The notes beneath the pieces were generated by a model that was given only the letters and a program-made list of their open reading frames with translations, did no database searches and was not told where the DNA came from. This document shows, piece by piece, positions 1 through 64,000 of a stretch of 64,000 nucleotides of DNA. Position 1 is the first letter of the stretch. Each line of letters starts with the position of its first letter. The stretch lies in NCBI GenBank assembly GCA_963840855.1, contig CAWJBB010000007.1:1-64000 (forward strand), read 5' to 3'. The position numbers and the translations under genes were made by a program. This stretch comes from an uncultured delta proteobacterium. Its GTDB lineage: Bacteria; Desulfobacterota; Binatia; UBA9968.

Positions 1-1258
1 GTGCCCGAGCGCGCCATGGGCGATATGCGCGCGCAGTTAGCGTCGATCCGCACCGGCGAGCGCCGCGTCATGCAGTTGCTCAAGCGCTACGGAACCAGGC
101 GTTCAAAGACAGTATCGAGCTTGTCTACGAGCAGAGCGAAAAACTGGCGCGCGCGGCGGTGCGCCAGATCCCCGACGGCGTCTATGAAGCGGAGTCGTTC
201 ATGGACGATGACGGCGTCAATCACCTCAAACATATACCGATCAAGGTGCGCGTCGAAGTAAGAGACGACGAGATGACCATCGATCTGAGTGACGTGAGCC
301 CCCAGGTGGCCGGATATTATAATTCCGGCGTGACTGCGGGGTTATCCGCCGCCGAAGTTGTTTTCAAATGCATCACGACGCCGCTGCTTTTGCCGATCAA
401 CGACGGTTCGTTCCGTCCGATGAAGATCATACTTCCGCCGGGCCGCGTGGTGAGCGCCACCAAGCCGGCGCCGGTGCGCGTGTGGATGACCGTGCCGATG
501 ACCGTGTGCGACACGATTTTTCGAGCGCTGGCTCCCGCATGTCCGGACCGCACCATCGCCGGCCATTACGCCGACCTCTGCACGGTGAACCCGCACGGCT
601 TCGACGCCGAGACCGGGCGCTCTTTCTGGTCCCATCCGGCCACCCCGGCGGCGGTTGGGGCGCCAAGCACGACGAAGACGGCATGAACGCGACGGTTTGC
701 CTCAACGACGGTGACACGCATAACGCGCCGGTGGAGGCCACCGAAGCAAAGAATCCCATCATCGTCGAACACCGCGCGTTGCGCCAGGATTCCGGTGGCG
801 CGGGGAAGTTCCGGGGCGGCCTGGGAGTGTCTAACAAAGTGCGCATGCGCCGGCCGGCGACGATCGATGCCCATGTAGAGCGAACGATTTGTGCGCCCTG
901 GGGTCTGCACGGCGGCCAGGATGCGCTCGCGAACCGGATTTCCATCACGCGCGATGACGGCAAGGTCGAGCGATTCCCGACGGGCAAAATCAAACCCACC
1001 GAGATTGCCAAAGGCGATGGCTTTACCGTCGAGACTGCTGGCGGCGGCGGATTTTGGAGCCCGTTTGAGCGCGACCCCGAGCGCGTGCTCTGCGACGTGT
1101 GCTCCGGTTACGTCTCGCTGGAAGCGGCGCGGCGGGACTACGGCGTCGTGATTCGGCAACAAGGACGCCGATTCGAGCTAGATATTGAGGCGACCGCCGA
1201 GCTGCGCCAAAGCCGAGAACCAGGAGCAATAAGAGATTTTTACACAAAGGGCACATAG
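1..1258 (+). CDS. Hydantoinase B/oxoprolinase family protein, 5'-truncated by window edge; two apparent frameshifts (~97, ~630)
   Basis: ORF pieces 1-97, 159-630 and 630-1258 join collinearly with the intact paralogue at 4488-6230 (IPDGVYEAESFMDDDG, GGGWGA, NDGDTHNAPVE, DSGGAGKFRGGLG, GYVSLEAARRDYG). Confidence 0.88.
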
Positions 1259-1422
1259 AAAAGATTGAGGGGCAGCCCTATGTGGCTGCCCGGAGCGGCT
1301 GTCGGAGGGGAGAAATTTATCCGCAGAAGAACGTAAACGGCGCAATGAAGAGGGGACTCACCACGAAGTGTGTCATGAGCTTACGCTCGCCCACAGATCA
1401 TGAAAATGGAGGATTCCCCTTC

Positions 1423-1528
1423 GTAGCGCGGATGGAGCAAAGCGTAATCCGGGTTTCTTCATTCACGCAAGCCGTTGCCTCTGCCACGCCCGCACTTCCT
1501 GGATTCCGCTTCGCTCCATCCAGGCTAC
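1423..1528. repeat. REP-like inverted doublet (GTAG...CTAC)
   Basis: GTAGCGCGGATGGAGCAAAGCGTAATCCGGG ... CCTGGATTCCGCTTCGCTCCATCCAGGCTAC; similar copy at 2666-2730. Confidence 0.75.
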
Positions 1529-1811
1529 AATTCTAAAGCCCATCCTCACGCCCCGTATTTTTAAAAGGAGGCACGAAGGACACGAAGGCCAAAAAATTTA
1601 AACACAAGGGCACAGAAGTCACATAGAACAAGAAAGGTGCGCGAGTGCGCCCTCCGTTCCCCCCTCGACGGGGAAGATTAAGATGGGGGTGAACATCGAG
1701 CGAAAAGAGAAATTAGGCGCAAAGACGCAAAGGAAAAAAAATTCTCCCAAACATGCATCTTGGCGCGAGGAAAATCTTAACTTCTTGGTTTTTGTGCAAG
1801 GAGGGTGACCT

Positions 1812-2651
1812 ATGAAACAATTAACTGCCAACGTTTTCGTAGAGACCGGACTCAAGGGCGCCAATCACGGCTTCGTGACTACTACGGACGGCCTGGTTTT
1901 GATCGACACGCCGCACAAGCCTAGCGACGCGGTGCGGCTAAGAGGGGAGAGCGAACGGCACGGCCGGCTCCGCTACATCATTAATACCGAACCCCATGGC
2001 GACCACTGGACCGGAAATGCGTTTTTCAACGTTCCCGTGGTCGCGCAAGAAGGAGTGAGATCCCGCATCCTGGGCACTGATTTGGCCGCGCATGTGGCGC
2101 GCGTCGCCTCCTTCGGGCCGGAGGAGCCGAAACTTCTAGAGAATTATAAACCCAACGCGCCGGTGATCACGTTTCAGAGCGAGATGACTTTGCACGTGGG
2201 CAACCACACCTTCCGCATGGTGCACATGCCCGGCCACACGGCGTATCAAGCCGCGGTGATCGTGGTGGAAGAGGGCGTTGTCTTCACCAGCGACAACATC
2301 TTCTGCAAGGTGCAGACTTGGCTCCAGGAAGCCAACCCGGACCATTGGGTGAAAGCGCTGGACTCGCTGCGCGCGCTGCGCGAAGAAACCTTTGTCCCCG
2401 GTCACGGCCCGGTGTGCGATAAGCGATACCTCGACGAGCAAGGCTCGTTCATCCGGGAATGGGTCGAGTACGTGGGCGGCGGCATCGGCCGCGGCATGAC
2501 CAAAGACGAGTGCGTGGCCAACCTCACGGCGATGACCGACAGATATCCGATGGACGTCGGCCAGGACGGCATGTCGCCCCACGTGATGCGACTGAACGCC
2601 GCCAACCTTTACGACTACCTGACCGGCGCAGGCATCCACGCCCAGAGATGA
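1812..2651 (+). CDS. MBL-fold metallo-hydrolase (cyclase-like)
   Basis: Motifs LIDT, TEPHGDH, PGHT, SD, PGHG; RBS GGAGGG upstream. Confidence 0.88.
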   Translation: MKQLTANVFVETGLKGANHGFVTTTDGLVLIDTPHKPSDAVRLRGESERHGRLRYIINTEPHGDHWTGNAFFNVPVVAQEGVRSRILGTDLAAHVARVASFGPEEPKLLENYKPNAPVITFQSEMTLHVGNHTFRMVHMPGHTAYQAAVIVVEEGVVFTSDNIFCKVQTWLQEANPDHWVKALDSLRALREETFVPGHGPVCDKRYLDEQGSFIREWVEYVGGGIGRGMTKDECVANLTAMTDRYPMDVGQDGMSPHVMRLNAANLYDYLTGAGIHAQR

Positions 2652-2665
2652 TAGTTGTCAGGGAC

Positions 2666-2730
2666 GTAGCCGGGATGAAGTGAAACGTAATCCAGGGTCC
2701 CGGATTTCGCTCACGCTCCATCCGGGCTAC
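2666..2730. repeat. REP-like inverted doublet (GTAG...CTAC)
   Basis: GTAGCCGGGATGAAGTGAAACGTAATCCAGGG-TCCCGGATTTCGCTCACGCTCCATCCGGGCTAC, same family as 1423-1528. Confidence 0.75.
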
Positions 2731-2917
2731 GAACTAACAAGTGCAGTTCCCGATATAACAATTCTAGCAATCATCTACGCAAGGGAGAGATAGAGCATTA
2801 GCGCAAAGGCGCTAAGGCCGCCAAGTTACGTAGAAAAGAGAAATGACACGAAACCCGAAATCCGAATTCTGAACTGTATGAGCCCTCATCCGTTCGAGAT
2901 AGCATCTGTAAAGTTCG

Positions 2918-2980
2918 GCAAAGCAGATAGGTCTGACGATTCCGCCGAACGTGCTGGCTCGGGCGGATAGGGTGATTCGT
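2918..2980 (+). pseudogene. Remnant 3' tail of a paralogous ABC_sub_bind-type binding-protein gene
   Basis: Encodes [21 protein letters not shown]; 57/63 nt identical to 3941-4003. Confidence 0.8.
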
Positions 2981-3017
2981 GAGGCGTGAGGCGAAAGGCG
3001 TGAGAGGGAAGACCGGA

Positions 3018-4006
3018 ATGCAATTAATGATTGGAGAAAATCATATCTGGCTACTGGAAACTCTCTTGCTTACTAGTGCCCCTCCTGTGGAGGCGCAGCA
3101 GCCCAAGAAGGTCCCGCGAGTAGGCTATTTGGCCGCCGTCTCCGCTTCCGCTGACGCGCCGCGTCTGGAGGCATTCCGGCAAGGGCTACGTAATCTCGGC
3201 TATGTTGAGGGGCAGAACATCACCATTGATTTCCGACACACGGACAAGTTCGAGCGGCTTCCCGACCTTGCCTCCGAGCTGGTCCATCTAAAGATTGACG
3301 TACTCGTGGCGGTCACAACCAATGCTGCTCTAGCTGCCAAGAACGCTACTAACACGATTCCCATCGTTTTTATGGGTGTGACTGATCCTGTTGTGGCTGG
3401 GCTGGTCGACAGCTTGGCGCGACCTGGAGGAAACAGCACGGGAATCACCAACATTGCGGCGATTTTGACTGGCAAACGACTGGAGCTGCTCAAGGGAACC
3501 GTTCCAAAGCTTTCCCGAGTTGCGGTCCTGTGGGATCCCCAGGCTCCAGGCTCTGCACCACAATGGAAAGAAAGCCTACTGCCGGCACGGGAACTGGGTC
3601 TGCGACTCTATTCTATGGAGGTAAGCAGTGCCGACAAATACCCGGACGCGTTCAAAGAGGCAATTAAGGCGCGTAGCGCCGCTCTCGCCGTGACGCTGAA
3701 CCCGGTGGCCAATTCTAACCAAAAAAAGATCGCCGACCTGGCGACCAATAATCGATTGCCAGCGATATGCGCTCGGGCAGATTATGTGGACAACGGTTGC
3801 CTGATGTCCTACGGACCCGGATACGATACCGGGGGCCGAGACGGTGCTCGATACGTCGACAAGATTTTAAGGGCACCAAGCCCGCTGATCTCCCGGTGGA
3901 GCAGCCGAAGAAGTTCGAGTTCATCGTAAACTTAAAATCAGCAAAGCAGATCGGCCTGAAGATTCCGCCCAACGTGCTGGCGCGGGCGGATAGAGTGATT
4001 CGTTAG
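3018..4006 (+). CDS. ABC transporter substrate-binding protein (ABC_sub_bind type), frameshift near 3869
   Basis: [41 protein letters not shown]; C-terminus ([20 protein letters not shown]...ARADRVIR) continues in another frame. Confidence 0.88.
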
Positions 4007-4123
4007 GCGCGAGCATAATAATTTTGTGGTTCGATGGGGTGCGGGGGCCGTCTTAGGGTGGATAAGAAACGACATTGACACAGAATAGATTTAATAGGTC
4101 AAGAATCAGAAAGGAGCATCTTA

Positions 4124-4441
4124 ATGAGTCAATTGCGCAGGATTCGATCGTGCCTGGTTCTAACCGGAACCATGGCGTTGTTTAGTTCCGTTCTATGGGC
4201 GGCTGAAGGCATCATTTACAAGAACCCGGACGCCACTGGCGCGTATTGTCATTTAAAATTTCCGGCGATTAGAGAGGACACGCTGTCGTGGGATCGTCCG
4301 GTGCTGAAGGACCCGAGTGAGGGCGATATCATCGACTTCTATGGTCCTTGCAACCACGATCCACTGGGCAGGGAGCAGGTCCTCCGCCAGAGGGCCGACG
4401 CGCGGCGCCAGCGTGATCGATTCGACGGCGAGTCCGGCTGA
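4124..4441 (+). CDS. Small secreted hypothetical protein
   Basis: AAGGAG RBS, signal-peptide-like N-terminus, 105 aa, two Cys in the mature part. Confidence 0.65.
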   Translation: MSQLRRIRSCLVLTGTMALFSSVLWAAEGIIYKNPDATGAYCHLKFPAIREDTLSWDRPVLKDPSEGDIIDFYGPCNHDPLGREQVLRQRADARRQRDRFDGESG

Positions 4442-4487
4442 AAAACGAAGAGGGGCGACATTGGACTCGAAGGGCAACGAGGATAGG

Positions 4488-6230
4488 ATGGACGCTTTCA
4501 CCGCCGAGGTCATCCGCAACACCGTGGTGGCTATCACCGATGAGATGAAAACGAATCTCATGCGCACCGCCTATAACATGATCATCTACGAAGCGGAGGA
4601 CTTTACCGTCGGGCTGTTCGACGCCGACGGCAACACGATCTCCATTGGGCTCGGGCTGCCGATGTTCATCCGCGGCCTCTCCGATGCCGTCAAGGCCAAA
4701 ATCTCCTACTGGGGCAAGGAAAACATCGAGCCCGGAGACATTCTCCTCACCAATGACCCGCAGGTGATGGGCAGCCATTTAAACCATATGATTTTCACCT
4801 TGCCGATTTTTCATGAAGGCGAGCTGGTCGCCTTTTCATCGTCAATGGGCCATTGGCAGGACGTCGGCGGAGTGCTCGGCGCGGTTACGCGGGATATCTT
4901 TTCCGAAGGGCTGCAAATGCCGTTCGTGAAAATATTCAAGCGCGGCGAGCAGGACATGGAGATCACTTCGATCATCCGCACCAACTGCCGCCTGCCGGCC
5001 CTGGCCATGGGCGATTTCCGCGCGCAGATCGCGTCCATCCGGACAGGCGAGCGCCGTCTCACGCAACTCATCCAGCGCTACGGCGCCGAAACTTTCAAAG
5101 AGAGCGTGCGGCTGATTTTCGATCAGAGCGAGAAAATGGCGCGCGCGGCGGTACAAAAAATTCCCGACGGCGTCTACGAGGCGGAATCGTACATGGACGA
5201 CGACGGCGTAAATCTCGGCAAACACATTCCGATCAAAGTCCGTGTCGTGGTTAAAAGCGACGAGATGACCGTCGACCTGAGCGGCGTCAGCCCGCAGGTC
5301 GCAGGACCTTATAATTCGGGCGCCACCGCGGGCCGTTCGGCCTCGGAAGTGGCGTTTAAGTTTCTCACCACGCCGCTGTTGCTGCCGATCAATGAAGGCT
5401 CGTTTCGCCCTTTGAAAGTCGAATTGCCGCCGGGGCGGGTGGTGAGCGCCACTAAACCGGCGCCGGTGCGCACTTGGATGACGGTGCCAATGACCGTCAG
5501 CGACACGATTTTCAAAGCGCTCGCTACCGCCCGTACCGATAATCTACTCGCCGGTCATCACGCCGACCTCGCCGCGCCGCGGGTGTTCGGCCTCGATCCC
5601 AAAACCGGCCGCGCGTCTCATTTTCCACCGATGCTTTCGGGTGGCGGTTGGGGCGCGCTCAGCGACGCGGACGGCCAGAACGCGACCTTCTGCATCAACG
5701 ACGGCGATACTCACAACACGCCGGTGGAAGCGGGAGAGGGCCGCGCGCCGATTTTCGTCAGCTATCGAAGGCTCAGGCAAGATTCCGGCGGACCGGGAAA
5801 ATTTCGCGGCGGCCTCGGTGTCGCCCAGGAAGTACGTCTGCTCGCGCCCGGCAACGTGCTGTCGGCGATGGAGCGCGCGCTTTGCGCCCCGTGGGGACTC
5901 CACGGCGGCCATGCGGCGTTGGCCAATCGTTTCAGCGTGGTGCGCCAGGACGGCGCCGTCGAAAGATTCGCCACGGGTAAAACTCCCGGCCATGTCGGTC
6001 TTCAAGCCGGCGATGGATTCCTGGTGGAAGTCGGCGGTGGCGGCGGTTACTGGGACCCTTTCGAACGCGACGCCGAGCGCGTGGTCGACGACGTGCGCGC
6101 TGGCTATGTTTCGCTGGAAGCGGCACGGCGTGATTATGGTGTGGTTATTCGTCAACAGGGGCGGCGTTACGAAATCGATTTGTCGGCGACAGCGGAGTTG
6201 CGCAAACAAGCCGTGAACATCTTTAAGTGA
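4488..6230 (+). CDS. Hydantoinase B/oxoprolinase family protein
   Basis: MDAFTAEVIRN start, RTAYNMIIYEAEDF, NDP..GSHLNH, HWQDVGG, DSGGPGKFRGGLG. Confidence 0.93.
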   Translation: MDAFTAEVIRNTVVAITDEMKTNLMRTAYNMIIYEAEDFTVGLFDADGNTISIGLGLPMFIRGLSDAVKAKISYWGKENIEPGDILLTNDPQVMGSHLNHMIFTLPIFHEGELVAFSSSMGHWQDVGGVLGAVTRDIFSEGLQMPFVKIFKRGEQDMEITSIIRTNCRLPALAMGDFRAQIASIRTGERRLTQLIQRYGAETFKESVRLIFDQSEKMARAAVQKIPDGVYEAESYMDDDGVNLGKHIPIKVRVVVKSDEMTVDLSGVSPQVAGPYNSGATAGRSASEVAFKFLTTPLLLPINEGSFRPLKVELPPGRVVSATKPAPVRTWMTVPMTVSDTIFKALATARTDNLLAGHHADLAAPRVFGLDPKTGRASHFPPMLSGGGWGALSDADGQNATFCINDGDTHNTPVEAGEGRAPIFVSYRRLRQDSGGPGKFRGGLGVAQEVRLLAPGNVLSAMERALCAPWGLHGGHAALANRFSVVRQDGAVERFATGKTPGHVGLQAGDGFLVEVGGGGGYWDPFERDAERVVDDVRAGYVSLEAARRDYGVVIRQQGRRYEIDLSATAELRKQAVNIFK

Positions 6231-6231
6231 A

Positions 6232-6263
6232 CCGTTCAAGCCGTTCAAGTCGTTCAAAGCGTT
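6232..6263. repeat. Nonamer tandem repeat (CGTTCAANN)n
   Basis: ccgttcaagccgttcaagtcgttcaaagcgttg; family recurs across the window. Confidence 0.7.
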
Positions 6264-6282
6264 GGGTCAAGAGGAGAAAGTC

Positions 6283-7278
6283 ATGCCAAGAAAAACAATC
6301 GCCGGCAATTATCTGATCGCAATAGTAACCGGCGCCATATCTTTCTTCTCCGCTACGCAGCACGTTCGTGCGCAGGAGGCAAAAACCAAGATCAGAATAT
6401 CGTATCCCACCGCTTCGATCTGCTGCATCCCGCTCTTCGCCGCGCAGCAGTGGAAGATATTCGAGGAAAACGGCTTGGAAGTGGAAAGCATTCAGATGCG
6501 CTCGCAGGCGGCCAACGCGGCATTGGTAAGCGGCGATATTCATTACGTCGCCGGCGTCGGTCCCAGCTCGGTAGTCGCAACGCTGAGAGGTCTTCCGTCA
6601 AAAGCCGTTTGGTTCGCGTCCGATCAGTTGATCTACTCGCTCATGTCCCGGCCCGAAATAAAGACGTTGAAAGAACTTAGAGGAAAAAGGATTGGCGTCA
6701 CCGGTTTTGGCGGCACGGCGGAAGTGGCGCTCAAGATTTCCCTGGAAGCCGTAGGTGAAAATCCCAAGGACTTCGTGATGGTGCCGCTGGCGGGGGCGCA
6801 ATACATCACGGCTCTGGAGACTGGCACCATCGAGGCGGCGCAGCTCAATCCGCCGCTGGTCTATTACGCCAAAAAAAAGGGCTTCCGCGAGCTGCTCGAC
6901 ATGGGGCCCTACGTGAAAATGCCCCTTGGCGGCGTAACAGCGTCGCAGTCGGCGATTCAAAACCGCGCGGTGGAGCTAAAGCGGGTGCTTAAGTCTTTGC
7001 AGTCGGCGAAACGAATGTCGCTACAAGCGAAGGACCGAACCGTGGACTTGATGGTGCGCACGCTCAAGGTCGACCGCGAAACCGCCGAGGAAGCCTTTGG
7101 CGAGTACCGCAAAACTATCAGCGGCAATGGCGTGCCGACCCGCGAAGGTATCGAGCAGATAATCAAATCGGTGCAGTTGCTGGGCCAATTTCCCGGGCGA
7201 AAAATCGCTTTCGAAGAAGTCGCCGATGCGCGCATCGCCAGAGAGGTGGCGAAGGAGTTGGGTTACAAAGTCGATTGA
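6283..7278 (+). CDS. ABC substrate-binding protein, NMT1/SsuA/THI5-like
   Basis: Signal peptide, IFEENGLEVE, AALVSGDIHY, LKELRGKRIGVTGFGG; GAGGAG RBS. Confidence 0.88.
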   Translation: MPRKTIAGNYLIAIVTGAISFFSATQHVRAQEAKTKIRISYPTASICCIPLFAAQQWKIFEENGLEVESIQMRSQAANAALVSGDIHYVAGVGPSSVVATLRGLPSKAVWFASDQLIYSLMSRPEIKTLKELRGKRIGVTGFGGTAEVALKISLEAVGENPKDFVMVPLAGAQYITALETGTIEAAQLNPPLVYYAKKKGFRELLDMGPYVKMPLGGVTASQSAIQNRAVELKRVLKSLQSAKRMSLQAKDRTVDLMVRTLKVDRETAEEAFGEYRKTISGNGVPTREGIEQIIKSVQLLGQFPGRKIAFEEVADARIAREVAKELGYKVD

Positions 7279-7412
7279 GAAATCCGCGTCGCTCTACCTG
7301 CAAAATCAGATTGTCACCGGCAAAGTTTGGCCGATTGGTGTTTACCTCGTACCACAAAATAATCGGACGTGAGTGCGGGGATGAATGTTCTGAAATCCTG
7401 CTAAGCACAGTG

Positions 7413-7447
7413 CCCCAAAGCCACGGACGTAAGTCCGTGGCACGGGG
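7413..7447. terminator. Perfect hairpin GCCACGGAC-GTAA-GTCCGTGGC between convergent genes (terminator or REP/IS200-IS605-like end)
   Basis: 9-bp stem 7420-7441 with flanking CCCC/GGGG, immediately after the stop of the minus-strand response regulator. Confidence 0.5.
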
Positions 7448-7448
7448 T

Positions 7449-8180
7449 TTACTGTTGAGCCTTGGGGTCAGGGGTCGGGGGATAGACGGTAACGATTCCG
7501 CCTGCCAGTAGATCGCTCAGATCCGACAAGAGATGGATGGTAGCCTCAGTGAGTCTGGTTTCAGCGGCGAGAATGACGGTATCATCTTTGGCTTTTATAT
7601 TTTGCGCCACGCGCATTCCTACGCGCAACTCGGCGAGAGGTAGTTCAACTTGACGTTGTCGCCCGTGACCAGCCGCGGCGGCCGCTACGCTGTCTGTGGG
7701 TTTACGCTCAATTTTAAGTCGCGCCCTGCGTAAACTGGCGAGATCGGTCACCACAGAACCATAGTCGCTGTCTGATCGCAGAATCAATTGCTGGGCCAGA
7801 GCCCTGGTGATTTTATCCAGGATTACGCCTGACTTGAAGGGTTTTACAATGAAGCCGTTAACATCCAGCGCCATCGCAGCGCTCAGCACATCGGTATCGG
7901 AGTGAGACGTTAAGACAATGAAAGGCAGGTCGCGTGGAGTGTAAGTTTGTCCGGTGCGAATGCGGCGCAGCAACTCCAAACCATTAATTCCAGGCATCTC
8001 AATTTCGCCAAGAATGAGATCGACTCTTTGGTCATCGAGTAGTGAAATTGCCGTGACACCTGAAAACGCCTCTTTGGTCCCACGGAAGTCCATAGATTTT
8101 AATACGTCGCGCAGCTTGCGCTGCTGAAACGGCTCGACTTAAACGACTAGAATACGGACTTGACGCATGATTGTAGTCAT
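7449..8180 (-). pseudogene. Response regulator (REC plus small C-terminal domain) with in-frame TAA
   Basis: Reads MTTIMRQVRILVV*VEPFQQRKL...MPGINGLELL...FIVLT...FIVKP; TAA at 8139-8141; phospho-Asp position also altered (LILGEIEMP). Confidence 0.8.
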
Positions 8181-8294
8181 TTCCATACAGTCTTTTGCCT
8201 AAATAAGCCGTAATCTGGATATGGCCACGATCGGCGTCATGAGATCATTTATTAACCGCATCAGCGCGCTGAGGGTCATGCATATTGTTCATGA

Positions 8295-11200
8295 CTAGTT
8301 CACTTTCGACAGGTAATGGGTGAGCCGCTCGGCTTCTCGGAAGAAAGCCTGGCGCATATCTCTAAACTGGGCGTTGTCGCCCGCGTTTGCGGTCACCTCG
8401 ATACGCTCACAGGCAAGACTGAGCCCCACCGCGCCGATCGTTCGCGCAGCGCCTTTGAGACGATGGGCGGCGGTTTTGATCGCTGCCATGTCAATCTCAT
8501 CCAGCGCTTGCTTTACAGGAAGAAACAGGCCCTCCTGCTGTTCGCGGAAGCTACGCAAGAATTGCATCGCCAGTTCCTCGTCATTTCCGGTAATTTCCAG
8601 CAAGATCGCGCGGTCGACAATGGTTGAGGGATCCGTCCCGTTCGAACGGGTTTGATGGGGCCCAAGCGCGGGATCATCCTTTTGCTTACTCGCATCAACG
8701 GCCTTTATCCAGATATCGAGCTTATCCCTGATCTGCTGAAGGGTTACGGGCTTAAAGAGATGATCATTCATGCCGGCTTCATAACAGCGGTCGATATCCG
8801 CTGATTGAACATTGGCCGTGCAGGCAACGATCGGAATCGGAGATTTTGCCTCGGCGTGTTCGCGCCGCCGGATTTCCTGGGCTAACTGGTATCCGTCCAT
8901 GCCGGGCATCTGGCAATCGATCAGGACCAGCGAGTAACTGCGATGGCGCAGCAGACCGAGTGCCTCGCCACCGCTTGCCGCCGAGTCTGCGGGATAACCG
9001 AGATTGTTGATTTGTCGAAGCAACACGTTGCGATTGAGCTAGTTGTCATCGACAACGAGAACCCATGGCAATTCCTTTTTAACTTGGAGGGCGGCATCGG
9101 CTTTCAACGGCCCATGGCACGGCTTGGCGGCTGAGCTTGTGGAAACCGATGGGTCTGCTCGTTGCAAATCCAAGAACAGTGTGGCAACGGTGCCCGCGCC
9201 TAGCCTGCTTTCTATTGTCAAAGATCCGCCCATGAGCTCGACGAGCTTTCGCGAGATAGCCAATCCCAGCCCGGTTCCATTGGCGCGGTGGCTATTGGCG
9301 CTATCGAATTGTGTGAACGGTTGAAACAGGCTCGCCAGATCCTCTGAGCTGATCCCTATGCCGGGATCGATCACATCGATGCGCGCCTTGATCGCGGTAT
9401 CGTCGGAATCGGTTATTCTCGCGCGCAGCGTGATGCAGCCGCTATCGGTAAACTTGATGGCGTTGCTGATCAAATTCAGAAGGACTTGACGCACTCTCAC
9501 GACGTCGATCAGAACCGTTGAGGAGATGTCGTCCTCCGCATCCAGCTTAAGAGTGAGTCCCTTCTCCCTCGCGCGGGGCAAAAAAAGCGCTTGAACCGAA
9601 TCCACGATACTCGCGATAGACTCCGGCTCTTTGACGATTTCCAATTTGCCCGCCTCGATTTTTGAAAAGTCGAGAACATCATTGATGATGTTCAGGAGAG
9701 ACTCCGAAGCGACGCGCAGGGTACTGAGCATCTCTTTGTGTTCGCCGTCTTTGACGGACTGTTCGAGGAGTTCGGCCAACCCGACAACGGCATTCATCGG
9801 CGTCCGGATCTCGTGACTCATCGTGGCCAGAAACGTGCTCTTTGCGCGGTTGGCCGCTTCGGCGGTCTCTTTCGCCTGCGCCAACTGTTCCGTGCGACTC
9901 GCAATTCTTTGTTCAAGTTCGGCATTGAGCGCTTGAAGTTTATCTTCCGCGTTACGCCGGGCAATTTTACTCGCCAGAAGATCGGCCACCGAGCCCAATG
10001 CTTCCAAACTGTCGTTATCGAACCGTTCGTGAGCGAAAACGCCGATGACACCCGTCAGAACGCCATCGACAATCAGCGGGTGGCCCGCGAAGGCCACGAT
10101 CCCTTGACTCGCAAGATTTTCCTTGTCCCGAATATCGGGGTCGACGGAAATATCATCCGTGTGCAGAGGCCGCTTAAAGGCCGCAATGTTACCCACTTTA
10201 CCGACGCCCAACGGGATGCGTTGAAAGTCAAACGTCGGAGTTCGCCCAGGCGTCGCTGCCAGCGCTGCTATGCAGCACCAGAGTATTGTCTCCCTCGTCG
10301 ATCACCCAGAGGCCGACGACGGTTCCGTTTAGGTAGGATAAAATCGATTGTGTCACGAGTCGCAGCGTAACCTCCAGCGGATCGCGGCGATTGAATGTAT
10401 CGTCGATTTCCCCGCGCAGCCAGACGACCCGCCGCTCGCGGATCTGCTGAATCTCCGCCCGCACGCGACTCCTGATGTCGCGAACGGTTGCTACGACCGT
10501 CGTTCCCGCGTGACGTCTCCATCGGGGTGAGGCTGATTTCCACAGGCAGAATCGTGCCGTCCTTATGCAAACCGTGCAGCTTCAATCCGCTGGCATCCAT
10601 CGGGCTAACACGCTCGGCGGGCGCTTTCACCGGTATGAGCACTTCTACCGGCTGGCCGATGAGTTCCCTCCGATTCCAGCCAAACAGCGATTCCACCTGC
10701 CGGTTCACAAGCGTGATGATGCCGTCGCGGTTGGCTATCAATAAGCCATCCGGCGCTATCTCAAACAGATTTTCAAAATTGCGCTCGGCGCATTTACGGT
10801 CGTCGATGTTGATCAGCACGCCGATAATGGCTGAGGTGTGTCCTGCCTCAACCACCGGGCTTTCGTGGACCTCTACCCAGAGCTTGCGGCCCGTGCGGGT
10901 TTTTAGTTCCAATTCGTAAGGGGGTTGTGACTGGCCGGTTTGAATCGCGTGTTCGGTCCGCTCAATAGCGATCTGATTGGCTGGGTTGTCGGCAATAAAC
11001 TCCCGCCAGCAGACCGTTGCCTCGTGCGGCTCGCAGTCAAAAAAGGCACGTGACTGAGGGCTGACATATGTCAGCCAATAGTCGGGAGTGCGGGAATAGA
11101 ACAACCCGGTGCTGTGCTCGATGAGCATGCGGATTTTTTTCTCGCTATCGCGGAGCGCCGTTCGGCGGCGACTCGCTCCCGGTCCACTGCGCTTTCGCGC

Positions 11201-11563
11201 AGGGCTCGTTCGATAGCGGGAACCAGGCGTTCGAGTTGATCCTTGAGCAGGTAATCCGTCGCGCCCGACTTGAGGCATTCGACTGCTTCGATGTCACCCA
11301 GCGAGCCGGAGATCATTATGACGGGCACCTGAGGCTGTTTCGCCAAAGACGCTTCTAACGCAGCTCGCCCGCTGTAGCCGGGCACAGTGTAATCGCAGAG
11401 AACGACGTCAAAGCGCGCACGATCCAGCGCGGACTCGAAGCTTGCCTTATCGGTTACGTAGGTCACATCGCATGATAGTCCTTCTGAACCGAGCTTTCTT
11501 CGGATCAGCTCCGCATCCTGCGGATTGTCGTCAAGATGGAGAATGTCGAATGGAACTTTGCAT
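8295..11563 (-). pseudogene. Hybrid sensor histidine kinase REC-PAS-PAS-GAF-HisKA-HATPase-REC-Hpt, broken by several frameshifts and an in-frame TAG
   Basis: ILHLDDNPQD REC, PAS (NLFEIAPDGLLI), GAF, FLATMSHEIRTPMN, NAIKFT, DPGIG, GTGLGL, VVDDN*LNRNVL (TAG 9039-9041), Hpt AHRLKGAA. Confidence 0.85.
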
Positions 11564-11976
11564 ACAAAAACCGTGATCGAACATGTCCTGTTACAGTCTC
11601 GACGATAACATCGGCGATGGAACCGTTACGGTACCGGGGGGCACACTGGGGTGACATCTCGCACACTGTGGTCACCCGAAGGGTCCCAATCTTCGAGTGT
11701 ATGAGAAGGGACTCGAAGCAACCTCTATGCCAGTAATCGGCCGAAAAACACGTAAATAAAGGTCAACATGCGAGCCCTTTGGCGAGCATCCCGTCAACAT
11801 TCTGACGGATCGCCTACCTTTCGTCGGAAGCTTATCTCTGAACTGCCAAACCGCGGGGAACCCTTTCGGTTGTCGTCGATTCAAAATCGAGCGGTGGAGC
11901 CAAGCGGTAAGCGTTCAAAATTGATTGACCGCTTCTTGGAGCTAATGTTAAGTAGCAACATAAAGAGGAGCAAGTT

Positions 11977-12780
11977 ATGGCGAAGTTGGTGTTAGCTGCC
12001 GGAGTTCCGCATCCGCCCAGGCTTGTCTACGAGATGGCGCAGGCGCCGGGGAAAATGAAGGGCGAAGCGCTCATGAAGCAGGTTCGCGAGCAAGTCGAGA
12101 AGGCCGAGCCTGACGTTATTATCGAAGTGGACAGCGATCATTTTGTGAATTTCTTTTATAACAACTTGCCGTCTTTTTGCGTCGGCATGGCCGAGGAAGC
12201 CCAGGGGCCTCAGGAATCCTGGTGTCCGATGCCGCGTTACGTGGTCAAGGGACATGTTTCCATGGCCAAGGCGCTGTTCAAGTACGGAGTGCATGACAAG
12301 TTCGACTTGGCCGCGGCCCATGAGCTTCGTCCGGATCACTCGCTCATGGTGCCTTTGCACTTTCTCAACCCGGCAATGGCACTGCCGGTGATCCCGATCT
12401 ATACGAATGGATTTGCTTCGCCTTTGCCTCTGGCAAGTCGTTGCCTTGCCCTGGGTCGGATGCTACGCCGGTTTATCGACGCGTGGGAAGGGAAGGAGCG
12501 GGTGGCGCTTGTCGCCAGCGGCTGTTTCGCCCAGGACGTCGGCGGGCCGCTCAGGGGCTGGACCGACACCGAATGGATGGAAACTATTTCCGGACTGCTC
12601 GTCAAAGGGCAGTACCAGGCGCTTGCCCGGCGCGCCACCGAAGAGCGCATCAATCACGCCGGTAACAACAGTGGCGAGCTACTGAACTGGATCACGGTCA
12701 CCGGCGCGGTAGGCAAGACCAGGCCGCTGTTCCTGGAAAATGATGAAGGCTCCGGATACTCGGTGTGGAAATTCGATTGA
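11977..12780 (+). CDS. LigB-like (class III) extradiol ring-cleavage dioxygenase large subunit, atypical active site
   Basis: GVPHPP, DSDHFVNFF, RPDHSLMVPL, SGELLNW match LigB His12/His61/His127/Glu242 positions. Confidence 0.82.
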   Translation: MAKLVLAAGVPHPPRLVYEMAQAPGKMKGEALMKQVREQVEKAEPDVIIEVDSDHFVNFFYNNLPSFCVGMAEEAQGPQESWCPMPRYVVKGHVSMAKALFKYGVHDKFDLAAAHELRPDHSLMVPLHFLNPAMALPVIPIYTNGFASPLPLASRCLALGRMLRRFIDAWEGKERVALVASGCFAQDVGGPLRGWTDTEWMETISGLLVKGQYQALARRATEERINHAGNNSGELLNWITVTGAVGKTRPLFLENDEGSGYSVWKFD

Positions 12781-12789
12781 ACGGGGAAC

Positions 12790-13110
12790 GTGATGAGCGT
12801 CTATCAGGTCAATAAGCTTCTCTATATGACGGACAACGATCCCGCATTCCGCAAACGGATGAAAGAGGAGCCGGAAGCCGCGCTGAAAGACTTCCGGATT
12901 ACCAAGGAAGAGCATGACGCCTTGACTTCGGGATCCGTGGGCAAGCTCTACCAGATGGGCGTGCACACTTTTCTCTTAAATCATCTTTCGCGCTATGAGC
13001 TGTTCGGCGTGAACCGCGACAATTATCTGGAACGGATTCGCGAAGGAATGGAATACGACGCGCGCTTTGAACAAGGCAAAATGCCCATGCAGTATTTCAT
13101 CAAGCAGTAA
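12790..13110 (+). CDS. LigA-like small subunit of ring-cleavage dioxygenase
   Basis: MSVYQVNKLLY...ITKEEHDALTSG...LYQMGVHTFLL; directly follows the LigB-like gene. Confidence 0.75.
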   Translation: MMSVYQVNKLLYMTDNDPAFRKRMKEEPEAALKDFRITKEEHDALTSGSVGKLYQMGVHTFLLNHLSRYELFGVNRDNYLERIREGMEYDARFEQGKMPMQYFIKQ

Positions 13111-13185
13111 GTTCGACGGGCTCCAAGCCGTCGAACAAATTGCATCACTTCCCTCACGCGCGAGCAAAGCCGTTTCTTTGTCATA

Positions 13186-13215
13186 TTGACACCTCCGGAC
13201 CTGCTCGGATATTTT
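13186..13215 (+). promoter_or_regulatory. Candidate sigma70 promoter of Rieske cluster
   Basis: TTGACA (13186) followed 18 nt later by TATTTT; weak -10. Confidence 0.35.
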
Positions 13216-13262
13216 CTGCCGCAGTGACGGCAGGTAATCGGTTTAGATCGAGGAGAAAAATT

Positions 13263-14438
13263 ATGGCGTTGAGTCGTGAAGAAAACGAAATGCTGACTCG
13301 CGTGGGCAAAGGGACTCCCGGTGGCGAGATGTTGCGCCGCTACTGGCACCCCATCGGTTTTAGCAATGAATTGAAAAACCGGCCGGTCAAAAGACGGCTC
13401 CTCGGTGAAGACCTGGTACTGTTTCGCGATGAAAACGGCCGCGCGGGCTTGCTCACTTTGTTTTGCCTGCATCGGGGGACCTCCCTCGAATTCGGTCATA
13501 TCGAAAACGGCGGACTGCGCTGCTGCTATCATGGTTGGTTGTATGACGTCGAGGGAAAGATCTTGGAAACGCCCGGCGAGCCGGCGGACAGCACGTTCCG
13601 GCAGCGCATGCGCCAGCCCGCGTACAAGGTGGAGGAGCTGGCGGGAATTATTTTCGCCTATCTCGGTCCCGACCCGGCGCCGCTGTTGCCGCGTTACGAT
13701 GTTTTGGTGCGCGACGACGGTGTACGCTCGCTCAGCGGGCGCGTCGTCCATTGCAATTTTTTGCAGATGGTCGAGAACAGCGTCGATCAGCACCATTTCA
13801 AGTGGCTGCACCGCACGCCCAAGACCCGCTTCTGGAAAGATGAAAGACTGACTTCGGATGCCACCGAGTACGGTATTCGCGATACATTTACGCGCCGCGT
13901 AGGGGATGAGTATTTCCGCACCATCAGTTTGTTTTTGATGCCCAACATGAACAAGGTGGGGTATCACCTGCCCGAAGACCATCCGGCAGCGTTTGCCGCC
14001 ACCCATGAGGGCTACGAGGCGCTACGCTGGCGCGTGCCCATCGACGACACCAACACGATGCATTTCACGCTTTACTTCTCTCCCATTATCGACGGTAAGG
14101 CGGCGAAGATACCGCCTGACCAATCGGAGCAAGGTCTGCTCGACAGCGTGCACGGCAAATACCGGTGGGATGAAGAGACCGGCTGGATCGCGCGCGGCGA
14201 CCAGGACCGCTGCGCCCAGGAAAGCCAGGGGGCGATCTTCGACCGCACTCAGGAGCATCTCGGCGTCTCCGATGAAGGCGTCATTTTGCTGCGCAAAATG
14301 TTCAAGCAGTCGATCGAAGCCGTGCAGCGCGGCGAAGATCCGGTGGGGATCATTCGCGATCCGGCGAAAAACGAAATCCTGCGTTGGGTGCCAGCGGAAT
14401 TTAAACTCGATCCTGAAAGTGAGGCCGCCCATGCGTAG
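13263..14438 (+). CDS. Rieske non-heme iron oxygenase, phthalate 4,5-dioxygenase/LigX-like (type A, copy 1)
   Basis: CLHRG...CCYHGW Rieske motif; ENSVDQHHFKWLH and DQDRCAQESQG mononuclear iron motifs. Confidence 0.93.
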   Translation: MALSREENEMLTRVGKGTPGGEMLRRYWHPIGFSNELKNRPVKRRLLGEDLVLFRDENGRAGLLTLFCLHRGTSLEFGHIENGGLRCCYHGWLYDVEGKILETPGEPADSTFRQRMRQPAYKVEELAGIIFAYLGPDPAPLLPRYDVLVRDDGVRSLSGRVVHCNFLQMVENSVDQHHFKWLHRTPKTRFWKDERLTSDATEYGIRDTFTRRVGDEYFRTISLFLMPNMNKVGYHLPEDHPAAFAATHEGYEALRWRVPIDDTNTMHFTLYFSPIIDGKAAKIPPDQSEQGLLDSVHGKYRWDEETGWIARGDQDRCAQESQGAIFDRTQEHLGVSDEGVILLRKMFKQSIEAVQRGEDPVGIIRDPAKNEILRWVPAEFKLDPESEAAHA

Positions 14439-15522
14439 ACAAATCATGATGGGCTGCTGTTTAGGCGTTCTTCTTTCTGCCATCGCTTTCCTGCTCGCGG
14501 TTGCGCAAGGATTCGCCGCGGAAGGCGTCGAGTCGCTGATCGCGGGAGCGAAGAAGGAAGATGAAATAACCTTTGTTGCCGGCGCGCAAACCTTCGGCGG
14601 GAGAAAAGGGCTCGCCGATCTGGAAGGCGCGTTCAACAAAAGATTTGGCTTGAAGACGCGCATCAACTTCGCGGCCGGCCCGGACATGAACGCGCGGGCG
14701 GCACGGCATATCACGGAGATCAAGTCGGGGCGCAAAGCGTCGTCGGATATTTTTCTTGGCTCGCAGTCGCACCAGGCGTTGATGCATGTGGAAAACGCCC
14801 TCGAAAAGGTCAATTACGCGGGCCTGTTTCCCTGGGTAACCAAGGAGATGGAGATCTATCCCAACGAAGCCGTGCTGGTTTACACCTCGCCCAACGGGAT
14901 TATCTACAACGTCAATCTGATTCCCAAAGACAAAGCGCCCAAGAATTATCTTGATTTGATCGATCCGCGTTTAAGTCCGGCGTGGGCCGGCAAGTTGGCG
15001 ATACCGCCTTACGTTGCCTGGCTGGCGGAGTTATCGCTCAATTGGGGACAGGAGAAAGTCAAGGACTTCGCGCGCAAGCTCGTGGCGATCAGCGGCGGCC
15101 GGCTGCGCTACAGCGAAGAGGAACGCATCGTCAGTGGTGAATTTCCAGTGATGGCGAATATCGGCGACGCTTTGGGCGCCATGTGGACCTGGCAGACCAA
15201 GGGCGCGCCGATTATGGCGGTGCCCGGAACGTCGCCCATCAATACCGATTATTTCCAACTCAGCGTGCCGAAGAACGTCGCCCATCCTAATCTCGCCAAG
15301 CTGTTTGTCGCCTTCATGGCCACCAAGGAGGCACAAGCGATTCTGCAAAAATACGAGTCGCGTAGCTCCCACCTGGTGGAAGGGACCATAATGCACAAGT
15401 ATTTGCACGAAAACCGGGTCACGGTGCAGGAGCCGAAGGAATCGATTGCCTACTATCTCAAGGGCGAGTCGGACGAAGGACTTCAGTTCAAGGCGGAGTT
15501 GGCGAAGATACTCAAACAGTAG
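14431..15522 (+). CDS. Extracellular solute-binding protein (Fe3+/thiamine/polyamine ABC superfamily), copy 1
   Basis: Signal peptide, AGAKKE, IIYNVNLIPKDKAPKNY, KNVAHPNLAKLFVAFM; overlaps the Rieske stop. Confidence 0.88.
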   Translation: MRRQIMMGCCLGVLLSAIAFLLAVAQGFAAEGVESLIAGAKKEDEITFVAGAQTFGGRKGLADLEGAFNKRFGLKTRINFAAGPDMNARAARHITEIKSGRKASSDIFLGSQSHQALMHVENALEKVNYAGLFPWVTKEMEIYPNEAVLVYTSPNGIIYNVNLIPKDKAPKNYLDLIDPRLSPAWAGKLAIPPYVAWLAELSLNWGQEKVKDFARKLVAISGGRLRYSEEERIVSGEFPVMANIGDALGAMWTWQTKGAPIMAVPGTSPINTDYFQLSVPKNVAHPNLAKLFVAFMATKEAQAILQKYESRSSHLVEGTIMHKYLHENRVTVQEPKESIAYYLKGESDEGLQFKAELAKILKQ

Positions 15523-15584
15523 TTTCTAGTTTCTGGTTCCAAGTTCGGTCAATCGAGAAACTTGAAACTAGAAACCAGAAACTC
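15523..15584. repeat. Heptamer inverted array (TAGTTTC)n...(GAAACTA)n
   Basis: tttctagtttctggttccaagttc ... gaaacttgaaactagaaaccagaaact. Confidence 0.7.
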
Positions 15585-15594
15585 TGGAGGCCGA

Positions 15595-16728
15595 ATGTTA
15601 TCCAAAGAAGAAAACGAATTATTGACGCGCGTGGGCCGCGGCACGCCGGGCGGCGAAATGCTGCGGCGTTATTGGTGGCCGGTGGGCTTCTCAGAGTTGG
15701 TCAGCAAGAATGGCCAGCCGGTCAAAGCGCGCTTGCTCGGCGAAGATCTGGTGCTCTTTCGGGACGGCGGCGGCAGGCTCGGGGTCCTTGCGCTGCACTG
15801 CTCGCACCGCGGCACGTCACTAGAGTTCGGCCGGGTGGAAGAGACTGGTATTCGCTGCTGCTACCACGGCTGGCTCTACGACATCCATGGGCAATGTCTC
15901 GAACAGCCCGCGGAACCGGCCGACAGTAGTTTTAAAAACCGCGTGCAGCATCCGGCTTACCAGGCTCAGGAGATCGCCGGGTTTATTTTTGCTTACATGG
16001 GTCCTGCACCCGCGCCGCTGCTGCCAAACTATGATCTGTTTCTTCGAGAAGACGGCGAGCGCCATGTCGGCGCCGGCCATGACTATTGCAACTGGCTGCA
16101 GCGCGCCGAAAATTCTGTGGACCAAACTCATCTCGTAGCGCTGCACGCGCCCGAGTATCCGCACATGGCCTTGAAACGGCCGGTCATCGGCTGGGAGCGA
16201 ACCGCCTACGGGTCAAAAATTTCGATGCATGTTCCGGGCGTCAGCAAGCCGAAATATTCCCACTGGATTTTTCCCTCGCACACACGGCATACCACGGCTA
16301 GGATCGGGCGCATCCCGGACCACGCGATTCGCTTTCGTGTGCCCGTGGACGATATCAACACGAAAACCTTTTGGTTGCGATTCTATCCTTACGGCGAGAG
16401 CGAAAGAGACAAGCCGCTGGTTCTCAAGACCGTGGGTTTTGAAAACGACCAGCCGGGAGTCTACAACCGCGTCGACGACGGCTGGTGGGGTATCGCGTCC
16501 AACGATCAGGATCGCGTGGCGCAAGAGAGCCAGGGACGGATCTTTGACCGCACCAAGGAGCATCTGGGCGCGTCGGACGAGGGCGTCATCATGCTGCGCG
16601 CGATGATCAAGGAATCGATAGACGCCGTGGGCCAAGGGAAAGATCCGATCTGGACCATCAGGGACGCGGCGCAAAATAAAAAGATCGCCTTCGACGCGAG
16701 CATGCAGGAGATCGGGGCGCTGACATGA
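15595..16728 (+). CDS. Rieske non-heme iron oxygenase (type B, copy 1)
   Basis: CSHRG...CCYHGW; NWLQRAENSVDQTHLVALH; DQDRVAQESQG. Confidence 0.93.
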   Translation: MLSKEENELLTRVGRGTPGGEMLRRYWWPVGFSELVSKNGQPVKARLLGEDLVLFRDGGGRLGVLALHCSHRGTSLEFGRVEETGIRCCYHGWLYDIHGQCLEQPAEPADSSFKNRVQHPAYQAQEIAGFIFAYMGPAPAPLLPNYDLFLREDGERHVGAGHDYCNWLQRAENSVDQTHLVALHAPEYPHMALKRPVIGWERTAYGSKISMHVPGVSKPKYSHWIFPSHTRHTTARIGRIPDHAIRFRVPVDDINTKTFWLRFYPYGESERDKPLVLKTVGFENDQPGVYNRVDDGWWGIASNDQDRVAQESQGRIFDRTKEHLGASDEGVIMLRAMIKESIDAVGQGKDPIWTIRDAAQNKKIAFDASMQEIGALT

Positions 16729-16737
16729 CCGCTGGCG

Positions 16738-16857
16738 CGGTTCAAATCGTTCAAAAAGTTCAAGCCGCGCGATGCGCGGTTCAACGTTTAAGGTTCAAAG
16801 TTCAAGGTTTGAAATCCGGCTAAGACGTTGAACCCGGAACATTGAACTTTGAACGGG
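16738..16857. repeat. GTTCAA/TTGAAC heptamer-nonamer inverted array
   Basis: gttcaaagttcaaggtttgaaatccggctaagacgttgaacccggaacattgaactttgaac; near-identical to 19271-19345. Confidence 0.8.
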
Positions 16858-16873
16858 TTTCAAAGAGGAAATC

Positions 16874-18022
16874 ATGCTGTCCAAGGAAGAAAACGATTTT
16901 TTCACCCGCGTCGGGCCGGGTACTCCGGCCGGCGAGATGCTGCGCCGTTACTGGCATCCGATTGCGTTTGCCGCCGAGCTGAAGAATCGGCCCCTGCGCC
17001 GCCGGATACTCGGCGAAGATCTGGTGTTGTTCCGGGACGATAAAGGCAGACTCGGTCTTTTGCAGCTGCGCTGCTCGCATCGCGGCACGTCCCTCGAATT
17101 CGGCCACCTCGAAGACGGCGGCTTGCGATGCTGCTATCACGGCTGGCTCTACGACGTCGAGGGCAAAATATTGGAAATGCCCGGCGAGCCCGCCGACAAC
17201 AGGTTTTGGCAAAGGCTGCGTCATCCGGCCTACAAGGTTCAAGAGCTTGGCGGCGTGATCTTCGCGTATCTCGGCCCTGAGCCGGCGACGCTTTTGCCGC
17301 ACTGGGACGTGCTGGTGCGCGAAGATGGCGTGCGCGCGCGGCGCGCGCGCACGGTGAACTGCAACTATTTTCAGATGATCGAGAACTCTGTGGATCAGAA
17401 CCATTTGCGCTGGCTGCACCGCACGGCGGCGACGCCGACATGGGACGACGGCGAGATCAACCCGCAAGTGTTCGAATACGGCGTGCTCAACACTTACACG
17501 CGGCGCGTCGCCGACGGCCAACGCTACGCCCATGTTAATTTTTTCGTGATGCCGAGCATAAACAAGACCGGCAACGTCGAGGAAGGCCATCCCGGCGAAC
17601 ACCAGGCCAGCAGCTCCGGCGAGGTCATGCGCTGGCGCGTGCCCATCGACGACACCCACACGATGCACTTCACGGTGGAGTTCGGCGCGGTGGTCAATGG
17701 CAAACCGGTGGCGCAGATCATGAAAGACGAATCGGAGAGGGGACTCATCGAATCCGAGTACGGAGTTTACAAGTGGGACGATGAGATCGGCTGGTTCGCC
17801 CGCGGCGATCAAGACCGCGTCGCCCAGGAAAGCCAGGGCATGCTCTACGACCGCAGCAATGAGCATCTGGCCTACACGGACAGGGGGGTGATTCTCTTGC
17901 GCCGTCTGTATAAGGAATCCATCGAGTCGGTAAGAAAAGGCGGCGATCCCATCGGTGTGGTGCGCGACCCGGCGAAAAACGATCTGATTCGTCTTCGGCC
18001 CTATGAAGAACGGTTGGACTAA
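16874..18022 (+). CDS. Rieske non-heme iron oxygenase (type A, copy 2)
   Basis: CSHRG...CCYHGW; NYFQMIENSVDQNHLRWLH; ARGDQDRVAQESQG; shares RWRVPIDDT.TMHFT and YKWDDE.GW.ARGDQD with 13263-14438. Confidence 0.93.
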   Translation: MLSKEENDFFTRVGPGTPAGEMLRRYWHPIAFAAELKNRPLRRRILGEDLVLFRDDKGRLGLLQLRCSHRGTSLEFGHLEDGGLRCCYHGWLYDVEGKILEMPGEPADNRFWQRLRHPAYKVQELGGVIFAYLGPEPATLLPHWDVLVREDGVRARRARTVNCNYFQMIENSVDQNHLRWLHRTAATPTWDDGEINPQVFEYGVLNTYTRRVADGQRYAHVNFFVMPSINKTGNVEEGHPGEHQASSSGEVMRWRVPIDDTHTMHFTVEFGAVVNGKPVAQIMKDESERGLIESEYGVYKWDDEIGWFARGDQDRVAQESQGMLYDRSNEHLAYTDRGVILLRRLYKESIESVRKGGDPIGVVRDPAKNDLIRLRPYEERLD

Positions 18023-18057
18023 AAACTCGGTGGGTGCAACGAATGAACAAGCGTTTT

Positions 18058-18170
18058 CCCTCTCCCGCACGCGGTCTTTAGATTGGCACAAAGGTCGCAT
18101 GCGGGAGAGGGCCAGGGTGAGGCAAACCACCCTCACCTCTATCCTCTCCCTCCAAAGGAGGGCGAGGAGG
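18058..18170. repeat. CCCTCTCCC...GGGAGAGGG palindromic intergenic repeat
   Basis: CCCTCTCCCGCA (18058) pairs with TGCGGGAGAGGG (18100), followed by a second related hairpin. Confidence 0.65.
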
Positions 18171-18189
18171 TCGTGACGAGGAGAACCAA

Positions 18190-19263
18190 ATGAAATCCTG
18201 GACGAGCAAATTGTTTTTGGCTCTCTCTATTATGCTGGTCGATTACTCACGATTACTTGCCGCTGAAACCATCGAGCAACTGATCGCTGGGGCAAAGAAA
18301 GAATCTGAGCTGACTTTCATCGCCGGCGCGCAGACCTTTGGCGGCGCGAAGACGCTGGCGGCGTTGGAGGCGGCGTTCAACAAGCGATTTGGCTTGAACG
18401 CAAGAATCCGTTTCGCCGCGGGACCGGAGATGAACGCCATGGCCGCGCGAGTGATCACGGAACATAAAAGCGGCGCCAAGGCGTCCACCGATATGTACCA
18501 CGGCTCCCAATCGCACTTTTCTTTGCTGCATAAAGAGAAAACGTTGGAGCAGATCGATTGGTCCGGCGTCTTTCCCTGGATTACCAAGCCGATGGAGATC
18601 TTTCCCAAAGAGGGACTGCTGATCTTCACCTCGCTGCGGGGCACTATTTATAATTCCAAACTGATTGCCAAAGAGAAGGCGCCAAAGACTTACGAAGATC
18701 TGGTGGATCCGAAACTGAGCCCGACCTGGGCCGGAAGGTTGGCGATTCCTCCGTACGTCTCCTGGCTTGTCGAGCTGTCGATGATTTGGAGCGAAGATAA
18801 GGTCAAAGATTTTACCCGCAAGCTGGTGGCTTTGAGCGGCGGGCGGCTGCGTTACAGCGAGGAAGAAAGGGTGGTGAGCGGTGAGTTTCCCATCGCCGCC
18901 AACATGGGCGGCGCGGTCGAACAGATGTGGCAATGGCAGGCCAAGGGCGCGCCGCTGGTGGCAGTAATGGGCTCGACACCGGTGCTGCCGTCCTATTTTC
19001 AACTGGGCGTGCCGAAGAATTCGGCCCATCCGAACCTGGCAAAGTTGTTCGTGGCCTTTATGGCTTCCAAGGAAGCGCAGGGGATTCTCGACAAGCTCGA
19101 CTTTCGTTCTTCGCACCTGGTGGAAGGCACAAGAATGGCGAAGTATCTGCGCGAAAATCCGGTCAAGCTTCAGGCAGCCAAGGATTCCATCGCTTTTTAT
19201 CTAAAAGGTGAGGACAGCGGTTTGGAGTTTAAAGAAGAGTTGACGAAAATGTTGAAGCAATGA
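18190..19263 (+). CDS. Extracellular solute-binding protein, copy 2
   Basis: Close paralogue of 14431-15522 (AGAQTFGG, LSPTWAGRLAIPPYV, GGRLRYSEEER). Confidence 0.88.
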   Translation: MKSWTSKLFLALSIMLVDYSRLLAAETIEQLIAGAKKESELTFIAGAQTFGGAKTLAALEAAFNKRFGLNARIRFAAGPEMNAMAARVITEHKSGAKASTDMYHGSQSHFSLLHKEKTLEQIDWSGVFPWITKPMEIFPKEGLLIFTSLRGTIYNSKLIAKEKAPKTYEDLVDPKLSPTWAGRLAIPPYVSWLVELSMIWSEDKVKDFTRKLVALSGGRLRYSEEERVVSGEFPIAANMGGAVEQMWQWQAKGAPLVAVMGSTPVLPSYFQLGVPKNSAHPNLAKLFVAFMASKEAQGILDKLDFRSSHLVEGTRMAKYLRENPVKLQAAKDSIAFYLKGEDSGLEFKEELTKMLKQ

Positions 19264-19270
19264 AAACAGA

Positions 19271-19345
19271 GGTTCAATGTTCAACGTTCAAGTTAAGTTG
19301 GAAATCCGGCTAAAACGTTGAACCCGGAACATTGAACCTTGAACT
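19271..19345. repeat. GTTCAA/TTGAAC heptamer inverted array
   Basis: gttcaatgttcaacgttcaag...ttgaacccggaacattgaaccttgaac. Confidence 0.8.
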
Positions 19346-19363
19346 GATTTCAAAGAGGAAAGC

Positions 19364-20497
19364 ATGTTGTCCAAAGAAGAAAATGAACTCATGACCCGCG
19401 TCGGGCGCGGCACACCGGCGGGGGAGATGCTCCGGCGCTATTGGTGGCCGGTGGCGTTTACCGAAGCCGTGCAGCCGAAGGGCGCCCCGACTAAAGTAAG
19501 GTTATTGGGTGAAGATCTTGTGCTGTTCCGCGACGGCGGCGGCAACCTAGGCGCGCTCGAACTGCACTGTTCCCATCGCGGGACGTCACTCGAGTTCGGG
19601 CGAGTCGAAGATAAGGGTATCCGGTGCTGTTATCACGGCTGGCTCTACGACAGGCGCGGCAAATGTTTGGAGCAGCCCGCCGAGCCGGAAGACAGCACAT
19701 TCAAAGAGCGGATTCAGCATCCGGCGTTTCACGCCCTGGATGCAGGCGGTCTCGTCTTCATCTACATCGGCCCGGAACCTGCGCCCCTGTTGCCAGGCTA
19801 CGACTTGTTAGTTCGAGCCGACGGCTGCCGTGTGGTCGGTGGCGGTGAGGAGTTCTGTAACTGGTTGCAGCGCGCCGAGAATTCCGCGGACGGCGGACAT
19901 TCGATAGCGCTCCATGCCGCCGGTTATCCGAACATGGCGATGAAGCGGCCGACGATCAAATGGGAGCCGACCCCTGTCGGCATCAGAGAAACCACTTGGG
20001 TCGAAGGTGTGTCGAGACCGAGAATCTCCCATTTCGTATTTCCCTCGCATGTACGCCACTCGGCGGCCCGGGTCGGAGAACAGCCGCGCCAGGTGATGCG
20101 TTTTCGCGTGCCGGCGGACGATACCACAACGAATACATTTTGGATCGATTTTTATCCGCATAAAAACGGCCAGCCGACCCGGTCCGTGCCGTTAAGAACC
20201 AAAGGTTTCAAAAAAGACCAGCCGGGGGTATACGAACGTGTGCCAGACGGCTGGTGGAATATCCCCAACCGCGAGCAAGACCGAGTTGCGCAAGAGACCC
20301 AGGGTGTGATCGCGGATCGGACCCAGGAACATTTGGCATCGTCGGATACGGGCATTCTCATGCTGCGCAAGATGATCCGAGACGCCATCGATACGGTGGC
20401 TCAAGGTAAAGATCCCATCGGTGTGCTCAGAACCGCCGGCGCGAACCAACCGATTACTTTCGATTCGAGCCGCGACGCGGTTGAGGCGCTGAATTGA
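19364..20497 (+). CDS. Rieske non-heme iron oxygenase (type B, copy 2)
   Basis: CSHRG...CCYHGW; NWLQRAENSADGGHSIALH; shares FPSH.RH..AR.G and DQPGVY.RV.DGWW with 15595-16728. Confidence 0.93.
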   Translation: MLSKEENELMTRVGRGTPAGEMLRRYWWPVAFTEAVQPKGAPTKVRLLGEDLVLFRDGGGNLGALELHCSHRGTSLEFGRVEDKGIRCCYHGWLYDRRGKCLEQPAEPEDSTFKERIQHPAFHALDAGGLVFIYIGPEPAPLLPGYDLLVRADGCRVVGGGEEFCNWLQRAENSADGGHSIALHAAGYPNMAMKRPTIKWEPTPVGIRETTWVEGVSRPRISHFVFPSHVRHSAARVGEQPRQVMRFRVPADDTTTNTFWIDFYPHKNGQPTRSVPLRTKGFKKDQPGVYERVPDGWWNIPNREQDRVAQETQGVIADRTQEHLASSDTGILMLRKMIRDAIDTVAQGKDPIGVLRTAGANQPITFDSSRDAVEALN

Positions 20498-20555
20498 AAA
20501 GACATTAATGTCACGGCCGGGAATGGTTAGAATCGCTTGCGTTCAGGCGAAGAGA

Positions 20556-20620
20556 AAATCCAGTGTGGCGGCGAAGAGGCAATGGCGCAAAACCTGGATT
20601 CCCGCTTGCGCGGGAAAGAC
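20556..20620. repeat. CTGGATTCCCGC-type intergenic palindrome
   Basis: aaatccag ... ctggattcccgcttgcgcgggaaagac; related motif cctgcgcgggaatgac at ~31948. Confidence 0.55.
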
Positions 20621-20667
20621 GGACAATAAAAGCCACTTCGAGTCGACGTTTTCACGGGAGGAGAATC

Positions 20668-21732
20668 ATGCTTAGAACCATCACGGTCGTCGGCGCATGC
20701 TTCATGATGTTTCTCGCGGGCGCATATCAGGCCGCGGCGCAAGAGAACCTTGAACAGCTCGTCGCCGGCGCCAAAAAAGAAGGCGAAGTCACTCTGGTCG
20801 CGAGCGCTTCAACCTTCGGTGGCAAGAAAGGTTTTGCCGATTTGGAAGCGGGGTTCAACAAGAGATTCGGACTCAAACACAAGCTCAACCTCGCTCCCGG
20901 CCCGAGTTTTCCGCAGGTGGCGGCGCGGGTTTTGACCGAGCTCAAGTCGGGCGCGAAATCCTCGACGGACTTGTATCTCGGATCGGACGGCACCATGAGC
21001 GATATGCACCGGGAAAAGGCGTTACAGAAGGTCAACTGGTCGGGCACTTTCCCCTGGGTGATCAAGGATATGGAAATTTTTCCCCAGGAGACGTTGCTGG
21101 TTTATGCCTCGTTTCACGGCATCATTTACAATTCCAATTCGATTCCCAAAGACAAAGCGCCGAAGAGTTACGAAGATCTCATTGATCCGGCGCTGAGCCA
21201 AACTTGGGCCGGAAAAATCGCCATTCCCGCCTACATTCACTGGCTGGTTCGCTTGTCCGCGAGTTGGGGAAAGGAAAAGGTGCTGGCCTACGCCCGCAAG
21301 CTCGCGCCGTTGGCCGGCGGGCGGCTGCGCCAGGGCGAAGAGGAGCGGATCGTCAGCGGCGAGTTTCCGATCATGGGGAGCACCGGCGGCGCCTTGGAGG
21401 CGATGTGGAAGTGGCAAGCCAAGGGAGCGCCGCTGGTGGGACTCCCCGGCTCGACTCCGCCGACCTCTTCTTACTATCAACTCGCCGTGCCGCGAAATTC
21501 GGCGCATCCCTATTCCGCCAAACTGTTCGTTGCCTTTATGACCACCCGAGAAGCGCAAGCGGTCATTGAGAAACATGACTGGCGCTCGTCCTATCTGGTC
21601 GATGGCACCTTGATGGCGAAGTACGTGCGCGGCAACAAAATCAAGCTTCAAGACCCGCGGGAGCTGAACGAACTGTTCATGAAAGACGACGCACCCTTCG
21701 AGGATGAGTTGACCAAGATACTGCTCAAATAA
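20668..21732 (+). CDS. Extracellular solute-binding protein, copy 3
   Basis: Paralogue of the two preceding binding proteins; GGGAGGAG RBS. Confidence 0.88.
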   Translation: MLRTITVVGACFMMFLAGAYQAAAQENLEQLVAGAKKEGEVTLVASASTFGGKKGFADLEAGFNKRFGLKHKLNLAPGPSFPQVAARVLTELKSGAKSSTDLYLGSDGTMSDMHREKALQKVNWSGTFPWVIKDMEIFPQETLLVYASFHGIIYNSNSIPKDKAPKSYEDLIDPALSQTWAGKIAIPAYIHWLVRLSASWGKEKVLAYARKLAPLAGGRLRQGEEERIVSGEFPIMGSTGGALEAMWKWQAKGAPLVGLPGSTPPTSSYYQLAVPRNSAHPYSAKLFVAFMTTREAQAVIEKHDWRSSYLVDGTLMAKYVRGNKIKLQDPRELNELFMKDDAPFEDELTKILLK

Positions 21733-21766
21733 GCCGCCGCGCGCAAATATAAAGGAATCGTTTGAA

Positions 21767-22077
21767 ATGGCGCGCACCAATCATCCCATGGACGAAATAA
21801 ATTTCGTCCACACCGGCCCGGGCACGATAGCGGGACGGTATCTGCGCCGGTTCTGGCAACCGGTCTATGTGGCCGAAAGACTCAACGCCGGACAGGCGAT
21901 GCCGATTCGCATCATGGGTGAAGACTTTACGCTCTATCGCGGTGAGAGCGGTCCGATACGGCGATCATTCTCATGAGAAAAATTTGGCTGCGCGAGCTGC
22001 GCGCTTTGTCCGAAGGCCGGCCATTGAAGAATTGGTTTCTGCCGGACCAGCTCGCCGCCACCAGCGGAGTGCAATGA
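21767..22077 (+). pseudogene. Rieske oxygenase gene with large internal deletion
   Basis: N-terminus FVHTGPGTIAGRYLRRFWQPV...GEDFTLYRGESG joined at ~21950, out of frame, to a C-terminus SDTAIILMRKIWLRELRALSEGRPLKNW...VQ*. Confidence 0.82.
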
Positions 22078-22192
22078 TGTGCAACCTTATGAAAATCGAT
22101 ATTGCCGCGCAGCAGTTTTATCTGCTGCTCCTCGCGTCGGATTAGCGACTGAGAAATATTAAAGTTTACAAATGAGTTGTCAGGCGAGTTTC

Positions 22193-22280
22193 TGTCATCG
22201 CGGTCCTTCGGCTGCGCTCAGGATAAACTCCGGATCTCGGTCGAGATTCTTCACTCCGCTGCGCTATGTTCAGAATGACA
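22193..22280. repeat. TGTCAT...ATGACA-bounded intergenic palindromic element
   Basis: tgtcatcgcggtccttcggctgcgctcaggataaactcc...gagattcttcactccgctgcgctatgttcagaatgaca. Confidence 0.55.
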
Positions 22281-22329
22281 GGATGGAGAATTAGAAAATT
22301 TAATTTCTAACAACCCCTACCATGATGCC

Positions 22330-24087
22330 ATGAGCGTCACTGAACACGCGCAAATCTGGCGGCCAAGGCCCGCGCAGATCAACTGGTCGCAGGTCCCGAT
22401 CTTGGCGGTCGCGGGGGTTGCGGCGGCGGCCATCATCGGCTTGCTCGTCACCATCGTGTGGATGAGCTTTCGCACCGGTGTGCCGGGCCAGCCGTCGCCT
22501 CTCACGCTGAGCAACTACGCGTCGTTGCTCTCCGATCCTTATAATTATCGGGTCATGGTGACGACTTTGATTTTTTCCGGCGTCACCATTGCCGTGGCGA
22601 TTCCTCTCGGCTTCTTGTTCGCCTGGTTCATCGAGCGGACGGATTTACCGAGCAAAACTCTGGCCATGAGCCTCTTGAGCATCGGCATACTCTTGCCGAC
22701 CTTTCTTAAGGCGATGGGTTGGGTTTTTCTTTGCCATCCGCGCATCGGTGTTATCAATGTTTTCTTGATGCAGTTGTTTGATCTTAAGACCGCTCCGCTC
22801 AATGTGGCGACCCTGGGAGGCATCGGTTTCGTCCAGGGCTTGACCCTGACGCCGCTCGCCTACGTGATGATTTCCGCCGCGCTGCGTAGTATGAATCCCG
22901 CCTTCGTCGAAGCTGCCAACGTGCACGGCGTGAGCAAATTGAAAACGCTGCTGGGCGTGGAGCTGCCGCTCATCTGGCCGGCGCTGTTTTCGGCGGTGAT
23001 CTGGATGTTCACCGTCGCCATCGCCGCCTTCGATGTTCCCGGCGTCATCGGCATGGCAAATAACATTTTTACTTTCAGCACCGCCGTTTATTTTATGATC
23101 AATCCAAATGAAGGACTGCCGCGCTATGGGCTCAGCGGCGCCTACGGAACGCTGATGGTGATCTTTTCGCTGATTCTGATGATTCCCTACTTCATCGCGC
23201 TGAAGCAGAGCCATCGCTACCAGATCATTTCCGGAAAATCCTATCAGTCGCGGCCCGTCGAGCTGGGACGCTGGTGGTTGCTCGGTTGGGGGCTGCTCGG
23301 GCTTTATTTCATCCTTGCATTCATTTTGCCGTTGCTTGCGATCTTTTGGGTTTCACTTTTACCTTACATGCAGGCGCCCTCGCGCCAAGCGCTGGCGTCC
23401 GTAACCTTCGAACGTTACGCCTCGCTTGCCTTCGACAGCGGCCTCTTACAGGCGGGTTGGAACACGTTACTGCTGATGGTGCTGGTGCCGACTCTGATCG
23501 TGCTCATCTGCGCCGCCATCTCGTGGATAGTTACCCGCTCGCGCTTGCGTTGGCGCGTGGCGTTGGATGCCATCGCATTCCTGCCGCATCCCGTGCCCAA
23601 TTTGCTCTTCGCCCTGGCGATCGCTTACTTTGCCCTGCTAATCTCCAACGTTGTGCCGGTCTATGGAACGATCTATGTGATCATGGCCGTTTACATCGTC
23701 TGCTGGGTAAGCTTTGGCACCAGGATCTTGAACAACAGCATGATCCAGCTGCACCGGGACCTGGAAGAAGCGGCGCAGGTAGGCGGCGTTTCGACCTTGC
23801 GCATCCTTTCAAAAGTGATCGTGCCGCTGATTCGCCCCGGCATCGTGTACGCCTGGATCTGGACGTCTCTCTCGGCGTATCGCGAGCTGACCATGGCGGT
23901 ATTTCTGGCGTCGCCCAAGAGCCAGGTGCTTTCCACTTATATATGGGGACAATGGCATGGGGGCGGGCTGGGTGACGCGGCGGCCATCGCCATCATCATG
24001 ATGGCGGTCATGTCGCCGCTGGTCACGACTTTTTGGATCTATGCGCGGCGCCAACAACATGTAGAGTCTTCCGCTGTCGTAGGTTAG
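22330..24087 (+). CDS. ABC transporter permease, fused double TMD (FbpB-like)
   Basis: About 12 hydrophobic segments; two EAA loops (FVEAANVHG, LEEAAQVGG). Confidence 0.92.
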   Translation: MSVTEHAQIWRPRPAQINWSQVPILAVAGVAAAAIIGLLVTIVWMSFRTGVPGQPSPLTLSNYASLLSDPYNYRVMVTTLIFSGVTIAVAIPLGFLFAWFIERTDLPSKTLAMSLLSIGILLPTFLKAMGWVFLCHPRIGVINVFLMQLFDLKTAPLNVATLGGIGFVQGLTLTPLAYVMISAALRSMNPAFVEAANVHGVSKLKTLLGVELPLIWPALFSAVIWMFTVAIAAFDVPGVIGMANNIFTFSTAVYFMINPNEGLPRYGLSGAYGTLMVIFSLILMIPYFIALKQSHRYQIISGKSYQSRPVELGRWWLLGWGLLGLYFILAFILPLLAIFWVSLLPYMQAPSRQALASVTFERYASLAFDSGLLQAGWNTLLLMVLVPTLIVLICAAISWIVTRSRLRWRVALDAIAFLPHPVPNLLFALAIAYFALLISNVVPVYGTIYVIMAVYIVCWVSFGTRILNNSMIQLHRDLEEAAQVGGVSTLRILSKVIVPLIRPGIVYAWIWTSLSAYRELTMAVFLASPKSQVLSTYIWGQWHGGGLGDAAAIAIIMMAVMSPLVTTFWIYARRQQHVESSAVVG

Positions 24088-24093
24088 GCAAAC

Positions 24094-25167
24094 ATGATCG
24101 GCATTCGTTCACTGACCAAGATTTTTAAATCCGGCGGTGAGGCGGTGCGCGCCGTGGACGGCGTCGACTTGCAGGTTGATGAGAAAGAATTTTTTGTTCT
24201 CCTCGGCTTGAGCGGTTCCGGCAAGACGACATTGCTGCGCTGCGTCGCGGGTTTGGAGAAGGCCGACGGCGGAGTAATCAAGCTTGGCGATGTTGTCGTA
24301 AGCGCGCCGGAACGCGGCATTTTTATCCCGGCGGAGGACCGGGCGCTGGGCATGGTTTTTCAGTCTTACGCCGTTTGGCCGCACATGACGGTGTTCGAAA
24401 ACGTGGCGTTTCCGCTCGCCAACGGCAAGCGCAAACTGGCGCGCGCCAAAGTCCGCGACCGCGTCATGGGCGCGCTTGAACTGGTTCAACTCGCGGCGCT
24501 GGCCGCAAGGCCGGTGCCATTTTTAAGCGGCGGCCAACAGCAGCGCGTGGCGCTGGCGCGGGCGCTCGCCGTGGAGCCCAAAGTGCTGCTGATGGACGAG
24601 CCGCTGAGCAATCTGGACGCGCGCCTGCGTGAAGAAGTGCGCGACGAGATTCGTAATTTAGCGACGAAGCTCAGCATCACGGTGCTCTATGTCACACACG
24701 ATCAAGTAGAGGCGATGGCGCTCGCCGACCGCATCGCGGTCATGAGCGGTGGAAAAATTCTTCAGATCGGCGCGCCCCAGGAGTTATACCACTCTCCGCA
24801 AGACCGCAAGGTTGGAGAGTTTTTGGGCTCAATGAATGAGTTCGAGGGCGCCCTGCAAAGCGACGGGCGTGTAAAGCTCGGCCTCGGGCTTGTCGACTGC
24901 GCGCCGCCGAATCAGACCGCTAGGGAAGTCATCGTTGCGATCCGCCCGGAAGATGTGGTCGTGTCACATGCGCCGAGCGGTTCGAAAAACGAATTTCCGG
25001 CGGCGCTCGAGTCGCTACTCTTCCTCGGCGACATAACCGTTTATCAATTATCGATCAACGGCAAAAAACTGAGGGGCAAGACGACACATGCCGACCGCCA
25101 ATTGGCGGCAGGCAGCCAAGTGCATGTGCGCTTGCCCGCCGAGAAGTTAAAAATCTTTCCGAAGTAG
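24094..25167 (+). CDS. ABC transporter ATP-binding protein with TOBE domain
   Basis: GLSGSGKTT, LSGGQQQRVALARA, LLMDEPLSNLD, YVTHDQ. Confidence 0.95.
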   Translation: MIGIRSLTKIFKSGGEAVRAVDGVDLQVDEKEFFVLLGLSGSGKTTLLRCVAGLEKADGGVIKLGDVVVSAPERGIFIPAEDRALGMVFQSYAVWPHMTVFENVAFPLANGKRKLARAKVRDRVMGALELVQLAALAARPVPFLSGGQQQRVALARALAVEPKVLLMDEPLSNLDARLREEVRDEIRNLATKLSITVLYVTHDQVEAMALADRIAVMSGGKILQIGAPQELYHSPQDRKVGEFLGSMNEFEGALQSDGRVKLGLGLVDCAPPNQTAREVIVAIRPEDVVVSHAPSGSKNEFPAALESLLFLGDITVYQLSINGKKLRGKTTHADRQLAAGSQVHVRLPAEKLKIFPK

Positions 25168-25188
25168 TTATTCAAGGGAGCAGCGCCC

Positions 25189-25596
25189 ATGACGAACAAC
25201 ACCGCAGTCCCCACCGACCCACCGCCGAGTCTCGTCACCGTTACGCACCTCGTGTATGCCTTGCACGCGCTGAGCCTGCTAATCGGCGTGACGACCGCCG
25301 CAACCATTGTCGGCGCCTTCGTCTTTGGCGTGCCTTCGATCATTGCCGTCGTCATCAACTATGTAAAGAGAAGAGAGGCAAGAGGCACTTTTCTCGAGTC
25401 GCACTTTCGCTGGCAAATCCGGACGTTCTGGTTTGCGTTCCTCTGGTGCATGATCGGCGGGGTGCTGTTCGTTACTATCGTGGGCATTCCGCTTGCGTTT
25501 GGGATTTACTTCGCGACCGGCGTATGGGCGATCTATCGGATCGCTCGCGGCTGGCTGGCGCTGCGAGATCGAAAGCCGATGTATACGAACAGTTGA
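25189..25596 (+). CDS. DUF4870-like membrane protein
   Basis: HLVYAL, INYVKR, ESHFRWQIRTFW, IYRIARGW motifs. Confidence 0.75.
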   Translation: MTNNTAVPTDPPPSLVTVTHLVYALHALSLLIGVTTAATIVGAFVFGVPSIIAVVINYVKRREARGTFLESHFRWQIRTFWFAFLWCMIGGVLFVTIVGIPLAFGIYFATGVWAIYRIARGWLALRDRKPMYTNS

Positions 25597-25639
25597 CTAC
25601 GGATCGGTGTAAGAGAGGGAGCGAGATATCGCCCCGAGC

Positions 25640-26275
25640 TTATCGTCGCCAGATTTGCGCGATCTCGTTGGCCGTGGCGATTTCGAAAAATGCTGCCTCC
25701 ATGAGCTTGAGCGCCATCTCGTGCTGCTCTCGGCTGCGGGAGCCGACACAGTCCTTTAAAACAACCACGTCGTAACCCAAATTCCGGGCGGTGCGCGCGG
25801 TGCCTTCGACACCACCTTCGGTGGCGACGCCGCCGATTAAAATCGTTCCCACGCCTTTGCTGCGCAGCATGAGATCGAAGTCGGTCCCGACGAAACCATC
25901 GGGTCGGCGTTTTTGAAATGCGATATCTTGGGGTTGTGGCTTCAATTCGGCGACGATTTCGCGGCCGTGGGGATCTTCACGCTCGCTCAGTAGTTGATTG
26001 GGATCGGAAACTTTCGACCTTTTCATTCTCACCCGTACCCAGACGCCGGCTTCTTCCTTTGCAACGTCGAAAGGAGTTTGAACCGAATAAAAAATCGGTA
26101 CTCCGGCTTGGCGCGCCGCCGCGGAGAGTTGCTGCAGATTCGCCAGGATATCTTTGTAGTTAAAGGCATTGGGTCCAATGGCGTTTTCCATGTCCCAAAT
26201 GAGCAACGCTGCCCGCTTGGGATCCACCAGTTCCGCCAATGTGCTCGGAATGTTTTTTCCGCCGATCTCGAACAT
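25640..26275 (-). CDS. Isochorismatase/cysteine-hydrolase family protein
   Basis: ALLIWDMEN, KRRPDGFVGTDFDLMLR, GGVATEGGVEGTAR. Confidence 0.85.
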   Translation of the reverse strand: MFEIGGKNIPSTLAELVDPKRAALLIWDMENAIGPNAFNYKDILANLQQLSAAARQAGVPIFYSVQTPFDVAKEEAGVWVRVRMKRSKVSDPNQLLSEREDPHGREIVAELKPQPQDIAFQKRRPDGFVGTDFDLMLRSKGVGTILIGGVATEGGVEGTARTARNLGYDVVVLKDCVGSRSREQHEMALKLMEAAFFEIATANEIAQIWRR

Positions 26276-26499
26276 GATTGCACCTCCTCTAATGAAATTA
26301 TATCGAATCAAGATAGTTAGAACTCACCGCGGAGGCGCGTCTTCTTCGGCTATGTTCAGGATGCGACGGTTCTATGAAGTTCAATTGTTCACGACTCGTT
26401 CGGTGAGACTTGCTCGAACCATGTGAACTCTGCGCCTCTGTGAACCGATTGCATTTAACTTTCTTTGTGTCCTTTTCGGTTAAGTCTTCTCCTATCCGG

Positions 26500-27507
26500 C
26501 TACCGCCCCGCCCGGAGCTTGTCGAAGAACCCGCTCTTTTCCATTTTCTCAAGAAAGGTCAGGTCGATGATATCCTGTGGCTTGAGTTTCTTTGCCCGCG
26601 GGTCTGTCTTGGCGGTCTCGTCGAGGATCGCTTGTAACGATTCCATGCGAAATTGCATCCGCGGCTCCATCACTTTGATTTCTTCATCGTAGGCGGCGTC
26701 GAGGACCTTGCGGTCGCTGATGCGCAGCTGTTTGCCGAGAACTTTGTATGTGAGCTCCTTGTCCGTGAACATGAGGTTCACCGCTTCCGTCATGGCACGG
26801 ACAAACCTTTCGACAACCGGCCCGCGCGTCCGAATCAAGGCGCGGCGCGTCACCAGAGTTGCCGCGGCAAAGGGAATGCGTAAATCGGGCCCGTAGACGG
26901 CATAGCGAAAGCCTTTGGAGATAGCTATGGCCCCGCCGGAAGGACCGGTCATGGTGGCGGCGTCGACATTGCCGCTCAACAACGCAGAGAGGTTCTCGAC
27001 TTGCCCGCCAGTCTGAAGGAGGTTTATGTCGGCGGGCTCCATGCCGAATCGCCTTAATACCTGAATCACAAAGTAATGCGAATTGCTGCCGAGACGGGTG
27101 AGCCCCAGCTTCTTGCCTTTGAGTTCCTCAGGCCTCTTGATATCAGGGCGGGCCAAAATGCTGTGGGTGAGGCTGTTCTTGGCGGCGGCGACAAAAACCA
27201 ACTCATTAACGCCTTGAGTCGCGGTGCGCACGACGGACTCGCCGCCCGTGATGGCGACATCGCCGCTGCCGCTAAGCATTGCCGCGTTCACCATACTGGC
27301 CGATGAAGCATAAACGAGCTGAAATTCCAAATCGTATTTCTTGAAAAGCCCGGCCTCCTCGGCGATCCAAGGCATCGATTGCGACATGGTGCGCGCGGAG
27401 TGAATGCCGAGAAGTTTATCCGCAGCCGATACCTGATAGGGCAGGAGCAGAAAAATAATTAATGAGATAAACCTACAACAGTTGGGAGTGGCAGCGCCAA
27501 CTGTCAT
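26500..27507 (-). CDS. ABC substrate-binding protein, NMT1/SsuA-like
   Basis: WIAEEAGLFKKYDL, LKGKKLGLTRLGS, ALLSGNVDA; GAGGAGG RBS. Confidence 0.88.
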   Translation of the reverse strand: MTVGAATPNCCRFISLIIFLLLPYQVSAADKLLGIHSARTMSQSMPWIAEEAGLFKKYDLEFQLVYASSASMVNAAMLSGSGDVAITGGESVVRTATQGVNELVFVAAAKNSLTHSILARPDIKRPEELKGKKLGLTRLGSNSHYFVIQVLRRFGMEPADINLLQTGGQVENLSALLSGNVDAATMTGPSGGAIAISKGFRYAVYGPDLRIPFAAATLVTRRALIRTRGPVVERFVRAMTEAVNLMFTDKELTYKVLGKQLRISDRKVLDAAYDEEIKVMEPRMQFRMESLQAILDETAKTDPRAKKLKPQDIIDLTFLEKMEKSGFFDKLRAGR

Positions 27508-27802
27508 GAATCGACCTCCTCAACAGATCAGCTGTTCGCAGCTGTCGATTTGTAACCCTGAATCGTGGCCAGACGTTATCAAAAAGCGTACGCGGCTACC
27601 AGCGTATTAATTTGGCGTAGCGGCGTGTGGAATTTTTTTGAGATGTATTGCCCAAAACTTAAAGGGGCGGCCGCCTTCGTGCGCGGGAGATAACAGGGCG
27701 GCAGCCATGCGATAGACTTCGCCGGATTGAGGTACGAGTGGAAATGGTAATGTGGAACAAAACCCGCTGCAGTTGCAAAGACTCCGGACCCATTGTCTCT
27801 CT

Positions 27803-30328
27803 TTAAAGCTCTTTAATCTCCTTGCCCGTTTGAGCTTCATTGCTCTCGCCTTCGGAAGTTTCAAGTCGTTCTTCCGCCTTTGACTTGAGATCTGCGAGTT
27901 CCCGGTTTCGCTTTGCCATCAGACTGAGAAGCCCATCCTTTTCTTTGACCTGTGCTTCGAAGTACTTGACCGATTGCTCAAGTTGTTGGACTTTTTTCTT
28001 TATGTCTTCATCCGCCGTATTCTTGTTATTAGCACCTGAGGTCTGGGCGCCCTTTTTAACCATCATGCCTAGAAGACGGTCCTTTTCTTTGACCTGATCT
28101 TCGAGGTATTTGACGGCATATTGGAATTGGTGGAGTTTTTTTCTCACGTCTTCCTCCACCGCGCTTATGTCATCAGCACTTTTGATCTGGGCGCCTTGCC
28201 GATTAACTGCTAAGTGGGGCTTTAATGGGGCGGCCTTTTTATCTGCGACAGGTGCCTTTGCCCGGAGCTCGGCGATTTCGGCATCGCGTTTTTTGACAAG
28301 GCTTTCGCCTTCCTTCAATTGCTGCTCAAGCTTGGCAATCTTGGCGTTGAACTTTTCTTCCAGCTTGATTTTGGAAGCGGAGTCTTGGGTCTGGTCTTTT
28401 TCCAACTGAGCCTTTAATGTCGAGGCATTTTCCTCGGCTTTTTGAGTTTTGGCCTGGAGCTCAGCGATTTCGCCATCGCGTTTTTCAAGCAGGCCCTCGC
28501 CTTCCTTCAACCTATGGTCAAGCTCGGCGATCGTGGCTTTAAACTCTTCTTCCAGCTGGGTTCTTGCGGCGGACTCTTTGGATTGATCTTTCTCCAACTT
28601 TGCCTTTAAGAGAGAGGCATTTTCCTCGGCTTTTTGAGTTTTGGCCTGAAGCTCGAGCGATTTCGCCATCGCGTTTCTGAAGGAGGTTCTCGCCTTCTTT
28701 TAATTGATGCTGAAGTTCGTCGATTTTGGCGTTGAGTTCTTCATCCAGATTGTTTCGGGCGGCGGAGTCTGGGTCTGATCCCTTTCCAGCTGAGCCTTTA
28801 AGAGCAGAGGCATTTTCCTCGGCTTCGTTTGAGCTTTTGGTTCTGAGAGCTGAGCGATTTCGGCATCGCGTTTCTGAAGGAGGTTCTCGCCTTCCTTCAG
28901 CCGAAGTTCAAGCTGAGCGATCGCGGCTTTGAATTCTTCTTCAAGCTTCTTTTTGGCAGCGGACTCTTTGGATTGATCGTCTTCCAGCTTGGTCTTTAAG
29001 TCGGCGCCATTTTTCTCAGCGTCGTGAGTTCTAGCGGTAAGCTCGGCGATTTCGGTATCCCGTTTTCCAAGGAGGGTCTCACTTTCCTTCAGCCGACGTT
29101 CGAGCTTGGCGATCTTGGCGTTGAACTCCTCTTGCAACTTGTTTCTGGCAGCGGACTTTGCGGTGTGGTCCTTTTCCAACTGAGCCTTTAAGACATCGGC
29201 CTTTTTATCTGCTTCAGAGGCTTTTGTCTTGAGCTCAGCGATTTCAGCGTGACGTGAATTGAGGAGACTCTCGCCCTCCTTCAATTGATGCTCAAGGTTC
29301 GTCGATTTTGTCTGCTCAACTCTTCTTCCAGCATGTTTCCGGAAGTGGAGCCTTCGGATTGAAATCCCTCAAGCTGGGCCTTTAGGGCATCGGCGTTTTT
29401 CTCAGCGTCGCGGGTGCTAGCCTTAAGCTCATCGATTTTCGATATTGCGTATTGCAAGGAGGCTCTCGGCGTCCTCCAACTGAATTTGCAGCTTATCGAT
29501 TTTGGCGGTGAGCTCTTCTTCGAGCTTGCTGTGGTCCCCGGGCTCTCGGGTTTGGCCGTTTTCCAACTGAGCCTTTAAAGCCGAAGCGTTTGCCTCAGCT
29601 TCGTCGGTTTTAGCCTGAAGCTCAGCGATTTGGGTATCGCGTTTTTCGAGCAGGCCCTCGCCGTCCCTCAGCCGCTGTTCAAGCTCATCAATCTTGGCAT
29701 TGAGATCTTCTTCCAGGTTGTATCTGGAAGCCGCCTCCTGAGTTTGGCGGTTTTCCAACTGAGCCTTTAAAGCCGAAGCGTTTGCCTCAGCTTCCTCGGC
29801 CTTAGCCTGAAGCTCAGCGATTTGGGTATCGCGTTTTTCGAGCAGGCCCTCGCCTTCCCTCAGCCGCTGTTCAAGGTCATCAATCTTGGCGGCCAGGTCT
29901 GCGTCGAGCTCGCTTTGCGAAGCGGACTCATTGATCTGATCCTTTTTTAGTTGAGCCTTAAGGTCGGCGGCTTTCTTCTTTGCCTCCTTTGCCTTTGTTC
30001 TTAGACCTGCAATCTCTTTTTTGCGTTTCTCTAACTCAAATTCCGCCGCCTCGTCTTCCAGAAAGAAAAAGGCGTATATGCTCAACAATACAAGCGCGAA
30101 TCCGAATACGTAATATACGGTGCGCGCGACGTTATCCCCATTGATAACAAAGACGAGATTGGCCCGAAATATATAGTGAAGCCAAAACAAGACCAGTACG
30201 TAGGACGTCACAATCGCAAGTTTAAATCTACGTTGCATCATCAAGAAGCTTATACATCCCACGTATATGACGATGTGCCACACCGGAATGGGCAGGTCGA
30301 AATAAACCAATTGAATAAAGGCTTGCAT
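27803..30328 (-). CDS. Membrane-anchored long coiled-coil repeat protein (~840 aa restored), split by frameshifts
   Basis: Three N-terminal hydrophobic helices, then 64-aa repeats (AKIDELEQRLREGEGLLEKRDTQIAELQAK); ORF pieces 29429-30328, 28700-29284 and 27803-28669 are collinear; GGAGG RBS. Confidence 0.8.
28260..30030 (-). repeat. Intragenic tandem repeat, 192-nt period, about 9 units
   Basis: Marker GCGATTTCG.CATCGCGTTT-like at 28272, 28464, 28657, 28854, 29046, 29238, 29432, 29625, 29817, 30009. Confidence 0.9.
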
Positions 30329-30727
30329 AAGAATCCTCCAGAAGACGGGAGCGCTGGATGGTTGTAAGACCGGAGCTTTCCGCTCTATCGGTCAATAGTG
30401 CTCCTAAGTTGAATCAATCGGCAGTGCTCGTCAAAACATTAAAGTTCGAGTCAAATGCCGCTCTGCCCTACGCTGATGCTTCCGCCGATGCCGCGTTCGT
30501 GGGCTCTGATCTGACCTCGTCAGGGTCCGATCATCGGGTGAGTTGGGTCAATTAAACTACTGAAAATTATAGGCATTTCGCGTTATTATCTGCTCTTGAT
30601 GCGGCTTTTGACGCACTATAAATTTCCCGGATCGTCGGCGCTCGATAGCGTTCACAGCGATTGAATGGCCGTCAGAATTGCCCAAGATCACAAGGCAAAC
30701 CAGTCAAGACCGGCCCCTTATTTTTCC

Positions 30728-30755
30728 TTGACAAGTCAATTCCCATGGATATAGT
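30728..30755 (+). promoter_or_regulatory. Sigma70-like promoter
   Basis: TTGACA-16 nt-TATAGT upstream of the Bug/TctC gene. Confidence 0.55.
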
Positions 30756-30865
30756 CCCACCACCGGGTGGATACAGGATACGGCGGCGGAGGTCTCTTTT
30801 AACGGGTAACACGTCACCCTAAAGCTTTAACGTTGCGAATACTCCGGTGGCGAGAGGAGTTCGTC

Positions 30866-31918
30866 ATGAAAAAGCGCAATCTATTGCTTACGCTGATTTG
30901 CTGCATTTCATTTGTGCTTCCAGGTCTTGCGTCTGAAGTCCGGGCGCAAGCCGACACGTTTTATAGAGGAAAAACTATTCGCATCATGGTCGGCTCTACA
31001 GCGGGCGGGTTTTATGACCGCTGGGCCCGTCTCTTCGCCAGATACATGGGCAAGTATATTCCCGGCCAGCCGGAGATCATCGCCCAAAACATGCCCGGCG
31101 CCGGATCTGTGATCGCCGTCAATCATGTCTTTAACGTCGCCAAGCCTGACGGTCTAACCCTCGTGATGCCCTTGAACAGCGTCTATGTCGATCAGTTAGC
31201 CGGGCGCCCGGAGGTGCAGTTCGATCTTCGTAAATTTCACTGGATCGGTTCGCCCGCGGTCGAATCCGTCATCCTGTACATGCGGGCTGATGCTCCGTAC
31301 AAGTCTCTCGCGGACATTATAAAGGCCAAGGAACCGCCCAAGTGCGGCGGAACCGGGACGGCAAGCAGCGACTATATTTTAGCCAAGGTTTTGGAGGAAA
31401 CGGTGGGGGCAAAATTCAATAACGTCCTGGGCTATGCCGGCGGAACCGAAATCGACATAGCGGTGGAAAAGGGAGAAGTGATTTGTCGTGCCCACAGCGC
31501 CTCTGCCCACTTTGGCCGCGAACCGTTTGACACATGGCACAAGAAGAGTTTCGACCGCCATATTATCCAGACCGCGCGCAAGAGAGAATCACGGGCAGGC
31601 GATACGCCGACCATTCACGAAATCTTCGAGCAGTTCAAGGTTTCGGCGAACAGCCGCCGTGTTGCGCAGGCTGTGCTGGCAGCGGGAGATTTTGGCCGTC
31701 CGATGATGGTGACACCGGGCACGCCCCCGGAAAGAGTCAAGATACTGAGAGACGCCTACGTCAAGACCTTGAATGACCCAGAGGTCCTTGTCGAAACGAA
31801 AAAGGGCCGGATGGATGTGGAACCGACATCCGCAGAGGAACTGGAATCGCTGGTTAAGGAAATATTCGATTCTCCACGAGAAGTTCTCGAGCGAGTGAAG
31901 AAACTACTCGCCAACTAG
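30866..31918 (+). CDS. Bug/TctC tripartite tricarboxylate transporter substrate-binding protein
   Basis: FYRGKTIRIMVGSTAGGFYD, NMPGAGS, AKPDGLT, GYAGG, PGTPPERV; no tctAB nearby. Confidence 0.88.
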   Translation: MKKRNLLLTLICCISFVLPGLASEVRAQADTFYRGKTIRIMVGSTAGGFYDRWARLFARYMGKYIPGQPEIIAQNMPGAGSVIAVNHVFNVAKPDGLTLVMPLNSVYVDQLAGRPEVQFDLRKFHWIGSPAVESVILYMRADAPYKSLADIIKAKEPPKCGGTGTASSDYILAKVLEETVGAKFNNVLGYAGGTEIDIAVEKGEVICRAHSASAHFGREPFDTWHKKSFDRHIIQTARKRESRAGDTPTIHEIFEQFKVSANSRRVAQAVLAAGDFGRPMMVTPGTPPERVKILRDAYVKTLNDPEVLVETKKGRMDVEPTSAEELESLVKEIFDSPREVLERVKKLLAN

Positions 31919-32013
31919 TGTCCCGTCTCAGAAGTTCGTTACACAAGCCTGCGCGGGAATGACGACAGAGGGCCTGCCGATTTCTTGCCGGAATTTTTGA
32001 GACACTCGACTAG
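31916..32013. repeat. CTAG-bounded inverted-repeat element (MITE-like)
   Basis: ctagtgtcccgtctcagaagttc ... gaatttttgagacactcgactag imperfect terminal inverted repeats. Confidence 0.5.
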
Positions 32014-32099
32014 ACTAGGACGGAACGATTCAAATTGGAGGTTCCGCCTGATCCTTCTCTTTCCAAGTTGATCTTTTCGTCCCCATCAGCTAAGCGCCT

Positions 32100-32849
32100 G
32101 TGATGTCTTTCTCGGCCCGTTTTTGCCAAGGCATGAAAGCGGCGATACCGATCTGGATCGCCTTTATCCCGTCGTCGCTGACCTGGGGCATTGCCGCCCA
32201 GGCCCATGGGCTCACTCTCGACGAAGTCATTTTGATGTCGGCGTGGGTCTATTCCGGACCCGCGCAGTTTGCGGTCTTGGTGCCTCTCGCCGAAGGAAAG
32301 TCCGCGCTGCAAGTTGTCGTCGCCGGTTTTCTGATGAACTTGCGTTTCTTACCGATGAGCGCGGCGCTGGCGCCGTTTTTTCGCGGCGTAAATCGTTGGG
32401 TGTTGTTTTTTTCATCTCACGTCATCAGCGCCAGCAGTTTCATCGTGCCTTATTTCCAATTTCAGAAAGAGTCATTGGACGAGTCGAATGAGCCGGGCGC
32501 TGCTCGATCAACGGCCGGCTATGGGCGCCTCGCTTTTTTTCTCGGCGTCGGCGCGACCAGCTTTACCGTTTGGGTCGTTGGCGCTGCGGCGGGTTTCACA
32601 GCGGCGCTGGGTTTTCCGCCCGGCTTCGAAGAAGCGATGAAGTTCATTCTGCCGGGTTACTTCGCGGGGCTGCTGGTGGTGGAAATGAAAAGCCTGACGA
32701 TGGCGCTGATATGCGCGCTCAGCCTGATCGCCGCGATTCCCGGCGCGCTGGTGAGCCTCCGTTGGGGATGGCTGGTGACGGCTATCGGAACGGCAATTCT
32801 GGTTTGGGGGTGGGAGCAGTGGAGCTTACACGTATCGAAATCATCTTGA
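32100..32849 (+). CDS. azlC: AzlC family branched-chain amino acid exporter subunit
   Basis: MSAWVYSGPAQF, LMNLRFLPMSAAL motifs. Confidence 0.82.
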   Translation: MMSFSARFCQGMKAAIPIWIAFIPSSLTWGIAAQAHGLTLDEVILMSAWVYSGPAQFAVLVPLAEGKSALQVVVAGFLMNLRFLPMSAALAPFFRGVNRWVLFFSSHVISASSFIVPYFQFQKESLDESNEPGAARSTAGYGRLAFFLGVGATSFTVWVVGAAAGFTAALGFPPGFEEAMKFILPGYFAGLLVVEMKSLTMALICALSLIAAIPGALVSLRWGWLVTAIGTAILVWGWEQWSLHVSKSS

Positions 32850-33139
32850 TCATGGGCCTTATGGCCTTTGCCGTGCGCGTTTTGCCGCAGGTGTGTTTCG
32901 TCGGCCGGCAATTTCCGGAAGTATGGGACCGCCTGCTACGTTATCTTTCTTATGCGTTCATTTGCGGCATAATTTCCGTAACGCTTTTCATGTCCGGCAC
33001 GCGCTTCGAGAAAGAGGCCGCGCCGTTTCGCGCCGTTGCGTTGGCCGTCACGATTATTATCGCGCACAGGACCAAGAGCGCGGTCATCGGCATGCTGACC
33101 GGGATGATCCTTATCTTGCTTTCCTCCTGGGTCCGCTAA
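32819..33139 (+). CDS. azlD: AzlD domain protein
   Basis: Small hydrophobic ORF (MELTRIEIILIMGLMAFAVRVLP) overlapping the azlC end. Confidence 0.72.
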   Translation: MELTRIEIILIMGLMAFAVRVLPQVCFVGRQFPEVWDRLLRYLSYAFICGIISVTLFMSGTRFEKEAAPFRAVALAVTIIIAHRTKSAVIGMLTGMILILLSSWVR

Positions 33140-34295
33140 GCGGCGCTTGCGCGCACGCGCATCGCGCCAATCAGGCTGCCGTAGACAATAAGCGGGACGG
33201 CGGTGGTCAGGATCATCGCTAAAACGATATCGGCGCTGGCGGTGATCAGTTTCGCCGCGATCAACGGCGCGATGACGCCCGCAGTGTAATGCAGCGACAT
33301 GATGATGCCGCTGGCGGTGCCGGCGTTGCCCCGGCGGCGCGATTTGCTGCGCCAGGGCGATGATCAACGCGGGCACGGAGGTTTTGAACATGCCGAACAC
33401 GAAGATTCCCAAGCTGATCCAAAGCGCGGACTCGAGCCAGTAGAAAACCACGAACGCCGCCACGGCCGCAGGAAAAGCGCTGGAAACGATCACTTGCCTG
33501 CGCCCGAACCGATCGGATAGTCCGCCGAGGCAAAACGAGCCGAACATATTGGCCATGCTCAGGACGCCCATTACCCAACCGGTTTCCTGCAGCGTGAGCA
33601 TTTTGCGGTGCGGAGCAGCGTCGGCGTCCACGCGGCGGAGCTCCAAAACACCGCGCCGCCGATGCATTCCGCGAGAGCGAGAATCAGTATCGGCAGCGTC
33701 AGGGCATCTTTAAAGGACCCCGAATGCGCACTGAATTTAGTTCGGGGATTATTTGGAATCCAGAAAAGTTGCAGCAGCATATCCGCCGCGGCAATTCCGC
33801 CGACGGTGATGAAAGCCGCGCGCCAGCCGAAGGCTGCCGTGACACGGCTGACCAATATCGCGCCGACGGCTCCGCCGATGCCGTAGGATACCGAAACCAG
33901 ACTGGCGCCGAGTCCGCGGCGATTGGGTAGCAGATCGGACATGACGGCGTAAAGCGACGGCGGCGTGAAGCCGTAGCCGATGCCCGTGAGGGCCAGGAAA
34001 AAGAAGAAGAGTGTTCGATGGCTGCTGATTCCAGCGAGGCCAAAGCCCAGCGCAAGCAGGCTCAATCCGGTAATCAGCACGCGCTTGCGGCCGAATTTGT
34101 CGGCGAGTCTGCCGGCGATTCCGCTGGTTACCGCTGCGACGATCATCATCACCGAAAATACACTCCCGGCTTCGACCTCCGTTAGTTGAAATGCGCGCCT
34201 GACCTCAGGCAATGCGATTCCCAATGCGGCCACCATCATCGATGGTATCAGATTGGACAGGGGACGATGCAGAGCGTCGAGAGTTGCCGTGGCAC
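33136..34295 (-). CDS. MFS transporter with several frameshifts
   Basis: MFS motif A twice (GRLADKFGRKR, GGLSDRFGRRQ) in different frames; breaks near 33330, 33605 and 34260. Confidence 0.8.
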
Positions 34296-34331
34296 GGCGT
34301 CCGAGGGCTTGAGATTTTCGATGGAGCGTCC

Positions 34332-34679
34332 CTATTTGAGAGGAATCATGACGTAATGGCGCGGTTGGCCGCCTACCACCCTCGTGATGTGGCCATGCCC
34401 GGTAGTATCGTCTGCGAGCATGACGTCACCCGGCCCGAAGCGCCTTACCGTGCCGTCGCCGGTTTCGATCTCTACCTGTCCGGCGAGGGTAATGACGTAT
34501 TGGCGCCGCGGCGCGTTGTGATAATCGCTCAGATGAGTCGCGGGCGCGCGGCGAAAGAGAATCCCATGCGCCGGTTGGAGCGCGGAAACCTCCATATGGC
34601 CGATTAAGTTAAGTTCTACATCGAGCTCTTCGAAATGAGATTCGTTGTCCGCTCCCGTGTAAAGTCTAATGATCTTCAT
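34332..34679 (-). CDS. Cupin-like protein
   Basis: RLYTGADNESHFE, HNAPRRQYVITLAG, GPGDVMLADDTTGHGH. Confidence 0.8.
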   Translation of the reverse strand: MKIIRLYTGADNESHFEELDVELNLIGHMEVSALQPAHGILFRRAPATHLSDYHNAPRRQYVITLAGQVEIETGDGTVRRFGPGDVMLADDTTGHGHITRVVGGQPRHYVMIPLK

Positions 34680-34892
34680 CAGCCGGTTTGTAAGAGAATC
34701 GGTCGGAAAAAGCAAGGGAACGATGAGGCGTGAGACGTGAGGGGTGAAAAGTAAGCAATGAGGACTTCCGCCCAGCGTCTTTACTGTAGACGCAAAAATG
34801 ACTTATAACCGGTGCAAATACTGTCTTCGGGCTTGGTAATCAACTGCCCGGCCGTCGAATGAGTTTCCAGTCCTGAAAAGAGGAGAGATCTT

Positions 34893-36317
34893 ATGAGCGC
34901 TGAGAATATCTTGAGCCAGCTCGCCGCCGACATGAATGAATTGCTTACCGAGCCGGTCGGCAGCCGAAGGGTGAAGATCACCGATCTCACGCCGCGCGAC
35001 GGACAACAATGCAAGCTGGCCACGCGGGTGACGACCGACGATTTGTTGCCGCTCTGCGCGGCCCTCGACAACTGCGGCTTCCATGCCGTCGAGGTGTGGG
35101 GCGGCGCGACCTTCGATGTCTGTATGCGCTATTTGAAGGAAGATCCGTGGGACAGGCTGCGGCGCATCAAGGAAGTGATGCCCAACACGAAGCTCCAGAT
35201 GCTCCTGCGCGGCCAACATATTCTGGCTTACCGGCCTTACACGGACAAGATCGTCTGCAAATTCGTCGAGCGCGCCATCGCCAACGGCATGAACGTCTTT
35301 CGTATTTTCGAAGCGACCAACGATTTCCGCAACATCGAAGTTGCCACCAAAGCCGTGAAAGATCTCGGCGGCGAGGCGCATGTGGAGGTGAACTATACTG
35401 TGAGCCCGGTTCACACGCTGGAAAGATGGATGGAGTACGCGGAACAGTTAATCGAGATTGGCGCGGATTGGTTATCGCTGAAAGATGCCACGGGAATCTT
35501 GACGCCGTTCGATAGCTACAGAATCATCAAGGGCATTAAAGACCGGGCCAAGAACAAGCTGCCGGTTTTGCTTCACTGTCATGACATGGGCGGAACATCG
35601 AGCATGTGCCATCTGATGGCGATACTGGCGGGCGTGGACATGATCGACACGGTGCTGTCGCCGCTATCGTTCGGTTCGGCGCATCCGGCGACCGAAACGA
35701 TGGTGGCGTCTTTGAAGGGCACGCCTTTCGATACCGGCATCGACGTACAGCTTCTGGAAGAGCCGGCACGGATCACCAAGCAGATCAAGGAAAAGTACGA
35801 ACAATATGAGACCGGGTACACCGGCGTCAGCGCCGAGGTATTCATTCACAAAGTTCCCGGTGGCATGATCTCCAATATGGTGGCGCAACTGAAAGAAGCC
35901 AAGAGGATGGATCTGATGGAGGCGGCGCTTAAAGAGACGCCCAATGTCGAGCGCGACCTCGGCCACCCGCCTCTATTGACGCCCACCAGCCAGATCGTTG
36001 GCGTCCAAGCCGTACTGAATGTCTTGGCTGGAGAGCGATACAAGATCGTTAGCAGGGAAACCAGCGATTACGTGAAGGGCAAGTATGGTCGGCCGCCGGG
36101 GCAAGTAAATAAAGACTTGATCAGAAAGATCATGAAGGACAATGAGCCCGACTACTCAATACGCTCGGGCGAGATGGCGGATCCGGCGGACTGGGAAAAG
36201 GCGATTAAGGATCTCGGCCCGCTAGCGAAAAGCGACGAGGACATTCTTCTTGGCGTACTGTTCCCGATGCAGGCGAAAGAGTTTCTCAGCTATCGGGAAA
36301 ACGCGCAGGCGCAATAG
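34893..36317 (+). CDS. Stand-alone carboxyltransferase (pyruvate carboxylase subunit B/oxaloacetate decarboxylase alpha/transcarboxylase 5S family)
   Basis: RDGQQCKLATR, EVWGGATFD, EDPWDRL, QMLLRG, HCH, VPGGMISN, TPTSQIVG; no biotinyl domain. Confidence 0.88.
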   Translation: MSAENILSQLAADMNELLTEPVGSRRVKITDLTPRDGQQCKLATRVTTDDLLPLCAALDNCGFHAVEVWGGATFDVCMRYLKEDPWDRLRRIKEVMPNTKLQMLLRGQHILAYRPYTDKIVCKFVERAIANGMNVFRIFEATNDFRNIEVATKAVKDLGGEAHVEVNYTVSPVHTLERWMEYAEQLIEIGADWLSLKDATGILTPFDSYRIIKGIKDRAKNKLPVLLHCHDMGGTSSMCHLMAILAGVDMIDTVLSPLSFGSAHPATETMVASLKGTPFDTGIDVQLLEEPARITKQIKEKYEQYETGYTGVSAEVFIHKVPGGMISNMVAQLKEAKRMDLMEAALKETPNVERDLGHPPLLTPTSQIVGVQAVLNVLAGERYKIVSRETSDYVKGKYGRPPGQVNKDLIRKIMKDNEPDYSIRSGEMADPADWEKAIKDLGPLAKSDEDILLGVLFPMQAKEFLSYRENAQAQ

Positions 36318-36488
36318 GAAGGTTCCAGCCGTTTTAGTAGCTCGATTCGCGAGATGGAAGATGGATGCTCGAGAAGCGAGCGCTGAACATCCTCTGGCCC
36401 TCGATCCTCGTTGGTTGTTTGGACCTGGCGGGATCGACGTTTGGAACGGCTGGAACGATTGGGCCGGCGGTGTCCCCGCCGCAATACT

Positions 36489-37400
36489 ATGCCTGAGCTG
36501 CCGGACGTAACCGTTTACATCGAAGCACTGAGCGAGCGTGTCCTCAACCAACCGATCCAGAGAATCCGCATCGGTAGCCCGTTTATCGTTCGCTCTTTCA
36601 ACCCGCCCATCGCGGCGGCGGATGGGAAAACAGTCGTGGCCTTGCGCCGGCTCGGTAAACGTATCGTCTTCGAGCTGGAAGATGGCCTCTTTCTCGTTGT
36701 TCATCTGATGATCGCCGGCCGGTTTCACTGGAAGTCGAAAGGAGCAAAGATCGGACGCAAGTATGGGCAGGCAGCTTTCGATTTTTCCAATGGGACGTTG
36801 CTTTTGACGGAGGCGGGCACCAAGAAGCGCGCGTCGATTCACCTCGTTCGCGGTGAAGCCGCGTTGCGGGAACATGATCCCGGCGGACTGGAAATCTTCG
36901 ACGCGACTCTGGATCAGTTCCGCGAAATGTTGACGCGTGAAAACCACACGCTGAAACGCTCGCTCACAGATCCGCATTTCTTTAGCGGCATCGGTAACGC
37001 TTATTCCGACGAGATTCTTCATCGCGCCGGCCTCTCTCCGATTCGCATGACGCAACGCATGACCGACGCGGAGATAGAAACGCTCTTCAAAGCCGTTCGC
37101 GAGTCGCTGGCGGAATGGGTCGAACGGCTGCGCAAGGAACGAGGATCCGGCTTCCCCGAAAAAGTGACGGCCTTCCGCCCCGACATGGCCGTCCACGGCA
37201 AGTACGGCAAGCCGTGCCCGGTGTGCGGTTCCCCGGTGCAGCGCATCGTCCACGCTGAAAACGAGACCAACTATTGCGCGAAATGCCAGACGGGCGGAAA
37301 GCTATTAGCGGATCGCTCGCTTTCTCGTTTACTCAAAGAAGATTGGCCGAGGAGCTTGGAGGAGTTGGAGGAGATGAAAGATCAAAGGCGTCGCGGTTGA
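36489..37400 (+). CDS. Fpg/Nei family DNA glycosylase
   Basis: MPELPDV N-terminus, HLMIAG, SGIGNAYSDEILH, CPVC...CAKCQ zinc finger. Confidence 0.92.
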   Translation: MPELPDVTVYIEALSERVLNQPIQRIRIGSPFIVRSFNPPIAAADGKTVVALRRLGKRIVFELEDGLFLVVHLMIAGRFHWKSKGAKIGRKYGQAAFDFSNGTLLLTEAGTKKRASIHLVRGEAALREHDPGGLEIFDATLDQFREMLTRENHTLKRSLTDPHFFSGIGNAYSDEILHRAGLSPIRMTQRMTDAEIETLFKAVRESLAEWVERLRKERGSGFPEKVTAFRPDMAVHGKYGKPCPVCGSPVQRIVHAENETNYCAKCQTGGKLLADRSLSRLLKEDWPRSLEELEEMKDQRRRG

Positions 37401-37462
37401 CGTATCCAGAATTCCAATGTCATCCGATTTGAATTCCACTGGTGTAATTCGGCAAAATTCTC

Positions 37463-38551
37463 CTACTTTTTTTCATCCTTTTTTTCTCGGGGTGAGATGC
37501 CCGATTGGCGCACGCGCATAACGCGTTGAAGTGTGTCGAACCAGAACGGCGCACCCAGCGACACTGCGAATATACTGACGAGCAGCCCGATTACTTTGGC
37601 GGGCCATTCGATTCGCGACGGCCATTCTTTCCATCCCATTGGGAGCCCCGCGGACTGCAAAGCAAGCTCCGCCTGCCGGACGGCCTTGCGTGCGTCCTCG
37701 ATCTGCTGTTTCGCCGCACTGAGTCCGTCATCGGATTCCTCTTTCACCGGCTTGGGCGAGACTCCGGAACTTTGTTCGGCCGGTTTGGTTGCGTCTACAG
37801 TCTGTTGGTTGGTCGGTTTGGCTCGGTCCTCGGCTTGCTTTTTCTTATCCTGACCCGTGTTCTCGTCTGTGCCTTTGCTGTTTTTCCCCTCTCCTTCCAT
37901 TGTTTTTTCATTGGCTTTTGCTTCCTCCAAACGTGTTTCTGCAATTGCGACCATCTTTGCCCGCGCCTCGGGATTCGAGGCGAGCGAGGTCGCGAGGACA
38001 ATGGTGTCCACGTTCGCCACGGTCACAAACAGTGCCGATACTAGAAAAGCTACTTTCTGCTGGCGCCGCTTGACCCAGCCCGACGCACGATCCATCACCG
38101 CGTCAAAATGCTTCTCGACTGCGCTGCGGAAGGCAGCCGGATCTTTGCTTGTCTGCGCCACGAGTGCTTCAAGTGTCCCCTTGATGCGGTTGGTGTCCGG
38201 CATGCCCGGCAGTTTATCTACTGCTTCCTCCAGCGTCGTCACCGCGCCGTTCGCGGTCATAACCAACGACTCCACCACCTGCGCGACGGTTTCGGGCGGA
38301 ATATAGGAGGGTCGCGCCTTGTCGCCTTTGCTGAGCGCCAGTATGAGTGGATGACTGTAGAAGGCGTCGACGAATTTCTTGCCTTGCTTGAGTTCTCCAG
38401 CGAATAACTCGTTCAGCCCCGCCTCGAGATTCTTGCTACGCACACTGAGCCAGCTCGCCATTGCTTCGACGATGACGGTACAGGCCATAGCGAAGGAGAG
38501 ATACACCGTTATGAGCCCGATCAGCACATCCAGCGTTCCTAGCCCCACCAT
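37463..38551 (-). CDS. Uncharacterised membrane protein (PSYIP / SLGAPFWFD motifs)
   Basis: 362 aa, hydrophobic N-, mid- and C-terminal segments, charged linker, GGGGG RBS. Confidence 0.75.
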   Translation of the reverse strand: MVGLGTLDVLIGLITVYLSFAMACTVIVEAMASWLSVRSKNLEAGLNELFAGELKQGKKFVDAFYSHPLILALSKGDKARPSYIPPETVAQVVESLVMTANGAVTTLEEAVDKLPGMPDTNRIKGTLEALVAQTSKDPAAFRSAVEKHFDAVMDRASGWVKRRQQKVAFLVSALFVTVANVDTIVLATSLASNPEARAKMVAIAETRLEEAKANEKTMEGEGKNSKGTDENTGQDKKKQAEDRAKPTNQQTVDATKPAEQSSGVSPKPVKEESDDGLSAAKQQIEDARKAVRQAELALQSAGLPMGWKEWPSRIEWPAKVIGLLVSIFAVSLGAPFWFDTLQRVMRVRQSGISPREKKDEKK

Positions 38552-38575
38552 GTCATTTCCCCCTTGCTAGCGGTG

Positions 38576-39166
38576 TCACATCATCGGGATGTAACCTGGC
38601 TGTGCTTTTACCCGTTCAATCCACGCCCTGATCGCCGGAAAATCGTCCAGCGGAAAGCCGCCTTCCTGTGCGACGTGGGTATAAGCGAAGAGGGCGATGT
38701 CGGCGATGGAATAACCGCCGACGAAGAAATCGTTTTTGGCCAGGTGGTTTCCTATCACGTTAAGTGCCGCCCAGCCGCCGTCGCGTTTTGCTGCCAGCAT
38801 CGCCGTACGTTCCGGTGAGTCTGGCTTGTGTTGCAGCCAGAAGCGCGAAGTGGCGATGAAAGGCTCGTGGCTGTATTGCTCGAAAAACAGCCATTGAAAG
38901 ACCAAGGCGAATGCTTTCCGCTCGTCGGGAAGGTACTTGGTGCCGCGGGCAAGATGGGCGAGGATGGCGTTGGACTCGGCGAGAATGAACCCGTCGTCGT
39001 CCAGCACCGGCGTGCGACCGTTGGGGTTGATCTTCAAAAAATCAGCTGTGCGGCTTGCGCCTTTGAGGATATCGACTTCGACGATCTCGCAGGAGACGCC
39101 CAAGTGCGCGAGCAGCAGGCGCACTTTATATGAGTTGCCGGAGTACGAAACGTTGTATAACTTCAT
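38576..39166 (-). CDS. Glutathione S-transferase family protein
   Basis: SGNSYKVRL, INPNGRTPVL, ESNAIL, YSIADIALF. Confidence 0.92.
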   Translation of the reverse strand: MKLYNVSYSGNSYKVRLLLAHLGVSCEIVEVDILKGASRTADFLKINPNGRTPVLDDDGFILAESNAILAHLARGTKYLPDERKAFALVFQWLFFEQYSHEPFIATSRFWLQHKPDSPERTAMLAAKRDGGWAALNVIGNHLAKNDFFVGGYSIADIALFAYTHVAQEGGFPLDDFPAIRAWIERVKAQPGYIPMM

Positions 39167-39173
39167 AGCGTTG

Positions 39174-39325
39174 ACCGTTCAAGTCGTTCAAAACGTTCAA
39201 GCCGTTCAAATCGTTATAAGGATCACGGAATTTAAAGACGGCCAGACAAAACAATCATTCAAACCGGCCTTTTCCTACTCCCTATACGGTTTGAACGACT
39301 GGAACGACTTGAACATTTTGAACGC
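39174..39325. repeat. Nonamer inverted array (CGTTCAANN)n...(NNTTGAACG)n
   Basis: ccgttcaagtcgttcaaaacgttcaagccgttcaaatcg ... ttgaacgactggaacgacttgaacattttgaacg. Confidence 0.8.
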
Positions 39326-39338
39326 TCTAGGCTTTCGC

Positions 39339-40476
39339 CTAGAGCTGGGGCTCTAGGATTTCCAATCCGTCGTAGCGGTCCATTAAATACAGCTTGCCGT
39401 CCTTGTCGTGGAAGACGTCGTTGCTCATGACGACTTTCTGGCCTTTGCCGGGATTCGGGATGTAGTAGCCGACTTCCGTCGGGATATACGGATTGGAGAA
39501 ATTGACGGCCCGGAGGCCGCCGCCGAACCAGGTGACGTAAAGCGTGTTGCCGTAAACCTGTTCCGCAGGCTGGTGCGCGCCGAAGCGGAATTCGCCCGTC
39601 GACTTGCCGTCGAATGGCACGATGAACGTCGCCACCGGCAGCGGCAATTCTTCTTTGGTGATATCGACGACCCAGAGAAACGCGTTGTGCGTATCGTTGA
39701 GCTTTTCGCCGACTTCTTCATCGGTGACGATTAGCCAGTCGCGCTCCATTATCTTGTTCAGCATCGGCAAAGTGGTGTGCGTCGGGCAAGGGTAGGGAGG
39801 GCTCCAGTCCAGCGTGCTGATCGTTTTCGGCTTGCTCAAATCGGAAATATCGACGATGGCGAATCCGCCGTGCCAATAGCTGATATAGAGCCGGTCGCCG
39901 CGCCGAATCGGATGGTGGCAGCGCGTGTCCGCGCCTTTAAAGGTGGGTTTTTCGCCTCCTGCGACCCACTGCCCCGGCATCCACCAGCGGCAGACTTCTT
40001 CGGGCTTCTGCTGGATTTTTCATGTCCAACATCATGGCGATATTGCCCTGGTAGCCCTCTACAGTGGGTGAGATGTAAGCGTAGCGCCCGTCAAAGGTGA
40101 ATCGGTGCACGCCTTTCCCCGGAGTTTTGTAGAAGCCGATCTCGCGCGGCTTGGTCTTGTCCGAAATATCGAAAATTTTGAGCCCGGACTGAAGCGCTTG
40201 CTTGGCCTGATAACGCTCGTAGTTGACCAGCATCACGTCGCCGCTCACGCGCACTTTGTGCGAGTGCAGCCCTTCGGGAATTTCCAGATGGGCGACGACT
40301 TTTAGATTCTTCGGATCGCGCACATCGATGATCGAAGTACCGTGCGGTGGGTCCATGTGGCCAACGTAAGCGTAACCGTTGTCCACGACGACCGAGCCGC
40401 CGCCCGGTAGGTCCATTCTGCCGATCTGTTTGATGTTCTTGCTTACGCCGATCGGTGCCGCGCTATTCGATGCCAT
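39339..40476 (-). CDS. LVIVD-repeat beta-propeller protein, frameshift near 40000
   Basis: YAYVGHM..PHGTSIIDV, GVHRF, YISYWHGGFAIVDISD, RFGAHQ, WFGGGLRAV, SNDV. Confidence 0.82.
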
Positions 40477-40502
40477 ACGTTCCTCCTCTTGGTTGATTCT
40501 GA

Positions 40503-40577
40503 AGTTCAAGATCGTTCAATAGGTTCAAATCGTTCAAAACGTTTTGAACGGCTTAAACGGCTTGAACGGCTTGAACT
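40503..40577. repeat. Nonamer inverted GTTCAA/TTGAAC array overlapping a gene 3' end
   Basis: cgttcaataggttcaaatcgttcaaaacg ttttgaacggcttaaacggcttgaacggcttgaac. Confidence 0.8.
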
Positions 40578-41224
40578 CCTTGATTCTTATTCCTTGCAGT
40601 GTTGATCATTTCTATGACCTGATCCGTCGTGCGCACTCGCGACATGCGCGGGAAAATCAGTTCCATCAGCGTGTCATGGGCGCGCTGGTCGTGGGAGGTG
40701 CCGCAGGCATCGCTGACGACGATCATGTTGTAGTCCAGATCGCGGCCCGAATACAAGGTCGAGGTGACGCCGACGTCGGTGGAGCCGCCGGAAACAATGA
40801 GGGTGTCGATGCCGCGGGTACGCAGCGCAAGATCGAGATAGGTCTGGAAGAACGCGCTCCAGCGGTACTTCACGATGTAGTAGTCTTCGGGCTTTGGTTC
40901 CAAGTCGGCGAGCACATCGGAGCTTTTGTCCCCGGCGATGACATGCATTTTGGTCCTGGTCACTTCGCCGTTGGGCCAAGGCGTCAGCGAATTGTTGGTG
41001 TCGGTGCGGATTAACGCGCTTGTCGCGCCATCGGGCCGATGGTTGCCCTTGGCGAAAAAGACCGGCAGCCCCGCGGCGCGGCCGGCTTTGCTGAGCCTGA
41101 CGGCGTTTTGGATCCAGGGTTTAAGCGCCCGCGGCTTGCCCGGCTCCGGCTCGGCAATGTAGCCGTTGAGAATGTCGAAAAAAAGCAGGGCGGTTTTCTT
41201 GGGGTCGAAATCGTTGATGTTCAT
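40553..41224 (-). CDS. Isochorismatase/cysteine-hydrolase family protein
   Basis: TALLFFDILN, KYRWSAFFQTYLDLALR, GGSTDVGVTST. Confidence 0.85.
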   Translation of the reverse strand: MNINDFDPKKTALLFFDILNGYIAEPEPGKPRALKPWIQNAVRLSKAGRAAGLPVFFAKGNHRPDGATSALIRTDTNNSLTPWPNGEVTRTKMHVIAGDKSSDVLADLEPKPEDYYIVKYRWSAFFQTYLDLALRTRGIDTLIVSGGSTDVGVTSTLYSGRDLDYNMIVVSDACGTSHDQRAHDTLMELIFPRMSRVRTTDQVIEMINTARNKNQGVQAVQAV

Positions 41225-41316
41225 GTTGGTCTCCTTGTGAAATACGTGACTGTCTAGAGTCTGAGTCTAAGGTCTCGTGATATCGCAGGAGACTCGAGAC
41301 CCGACATTTTTAGTTA

Positions 41317-42075
41317 CTAGCGGATCTTAATTCCTCGCTTCTCCTTCTCCTCTACTACCTTCGAACCTCTCTCGGCGTACCATTCGATCTGGCGAAACAT
41401 GCCGGTCAAGATTCTGACGTCCTTGTCTTCGAGTCCGGCGCGCCCAAGAAAGCGGCGGAACGCCAAAAGCATATGCTCCGGGTTCTCGGAATCCAGAAAG
41501 CCGATTTTTAATAACGAAGCCCTCATGATGTCAAACAGTCGCTCGACATGTTCGGCTTGGGCGCGCTGGATCGCCGCATGCGGTACTTCCGTCATGGACG
41601 CAATGAATATTTCATAAAGACAAACCACGGCTGCTTGCGCAACGTTGAGCGATTGATAATCAGAGTGGGTCGGGATCGTAATGAGCAACTGGCAAGCCTC
41701 AATATCCTTGTTGCTGAGGCCGTGATCTTCGGGGCCGAGAACCAACGCCACCTTGCCGGCCTCCAGAGCAGCGGCGATTTCCGGCGCGATTTCTCGCGGT
41801 GGCTGGCTATGATTGCGGTAGAGACCCGAGCGCGCCGTGGTGCCGACGATAAGATGGCAGTCGGCAGTCGCTTGGCGGATCGTCTCATAGCATTGCGCTT
41901 CGCTGAGGACATCCCGGCCGTGCACGGCCATGGCGCGGGCCCAGAAACTGCGCGTGCGCGCGCTACCGACAATGGCCAGCTCGCGCGCGCCGAAATTTTT
42001 CATGACCCGCGCAATGGAGCCGATATTGCCGGAGCCGCGCGGGCGAACAAGAACGACGCGCAAGTTATTCAACAT
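41317..42075 (-). CDS. trmJ: TrmJ/LasT family SPOUT RNA methyltransferase
   Basis: VVLVRP..SGNIGSIARVMKNFG, GTTAR, GPEDHGLSN, SLNVAQA. Confidence 0.85.
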   Translation of the reverse strand: MLNNLRVVLVRPRGSGNIGSIARVMKNFGARELAIVGSARTRSFWARAMAVHGRDVLSEAQCYETIRQATADCHLIVGTTARSGLYRNHSQPPREIAPEIAAALEAGKVALVLGPEDHGLSNKDIEACQLLITIPTHSDYQSLNVAQAAVVCLYEIFIASMTEVPHAAIQRAQAEHVERLFDIMRASLLKIGFLDSENPEHMLLAFRRFLGRAGLEDKDVRILTGMFRQIEWYAERGSKVVEEKEKRGIKIR

Positions 42076-42076
42076 A

Positions 42077-42186
42077 AGGCAATAGGCAACGGGTAATAGA
42101 ACGGGAGGCGTGAGGCGGAAGGCGACAGGCGCGAGTCAGACCAGATTGATTTATTTTCTCATGCCTCATGCCTCTCGCCTCATGCT
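42077..42186. repeat. Heptamer inverted array (GAGGCGT/AGGCAAT)n...(CCTCATG)n
   Basis: aaggcaataggcaacgggtaatag..gaggcgtgaggcggaaggcgacaggcg ... ctcatgcctcatgcctctcgcctcatgc; similar at 2979, 34724, 57710. Confidence 0.7.
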
Positions 42187-42839
42187 TATTTCGCAAACGG
42201 GCAATTCCTATTTTTTAAGATTACGTTGCGGTTTTTCATGTCGAATTCGGTGCGGTAATCGAAAGTCTCGTTCATGATAGACTGCCCGTCGGTGACATGC
42301 TCCGCGCCGAAGATGTGGCCCAGCTCGTGAATCAGCGCGACGCTATCGTATGTCAGATCCGCCGATGGACCGCCGTAGCGAAACACTTCCCGCACCGGCA
42401 CGATGACATAATATCCCAAGCCGTCTCGGCAGTTGCCAATTTTGTCGACGCGAGGCCGCCCCGCGCCGGTGTAGCGGCTCACCGACTCGCCGGTGAAGGC
42501 TATGATCAGGTCGTGACCGGCTTCTTTGCGTTCGAGGGGAAAGTCCCGTTTGAGCCTGACCATAAGATCGGCGGTTGACGGTATTCTTTCCTGACTGGGC
42601 CAGGCGGCGGCGCTCTGGGTGATAAATCGGACATTAAACTCGCGCTCGTAATAATCCGACGCAGCCTCCACCAGGCCGCGCAGCTCTTTTTCCCAGCCGG
42701 AATTGCGCTGTCTGATGGCCGGGTCGGCGAGTACTTTGACCCGCACAACGCGCTGCGGCGGACCGTCGCTCAGAACCCCGCAGGAAGCGAAAACAAGTGC
42801 GCTAAGGATGCAGCAAATTATCCGTCGGCGCGTAGTCAT
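42186..42839 (-). CDS. Zinc metalloprotease (metzincin-like) lipoprotein
   Basis: HELGHIFGAEH plus SIMN Met-turn; lipobox-like FASC. Confidence 0.82.
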   Translation of the reverse strand: MTTRRRIICCILSALVFASCGVLSDGPPQRVVRVKVLADPAIRQRNSGWEKELRGLVEAASDYYEREFNVRFITQSAAAWPSQERIPSTADLMVRLKRDFPLERKEAGHDLIIAFTGESVSRYTGAGRPRVDKIGNCRDGLGYYVIVPVREVFRYGGPSADLTYDSVALIHELGHIFGAEHVTDGQSIMNETFDYRTEFDMKNRNVILKNRNCPFAK

Positions 42840-44316
42840 CGGTGAGCACAGGTACATCTTTGTCGGCCAGCGGTCCGTCGTAGTAGGCAATGGCGAGGTC
42901 CTTGAGCGGGTCGGGAAAAAGGCCTTTGTCGAGAGCGGCGGCGCGCTTGAGGATGTCTTTAATATCCAGGCGTTGCCTATCTCTCGTGGCGATGATGATC
43001 ACGTTTTGGATCGTTTCGATGCTGACGTTCTCGGGCCGGCGCGCGGCGAAGATATAGGTTTGCGGAAAGATCTGCCGCTGCGTCTTCACGAAGGCGCGGG
43101 CGATCTTTCCGCTGGGCCCCGTGACGGCACTGATGAGATTGGCGACGATGATTCCGTTGGGTGTTAGTTTTCGCTGCGCCAGTTCGAAGAATTCCTTGGT
43201 GGCGAGGTGAAACGGCATGGCGTCGGTGTAGTAGGCGTCGAGCATGATGATGTCGTATTGGTGCGCTGTGCGGGTCAGGAATAGCCGGCCGTCCTGCGCG
43301 TGAATCCGGAGGTTCTTACTTTCGCGCACGTTGAAATGGTTTTTGGCGATTTGCACGACTTCCGGGTCGATCTCGACGGCGTCGATTTCCATCGTGGGGA
43401 ATTCTTTCTGCACTTTCTTCGGAATCGATCCGCCGCCCAGGCCGATGAGCAGCATTTTCTTGGCGTCTGGGCGAAAGGCGAAGCCTAGAGAGGTATAGCG
43501 GGAATAAACCAGCCTGAGCGCCGAGGGATCTTTGAGATTCATGGCGCTTTGCAGCGTCCGGTCGAAGTACATGTACCGCGCTTCTTCGTCCTCTTCGACG
43601 CGGATACGGTGATAAAAAGTGTCTTTTTCCAAGAGCGTTTTGATCTTGGCCCAAAGCAGCGACGGCCAGGGCACGATGATCGAACCAATGATCGAAAGCG
43701 CAGTTACGGCGCGCCCCACGGTAGCGCCGCGGAGCCGCACGAGAGGCACCACGAGCAGGGAGAGGCAAGCCAAAGTCATACCTAGCGCGTGAATAATGTT
43801 ACTCACACCCATGATCGGTATCAAGTAAAAAGCGGTGAGCAAGGTGCCGAAAATGCTGCCGCAGGTGGACACGGCGTAAAGCGTGCCCGCCGTGCTGCCC
43901 ACGGTGGAGAGCTGAGTCGCCGCAAGACGGATTACATAGGGAGAAATCATTCCCAGGAAAACACCCGGTGGCAAGAAATAGATGCTGCAGGCGATCAAGG
44001 GACTCAGGCGAATGCCCAAATCGGCGCTCGCAACCCACTCGTTGACCGTGGGGTAGATGAACGGCAAGACGAAAATAAGGGCGCCGGGAATCAACAGCAA
44101 CGCGAGCAGCCGCCCGTAGGAAGGTTCGCGGGTGGAAAGCCAGCCGCCCCAGTAGTAACCGGTGCTAAGCGCGGCCATGACGACGGAGATCAAGCTGCCC
44201 CAGACGAAAATCGAGCTGCCGAAGTGGGGGGCCAGCACGCGGCTCCCGGCGATTTCCAAACCCATCAGCACGGCGCCGCTGACAAAGACGATTATATAAT
44301 GCAGAGATTGCACCAT
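42802..44316 (-). CDS. Fused MFS/spermidine synthase-like protein
   Basis: FVSGAVLMGLEIAGSRVLAPHFG membrane domain; LIGLGGG, VEIDPEV, DGRLFL, LTDDYAP. Confidence 0.9.
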   Translation of the reverse strand: MVQSLHYIIVFVSGAVLMGLEIAGSRVLAPHFGSSIFVWGSLISVVMAALSTGYYWGGWLSTREPSYGRLLALLLIPGALIFVLPFIYPTVNEWVASADLGIRLSPLIACSIYFLPPGVFLGMISPYVIRLAATQLSTVGSTAGTLYAVSTCGSIFGTLLTAFYLIPIMGVSNIIHALGMTLACLSLLVVPLVRLRGATVGRAVTALSIIGSIIVPWPSLLWAKIKTLLEKDTFYHRIRVEEDEEARYMYFDRTLQSAMNLKDPSALRLVYSRYTSLGFAFRPDAKKMLLIGLGGGSIPKKVQKEFPTMEIDAVEIDPEVVQIAKNHFNVRESKNLRIHAQDGRLFLTRTAHQYDIIMLDAYYTDAMPFHLATKEFFELAQRKLTPNGIIVANLISAVTGPSGKIARAFVKTQRQIFPQTYIFAARRPENVSIETIQNVIIIATRDRQRLDIKDILKRAAALDKGLFPDPLKDLAIAYYDGPLADKDVPVLTDDYAPTDNLLHP

Positions 44317-44318
44317 GG

Positions 44319-46319
44319 TTAATTCTCCCAGCCCCAATCCTTCTCTTCGTTGACCAGCGACATCGGCTCGAGTAAATCGCCGGAGATCCCTTCGATGAAC
44401 TGCGAAGGACGCGAGAGCACCATGCGCAGACCGCGGTCGAAGATTCTTATCGGGTAGGTGATAAACAAATTTTCCTTGGCCCGCGTCGCGGCGACGTAAA
44501 GCAAGCGGCGTTCTTCCTCCAGGTCATGGTCGGTGCTGATGTTATAGAACGAAGGAAAGCGTCCTTCCAAGGCCCAAATGATAAACACCGAATGCCACTC
44601 CAGGCCTTTGGCGGAATGAATCGTCGAGAGCACCAACGGACCCTCGTCGGGGTCCACCGCCAGCACGCCGGCAACACTGTCGTTGGGCGGTTCCAATGCC
44701 ATGTCGCTCAACAAGCGCTCCAGACTGCGATAGCGCTCGGTGATGCCGTAGAAATGTTCCAGGTCCTTGAGCCGCTTCGGATGGTCGTCGGGGTGATTGT
44801 GCTTGAGAATGGGCAAATAGTATTGCATGAGGTATTGCACCTGCTCGGCGGGCCGCTCCCCTTCGGTGGCACCCTGAAGAACTTGCGCCAGGGTTTTGAG
44901 TTCCATCGCAACCTTTCCCTTGGCCTCGAAGGTACGCAGCCGCTCGACGGGCTGGCTGCCGTCGAGCAGCCAACGAGTTATCTTCTGGCTCATCTGCGCG
45001 CCGACGCCTCCGAGCAGCAACAGGATACGGTTCCAGGAAATCGCATCATGGGGATTGGCGAGCACGCGCAGATGCGCGAGCAAATCCTTGATGTGGGTGG
45101 TTTCCATGAACTGAAAGCCGCCGCGCTTGATGAACGGGATATTGTGCCGCACCAGCTCGATTTCCAGATCAAAGGAGTGGAAGCTCGAGCGAAACAGCAC
45201 GGCCATGTCCCAGAGCGGCACGCCTTCTTCGCGCAGCTCCAAAATCTTCTGGCATACGAAGCGCGACTGCATCTGCTCGCTTTCCGCCTGGACCAAAATC
45301 GGCGTCTCGCCCTCCTGCTTGCGCGTGTAGAGCTTTTTTTCGTAGCGCTCTTTGGCCCGCTGGATGATCTCGTTGGTTAAATTCAATATGGGCTGGGTGC
45401 TGCGGTAGTTCTCTTCGAGTTTGACAAGGCGGGTTCCCGGAAACGCGTCGGGGAAATCCATGATATTGCGAAAATCGGCGCCGCGAAACGAATAGATGCT
45501 CTGAGCGTCGTCGCCGACCACCGCGACGTTGTCATGGGCGGCGGCGAGCAGGCGAACAATCTGCGCCTGCAGGTGGTTGGTGTCCTGGTACTCGTCGACC
45601 ATGATGAAGCGGTAGTTTTCCGAAAGGCGGCGGCGCACCCCTTCATGGCTCGCCAGCAAATGCCGGAGCTTGGTTAACAGATCATCGTAATCAACCAGCG
45701 TCTTGGTAGACTTGTACTCGGCATACCCGTTGTAGAGCCGCAGCAGGTCTTCGAGGGACTCGTATAGGTGGGGATACTCATTTTCAATCAGCTCAGCCAC
45801 GGTGGTCTGTTTGTTCAGCGCCATGCTGAAAATTTCCGCGACGGTTTGCTTGCGCGGAAAACGTTTGTCTTTATGATGGAGCCCCATTTCGCTGCGCAGC
45901 AGCTGGATGGCGTCTTCGCTGTCCGAGCGATCCATGATCGTAAACGACGGTGGCAGATCGATGCGGCTGCCGTACTGGCGCAGGACCAGGTTGGCGAAGG
46001 AATGAAACGTGCCGCCGGCAACCCGGCTGCAACGGTTGTCGATGAGCACGCTGGCGCGGCGCAGCATCTCTTCGGCGGCGCGCCGGGTGAAGGTCAAAAG
46101 CAGAATTGAGCGCGGATCGACTCCGATATCGATCAGATGCGCGACGCGGTAAACCAGCGTGCGTGTCTTCCCGGTGCCCGCGCCGGCGATGATCAACAGG
46201 GGCCCCTCCACCATCGTCGCCGCCTGGTATTGAGATTCGTTAAGCTCCTTGCGGTAATCCAGCTTAGAGGACGGCGCGAACGTCGGGATGGTGTTTTTGA
46301 GAACGTACCGTTTGGCCAA
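44319..46319 (-). CDS. UvrD/PcrA/Rep family ATP-dependent DNA helicase
   Basis: AGAGTGKT, LTFTRRAA, GTFHS, VDEYQDTN, GDDAQSIYSFRGA, NYRST, TIHSAKGLEW, EERRLLYVAATRA. Confidence 0.95.
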   Translation of the reverse strand: MAKRYVLKNTIPTFAPSSKLDYRKELNESQYQAATMVEGPLLIIAGAGTGKTRTLVYRVAHLIDIGVDPRSILLLTFTRRAAEEMLRRASVLIDNRCSRVAGGTFHSFANLVLRQYGSRIDLPPSFTIMDRSDSEDAIQLLRSEMGLHHKDKRFPRKQTVAEIFSMALNKQTTVAELIENEYPHLYESLEDLLRLYNGYAEYKSTKTLVDYDDLLTKLRHLLASHEGVRRRLSENYRFIMVDEYQDTNHLQAQIVRLLAAAHDNVAVVGDDAQSIYSFRGADFRNIMDFPDAFPGTRLVKLEENYRSTQPILNLTNEIIQRAKERYEKKLYTRKQEGETPILVQAESEQMQSRFVCQKILELREEGVPLWDMAVLFRSSFHSFDLEIELVRHNIPFIKRGGFQFMETTHIKDLLAHLRVLANPHDAISWNRILLLLGGVGAQMSQKITRWLLDGSQPVERLRTFEAKGKVAMELKTLAQVLQGATEGERPAEQVQYLMQYYLPILKHNHPDDHPKRLKDLEHFYGITERYRSLERLLSDMALEPPNDSVAGVLAVDPDEGPLVLSTIHSAKGLEWHSVFIIWALEGRFPSFYNISTDHDLEEERRLLYVAATRAKENLFITYPIRIFDRGLRMVLSRPSQFIEGISGDLLEPMSLVNEEKDWGWEN

Positions 46320-46391
46320 GGGAACTCCGATTGCGAGTAAATTAGCGGTTTTCCTTTGGAGCGGCAAGGCCCGACGCGCGGATACTATCCA

Positions 46392-46487
46392 AGTTCAACA
46401 TTCAAGGTTCAATGTTCCGGATCAACCTCGGAGCCGTGAACGATTGACTTTGAACCCATTCGGCAAGCTCAGGACAGGCGTTGAACC
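46392..46487. repeat. GTTCAA/TTGAAC heptamer inverted array
   Basis: agttcaacattcaaggttcaatgttcc ... ttgactttgaacc ... ttgaacc. Confidence 0.7.
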
Positions 46488-46543
46488 TCCCTGATAGTTT
46501 TTATCGTTGCCTTGGCGTAAAATTATTCCAGGACGATCATGCC

Positions 46544-47176
46544 ATGACGGAGAGGATCGTTAGAACAAACCTGAAAATATTGGCGCGCGCGTTATTGTTC
46601 GTCGCGCTTGCTGTGGGTTACGGCTCGGCACAGGAGCGCGGCACGCTCAGCGAATTTCGCGACGAAGAGTTCGGTTACCGTTTTCTTTATCCGGCAGAAT
46701 GGAAGTTGGACTCGCTTCCCGAAGGCGAGGCGAATCCGGGAATGCGAGTGCGGCTGCGAGGGGTCGCGGGAAGCTCGTTCGTTGTGATCATCGAACGAAC
46801 CGGCCAACCGCTATCCAAGCTTGAGTTTCAGGCGGATCGGAACGCGGAAAAACGGATCGAGGCGATGATGCGCCAGACTTTGGATCAAACATACCGCGCC
46901 GTCAGCAAGAGCCTCGGCGCTCTGGCCATGAAAACTGGCGAAAAACGCAACCTGAGCGACGACTATGCGATCAAGTATTACCTAGCGACGCTGAACCAGA
47001 TGAAAACCGGCAGTCCGGTCGTCGTGGCGGGCACCCATGCCTATCCGTTTTCTAAAGACTATTCGGTGAATTTCATCATGACGGCATTTCATCGCGGCAA
47101 CGCCGCGGAAAACCAGCTCCTCAGCACAGTTTTCAATTCCTTCCGCTTGCTCGACCCTGCGGCCCCGCCCAAGTAG
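46544..47176 (+). CDS. Secreted hypothetical protein (possibly PsbP/Mog1-like fold)
   Basis: Signal peptide, FGYRFLYPAEW near N-terminus, FNSFRL at C-terminus. Confidence 0.6.
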   Translation: MTERIVRTNLKILARALLFVALAVGYGSAQERGTLSEFRDEEFGYRFLYPAEWKLDSLPEGEANPGMRVRLRGVAGSSFVVIIERTGQPLSKLEFQADRNAEKRIEAMMRQTLDQTYRAVSKSLGALAMKTGEKRNLSDDYAIKYYLATLNQMKTGSPVVVAGTHAYPFSKDYSVNFIMTAFHRGNAAENQLLSTVFNSFRLLDPAAPPK

Positions 47177-47182
47177 GCCCCG

Positions 47183-47273
47183 GTTCAAGGTTCAATGTTC
47201 AAGGTTCAAAGTAGAAGATTCGGATTCAGCTCCGAGTCCGACACTTTGAACTTTGAACGTTGAACCTTGAACG
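47183..47273. repeat. GTTCAA/TTGAAC heptamer inverted array between convergent genes
   Basis: gttcaaggttcaatgttcaaggttcaaag ... ctttgaactttgaacgttgaaccttgaacg. Confidence 0.82.
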
Positions 47274-47922
47274 GACTTATCCTGGGGCCGAAGATTAGGA
47301 AGGACTGGCGGTCGAGGAAGTCGAATTCACTCGCTAAACGGTAACCGGCCTGTTCCATTTCCCGTTTAATGAAGTCGCTGGGGGTGTAGTGTTTCAATAA
47401 GCCGCTGAACCAAGACCGGCGGTCGAAATCGATGACCGCCACGCGGCCGCCCGGTCGCAAAGTCTTGCGCAACGCGGCGAAGTAAGCCACGCGATTTTCG
47501 ATGTGGTGGTAGGTATTCGAGGTAAAAATCAGATCGATGCGCCCTTCGGGGAGCAAGGAATCGTTGGGCTTGGCGAGGATAACCTCAACGTTTTGCAAGC
47601 CCTGCTCCTTTGCCTTCCGCGCTACGAGCTCGGTCATGTCGTTATCGATATCCACGGCGTAGACTTTACCCGCGGGACCGGCGGCCTGGGCGAGAAGAAA
47701 AGTGAAATAGCCGCTGCCGGCGCCCAGGTCGGCGATGGTCGCGCCGGGACGAATTTGCAGCGATTGGATCACTCTTTGCGGCTGCTGCCACTCGTCGCGG
47801 CTTAAACCCTCATAGGCGCACTGTTTAAGCCCGGCGCAGCCGCTGCAAAGGAAAGCGACAAGAAAAAAGGAATGGAAAAAGTCGCGCCGTCGCTCACGTC
47901 GCTCCAATGGAAGTTCACTCAC
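47206..47922 (-). CDS. Class I SAM-dependent methyltransferase
   Basis: RDEWQQP, IADLGAGSGYF, VYAVDI, YHHI, LRPGGRVAVIDF. Confidence 0.88.
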   Translation of the reverse strand: MSELPLERRERRRDFFHSFFLVAFLCSGCAGLKQCAYEGLSRDEWQQPQRVIQSLQIRPGATIADLGAGSGYFTFLLAQAAGPAGKVYAVDIDNDMTELVARKAKEQGLQNVEVILAKPNDSLLPEGRIDLIFTSNTYHHIENRVAYFAALRKTLRPGGRVAVIDFDRRSWFSGLLKHYTPSDFIKREMEQAGYRLASEFDFLDRQSFLIFGPRISPFKVQRSKFKVSDSELNPNLLL

Positions 47923-48012
47923 AAAATCTCCCCGTCCCCTCTTTTTCAAAGAGGGGTTAAGAACATCCGACCAACTTCCCCCTTTGCAAAAAGGGGGATC
48001 AAGGGAGGTTTG
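47923..48012. repeat. CCCCTTT...AAAGGGG double-hairpin intergenic repeat
   Basis: cccctctttttcaaagagggg and ccccctttgcaaaaggggg. Confidence 0.6.
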
Positions 48013-48115
48013 AGCTCTGAAGAAGGACCGCATTTACCGAGTTGAAAGAAACTGCATTTTACTGCCGGGCGTACGGCAACATGCAAGAGCACGGATCAAG
48101 ATCGCACAATCGGCG

Positions 48116-48334
48116 TCAGTCCTGTGGATACAGTTTCTTCCCGGTCTCTTCTTCGTTCAGGGCAATCGCCTTGGTTGGGCAGAGTTTTGCGGCAAAAAGG
48201 ATTTTTTCATCGCTGTCGCCCTTGGCGTCGATGACCGACGCGATCATGGTTTTGTCGAGCTGGAACACCTTGGGCGAAACCTGGACGCACTTGGCATACC
48301 CTTCGCATTTGGTGCGATCCACGGTGATTTTCAT
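48116..48334 (-). CDS. Ferredoxin, probably [3Fe-4S] type
   Basis: MKITVDRTKCEGYAKC...CPTKAI; GGAGGG RBS. Confidence 0.85.
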   Translation of the reverse strand: MKITVDRTKCEGYAKCVQVSPKVFQLDKTMIASVIDAKGDSDEKILFAAKLCPTKAIALNEEETGKKLYPQD

Positions 48335-48393
48335 GCTGTCCCTCCGAGTTGAATGCCGATTCGCAATCGACTTCCTCTTTATCTTCAGCGGCT

Positions 48394-49566
48394 TCAATTG
48401 CCCAAACGATAGAGCTTGGCGGCGTTTTCGCGGTTTAGCTTTTTCTTGACGGCGGGGTCGATCCCCGCGCAATTGTGTTCGACGGTTTCTTTGGAATAGG
48501 GCCAAGTGGTCACGCCGTGCGGATAATCGCTTGCCCAGAGGAAATTATCCTCTCCATAAACAGGGGTGGTGAGAACGCCCGCACGATCGTCCTGGTAAGT
48601 AAAGAATGCGTTGGTTTTGAAATATTCGCTGGGCGGCAGCTTATTGATATTTAGCTCCGCGTCGAAGGTGCTCGCGCGGCCGAACCAGTAATCGACCTGC
48701 TGGACCAAATTGGCGACCCAGCCGACGTCGAACTCGGCACAGACGACTTTTAACTTTGGATATCGGTCGAAGACGCCCGACAAAATCATGTTGCCGAGAA
48801 ACTGCTGCGCCGGTACTTGCTTGTTGGCAAAGCCGAGGCTCTGTTTTTTCGGTTCTACCTCGCGCGGGCCTTCGTAATGCGTGCGCGCGACGCCCTGGGT
48901 GACGCTGGTGTGGACGTTGATGACCATACCGGTCTCTTCCAGCGCGCTCCACATGGGTTCGTACTTGGGCTCGTAGTAGCCGCTGTCCTTTATGCGCGTG
49001 GGGATCTGCACGCCGCGGAAGCCGAGCTTGGCGTAGTGCTGGATATCCGCGACGGTGTGCGCCATGTCCAGGATCGGAATGAGCGCCAGGCCGATGAGCC
49101 TTTTCGGCGCGGCGCTGCAGAACTCATGGAGCCATTCGTTGTAAGAGTGAAATACGGCGCGTTGAAAGGGCTCGTCGACGATGCTGTAGAGCTGGCGCAC
49201 GGCGCTTGAAAAGAGAATTTCCGCTTCGACGCCGTCGGTATCCTGATCTTTTAAGCGAGCGCCGGGCTCCCAGCCGCCGGGGTAGTCTTCGTAGCGAAAA
49301 GCTTCGTTGAAGCGAATAGTCTCGAAGTGTTTTTTTTGCTCGACTTCGGAGATTCCCCGGTTCTTGCCCACAGCCAAACCTTGGGAATAGTGCGATAAGC
49401 CGACTGGCGGCAGGCCATCGATGAGCAGCCAGATGCCTTTGGGCACACCAGGTGGGTCTTTCACAACTTTGGGCGCGCGTTCGCCGTATTCTTTCTGGAC
49501 GCGCTCCCAGGCTGCCGGCGGTTCATTGACGTGGCTATCGGCCGATATAAGTTTGAAATCTGGCAT
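48394..49566 (-). CDS. Amidohydrolase family protein (Amidohydro_2)
   Basis: ISADSHVNEP, DQDTDGVEAE, YNEWL, SGVFDRYPKL, WASDYPH. Confidence 0.92.
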   Translation of the reverse strand: MPDFKLISADSHVNEPPAAWERVQKEYGERAPKVVKDPPGVPKGIWLLIDGLPPVGLSHYSQGLAVGKNRGISEVEQKKHFETIRFNEAFRYEDYPGGWEPGARLKDQDTDGVEAEILFSSAVRQLYSIVDEPFQRAVFHSYNEWLHEFCSAAPKRLIGLALIPILDMAHTVADIQHYAKLGFRGVQIPTRIKDSGYYEPKYEPMWSALEETGMVINVHTSVTQGVARTHYEGPREVEPKKQSLGFANKQVPAQQFLGNMILSGVFDRYPKLKVVCAEFDVGWVANLVQQVDYWFGRASTFDAELNINKLPPSEYFKTNAFFTYQDDRAGVLTTPVYGEDNFLWASDYPHGVTTWPYSKETVEHNCAGIDPAVKKKLNRENAAKLYRLGN

Positions 49567-49602
49567 AGTTTTTCTCCCGTGAAATTATTTTGCGTGCTGT
49601 AA

Positions 49603-49632
49603 ACGATATGGGACGTTGGGGGAGCTTGTCAA
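49603..49632 (-). promoter_or_regulatory. Candidate sigma70 promoter for amidohydrolase-ferredoxin genes
   Basis: Minus strand TTGACA-18 nt-TATCGT. Confidence 0.4.
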
Positions 49633-49793
49633 GGCACGCGCTCCTCCCGAGCGCAACTTGGATTGGCGCACGTGCCTGCTTGAGGGTCTCTTTTAGCTGG
49701 CGTTAAGAGAAGGTTCAAGCTGGTAAATCTCCCGTCCACGATACCGGGTCGAAAGCCGCTGATCCATTTGCGTTCCTGCCGCAACTCACAGGT

Positions 49794-49822
49794 TTGACAC
49801 TCCTCCGGCGCGGCTGTAGATT
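49794..49822 (+). promoter_or_regulatory. Sigma70-like promoter
   Basis: TTGACA-17 nt-TAGATT upstream of the VOC gene. Confidence 0.55.
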
Positions 49823-49887
49823 TTCGCTACGGTCGCAAAGGCGGCGGCCGCGTTAAGCGCGAAATTTTCCCGCAACAAGGAGCAATC

Positions 49888-50739
49888 ATGATCGCACCAC
49901 TTACTTTATACGCCACGCATATGGAATGCCGTAACCTGCGCGAATCCATGGCGGTGATGACCGACCTGCTGGCGTTTGAACAGATTTTAGAGAAGCCTGG
50001 TGAAGCGACGCTCAAGCATCCGAACACGGACTGGCGGCTGGTGCTGCACGAGGCGGGACCGGACGCGCCGGCAAAGCAGATGCACAATCACTGGGGCGTG
50101 CGGGTGGCGACGGCGGAAGAAGTGGACAGAGCCTACGAATATCTCGTGGCGCACAAAGCTGAATACAAACTGGGCGCCATCGGCAAGCCGACCTGGAGTC
50201 ATGGCTCGTACTCCTGCTATTTCGTCGAGCCAGGCACCAACGGCTGGGAGATCGAATGCTACGAAGCGGTTAACCGAAAAGAAGCGACGGCGCAAAGCTT
50301 CGGCAGCGTGAAGACGCCGCATTGGACGGAAGTTTTACCTGAAGAACGATTTCCCGGGCGCGGCTATGTGCCGCAGGGATTTACCCACGGCACGTTAGTG
50401 GCCATCGACTTGAATGCCAGCCATGATTTTTACACCAAAGTGTTGGGCTTGGAGGTCCATCACTTCCGCAATATCGTGATTTACGTTAAGCATCCGAGAA
50501 CCAAGACTTATATCGTCTGTGCCGAACGCAAAAACTTCAAAGTGTTTTCGCCAAACTTCCGCAACACTATGACCGTTGAATCCCGAGACGCCGTCAAAGA
50601 TGCCTACCGCGAATTTACCGAGTTGGGCAAGGAATGGGGCGTGCGGGAGCTGTTTCCACTGCAAGAATCCGGCTCGGCGCTGTCATTCTGTTTTAGAGAC
50701 CCCGGCACCAATTGCTGGGAAATTTCTTCGCCAAACTGA
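49888..50739 (+). CDS. Two-domain VOC/glyoxalase superfamily protein
   Basis: HMEC, NHWGV, YFVEPGTNGWEI and THGTL...FYTKVLGL...FRDPGTNCWEI. Confidence 0.85.
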   Translation: MIAPLTLYATHMECRNLRESMAVMTDLLAFEQILEKPGEATLKHPNTDWRLVLHEAGPDAPAKQMHNHWGVRVATAEEVDRAYEYLVAHKAEYKLGAIGKPTWSHGSYSCYFVEPGTNGWEIECYEAVNRKEATAQSFGSVKTPHWTEVLPEERFPGRGYVPQGFTHGTLVAIDLNASHDFYTKVLGLEVHHFRNIVIYVKHPRTKTYIVCAERKNFKVFSPNFRNTMTVESRDAVKDAYREFTELGKEWGVRELFPLQESGSALSFCFRDPGTNCWEISSPN

Positions 50740-50746
50740 GGTGGTT

Positions 50747-51775
50747 ATGAGGGAAAAGTCACTGGAACAAATGGGACTTAGCGATCTACGCGCTCTGGCG
50801 CGCGAGCGCATGCCCGCCGAGGCATGGCATCATTTCAACGGCGCCGCGGAGACCAGGGCGACCTTTTACAGAAACCCGCGCGCGTTTCAAAAGTATCTCT
50901 TTCGCCAGAGAATTTTTCACGACGTGACCGAACCGGATATTTCCATCGAACTATTCGGCCGCAGGCTGCCGATCCCCGCTATCACGGCGCCGGTGGGGAG
51001 CTTCAGCCTTATCGGTAAGGAAACTGAACGGGAAGTAGCGGAAGGGACGGCGAACGTCGGCGCGATGATGTTTACCAGCCAGGCGGCCAAGTTCGATCCC
51101 AAAGGCTGGCGCCAAGCGGCCAAGTCGCCGCTAGTTTTCATGGCCTACATGAACCGCGGCAAGGAAGAGGTGAGCGAGTACGCGAAGACGGCTCAAGACT
51201 TGGACTTCGCGGCGGTAGGGATAACGATGGATACGGTGAAACCGGTCAAGATCGGCGATGAAGTACCGATGTCTACGAAAGATGGCAAGCCCCGCAAGGG
51301 TCACAAGTCGACTCTCAAGGACATCGAGTGGCTGAAGCAACAGGTAAATCTCCCGGTTGTGGTCAAGGGAATCATGGGCGCCGACGACGCCCGGGGCGCG
51401 GTTAATGCCGGCGCGGACGCCGTGGTGGTCTCGAATCACGGCGGCAGGATTCTCGACTTCAATCGAGCGGCGCTGGAGGCGCTGCCGGAAGTCGTCGAGG
51501 CGGTCGGCGACAGAGTGCCGGTGATACTCGACAGCGGTGTGCGCAGCGGCGGCGATATCGTAAAAGCGCTGGCGCTTGGCGCCACGGCGATTCTTGCGGG
51601 CCGTCCGGTGGCCTGGGGCGTAGCGGCCTTCGGCGCGCGTGGCGTCGAACGGGTTTTCGCGATTTTCGAAGAAGAGATGAAACGCGTGATGTGCATGACG
51701 GGAGTAGCCAAAGTCAGCGAAGTGACCAAATCGATTCTATTTCGCGACGAGACCGGGGAGGTACGCCGATTATGA
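50747..51775 (+). CDS. FMN-dependent alpha-hydroxy-acid oxidase family protein
   Basis: ITAPVG, TMD, PVVVKGI, VVVSNHGGR, DSGVRSGGDIVKALALGA. Confidence 0.9.
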   Translation: MREKSLEQMGLSDLRALARERMPAEAWHHFNGAAETRATFYRNPRAFQKYLFRQRIFHDVTEPDISIELFGRRLPIPAITAPVGSFSLIGKETEREVAEGTANVGAMMFTSQAAKFDPKGWRQAAKSPLVFMAYMNRGKEEVSEYAKTAQDLDFAAVGITMDTVKPVKIGDEVPMSTKDGKPRKGHKSTLKDIEWLKQQVNLPVVVKGIMGADDARGAVNAGADAVVVSNHGGRILDFNRAALEALPEVVEAVGDRVPVILDSGVRSGGDIVKALALGATAILAGRPVAWGVAAFGARGVERVFAIFEEEMKRVMCMTGVAKVSEVTKSILFRDETGEVRRL

Positions 51776-52329
51776 GCTGGGTGTTTTGGGGCATTATTTT
51801 GGTATTTGCAGGCTGGGTCATCTGGACCTACAACGGACTGGTGGCGCTGCGAAACCAGTTGCAAAATGCCTGGAAACAAATCGACGTGCAATTAAAACGC
51901 CGCTACGATCTGATTCCCAACCTGGTGGAAACTGTCAAGGGCTACATGAAGCACGAGCAGGACACGCTGCAGAAGGTCATCGAGGCGCGCAGCAAGGCGA
52001 TGGCATCGACGGGAGTCAAGGAGTCCGCCGAAGCGCAAAGCGCGCTATCCCAGTCCCTCGGAAAAATCTTTTTGCTCATGGAAAACTATCCAGACCTGAA
52101 GGCCAACCAGAACGTATTGCATCTGCAAGAGGAGCTGACGACGACGGAAAACCAGATCGCCTTTTCGCGCCAATATTACAATGATCTCGTCATGCGCTTT
52201 AACATGCAGCAGGAAGTGTTTCCCGCGAACATGATCGCGTCTTTTTTCCGGTTCCAGCCGAGTGAATTTTTCAACGTTGCCGAACCTGAAAAGAGCGTCC
52301 CACGGGTCAATCTCACGTTGCCGGCTTAA
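51772..52329 (+). CDS. lemA: LemA family protein
   Basis: YNGLV, NAWKQIDVQLKRRYDLIPNLVETVKGY, ENYPDLKANQN, TENQIAFSRQYYN. Confidence 0.95.
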   Translation: MSWVFWGIILVFAGWVIWTYNGLVALRNQLQNAWKQIDVQLKRRYDLIPNLVETVKGYMKHEQDTLQKVIEARSKAMASTGVKESAEAQSALSQSLGKIFLLMENYPDLKANQNVLHLQEELTTTENQIAFSRQYYNDLVMRFNMQQEVFPANMIASFFRFQPSEFFNVAEPEKSVPRVNLTLPA

Positions 52330-52344
52330 TCGAGGGATCAGTTT

Positions 52345-52635
52345 CTGGAGCCGCGCAAGCCTCAAGATTTCGCCGCCCGCCAGGCGCGCAACGCCCGAGC
52401 CAGCGGCGTCATCGTTTTTTGCTTTCTGATTTTTTTTCTGCTCCTCGGGCTGTCGGTCGACTACGTGTATCTAGGCGCCTTTACAGCGGGCGGCCCGCGC
52501 TTTCCCATCGCCACCGCAAGCGCGCTCATTTTCGCGCTCGTCATGACGCTCACGGCCTATGGCTTTGGCGGCAATCTGATCCTTGCTTCCGTCGGCGCAG
52601 AAAGTCTGGACATCAAGGTTCCTGAACATCGCGAC
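52345..52635 (+). pseudogene. N-terminal part of M48/HtpX-like membrane protease, cut off at poly-C junction
   Basis: QDFAARQARNARAS + two TM helices + GGNLILASVGA...PEHR, typical lemA-htpX order; HExxH domain absent. Confidence 0.65.
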
Positions 52636-52657
52636 TCAAAGTTTACGAAACTCCTAT

Positions 52658-52720
52658 ACTTCCTCCCTACCCCCTCCCCCCCAACCCCCCCCCCCCCCCC
52701 CCCCTCCCCCCCCCCCCCGC
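52658..52720. repeat. Poly-C low-complexity tract, probable assembly artefact
   Basis: About 60 nt nearly pure C, interrupting a gene. Confidence 0.85.
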
Positions 52721-53009
52721 TCAATCGCGGCCAAATGCGGCGGTATAAGGATCATCAAAGACGAGTCCAATTGAATAAAATGGGCGCGGACGCGATCATC
52801 AAAAAGATTCCCCAGGTTTATGAAAACCCCGAGTCGTGGGTCGTAAAGGGCACCCAGGGGATGATGGCCTATCCGGGCATGGTCGATGATTCGGCGGACG
52901 GACTCGAGCCTAGTTTGGGTGGGGTGGTCGCGACGATCTTGCAAACCCTCCTGCGCGCGGTATTAGGCGTTTAACCGGGCGTCATACCGCGCCCGTGCCG
53001 CGCGGCAGA

Positions 53010-53396
53010 TCACGTCTGAGACAATGACACCAGATCAATTTCCACCAAGGCATTGCGCGGCAATTCGGCCACAGCGACGGTAGAACGGGCCGGCTTGGAG
53101 TTGCCAAGATATTCCGCGTAGACCTCGTTCATGGCGGCAAAATCGGCCATATTCTTCAGGAACACCGTCGCCTTGACCACCTGACTCATCGATGATCCAG
53201 AAGCCGCCAAGACCGCTTTGAGATTTTCCAACACCCGGCGTGTCTGTTCCTTAATGCCGCCTTCAACGAAATTGCCGGTCTCCGGGTCGATGGGGATCTG
53301 ACCGGCGGTGTAAACGAAACCGTTGGCTTTGATCGCTTGCGCGTAGGGGCCGATCGCCTTGGGCGCGTGATCGGTGTTGAAAGCTTCTCGTGCCAT
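53010..53396 (-). CDS. ridA: RidA/YjgF family enamine deaminase
   Basis: APKAIGPYAQAI, AGQIPIDP, FAAMNEVY, PARSTVAV, VEID. Confidence 0.92.
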   Translation of the reverse strand: MAREAFNTDHAPKAIGPYAQAIKANGFVYTAGQIPIDPETGNFVEGGIKEQTRRVLENLKAVLAASGSSMSQVVKATVFLKNMADFAAMNEVYAEYLGNSKPARSTVAVAELPRNALVEIDLVSLSQT

Positions 53397-53545
53397 TTTT
53401 TTCTCCTTTTTTCGGCGCGCTGCACCCATGGTAGCGCAGCGGGGCAAGGCATCGCAAACAGGTTGGCGCCGCTTGGGTTTCTCTTGCGCGCTGAAAGCTA
53501 ACCGTCCTATGATGGCCGCGCAATCGCGGCGATCAAGGAGGCAGC

Positions 53546-54982
53546 ATGAAAGCAGCGGCGATTCTCTTCGCGGTTCTGTTACCAGCTTCGTTAGCGTGGT
53601 CCCACGGCCCTGGTCACGACTCCGAATCATTCTTGGGCGCGCCATTTTGGGTCTGGGGCGTAGGCCTGGGGCTTTTGGCAAGTGTTGCGGCGGTTCTATA
53701 TTTTCAAGCCAAGCGCGGCAGGCTTGGCGGCGAGCGCTTTAGGGGATTTAGCCGAAACGCCAAGCTGTTGCTGATTCGCAGTCCCTTCAGCGGCCTTTCG
53801 GTGAGCCTGCTCCGGCTGCTTTTTAATCTGTATCTTCTCGCCGTCGGGTTCGATCTCCTCTTTGTCGCGAAGTTCGCGGCCATCAACTGGACCTTTCACG
53901 GGCTCTCTGTCATTCCGGCGGGAATCCTTTCCGACTTGTTCGGCCGCCGGCGCGTTTTTCTGATCTCCTACGCCGGCAATCTATTGACCACGACGGCGAT
54001 TATCTTTGTCACTGACCCCCAATGGCTGCTGATATTGGCGGGGGTCATCGGCTTTTTCGAAGGAGGTCACGCCATCGTCGGCCCGCCATTCATGGTGGAG
54101 CAGAGCAAACCCAGTGAGCGCGTCAATCTCTTTAGCCTCAACGGCGGCATCCAGGTCGCCGCGGCGAGCGTCGGCAACCTGGCTGCCGGCGTATTGCCGC
54201 TGGTGTTTGCGTCGCTATTTCACATCGGCCCCGAAAGCGAGTGGGCGCGCCGCGCCGCTTTGCTCTGCGCGGTACCGATCATGTTCTGCTCGGTAATTCC
54301 CATCTATTTGATCAAAGAAGAGTGGAAGCCCATCGATATCCGGCGCTGGTTCAAAGACATCGAAAACTACCCGCGCATCGGGATGCTGGCGTTAACCGAG
54401 GGGTTGATCGGTCTCGGGTTGGGATTTTCGGCGCCGTTTTTCAACGTGTTCTTCGAACAGCATCTCGGAGCGTCGACGCTTCAGATCGGCGCCATCTTCG
54501 CCACCGCGTCGGTTCTAACGGCGATCATGACGATATTTATTCCTTACCTGGTGGCGCGCCTGGGGCGGGTGCGCACCGTAACGTTTGTGAAGCTCGCCGG
54601 GCTGCCGGCGCTCATTATGCTGGGCATGTCTCACGACATCGTTTGGGCGGGCGTATTCTACGTGCTCGCGATTCTTTTCATCGGCGGGCCGTATCCGAAC
54701 AAAGGCATTTCCGATCCGATATACACACTTTTTGCGATGGAAGTCGTCAAAGAGCGCGAGCGCGGCACGACCAACGGCATCATGCACGCCTTTGTCGAAT
54801 TTCCCATGGGAATCGGCGCGGGGCTAGCGGGCTCGTTCATGGCGGTGGGAGATTGGCAATCGGCCTACGTTCTGGGCGGGACGATCTTCGGCCTCGCGTT
54901 TGTTCTTTACTATCTCTATTTCGCCCGGCTCGATGTGCCGGAGGCTGGGTTAGAGCCGGCGACTGCAAGGAGTCGGGCCTAG
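53546..54982 (+). CDS. MFS transporter
   Basis: GILSDLFGRRR motif A, more than 12 hydrophobic segments. Confidence 0.88.
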   Translation: MKAAAILFAVLLPASLAWSHGPGHDSESFLGAPFWVWGVGLGLLASVAAVLYFQAKRGRLGGERFRGFSRNAKLLLIRSPFSGLSVSLLRLLFNLYLLAVGFDLLFVAKFAAINWTFHGLSVIPAGILSDLFGRRRVFLISYAGNLLTTTAIIFVTDPQWLLILAGVIGFFEGGHAIVGPPFMVEQSKPSERVNLFSLNGGIQVAAASVGNLAAGVLPLVFASLFHIGPESEWARRAALLCAVPIMFCSVIPIYLIKEEWKPIDIRRWFKDIENYPRIGMLALTEGLIGLGLGFSAPFFNVFFEQHLGASTLQIGAIFATASVLTAIMTIFIPYLVARLGRVRTVTFVKLAGLPALIMLGMSHDIVWAGVFYVLAILFIGGPYPNKGISDPIYTLFAMEVVKERERGTTNGIMHAFVEFPMGIGAGLAGSFMAVGDWQSAYVLGGTIFGLAFVLYYLYFARLDVPEAGLEPATARSRA

Positions 54983-54987
54983 TCGCA

Positions 54988-55182
54988 ATGATGAGACTCC
55001 TTACGGCGCACAAAATTTTGATCGCCACGGCGGTGATCTTTTTCGTCTTCTTCGCGCTGTGGGAATTACGCAATCATGCCAACACCAACGATGGCTGGGC
55101 GGTGTTTCGCGCCGCTTTGTACTTTCTGGTGGCCATCGGCTTTGGAGTCTATTTCAAGAATCTGAAACGATGGTATAAATGA
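54988..55182 (+). CDS. Small two-helix membrane protein
   Basis: MMRLLTAHKILIATAVIFFVFFALWE...GFGVYFKNLKRWYK, tightly between co-oriented genes. Confidence 0.65.
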   Translation: MMRLLTAHKILIATAVIFFVFFALWELRNHANTNDGWAVFRAALYFLVAIGFGVYFKNLKRWYK

Positions 55183-55201
55183 GCCTAGTGCGCATGGAAA
55201 A

Positions 55202-55483
55202 ATGGAACCCTCGCCGTTTTTAGTCGAAGTGTCCGACGAAGAGGTCCGCGGCGAGCGGCGCAAAGCGCGGGAGCTGCGCACCAGCCAGTGGTGGAAGCGC
55301 AGGCGCGCCGCCGGCATCTGCCATCACTGCGGCGCGAAATTTCCGCCCAAGGAATTGACTATGGACCACCTCGTCCCGCTCATCCGCGGCGGCAAGTCGA
55401 CCAAGGGCAATTTGGTGCCAAGCTGCAAGCAGTGTAATATCGCGCGCAAGCACCGCTTGCCTTTTGAAGACCAACGGGCATAG
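55202..55483 (+). CDS. Small HNH endonuclease
   Basis: CHHC...TMDHLVPLIRGG...NLVPSCKQCN. Confidence 0.88.
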   Translation: MEPSPFLVEVSDEEVRGERRKARELRTSQWWKRRRAAGICHHCGAKFPPKELTMDHLVPLIRGGKSTKGNLVPSCKQCNIARKHRLPFEDQRA

Positions 55484-55541
55484 ATCTCGAATCGATGGCG
55501 ATGGCTCCGTGGTGTCGGGAACTTTTAATGGAGAGCCCATT

Positions 55542-56279
55542 ATGAGTACGGAAACTTTATTGGTGCGCACGATGTCTGATACGGTGGAGACGGATATTCA
55601 CAGAGTGTTGACGATCGCCAACGAATTGTTGCCCCGTTATGACCGGGCGCCGCTGTCTTTCGAGCAGCTGAGAAAAATCGCCGATGGCCCGTTCGACTTG
55701 TTTCTGATTCCGCTGATCTTCAGCAAAGAGTTTGCCATCGACCGTAACTTGCCCTTCAACGAAGCCAAGCGTGTAGAAATTCGCAGACAGGCGCTGGAGA
55801 TCGCGCGCAAGCACGGCTTCGATATGAACCCGCCGGGTTTTATCCCGGGCATCGAGGAATCGTTAAGAGAAACCAAAGACGCCGGGCTGCGCAACGTCCT
55901 CATGACTACCGGTGGACGCCGTTACAAACACCAGGCGATGGAGAAAGCCGGCATCGGCGGCTACTTCGACGAGATCGTCGACCGCGACGAAACCTATTAT
56001 GCCAAGGAACAGGGCCTCTATTATCTTTACCGCAAACAAAAGTCTCCGCGCCTGCGCATTATTCTACTCACAGGCACAGCGAGCTATATACGCGCCGGCA
56101 AAAACGCCGACGGCTGCAAAGTCGGCAGTTCCGAGCTGGAAGTGGTCACCGTAGCGCTATCGACCGCGCACGCGTACAACGATGAGGAGACGCTAGGAGC
56201 CGCGGGCCCGAAAATGCTCATTCATCGCTACGATGAACTGTTACCGAGTTTGGCGGGCATGAATCTTTTGGCCGCTTAA
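55542..56279 (+). CDS. HAD-fold protein lacking the canonical catalytic aspartates
   Basis: IPGIEESL, LMTTGG, GIGGYFDEIV, AK and AAGPKMLI resemble the HAD core; motif I reads RTMSDT. Confidence 0.6.
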   Translation: MSTETLLVRTMSDTVETDIHRVLTIANELLPRYDRAPLSFEQLRKIADGPFDLFLIPLIFSKEFAIDRNLPFNEAKRVEIRRQALEIARKHGFDMNPPGFIPGIEESLRETKDAGLRNVLMTTGGRRYKHQAMEKAGIGGYFDEIVDRDETYYAKEQGLYYLYRKQKSPRLRIILLTGTASYIRAGKNADGCKVGSSELEVVTVALSTAHAYNDEETLGAAGPKMLIHRYDELLPSLAGMNLLAA

Positions 56280-56442
56280 AACAATTGCACGCACAGGTGT
56301 TAGGATTTTCGGATCCACTGGTATTCTAGAAAATTTTCAGGCTTAAAAACTTCGCTTCAAGTCGCAATTCAGGCCACCCCTAACCGCGGCCTTGCGGTTT
56401 GAATTTACGGCAAGCCGGGCCCACGCAAGAAATTCAGCCTCT

Positions 56443-57069
56443 TTAGGAAATGGCAAGGTTTGGATGGAGCCTGGGAAGTTCCTCACTCAAGAATTTAAAA
56501 TCAGTCGAAAACAAATTGTATCCTGGCAAATCTGTCAACGGTACGAAGCGTATTTCCTTAATTTCAGGCGAACAAGGTTTGAAGTCGCCGAGACTCAAAG
56601 CTTTTCTCAAGGCGGCAAACCCCTCAACTGGAACGCAGCGAAAATAAAAGTCCAGCCTGTAAGGGCCGGGTTCTTCCGCGACATAGGGAATAGCGTCGAT
56701 ACGAAGGAGTCTGATCACGCTTATTTCGATGCCGAGTTCCTCCGATATTTCACGGCGTAGCGCGGATTCAATCACATTGTCCGGTAAATTGTCATTGCTT
56801 GGCTGCTTCGGGTCTCCGGGAGTCGATTCGAGGGATCCCCCCGGCAGACCCCATGCACCCCTTGGCCGATAACTATGCTCAACCAGAAGTATTTCAGGAG
56901 GCGCGGTGCTCTCGTCGATCATGACGGCAACCGCTCCGACCAGCCAGTTCCGGGAGAGCAATCCCTTCAAAAACCCGGCCAGCCGCGGCGGAAACAGCCG
57001 CCAAACGAGCAAAGTCAACCGATGAAGATTGGGGCGGTGTTCTATGAAACGCGTGAGTCGAGTCCACAT
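56443..57069 (-). CDS. NUDIX hydrolase
   Basis: VGAVAV, ILLVEHSY, WGLPGG...ESALRREISEELG. Confidence 0.82.
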   Translation of the reverse strand: MWTRLTRFIEHRPNLHRLTLLVWRLFPPRLAGFLKGLLSRNWLVGAVAVMIDESTAPPEILLVEHSYRPRGAWGLPGGSLESTPGDPKQPSNDNLPDNVIESALRREISEELGIEISVIRLLRIDAIPYVAEEPGPYRLDFYFRCVPVEGFAALRKALSLGDFKPCSPEIKEIRFVPLTDLPGYNLFSTDFKFLSEELPRLHPNLAIS

Positions 57070-57154
57070 GCTTGTTTCTCTACTATAGGGACATTAGGAG
57101 TACAATAATCCGTTCCTTCGTTGTAAACTTATCGAAGAATTCCGGAGGGGTTTA

Positions 57155-57709
57155 ATGGACGGGGTGAAATGCTTTCTGGCGGGACGTGTTGTCGTTAAGG
57201 TGGGGGACATCACCAAGGAACAAGCCGATGCTATCGTCAATGCGGCGAATGGTTCCTTGTTGGGTGGGGGCGGCGTCGATGGCGCCATTCACCGGGCGGG
57301 CGGCCCGGCTATCTTAGAGGCATGCAAAGAAATTCGCCGCGTCGACTATCCCGGCGGCTTGCCCACGGGACAGGCGGTGGTGACCACGGCGGGAAGGATG
57401 GCGGCAAAGCATGTGATCCACACGGTGGGGCCGGTTTACGGCCGCGGCGGTGCCGACAAGGCTGAATTACTGACTGCCTGCTATCGAAATTCGTTGAGAC
57501 TGGCAGCGCAGAAGAGGCTTAAGACCATCGTATTCCCGGCGATCTCCACGGGAGTTTATGGCTATCCGCTGGACGAGGCGGCACGCGTGTCATCAGGAGC
57601 TATTGAAGCGTTTCTCAAGGCCGACAAATCGATCCAAGAAGTCCGGCTGGTTTTCTTCAGCCAGTCGGATGTGGATATCTTCTTGCAGCACCAGGCGTTT
57701 TCGGAATAG
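57155..57709 (+). CDS. Macrodomain protein (O-acetyl-ADP-ribose deacetylase, YmdB-like)
   Basis: GDIT, AIVNAAN.SLLGGGGVDGAIH, VIHTVGP, FPAISTGVYGYP. Confidence 0.93.
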   Translation: MDGVKCFLAGRVVVKVGDITKEQADAIVNAANGSLLGGGGVDGAIHRAGGPAILEACKEIRRVDYPGGLPTGQAVVTTAGRMAAKHVIHTVGPVYGRGGADKAELLTACYRNSLRLAAQKRLKTIVFPAISTGVYGYPLDEAARVSSGAIEAFLKADKSIQEVRLVFFSQSDVDIFLQHQAFSE

Positions 57710-57779
57710 AAGGAGGCGGGAGGCAACAGGCTAGAGGCGTAAGGGTGCAAGGCAATAGAGCGCTCAACCCGCGGCGGCC

Positions 57780-59213
57780 ATGAGTAGAATGAACGGATCC
57801 ATAAAACCCACAAGAATCGGCATCGAGGGGGTATTTTATTCGCTGGCGCATGCGCCGGATTTGGTTCGGTTTGGCTCGAAACCGGCACGCGAAATTGCCG
57901 CCCATCCCGAGCTTGGGGAAGCGCTCAAAAGCAAGCTCAGAAGTTTCAGTGCCGCCGTGGCTTATGCGCCGCATCAAGTTTACATCGGCAACATCACGCC
58001 GAACGAACTGAGCGGCTTGCCGATGCCGTGGTACGAAAAGCTAATTGAAGGCGCTACGGCACAGGGGCTCTTCGGCGACCTCGTAGACCAGAAAGTGTTT
58101 TATTCCATGCTCCTCGCAGCGGATCAATTCGAGCTGGTAACGCTGGAAGAAGAATGGTTTAACGATCGCGGCCCGGTCCGGCGCAACGGCCGCAAAGCGC
58201 GAGTCCAGCCGCTCGCAGGCATCCACGCCCTGTGTGACAAAGGCGCGCTGCCGCTTTACTCGGGTGCTAGGCTCACCGGCGCTTTCGCGGCGGCGCATGC
58301 GGAGGACGCCAATCTCAGCGCCGATGTCTTGCTGGAAAATCTCGCTGCGAAAGCAAGCGGGGCGCATGCTCTACGGTCGCTGCTCGCTGGTATGCGAACC
58401 AATCCATCCGATATCGACTACGTGATCAGTTGCTCGGAAGAAGCGGTGGGTGACCGTTATAACCGGGGCGGTGGCAATCTGGCCAAAGCGATCGCCGAAG
58501 AGGCCGGCTGCGAAAACGCCGGCGGCTCAGATACCAAGGCGTTTTGCGCTGGCCCGCTCTACGCGATGGTTCATGGCGCAAGTCTCATTCAATCCGGAGT
58601 TTGCCGCAAAGTCGCCGTTGTCGCCGGCGGATCGCTTGCGAAGCTTGGGATGAAATTCGAATCGCATCTCAAAAACGGCATGCCGGTGCTGGAAGATGTT
58701 CTCGGCAGCTTCGCCGTGGTTCTCGGTCCGCCAAAGAATGGAGAACCCTGCATGCGCCTCGACTCCGCGGCGTTTCATCCCGTGCGTGCGGGCGCTTCAC
58801 CGCAGGCGATGGCCGAGTTCTTGGCGGAAAAGCCGTTGGCCAAGCTCGACATGAAATTAACCGACGTGGACCGCTACGGCGTTGAGTTGCATAATCCCGA
58901 AATCACGGTGCCGTCAGGCAGCGGGGACGTGCCCCTGACTAATTATCGGACACTGGCGGCGCTGGCGGTGATGCGGGGACAGATTCAAAAAAATCAGATG
59001 GCGGATTTCGTCAAATCGCGCGGCATGGTCGGTTATGCGCCGACCCAGGGACATATTCCCTCGGCGATCGTTTATCTGGGCCACGCGCTGAATGCCTTGC
59101 GCAGGGGAGAAATTAAAAACGTATTGTTGATTGCTAAAGGAAGTCTCTTCCTCGGCCGCATGACCCAGTTGTCGGACGGCTGCTCTTTTCTAGTTGAGAT
59201 GAACGGAAATTGA
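57780..59213 (+). CDS. grdC: Glycine/sarcosine/betaine reductase component C subunit beta
   Basis: [85 protein letters not shown]. Confidence 0.92.
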
Positions 59214-59224
59214 TCGGAGGAGCG

Positions 59225-59680
59225 ATGCTATCAGGTAAAAAGGTTATCGCCATCGGTGAAAGGGACGGCGTCCCGGGACCCGTGATTGCAGAGTGCCTCG
59301 AAGGCGCGGGGCTGGAGGTCGTCTTTCAGGTGACTGAGTGCTTTGTCTGAACCGCCGCGGGCGCGATGAACTTCGAGAACCAAGGAGTCATCAAGCGCCT
59401 GGCGGACCAGTATGGTTCGGAGAATCTAGCGGTGGTCCTGGGCAACGGCGAAGCCAACGGCGTCGAGGTTTTCGCCGAGACTGTGACGCAGGGCGACCCC
59501 AGCTACGCCGGCCCGCTGGCGGGCGTAGCGTTAAAAATTCCCGTGTATCACGTCCTGGAAGAGGAAGTATTGAGCGCGCTGCCGGACAATCTGCGCGAGG
59601 AAAAGCTCCAGCTGTCGTCATTGGTCATCGACGTGGGGCCGATGCATCAGGTACTAAAAACGGCGAGAGAAAAACTCTAA
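59225..59680 (+). CDS. grdA: Glycine/sarcosine/betaine reductase selenoprotein A (Sec at codon 42)
   Basis: [19 protein letters not shown]...TECFV-UGA(59348-50)[11 protein letters not shown]...[20 protein letters not shown]; GGAGG RBS; follows grdC. Confidence 0.95.
59360..59399 (+). promoter_or_regulatory. Bacterial SECIS-like hairpin
   Basis: GGCGC-GATGA-a-CTTC [GAGAACCAA] GGAG-TCATC-aa-GCGCC; loop starts with G 24 nt after the UGA. Confidence 0.75.
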
Positions 59681-59748
59681 GTTCAAAGTTCAACGTTCAA
59701 TGGAAGATTCCGAAGTGACTTTGAACCTGAAACATTGAACTTCGAACC
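59680..59748. repeat. GTTCAA/TTGAAC heptamer inverted array between convergent genes
   Basis: agttcaaagttcaacgttcaatg ... ctttgaacctgaaacattgaacttcgaacc. Confidence 0.8.
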
Positions 59749-59752
59749 GCTG

Positions 59753-60754
59753 TTATCTTTTATAGAGCCCTTTAATGAACCCGGAGTCCTCTAATTCTTT
59801 AATGAAGCGCGTGTCGATATAATCCTTCACTTTGGCGTGGCCGGCTTTGGGATTTTTTTCCGCCATATCCTGAAGAACCAATTGGTAGCCGTCCGCCGGC
59901 GGATAAGGCGCGTCGGGCATGCACTTGGCGTGCCAGTCCCAAGCGTCTTCGAGCACTCGGCGGTCCTCGACCCGTGAATACTTTCTCATGACCTTGAGCG
60001 TTTCTTCCTTGTGCGTTTTGTAGAAATGAATCGCTTCGGTGTAGGCGCGCAGGTAGCGGCGCACCAGGTCCGGGTTCTCGCGGATCAGCTTCGTCGAAGT
60101 ATAGATGCCGTTCTGGGGAAAAGGAATTTGCAGCGTCACCATGTCCACGACGGTCGGATACCCTAATCTCTCGGCCTGGGCTTTCCCTGCCTCGGTGACC
60201 ACGGTAAATTGCACGATGCCCTTTTGCAGCGCGACCATGCGCTCGATGGCGCCCCCGATCACGCGCAAACTCACATCCTTCAGCGGGTCGAGACCGATTC
60301 GTTTCAGACCGACTTTGAGGGCGAACTCCGCGGTGGTTCCGGCAATGTGCGTGCCGCCGATTTTTCCTTTGAGATCTTCGTGTCTCTTGATGCTTGGGTG
60401 CGAAACCAGATAATACGGCAACACGTTCACGTTGCCGGCGACGGCAACCACATCGCCGCCGGCGAGCCGCGCGCTTGCCAACCCTGGCCCGCCCCCTTCA
60501 CCGATGGGAATTTCTCCCGCCAGGATTGCCTGAATGCCTCGGACGCTGCCCGAGATAAATATCACAGTGGCGTCGATGCCATGTTTATCGAAGATGCGCG
60601 TGTCCTTCGCCACCTGAATCACGGTAGAGGTTCCTGGAGTCGTGGAAATATATGCGGTGTTGATTTTTTGAGCCGTGGCCGGTTCAGGCGCCGAAATTGC
60701 GCCAATAAAAGTCACCGGCATCAAGAAAACAAGAAGTCGTGAAGTGCATCGCAT
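59753..60754 (-). CDS. ABC substrate-binding protein, NMT1/SsuA-like
   Basis: IFDKHGID, AILAGEI, DLKGKIGG, ENPDLVRRYLRA, IDTRFIKELEDSGFI. Confidence 0.88.
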   Translation of the reverse strand: MRCTSRLLVFLMPVTFIGAISAPEPATAQKINTAYISTTPGTSTVIQVAKDTRIFDKHGIDATVIFISGSVRGIQAILAGEIPIGEGGGPGLASARLAGGDVVAVAGNVNVLPYYLVSHPSIKRHEDLKGKIGGTHIAGTTAEFALKVGLKRIGLDPLKDVSLRVIGGAIERMVALQKGIVQFTVVTEAGKAQAERLGYPTVVDMVTLQIPFPQNGIYTSTKLIRENPDLVRRYLRAYTEAIHFYKTHKEETLKVMRKYSRVEDRRVLEDAWDWHAKCMPDAPYPPADGYQLVLQDMAEKNPKAGHAKVKDYIDTRFIKELEDSGFIKGLYKR

Positions 60755-60888
60755 GCCTTACCTCCGGCGCGTCCTATCCTGACGGCCCTTATTTAATCTC
60801 GCAGGCTACACTACTTGATGGCTCTTGGGTAACGAAATCTTCCAGTCGCGTTGACTTCGGCGCTGTTTTCAACTTCAATTGCCTCGAA

Positions 60889-61536
60889 ATGAAAAAGCCC
60901 ATCGACCTCGTGATGTTCGATCTGGACGGCACCTTGGCGGACACCGGGCGGGATCTCGCGGACGCGGTTAACTTTACCCGCGCTCACTTCGATCTGCCCA
61001 ACTTGCCGCATGCCACGGTGCTGGCTCATGTCGGGCGCGGCGTGGAGCACCTGCTTAGACAGGCTCTTCCCGAAGAAAATCCGCATCACTTCGAAGACGT
61101 TCTACGCGTGTTTCTCCGGCGCTATGAAGATCACCTGCTGGACGCCACTGTGCTGTATCCCAATGTTCGTGAAACGCTGGAGTATTTTCGCGAAAAGCGG
61201 CGGGCTGTGGTGAGCAACAAAATGCGCCGGCTTACGGTTGCGGTGCTGCGCGGCTTGGGAGTCGAGAAATTTTTTGACATGATCTTGGGAGGGGACAGCG
61301 CGCCGGAAAAAAAACCCGCTCCCGCGCTCTTGCATCGGGCGCTGGTGCGCTTCGCGGTGCCGGCCGAGCGCGCTCTGATGATCGGCGACGGCGATATCGA
61401 CATCGAAGCCGGCAAACAGGCCGGCGTGGTAACTTGCGGCGTGACCTACGGCTTGGGCCGAAAAGAAGATATCATTGCGGCGGCACCGGACTTTATTATC
61501 GATAGTCTATCCGAACTCGAAGGTCATATTTGCTAG
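60889..61536 (+). CDS. HAD-IA hydrolase (phosphoglycolate phosphatase-like)
   Basis: MFDLDGTLADT, VVSNK, KKPAP, MIGDGDIDI. Confidence 0.88.
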   Translation: MKKPIDLVMFDLDGTLADTGRDLADAVNFTRAHFDLPNLPHATVLAHVGRGVEHLLRQALPEENPHHFEDVLRVFLRRYEDHLLDATVLYPNVRETLEYFREKRRAVVSNKMRRLTVAVLRGLGVEKFFDMILGGDSAPEKKPAPALLHRALVRFAVPAERALMIGDGDIDIEAGKQAGVVTCGVTYGLGRKEDIIAAAPDFIIDSLSELEGHIC

Positions 61537-61565
61537 ACCGACGTATTACCTAGAGGAGGTTTGTC

Positions 61566-61964
61566 ATGGCAGGCGCAATTTCCGATCAATTCAAAGACCT
61601 TTTTTCGAAGGTGGCCTTCGCCCAGCTGGCCACGTTGATGCCCGATGGAAGCCCTCAAGTCACGCCCGTTTGGTGCGACTTCGACGGCACCAACGTGCGG
61701 GTCAACTCGGCCAAGGGCCGTGTCAAAGACAAGAACATGCGACGCGACAAGAAAGTCGCGCTTTCGGTGCAGGACCCCGAAAACCCATACCGTTATCTCG
61801 CCATGCGCGGCGAGGTCGTGGAGATCACCGAGGAAGGCGCGGACGCGCACATCGATGCGCTGGCCAAAAAATACCTGGGTAAAGACAAGTATCCGTTTCG
61901 CGGGCCGGGGGAAGTTCGCGTGATTTACAAGATCAGACCGGTAAACGTTCACACGATGGGGTAA
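61566..61964 (+). CDS. PPOX-class putative F420-dependent oxidoreductase
   Basis: LATLMPDGSPQVTPVW, KDKNMRRD.KVALS, DPENPYRY, HIDALAKKYLG. Confidence 0.85.
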   Translation: MAGAISDQFKDLFSKVAFAQLATLMPDGSPQVTPVWCDFDGTNVRVNSAKGRVKDKNMRRDKKVALSVQDPENPYRYLAMRGEVVEITEEGADAHIDALAKKYLGKDKYPFRGPGEVRVIYKIRPVNVHTMG

Positions 61965-62128
61965 AACCTTGGACCGTTCAAGTCGTTGCAAACGTTTTAA
62001 ACCCAGTTCGAGAACCGGCTCCGCTTCCGGTTGCCTGACGGCGATTTACTTTTGTATTGCTGCGTAAGTTTTGAGCCTGACTGCGGAACTTTGAGCCGTC
62101 AACTCGGAACCGCGTAAATACGCCGGCC

Positions 62129-63562
62129 TTAGCGCGCCTCCAAATAATCCGCGGCAGCTTCGGCAGCAGCGGCGTCGTTGCCGTTAAACTTGTTCAGCGC
62201 GGCGAGAGCGGCGACTTTGTAACATTCCGCCAGGGTCGGGTAGTTGAAGACGTTATCCACGAAATAATCGAGCTTGCCGTGGTGAGCCATGACCGCCTGA
62301 CCGATGTGAATCAGCTCGGTGGCCCCTTCCCCGATACCATGCACGCCCAAAAGCTCCCGCGTCTGGCTGTGAAACAGCAGCTTTAGCATGCCCACGGTAT
62401 CGCCGATCAACTGTCCCCTGGCGATCTCGCGATAACGCGCAATGCCCGCTTCATAGGGCACGCCGTCGCGAGTCAGCTCCTCTTCGTTGCGCCCGACCAT
62501 CGAGATTTCCGGAATGCTGTAGATGCCATATGGTAGTAGATGATTGGTGGTTTCGCAGCGAATGCTGAAGGCGTGGCAGGCCGCGTGCCGCCCCTGCTGC
62601 ATGGAAGTCGACGCAAGCGACGGAAAACCGATCACGTCGCCGACGGCGTAAATATGCGGCAGAGCCGTTTGATAGTTTTCGTTAACCGTGATCCGCCCGC
62701 GCTCGTCGGGCTCGATGCCGATGCCTTCCAGGCCGAGTTCTTTGGTGGCGCCGACGCGTCCGATCGAATAAAGCAGCAACGGCGCGCGAATCTGCTTGCC
62801 GCTTTTTAGTTTGACCGTCGCGGACTTGTCCGCCGACTTTTCCACCCCCACTACTTCCTCGTTGAACCTGAGGGTCACGCCGATCTGGCGCATCTGATAC
62901 TGCAATGCCTCGATGATCTCGGTGTCCACGAACTCCAGCAGGCGCGGGCGTCGTTCCACGAGCACGACAGGGATGCCGAGGGTTGCCAGGATGCAGGCGT
63001 ATTCACAGCCGATGACGCCGCCGCCGACGATGGTCAATGATTTCGGCAACTGCTTGAGGGTCAGCAAGCAGTCGCTGTCGATCACCGTCTCGCCGTCGAA
63101 GGGGATATCCGCGGGATGGGCTGGCTCGGTGCCGCAGGCGATGACGATATGGTCTGCGGTAAATTCCTCCTGGGTCGTCCCATGCCGAATGCTGAGCCGG
63201 TGCGGCGCGACGAAGGCCGCAGCCCCTTTGATGAAGTCGACGTGATTGCGCGCCAGTTGGTGCTGGATGATCTCCTGCTCCGCCTTGATCACGTGTTGGC
63301 AGCGTAACGAAAGATCTTCGAGGGTGACGTCCGATTTGACCCGGAAGCTCGCGCCGTAGACATTGCGCTGGCGAAATCCGGAAAGAAACATTACCGCTTC
63401 GCGGAGAGACTTGCTCGGAATAGTGCCGGTGTTGATGCAGATGCCGCCGACGACTTCGCGCCGCTCCATAATACCGGCCTTTTTGCCGGCTTTTGCCGCC
63501 TGGATTGCGGCCTTCTGCCCGGCGGGGCCGGAACCGATCACAAGCATGTCATAGTGGGTCAT
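62129..63562 (-). CDS. sthA: Soluble (Si-specific) NAD(P)+ transhydrogenase
   Basis: VIGSGPAGQKAA, GTIPSKSLRE, GGGVIGCEYA, GDVIGFPSLASTSMQQGR, FNYPTLAECYK. Confidence 0.92.
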   Translation of the reverse strand: MTHYDMLVIGSGPAGQKAAIQAAKAGKKAGIMERREVVGGICINTGTIPSKSLREAVMFLSGFRQRNVYGASFRVKSDVTLEDLSLRCQHVIKAEQEIIQHQLARNHVDFIKGAAAFVAPHRLSIRHGTTQEEFTADHIVIACGTEPAHPADIPFDGETVIDSDCLLTLKQLPKSLTIVGGGVIGCEYACILATLGIPVVLVERRPRLLEFVDTEIIEALQYQMRQIGVTLRFNEEVVGVEKSADKSATVKLKSGKQIRAPLLLYSIGRVGATKELGLEGIGIEPDERGRITVNENYQTALPHIYAVGDVIGFPSLASTSMQQGRHAACHAFSIRCETTNHLLPYGIYSIPEISMVGRNEEELTRDGVPYEAGIARYREIARGQLIGDTVGMLKLLFHSQTRELLGVHGIGEGATELIHIGQAVMAHHGKLDYFVDNVFNYPTLAECYKVAALAALNKFNGNDAAAAEAAADYLEAR

Positions 63563-64000
63563 GGCACGCTCCTTGTCCCTCGTCATCGAGTTTTATCTTG
63601 CCGCGCGTCATCCGGGCCGTGCTTTCTCTGTTTAATGTCTGGAAGTTGAACGCAAACCACAAACGATTCCTGATGACTCGTTGTAAAGGTGAGATCGGCA
63701 GCTTTCAGGACATCTTCAGCGATTGAGCTACAATCTGCGCCTTTCGGAGCATTCTTCTTGCCAAAAACATCCTGATTGCGCCGCATTAGCACTTACGTGA
63801 ATAAGGGCGTCAAAATTCCGACGTTCTGTATGGCTCGATCGCGCAGAACGCCGGCGCGTGACCCGCGGGACTTTTTCGTCCGCCGGGGGTCAATTTTCCC
63901 CGCCGTGCGCACCGGTTACATCGCTTGAGACTGTAACTCAAGGCTGACGGAATCGCCAACAAAAAGAAACCAAGGAATGTTAAGAGAATGTGAAACGATG

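Follow-up and report, generated by a model that had tools for sequence, protein, structure and literature searches.

Alternating Rieske oxygenase and binding-protein genes before one ABC importer in a Binatia bacterium: a possible modular uptake-and-oxidation array

Introduction

Several Rieske oxygenase genes that alternate with genes for secreted substrate-binding proteins (SBPs), all ahead of a single ABC importer, raise the question of what such a locus takes up and what becomes of the cargo. The locus lies in a 64,000-nucleotide stretch of DNA from an uncultured bacterium of the Binatia, hereafter the window, and an earlier note had read it as a duplicated module of oxygenase A, binding protein and oxygenase B. 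An ABC uptake system encoded next to the Rieske oxygenase acting on its cargo is known from the phthalate pat/pad genes of Rhodococcus jostii RHA1; clusters of this kind have one binding protein and an alpha-beta or PDO-type oxygenase, together with a reductase, a dehydrogenase and a decarboxylase. Unlike the array described here, they do not, to our knowledge, alternate multiple receptors with multiple oxygenases. The reading that we prefer, and that we regard as having an even chance of being right, is a modular uptake-and-oxidation array of receptor-oxygenase cassettes for small aromatic acids of one related family.

Results

Gene content of the array

ORF calls and Pfam domains confirmed the gene content and order given in the earlier note for positions 13263-25167, namely A1-S1-B1-A2-S2-B2-S3, a type-C Rieske remnant, a permease and an ATPase. 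All array genes are on the same strand (+) and separated by short gaps; A1 and S1 overlap by 8 nt, and otherwise at most 167 nt lie between intact genes. The four intact oxygenases are alpha-only and comprise the PDO/LigXa-like A1 (13263..14438; Pfam Rieske and partial LigXa_C), B1 (15595..16728; Rieske and LigXa_C), A2 (16874..18022; Rieske) and B2 (19364..20497; Rieske, 2e-20, and LigXa_C). Interspersed with them are three paralogous secreted binding proteins, S1 (14431..15522; Pfam SBP_bac_11/1/6), S2 (18190..19263) and S3 (20668..21732), the latter two also matching Pfam SBP families. The translocator consists of one fused two-domain permease (22330..24087; two BPD_transp_1 stretches), whose nearest NCBIfam model, PhnU2, gave 123 bits (cut-off 593), and one ATPase with a C-terminal TOBE domain (24094..25167; ABC_tran and TOBE_2), for which the nearest models PhnT2, GlcV and PotA each scored under their cut-offs. 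Related loci have one permease per array; in 13 relatives, the gene after the permease does not encode an ATPase.

The type-C remnant (21768..22078, +) was recognized by its match to the intact type-C genes of two related loci, L001 and L053. Type C, at about 33% identity to A and B, is a third type of Rieske oxygenase, a point missed in the earlier note, which had rightly placed a deleted fifth Rieske gene here. Window positions 21700-21951 match L001 positions 6553-6805 (95%) and positions 21948-22108 match 7643-7803 (94%); because the two halves of the remnant match separated segments of the intact copy, about 838 bp between them is gone and the frame is shifted, leaving the first ~60 and the last ~43 codons.

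Over the whole 64-kb window, 77 non-overlapping ORFs of at least 60 aa were called, and none showed a domain of a reductase, a ferredoxin or a beta subunit, in agreement with what had been claimed for the cluster; the Pfam scan (E <= 1e-3 or 1e-4) covered 75 of these 77, and the remaining two, at 16820-18136 (-) and 36222-37253 (-), are long ORFs that overlap scanned genes in antisense. The sole flavoprotein of the window, with Pyr_redox_2 and Pyr_redox_dim domains (62129-63586, -), lies 37 kb off. Nor did reductase or ferredoxin genes turn up around 60 related loci from 47 MAGs, mostly of Candidatus Binatia, out to a distance of about 10 kb. PDO has a cognate reductase, PDR, described as encoded by phtB (PMC8649396); unlike PDO, the array has no PDR-type reductase gene nearby.

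Directly upstream of A1, on the same strand, lies a gene pair that the earlier note had missed. It encodes the catalytic subunit of a LigB-type class III extradiol ring-cleavage dioxygenase (11977..12780, +; Pfam LigB, 2.5e-29) and, beginning 9 nt past it, a LigA-like small subunit (12790..13110, +; Pfam LigA, 9.1e-09, 35.8 bits, above the cut-off of 25.3). The best solved relative of the LigB protein is the protocatechuate 4,5-dioxygenase beta chain (1b4u_B, 1.8e-21), and it scored below every NCBIfam equivalog cut-off. A LigB gene adjoins the array in 7 of 59 curated loci, many of which are short contigs (the window, L017, L027, L030, L033, L052 and L053), and the order LigB-LigA-A1 is kept in L033 and L053; a bicupin gene lies beside the array in L004, L013 and L016. 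No recurring cis-diol dehydrogenase was seen among the window genes or 79 scanned neighbour ORFs. Some relatives carry Amidohydro_2 genes as well as a LigB-type ring-cleavage gene near the array, a combination that we take to recall the DDVA pathway. Hydantoinase, isochorismatase-family and NMT1-type genes also occur nearby and are compatible with N-heterocyclic or non-aromatic substrates as well.

Oxygenase types and active sites

The division of the four intact oxygenases into two types, proposed earlier from shared motifs, was borne out. RWRVPIDDT.TMHFT and ARGDQD occur as exact matches in A1 and A2 only, NWLQRAENS and DQPGVY.RV.DGWW in B1 and B2 only, and identity is 62.6% for A1/A2 and 63.1% for B1/B2 against 47.5-50.9% between A and B. 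All four proteins retain the Rieske ligands CxH...CxxH, the bridging Asp175 and the mononuclear iron site His178, His183 and Asp315. The corresponding residues are invariant in 101 of 101 aligned Rieske homologues and align with Cys70/His72/Cys89/His92, Asp178 and His181/His186/Asp343 of PDO.

The AF2 model of A1 (pLDDT 90.5) gave phthalate dioxygenase 7v25 as its best Foldseek match (TM 0.83), and PDB sequence matches of B1 include 7fhr (4e-55) and 7fjl (5.6e-51). The nearest solved structures, PDO_KF1 (7fjl/7v25), isophthalate dioxygenase (IPDO, 9ina) and ROCH34 (7fhr), are aromatic-carboxylate enzymes. Like the array oxygenases they are alpha-only, share the N-terminal motif and hold the cluster ligands, bridging Asp and 2-His-1-Asp site at the same places, and they match over the whole chain (TM 0.80-0.83; full-length profile E-values of 5e-86 to 6e-73), whereas identity is 24-30% and the array enzymes are about 50-60 residues shorter. 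Array homologues are also named after LigX, the 5,5'-dehydrodivanillate O-demethylase (LigXa) of Sphingobium SYK-6; this likeness is one of names and of the shared Pfam profile, LigXa_C, of whose 304 positions the match takes in only ~204-273, with scores of 25-38 bits that straddle the cut-off of 27. Unlike LigX, the array has no ferredoxin or reductase partners nearby.

In the alignment with PDO, pocket columns are constant inside each type and differ between types. At the Phe278 position A-type proteins have His and B-type proteins Thr; at the Phe280 position they have Thr and Trp/Tyr, respectively. At the Arg231 position A1, A2 and C have Arg, B1 has Met and B2 Thr; the Ser179 position is also replaced, and that of Ser182 holds Phe/Leu/Leu/Ser in A1/A2/B1/B2. 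Arg is found at the Arg244 position in 12 of 18 A1 proteins and a non-basic residue in A2, B1 and B2 (same MAFFT column), and PDO Arg207 sits in an insert that the array oxygenases lack. Since the carboxylate-binding residues of PDO are thus not conserved, the pockets do not in themselves demonstrate an acid substrate. The distinct and strictly conserved pocket residues suggest that A and B would catalyze different reactions or attack different positions.

Gene order in related loci

The earlier note had expected A1 to group with A2 and B1 with B2, and both clades were recovered, each with a support of 99 (FastTree; 18, 27, 20 and 26 rows in orthogroups A1, A2, B1 and B2, respectively). S1, together with S5, grouped with S2 (89 in FastTree, 88 SH-aLRT in IQ-TREE), and the S3 orthogroup was sister to the orphan group S6. 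The A1/A2, B1/B2 and S1/S2 groupings are those predicted by an en-bloc duplication of an A-SBP-B unit. All Rieske and SBP orthogroups are monophyletic and old.

Gene order was counted in 59 curated loci, the window included, from 47 MAGs and the window. The proposed A-SBP-B module stands as the commonest order, with direct contiguity of A1-S1-B1 in 11 loci and of A2-S2-B2 in 18, and two MAGs have the A1 and A2 blocks on separate contigs, but the module is not fixed. Downstream of A1-S1 comes A2 in 6 loci and the permease in 2; downstream of A2-S2 comes B1 in 5 and the permease in 2; and A2 directly precedes B2 in 4. A tighter rule than the triplet is that a Rieske gene is followed by its own SBP orthogroup: A1 by S1 (24/25), A2 by S2 (27/31), B2 by S3 (28/28) and C by S4 (8/10), while S5 occurs only downstream of B1 (6/6). 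S3 is therefore not a free third binding protein but belongs to B2.

One explanation of the triplet is that A and B are subunits of one hetero-oligomeric oxygenase, an alpha3-alpha'3 stack or a mixed trimer, acting on the ligand of the SBP encoded between them. Besides the commonest order, it is favored by five loci in which A1-S1-B1 has relocated as a unit with no adjoining permease (L022, L024, L029, L032 and L048), flanked by citrate-synthase-like and enoyl-CoA hydratase genes, and by the similar depth of the A1/A2, S1/S2 and B1/B2 splits. There is precedent in NdmA/NdmB, a pair of alpha-only Rieske monooxygenase paralogues that remove methyl groups one after the other with a common reductase and are given as alpha3-alpha'3 in a review table that gives PDO as alpha3-alpha3 (PMC12445004). 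These caffeine N-demethylases resemble the array in having two paralogous alpha-only types, whereas NdmA is distant from the array oxygenases (3.5e-09, Rieske domain only) and the reductase NdmD is a described part of that system, unlike in the array. We know of no interleaved binding-protein genes there. Against a hetero-oligomer, A occurs without B in L021, complete on both sides, and in L017, L027 and L038, with no B at the usual downstream place; B2-S3 lacks A2 in L028 and L044, and A2-S2 lacks B2 in 7 loci. With complete Rieske and mononuclear-iron sites, none of the four proteins is just a structural partner. The trimer-stacking region of PDO, 54 residues (285-338), is shortened in the array oxygenases and has no helices in the A1 model, and ROCH34, the closest sequence relative, is reported as a homotrimer by size exclusion (PMC8649396). 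We consider the hetero-oligomer improbable, and the array oxygenases are probably homotrimers.

The adjacency rules would also fit a parallel scheme in which every oxygenase works by itself, each Rieske-SBP pair handling a different compound and B1 acting on an additional one with a different way into the cell. The sole difference from the preferred reading is whether a single molecule is acted on by both A and B. Parallel action accords with the orthogroup-specific pocket residues, the freely variable cassette combinations, B1 being followed by S5 in 6 loci, and the equal numbers of Rieske and SBP genes in 12 of 21 permease-containing loci uncut on the left. However, in 16 of 22 cases B1 comes with no dedicated receptor, although an A gene is always present in the locus where the upstream side is visible, and the standalone loci link B1 to A1 and S1. 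We consider such parallel action unlikely. Matching of receptors to oxygenases is imperfect as a one-to-one rule, since B1 so often lacks a receptor and oxygenases outnumber receptors in 9 of the 21 loci.

Binding proteins

The three binding proteins share 64.7% (S1/S2), 56.1% (S1/S3) and 55.1% (S2/S3) identity, and their N-termini are signal-peptide-like. S1 most likely starts at ATG 14431, 8 nt inside the A1 end, with the N-terminus MRRQIMMGCCLGVLL...; S3 starts at ATG 20668, with a GGGAGGAG stretch upstream. In Foldseek, the AF2 model of S2 (pLDDT 91.9) matched PotD, HitA, MctA, FutA and AfuA with probability 1.00, which places these SBPs in the FbpA/PotD/AfuA fold class; the matches are distant (14-21% identity, TM 0.58-0.69), so the ligand class cannot be read from them.

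This resemblance bears on whether the transporter instead imports iron or a metal chelate beside iron-hungry Rieske enzymes, or a ferric aromatic chelator whose organic part is then destroyed. Homologues are named 'ABC-type Fe3+ transport system substrate-binding protein', HitA is the best PDB sequence match (5e-13 with a profile), the fused permease and TOBE ATPase resemble FbpB/FbpC-type systems, and the metal-citrate binder MctA is among the fold matches. The names, however, are automatic transfers, and every NCBIfam iron-transporter equivalog cut-off was missed. The Tyr-Tyr pair described as the Fe3+ ligand in FbpA proteins (PMC10804667) is not conserved: the HitA pair aligns to Glu/Gly-Ala/Gln, and no conserved YY pair was seen in the SBP consensus. 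Nor would one ion be expected to need three to four receptor orthogroups in a locus, all of ancient divergence and each paired with a specific oxygenase orthogroup. We judge iron import very unlikely; the absence of the tyrosines makes an organic ligand, as the earlier note had suggested, plausible.

'Fe3+-type' proteins that take organic anions are already known: sugar phosphates are described for the solved structure of AfuA and metal-citrate for that of MctA, and P5PA is a third case. These proteins, PotD and the FbpA/HitA class share with the array the two-lobed periplasmic fold and a fused permease with a TOBE ATPase; unlike those systems, the array has 3-4 SBP paralogues per transporter, interleaved with oxygenase genes. 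We know of no solved member of the FbpA/HitA class with an aromatic-acid ligand.

Discussion

In the cassette array that we propose, each secreted SBP (S1, S2 and S3, and S4 in relatives) would capture one compound in the periplasm and all would pass their cargo to the one fused permease and ATPase. In the cytoplasm, the imported compound would be oxidized by the alpha-only Rieske enzyme encoded directly upstream of the receptor gene, A1 being paired with S1, A2 with S2, B2 with S3 and C with S4. B1, usually lacking a receptor, would travel with A1-S1, and in A1-S1-B1 the A and B enzymes probably catalyze two consecutive steps. The ligands are probably acids from plants or humic matter that carry methoxy or hydroxy groups. 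O-demethylation or monohydroxylation appears more likely than cis-dihydroxylation, and the linked LigAB-type extradiol dioxygenase, or the bicupin in some relatives, would cleave the ring of the catechol- or gallate-type products. Electrons would come from a reductase encoded elsewhere and common to the paralogues.

The host is a soil bacterium of the Binatia group with a conserved array of receptors alternating with oxygenases before one importer. Such an array would grow and shrink through the gain, loss and shuffling of cassettes, and the window bears the trace of a recent loss of cassette C.

A same-strand array of oxygenase, receptor and importer genes

A single unbroken array on the forward strand spans positions 11977-25167 of the window. 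It opens with a LigB gene (11977-12780, +; Pfam LigB, 102.6 bits) and, 9 nt from it, a LigA-like gene (12790-13110, +; Pfam LigA, 35.8 bits), and continues with the Rieske oxygenase A1 (13263-14438, +), the binding protein S1 (14431-15522, +), whose ATG overlaps the A1 stop by 8 nt, the oxygenases B1 (15595-16728, +) and A2 (16874-18022, +), the binding protein S2 (18190-19263, +), the oxygenase B2 (19364-20497, +), the binding protein S3 (20668-21732, +), the remnant of a Rieske gene of a third type, C (21768-~22078, +), a fused two-domain permease (22330-24087, +) and a TOBE-type ATPase (24094-25167, +). The putative importer set comprises three substrate-binding proteins (SBPs), one permease and one ATPase; relatives have one to three SBPs per permease. 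A1 and A2 share 62.6% identity and B1 and B2 63.1%, while A and B proteins are 47.5-50.9% identical; S1 and S2 share 64.7%, and S3 is 55-56% identical to either of them. Nine array genes are full-length when compared to their homologues; the window assembly may contain errors, because 1-bp indels are present in other genes.

Gene calls and Pfam scans confirmed what the earlier note had read from the sequence, namely the gene content and order, the two oxygenase types and the lack of a reductase, and its four quoted motifs were all found exactly as stated. The deleted fifth Rieske gene that it described is real: the remnant consists of about 60 codons of the 5′ end and about 43 codons of the 3′ end, with ~838 bp lost relative to the intact copy present in the closest relatives (loci L001 and L053) and the frame broken. 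The note had missed the LigAB pair upstream of the array and the fact that the dead gene belongs to a third Rieske type, ~33% identical to A and B.

Scans for promoter-like sites (9, against 5.8 ± 2.3 expected) and terminator-like sites (12, against 17.5 ± 4.6 expected) were uninformative. A 135-aa predicted membrane protein is encoded 21 nt 3′ of the ATPase (25189-25596, +); it is probably outside the array, since neither Pfam nor NCBIfam gave a match and BLAST found none in the 60 related loci. Two antisense ORFs, one of 438 aa over A2 (16820-18136, -) and one of 327 aa over A1 (13023-14006, -), are most likely high-G+C artefacts, because the sense-strand genes match their families strongly.

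Distribution and phylogeny of the oxygenases and binding proteins

At least 7971 of the 8000 candidates scored were A1 homologues at E ≤ 1e-10; those with a name are MAG proteins of 'Candidatus Binatia' or 'Deltaproteobacteria', and many carry the JGI label '5,5'-dehydrodivanillate O-demethylase'. For S2 there were 1053 homologues (E ≤ 1e-5), on which automatic annotation has put the name 'ABC-type Fe3+ transport system substrate-binding protein'. A scan with the SBP alignment, using one genome per species, retrieved 60 loci from 47 MAGs, titled Candidatus Binatia in 28 cases and, under the older name, delta proteobacterium in 22; the few labelled Verrucomicrobiota, Thermodesulfobacteriota, Chloroflexota or Pseudomonadota may reflect binning noise. 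Matches in the ESM Atlas were unnamed Binatota SBP clusters, and that search gave no functional lead. Our literature search returned no paper on Rieske proteins of Binatia or on LigXa-type Rieske oxygenases with an ABC transporter, and none of the titles listed for aromatic ring-hydroxylation in Binatota concerned the array.

A FastTree phylogeny of 101 Rieske proteins recovered an A clade (18 A1 and 27 A2 rows) and a B clade (20 B1 and 26 B2 rows), both with support 99, as did each of the four orthogroups, whereas type C (9 rows) fell outside both clades; A1 thus groups with A2 and B1 with B2, as the earlier note had expected. One very divergent Rieske gene was seen 4.5 kb upstream of an A1-S1-B1 unit (L032:2862-4211; 33% identical, branch length 1.57).

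The SBPs were analyzed by FastTree (89 rows) and by IQ-TREE in its 'quick' form (34 picked rows). Besides S1, S2 and S3, the relatives carry S4, the type that follows C, S5, the type that follows B1 in some loci, and S6, an orphan without Rieske neighbour. S1, S2, S3, S5 and S6 were each monophyletic (support 96-100), S4 formed one group with weak support (57), and S3 grouped with S6. S1 together with S5 was sister to S2 (89 in FastTree, 88 SH-aLRT in IQ-TREE); the tree support for the S1/S2 pairing is moderate and not decisive. A1/A2, S1/S2 and B1/B2 each form a sister pair, and the three pairs are similarly deep, which fits the prediction of an ancient en-bloc duplication of an A-SBP-B unit.

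Cassette order in related loci

Gene order was curated by hand for 58 loci and the window from the raw BLAST map, the neighbour annotation and the trees, and the counts rest on this curation; two loci with SBPs of just 23-28% identity, L059 and L060, were excluded. An automatic greedy gene map was rejected for counting, as real genes were lost under long spurious ORFs. Many loci are short contigs, and absences at contig ends are therefore uninformative.

A1 is followed by S1 in 24 of 25 cases (in the exception, L013, a racemase gene lies in between), A2 by S2 in 27 of 31, the remaining four passing directly to B2, B2 by S3 in all 28 with a visible neighbour, and C by S4 in 8/10; S5 occurs solely after B1 (6/6) and is present for six of the 22 B1 genes. 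The A-SBP-B triplet put forward in the earlier note is real and recurrent, with direct A1-S1-B1 order in 11 loci (and in two more with an inserted gene) and direct A2-S2-B2 order in 18, but it is not the sole unit: A1-S1 also leads directly to A2 (6 loci) or the permease (2), and A2-S2 to B1 (5) or the permease (2). The most general rule is hence that a Rieske gene precedes the receptor type belonging to it, and cassettes are acquired, lost and reordered ahead of a single permease. The loss of cassette C is recorded in the window itself, while the fullest array, L053, reads LigB-LigA-A1-S1-B1-A2-B2-S3-C-S4-permease-ATPase.

Of the loci with a permease, 21 are not cut on the left; they have one to five Rieske genes and one to three SBP genes, the numbers being equal in 12. 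Pairs of one receptor and one enzyme acting purely in parallel would be another way to read the array, a reading that we consider rather improbable. The curated loci also include solitary A1-S1-B1 units without permease (L022, L024, L029, L032 and L048), and there are two MAGs in which A1-S1-B1 and A2-S2-B2-S3-permease lie on different contigs (L012 with L029; L015 with L048).

The solitary A1-S1-B1 units are always preceded by citrate-synthase-like and enoyl-CoA hydratase genes, and in L022, L024 and L048 a sigma-54 two-component pair follows on the opposite strand; these neighbours hint at a CoA-dependent downstream route. Over all counted loci, the gene after the permease is the ATPase in 18, type C in 7 and another gene in 6, with a contig end in 7. 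The 13 relatives with a non-ATPase gene there (L005, L007, L009-L012, L015, L019, L025, L040, L042, L045 and L051) are mostly of the A2-S2-B2-S3-permease type, continuing with C-S4 (7) or with an unrelated gene such as AzlC (6), and their ATPase must be encoded elsewhere.

Active sites and assembly of the Rieske oxygenases

A1, A2, B1 and B2 all carry the Rieske ligands CxH...CxxH, and C68, H70, C87 and H90 are invariant in 101 homologues. The same holds for D175 (the bridging Asp), H178, H183 and D315, which in a profile alignment correspond to Asp178, His181, His186 and Asp343 of phthalate dioxygenase (PDO, 7v25), whose metal-site residues are experimentally defined according to the accessible text of PMC8649396. 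The predicted A1 model (pLDDT 90.5) matched PDO, isophthalate dioxygenase (IPDO, 9ina) and ROCH34 (7fhr) over the whole chain (TM 0.80-0.83, 24-30% identity), with family profile E-values of 5e-86, 3e-74 and 6e-73, respectively, and B1 gave the same top matches.

The PDO residues reported to bind substrate are Arg207, Arg244, Ser179, Ser182 and Phe278/280 (PMC8649396, accessible text). Arg207 lies in an insert absent from the window family. In alignments at 24-30% identity, on which the mapping of the pocket rests, the residues in A1, A2, B1, B2 and C, respectively, are Arg, Arg, Met, Thr and Arg at the position of PDO Arg231; His, His, Thr, Thr and mostly Ser at Phe278; Thr, Thr, Trp, Trp/Tyr and mostly Asn at Phe280; Gln, Gln, Gln, Gly and mostly Gln at Ser179; and Phe, Leu, Leu, Ser and Val at Ser182. 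These replacements are orthogroup-specific and strictly conserved, and the DDT.TMHFT motif of A and its B counterpart lie on the active-site strand. The conserved metal ligands and the orthogroup-specific positions together suggest that the four enzymes would all be competent, with four different pockets. The Arg244 position is ambiguous, being Arg/His/Lys/Arg in A1/A2/B1/B2 in the HMMER profile and Arg only in A1 (12/18) with MAFFT; since the two alignments disagree, it was set aside as a sign of a carboxylate substrate.

An assignment as phthalate dioxygenase proper was rejected, as the Arg207 insert is absent, Ser179, Phe278 and Phe280 are replaced and no reductase gene was found in the cluster. 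Nor are the enzymes demonstrated LigXa: the Pfam LigXa_C match covers only profile positions ~204-273 of 304, that is, the C-terminal helices (33.9, 30.5, 25.2 and 37.7 bits against a cut-off of 27), no NCBIfam model was reached by the window oxygenases, and the window holds no LigXc/LigXd partner genes. Their sequences place them in an uncharacterised clade of the phthalate family.

It is conceivable, though we consider it unlikely, that A and B form a hetero-oligomer like NdmA/NdmB, for which that pair provides a precedent in the accessible part of PMC12445004. Several features speak against an obligate assembly of this kind. First, there are A-only arrays, one complete on both sides (L021) and three without B downstream (L017, L027 and L038), and loci with B2-S3 but no A2 (L028 and L044). 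Second, the catalytic sites are full in all four proteins. Third, the PDO-type stacking insert appears to be missing: in the profile alignment the 285-338 region, whose two extended helices stack PDO trimers into alpha3-alpha3 hexamers (PMC8649396, in the text accessible), is shortened, and no helix is seen from residue 277 to 310 of the predicted A1 model. The window chains are ~50-60 residues shorter than PDO. Size exclusion in the same source shows ROCH34, the closest relative, to be a trimer.

Binding proteins

The N-termini of the SBPs are hydrophobic and signal-peptide-like. The predicted S2 model (pLDDT 91.9) adopts the two-lobed fold of the FbpA/HitA/FutA-PotD-AfuA-MctA-P5PA class (TM 0.58-0.69, 14-21% identity), Foldseek matched HitA, FutA and FbpA with probability 1.00, and the best profile match was HitA (5e-13). 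A true iron or metal-chelate importer seems very unlikely to us: FbpA proteins coordinate Fe3+ through consecutive tyrosines (PMC10804667, accessible text), whereas in a distant alignment the NNYYWY stretch of HitA faces ...ALEAMW..., with Glu/Gly-Ala/Gln in place of Tyr-Tyr, so that the iron pair appears to be absent from the window SBPs. According to structure descriptions, the same fold class includes binders of sugar phosphates, metal-citrate, pyridoxal phosphate and polyamines. An organic ligand is therefore plausible for S1, S2 and S3 by analogy, its nature not being readable from the fold.

The window is also unusually dense in orphan SBP genes, with three NMT1/THI5-like, one TctC and one ABC_sub_bind (6262-7278, 26500-27507, 59753-60754, 30833-31918 and 2979-3929). 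In relatives, NMT1-like genes often adjoin the arrays, and L009 and L014 have runs of as many as four.

Electron donors and neighbouring genes

Across the window 77 non-overlapping ORFs of at least 60 aa were called and 75 were scanned against Pfam; the other two (16820-18136 and 36222-37253, both -) are antisense to scanned genes. Among the 75 there was no reductase, ferredoxin or beta-subunit (small-subunit) domain, which bears out the corresponding statement of the earlier note for the cluster, and the sole flavoprotein of the window is a lipoamide-dehydrogenase-like protein (62129-63586). The 79 neighbour ORFs scanned in related loci likewise contained no Rieske-oxygenase reductase or ferredoxin, their one Fer2_3 match being of the SdhB type. 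The plant-type ferredoxin motif was found in none of 3628 ORFs of at least 70 aa from the window and 60 loci; this regular expression alone covered the other 313 unassigned locus ORFs of at least 90 aa. PDO, in contrast, has a cognate FMN/[2Fe-2S] reductase gene. No recurring dehydrogenase was present among the neighbour ORFs scanned, which argues for a monooxygenase or demethylase reaction rather than cis-dihydroxylation.

The closest solved relative of LigB is the beta chain of protocatechuate 4,5-dioxygenase (1.8e-21), and the side-by-side LigB and LigA-like genes resemble LigAB. The window LigB stays well below the NCBIfam equivalog level (103 bits for PRK13372 against a cut-off of 837) and reaches 126 bits against the 290 cut-off of the NCBIfam subfamily model. 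In relatives LigB lies beside the array, after the ATPase in L017, L027, L030 and L052 and before A1 in L033 and L053, and a two-cupin protein is encoded inside or before the array in L004, L013 and L016.

Divergent from LigB and upstream of it lies a hybrid sensor kinase (8295-11278, -; PAS-GAF-HisKA-HATPase-receiver-Hpt), split into three ORFs. Compared with L033, in which a single ORF of 1088 aa is intact, the window has 1-bp indels at 10238, 10510 and 11161 that cause the split; they reflect either errors of long-read assembly or genuine decay of a likely regulator. Other genes also appear split or truncated (32936-34239, -; 39339-40509, -; 1-1258, +): two overlapping ORFs make up an MFS transporter, an LVIVD-repeat protein is divided between two ORFs, and fragments of hydantoinase B accompany a full copy at 4317-6230.

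Discussion

The reading with most support, which has about equal chances of being right or wrong, is that the array consists of receptor-oxygenase cassettes for related aromatic acids, all of them served by a single translocator, a ring-cleavage enzyme and a reductase encoded elsewhere, and that A and B would carry out different oxidations, probably consecutive ones in the A1-S1-B1 unit. The parts are of known kinds, namely phthalate-family Rieske oxygenases, class-D SBPs, LigAB and multi-receptor ABC importers; what is new lies in two clades as yet uncharacterised, which alternate in a conserved and combinatorial manner.

A wider reading, which we put forward tentatively and regard as possible though doubtful, is a PUL-like, expandable catabolic array of Binatia. 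Its unit would be a periplasmic receptor with one or two cytoplasmic Rieske oxygenases of the same specificity, in matched pairs or triplets, and such cassettes would have been duplicated, shuffled and lost before one translocator, one unlinked reductase and one ring-cleavage enzyme. The receptors would make up a new branch within the iron/polyamine SBP class, one that recognises aromatic acids, and A and B of A-SBP-B units might even assemble as NdmAB-like stacked hetero-hexamers channelling a two-step oxidation.

Little is known of the carbon sources of Binatia, which are abundant in soil and uncultured. The array, conserved in 47 MAGs, would couple substrate capture to oxidation and offers a clean natural test of the sharing of a distant reductase by alpha-only Rieske paralogues. 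It also holds a possible specificity code, in which the type of oxygenase could be foretold from that of the receptor. Should the ligands prove to be aromatic acids derived from lignin or humus, the array would supply matched receptor-enzyme pairs for biosensing and for the funnelling of mixed aromatics, and would extend the 'iron-type' SBP class to aromatic ligands.
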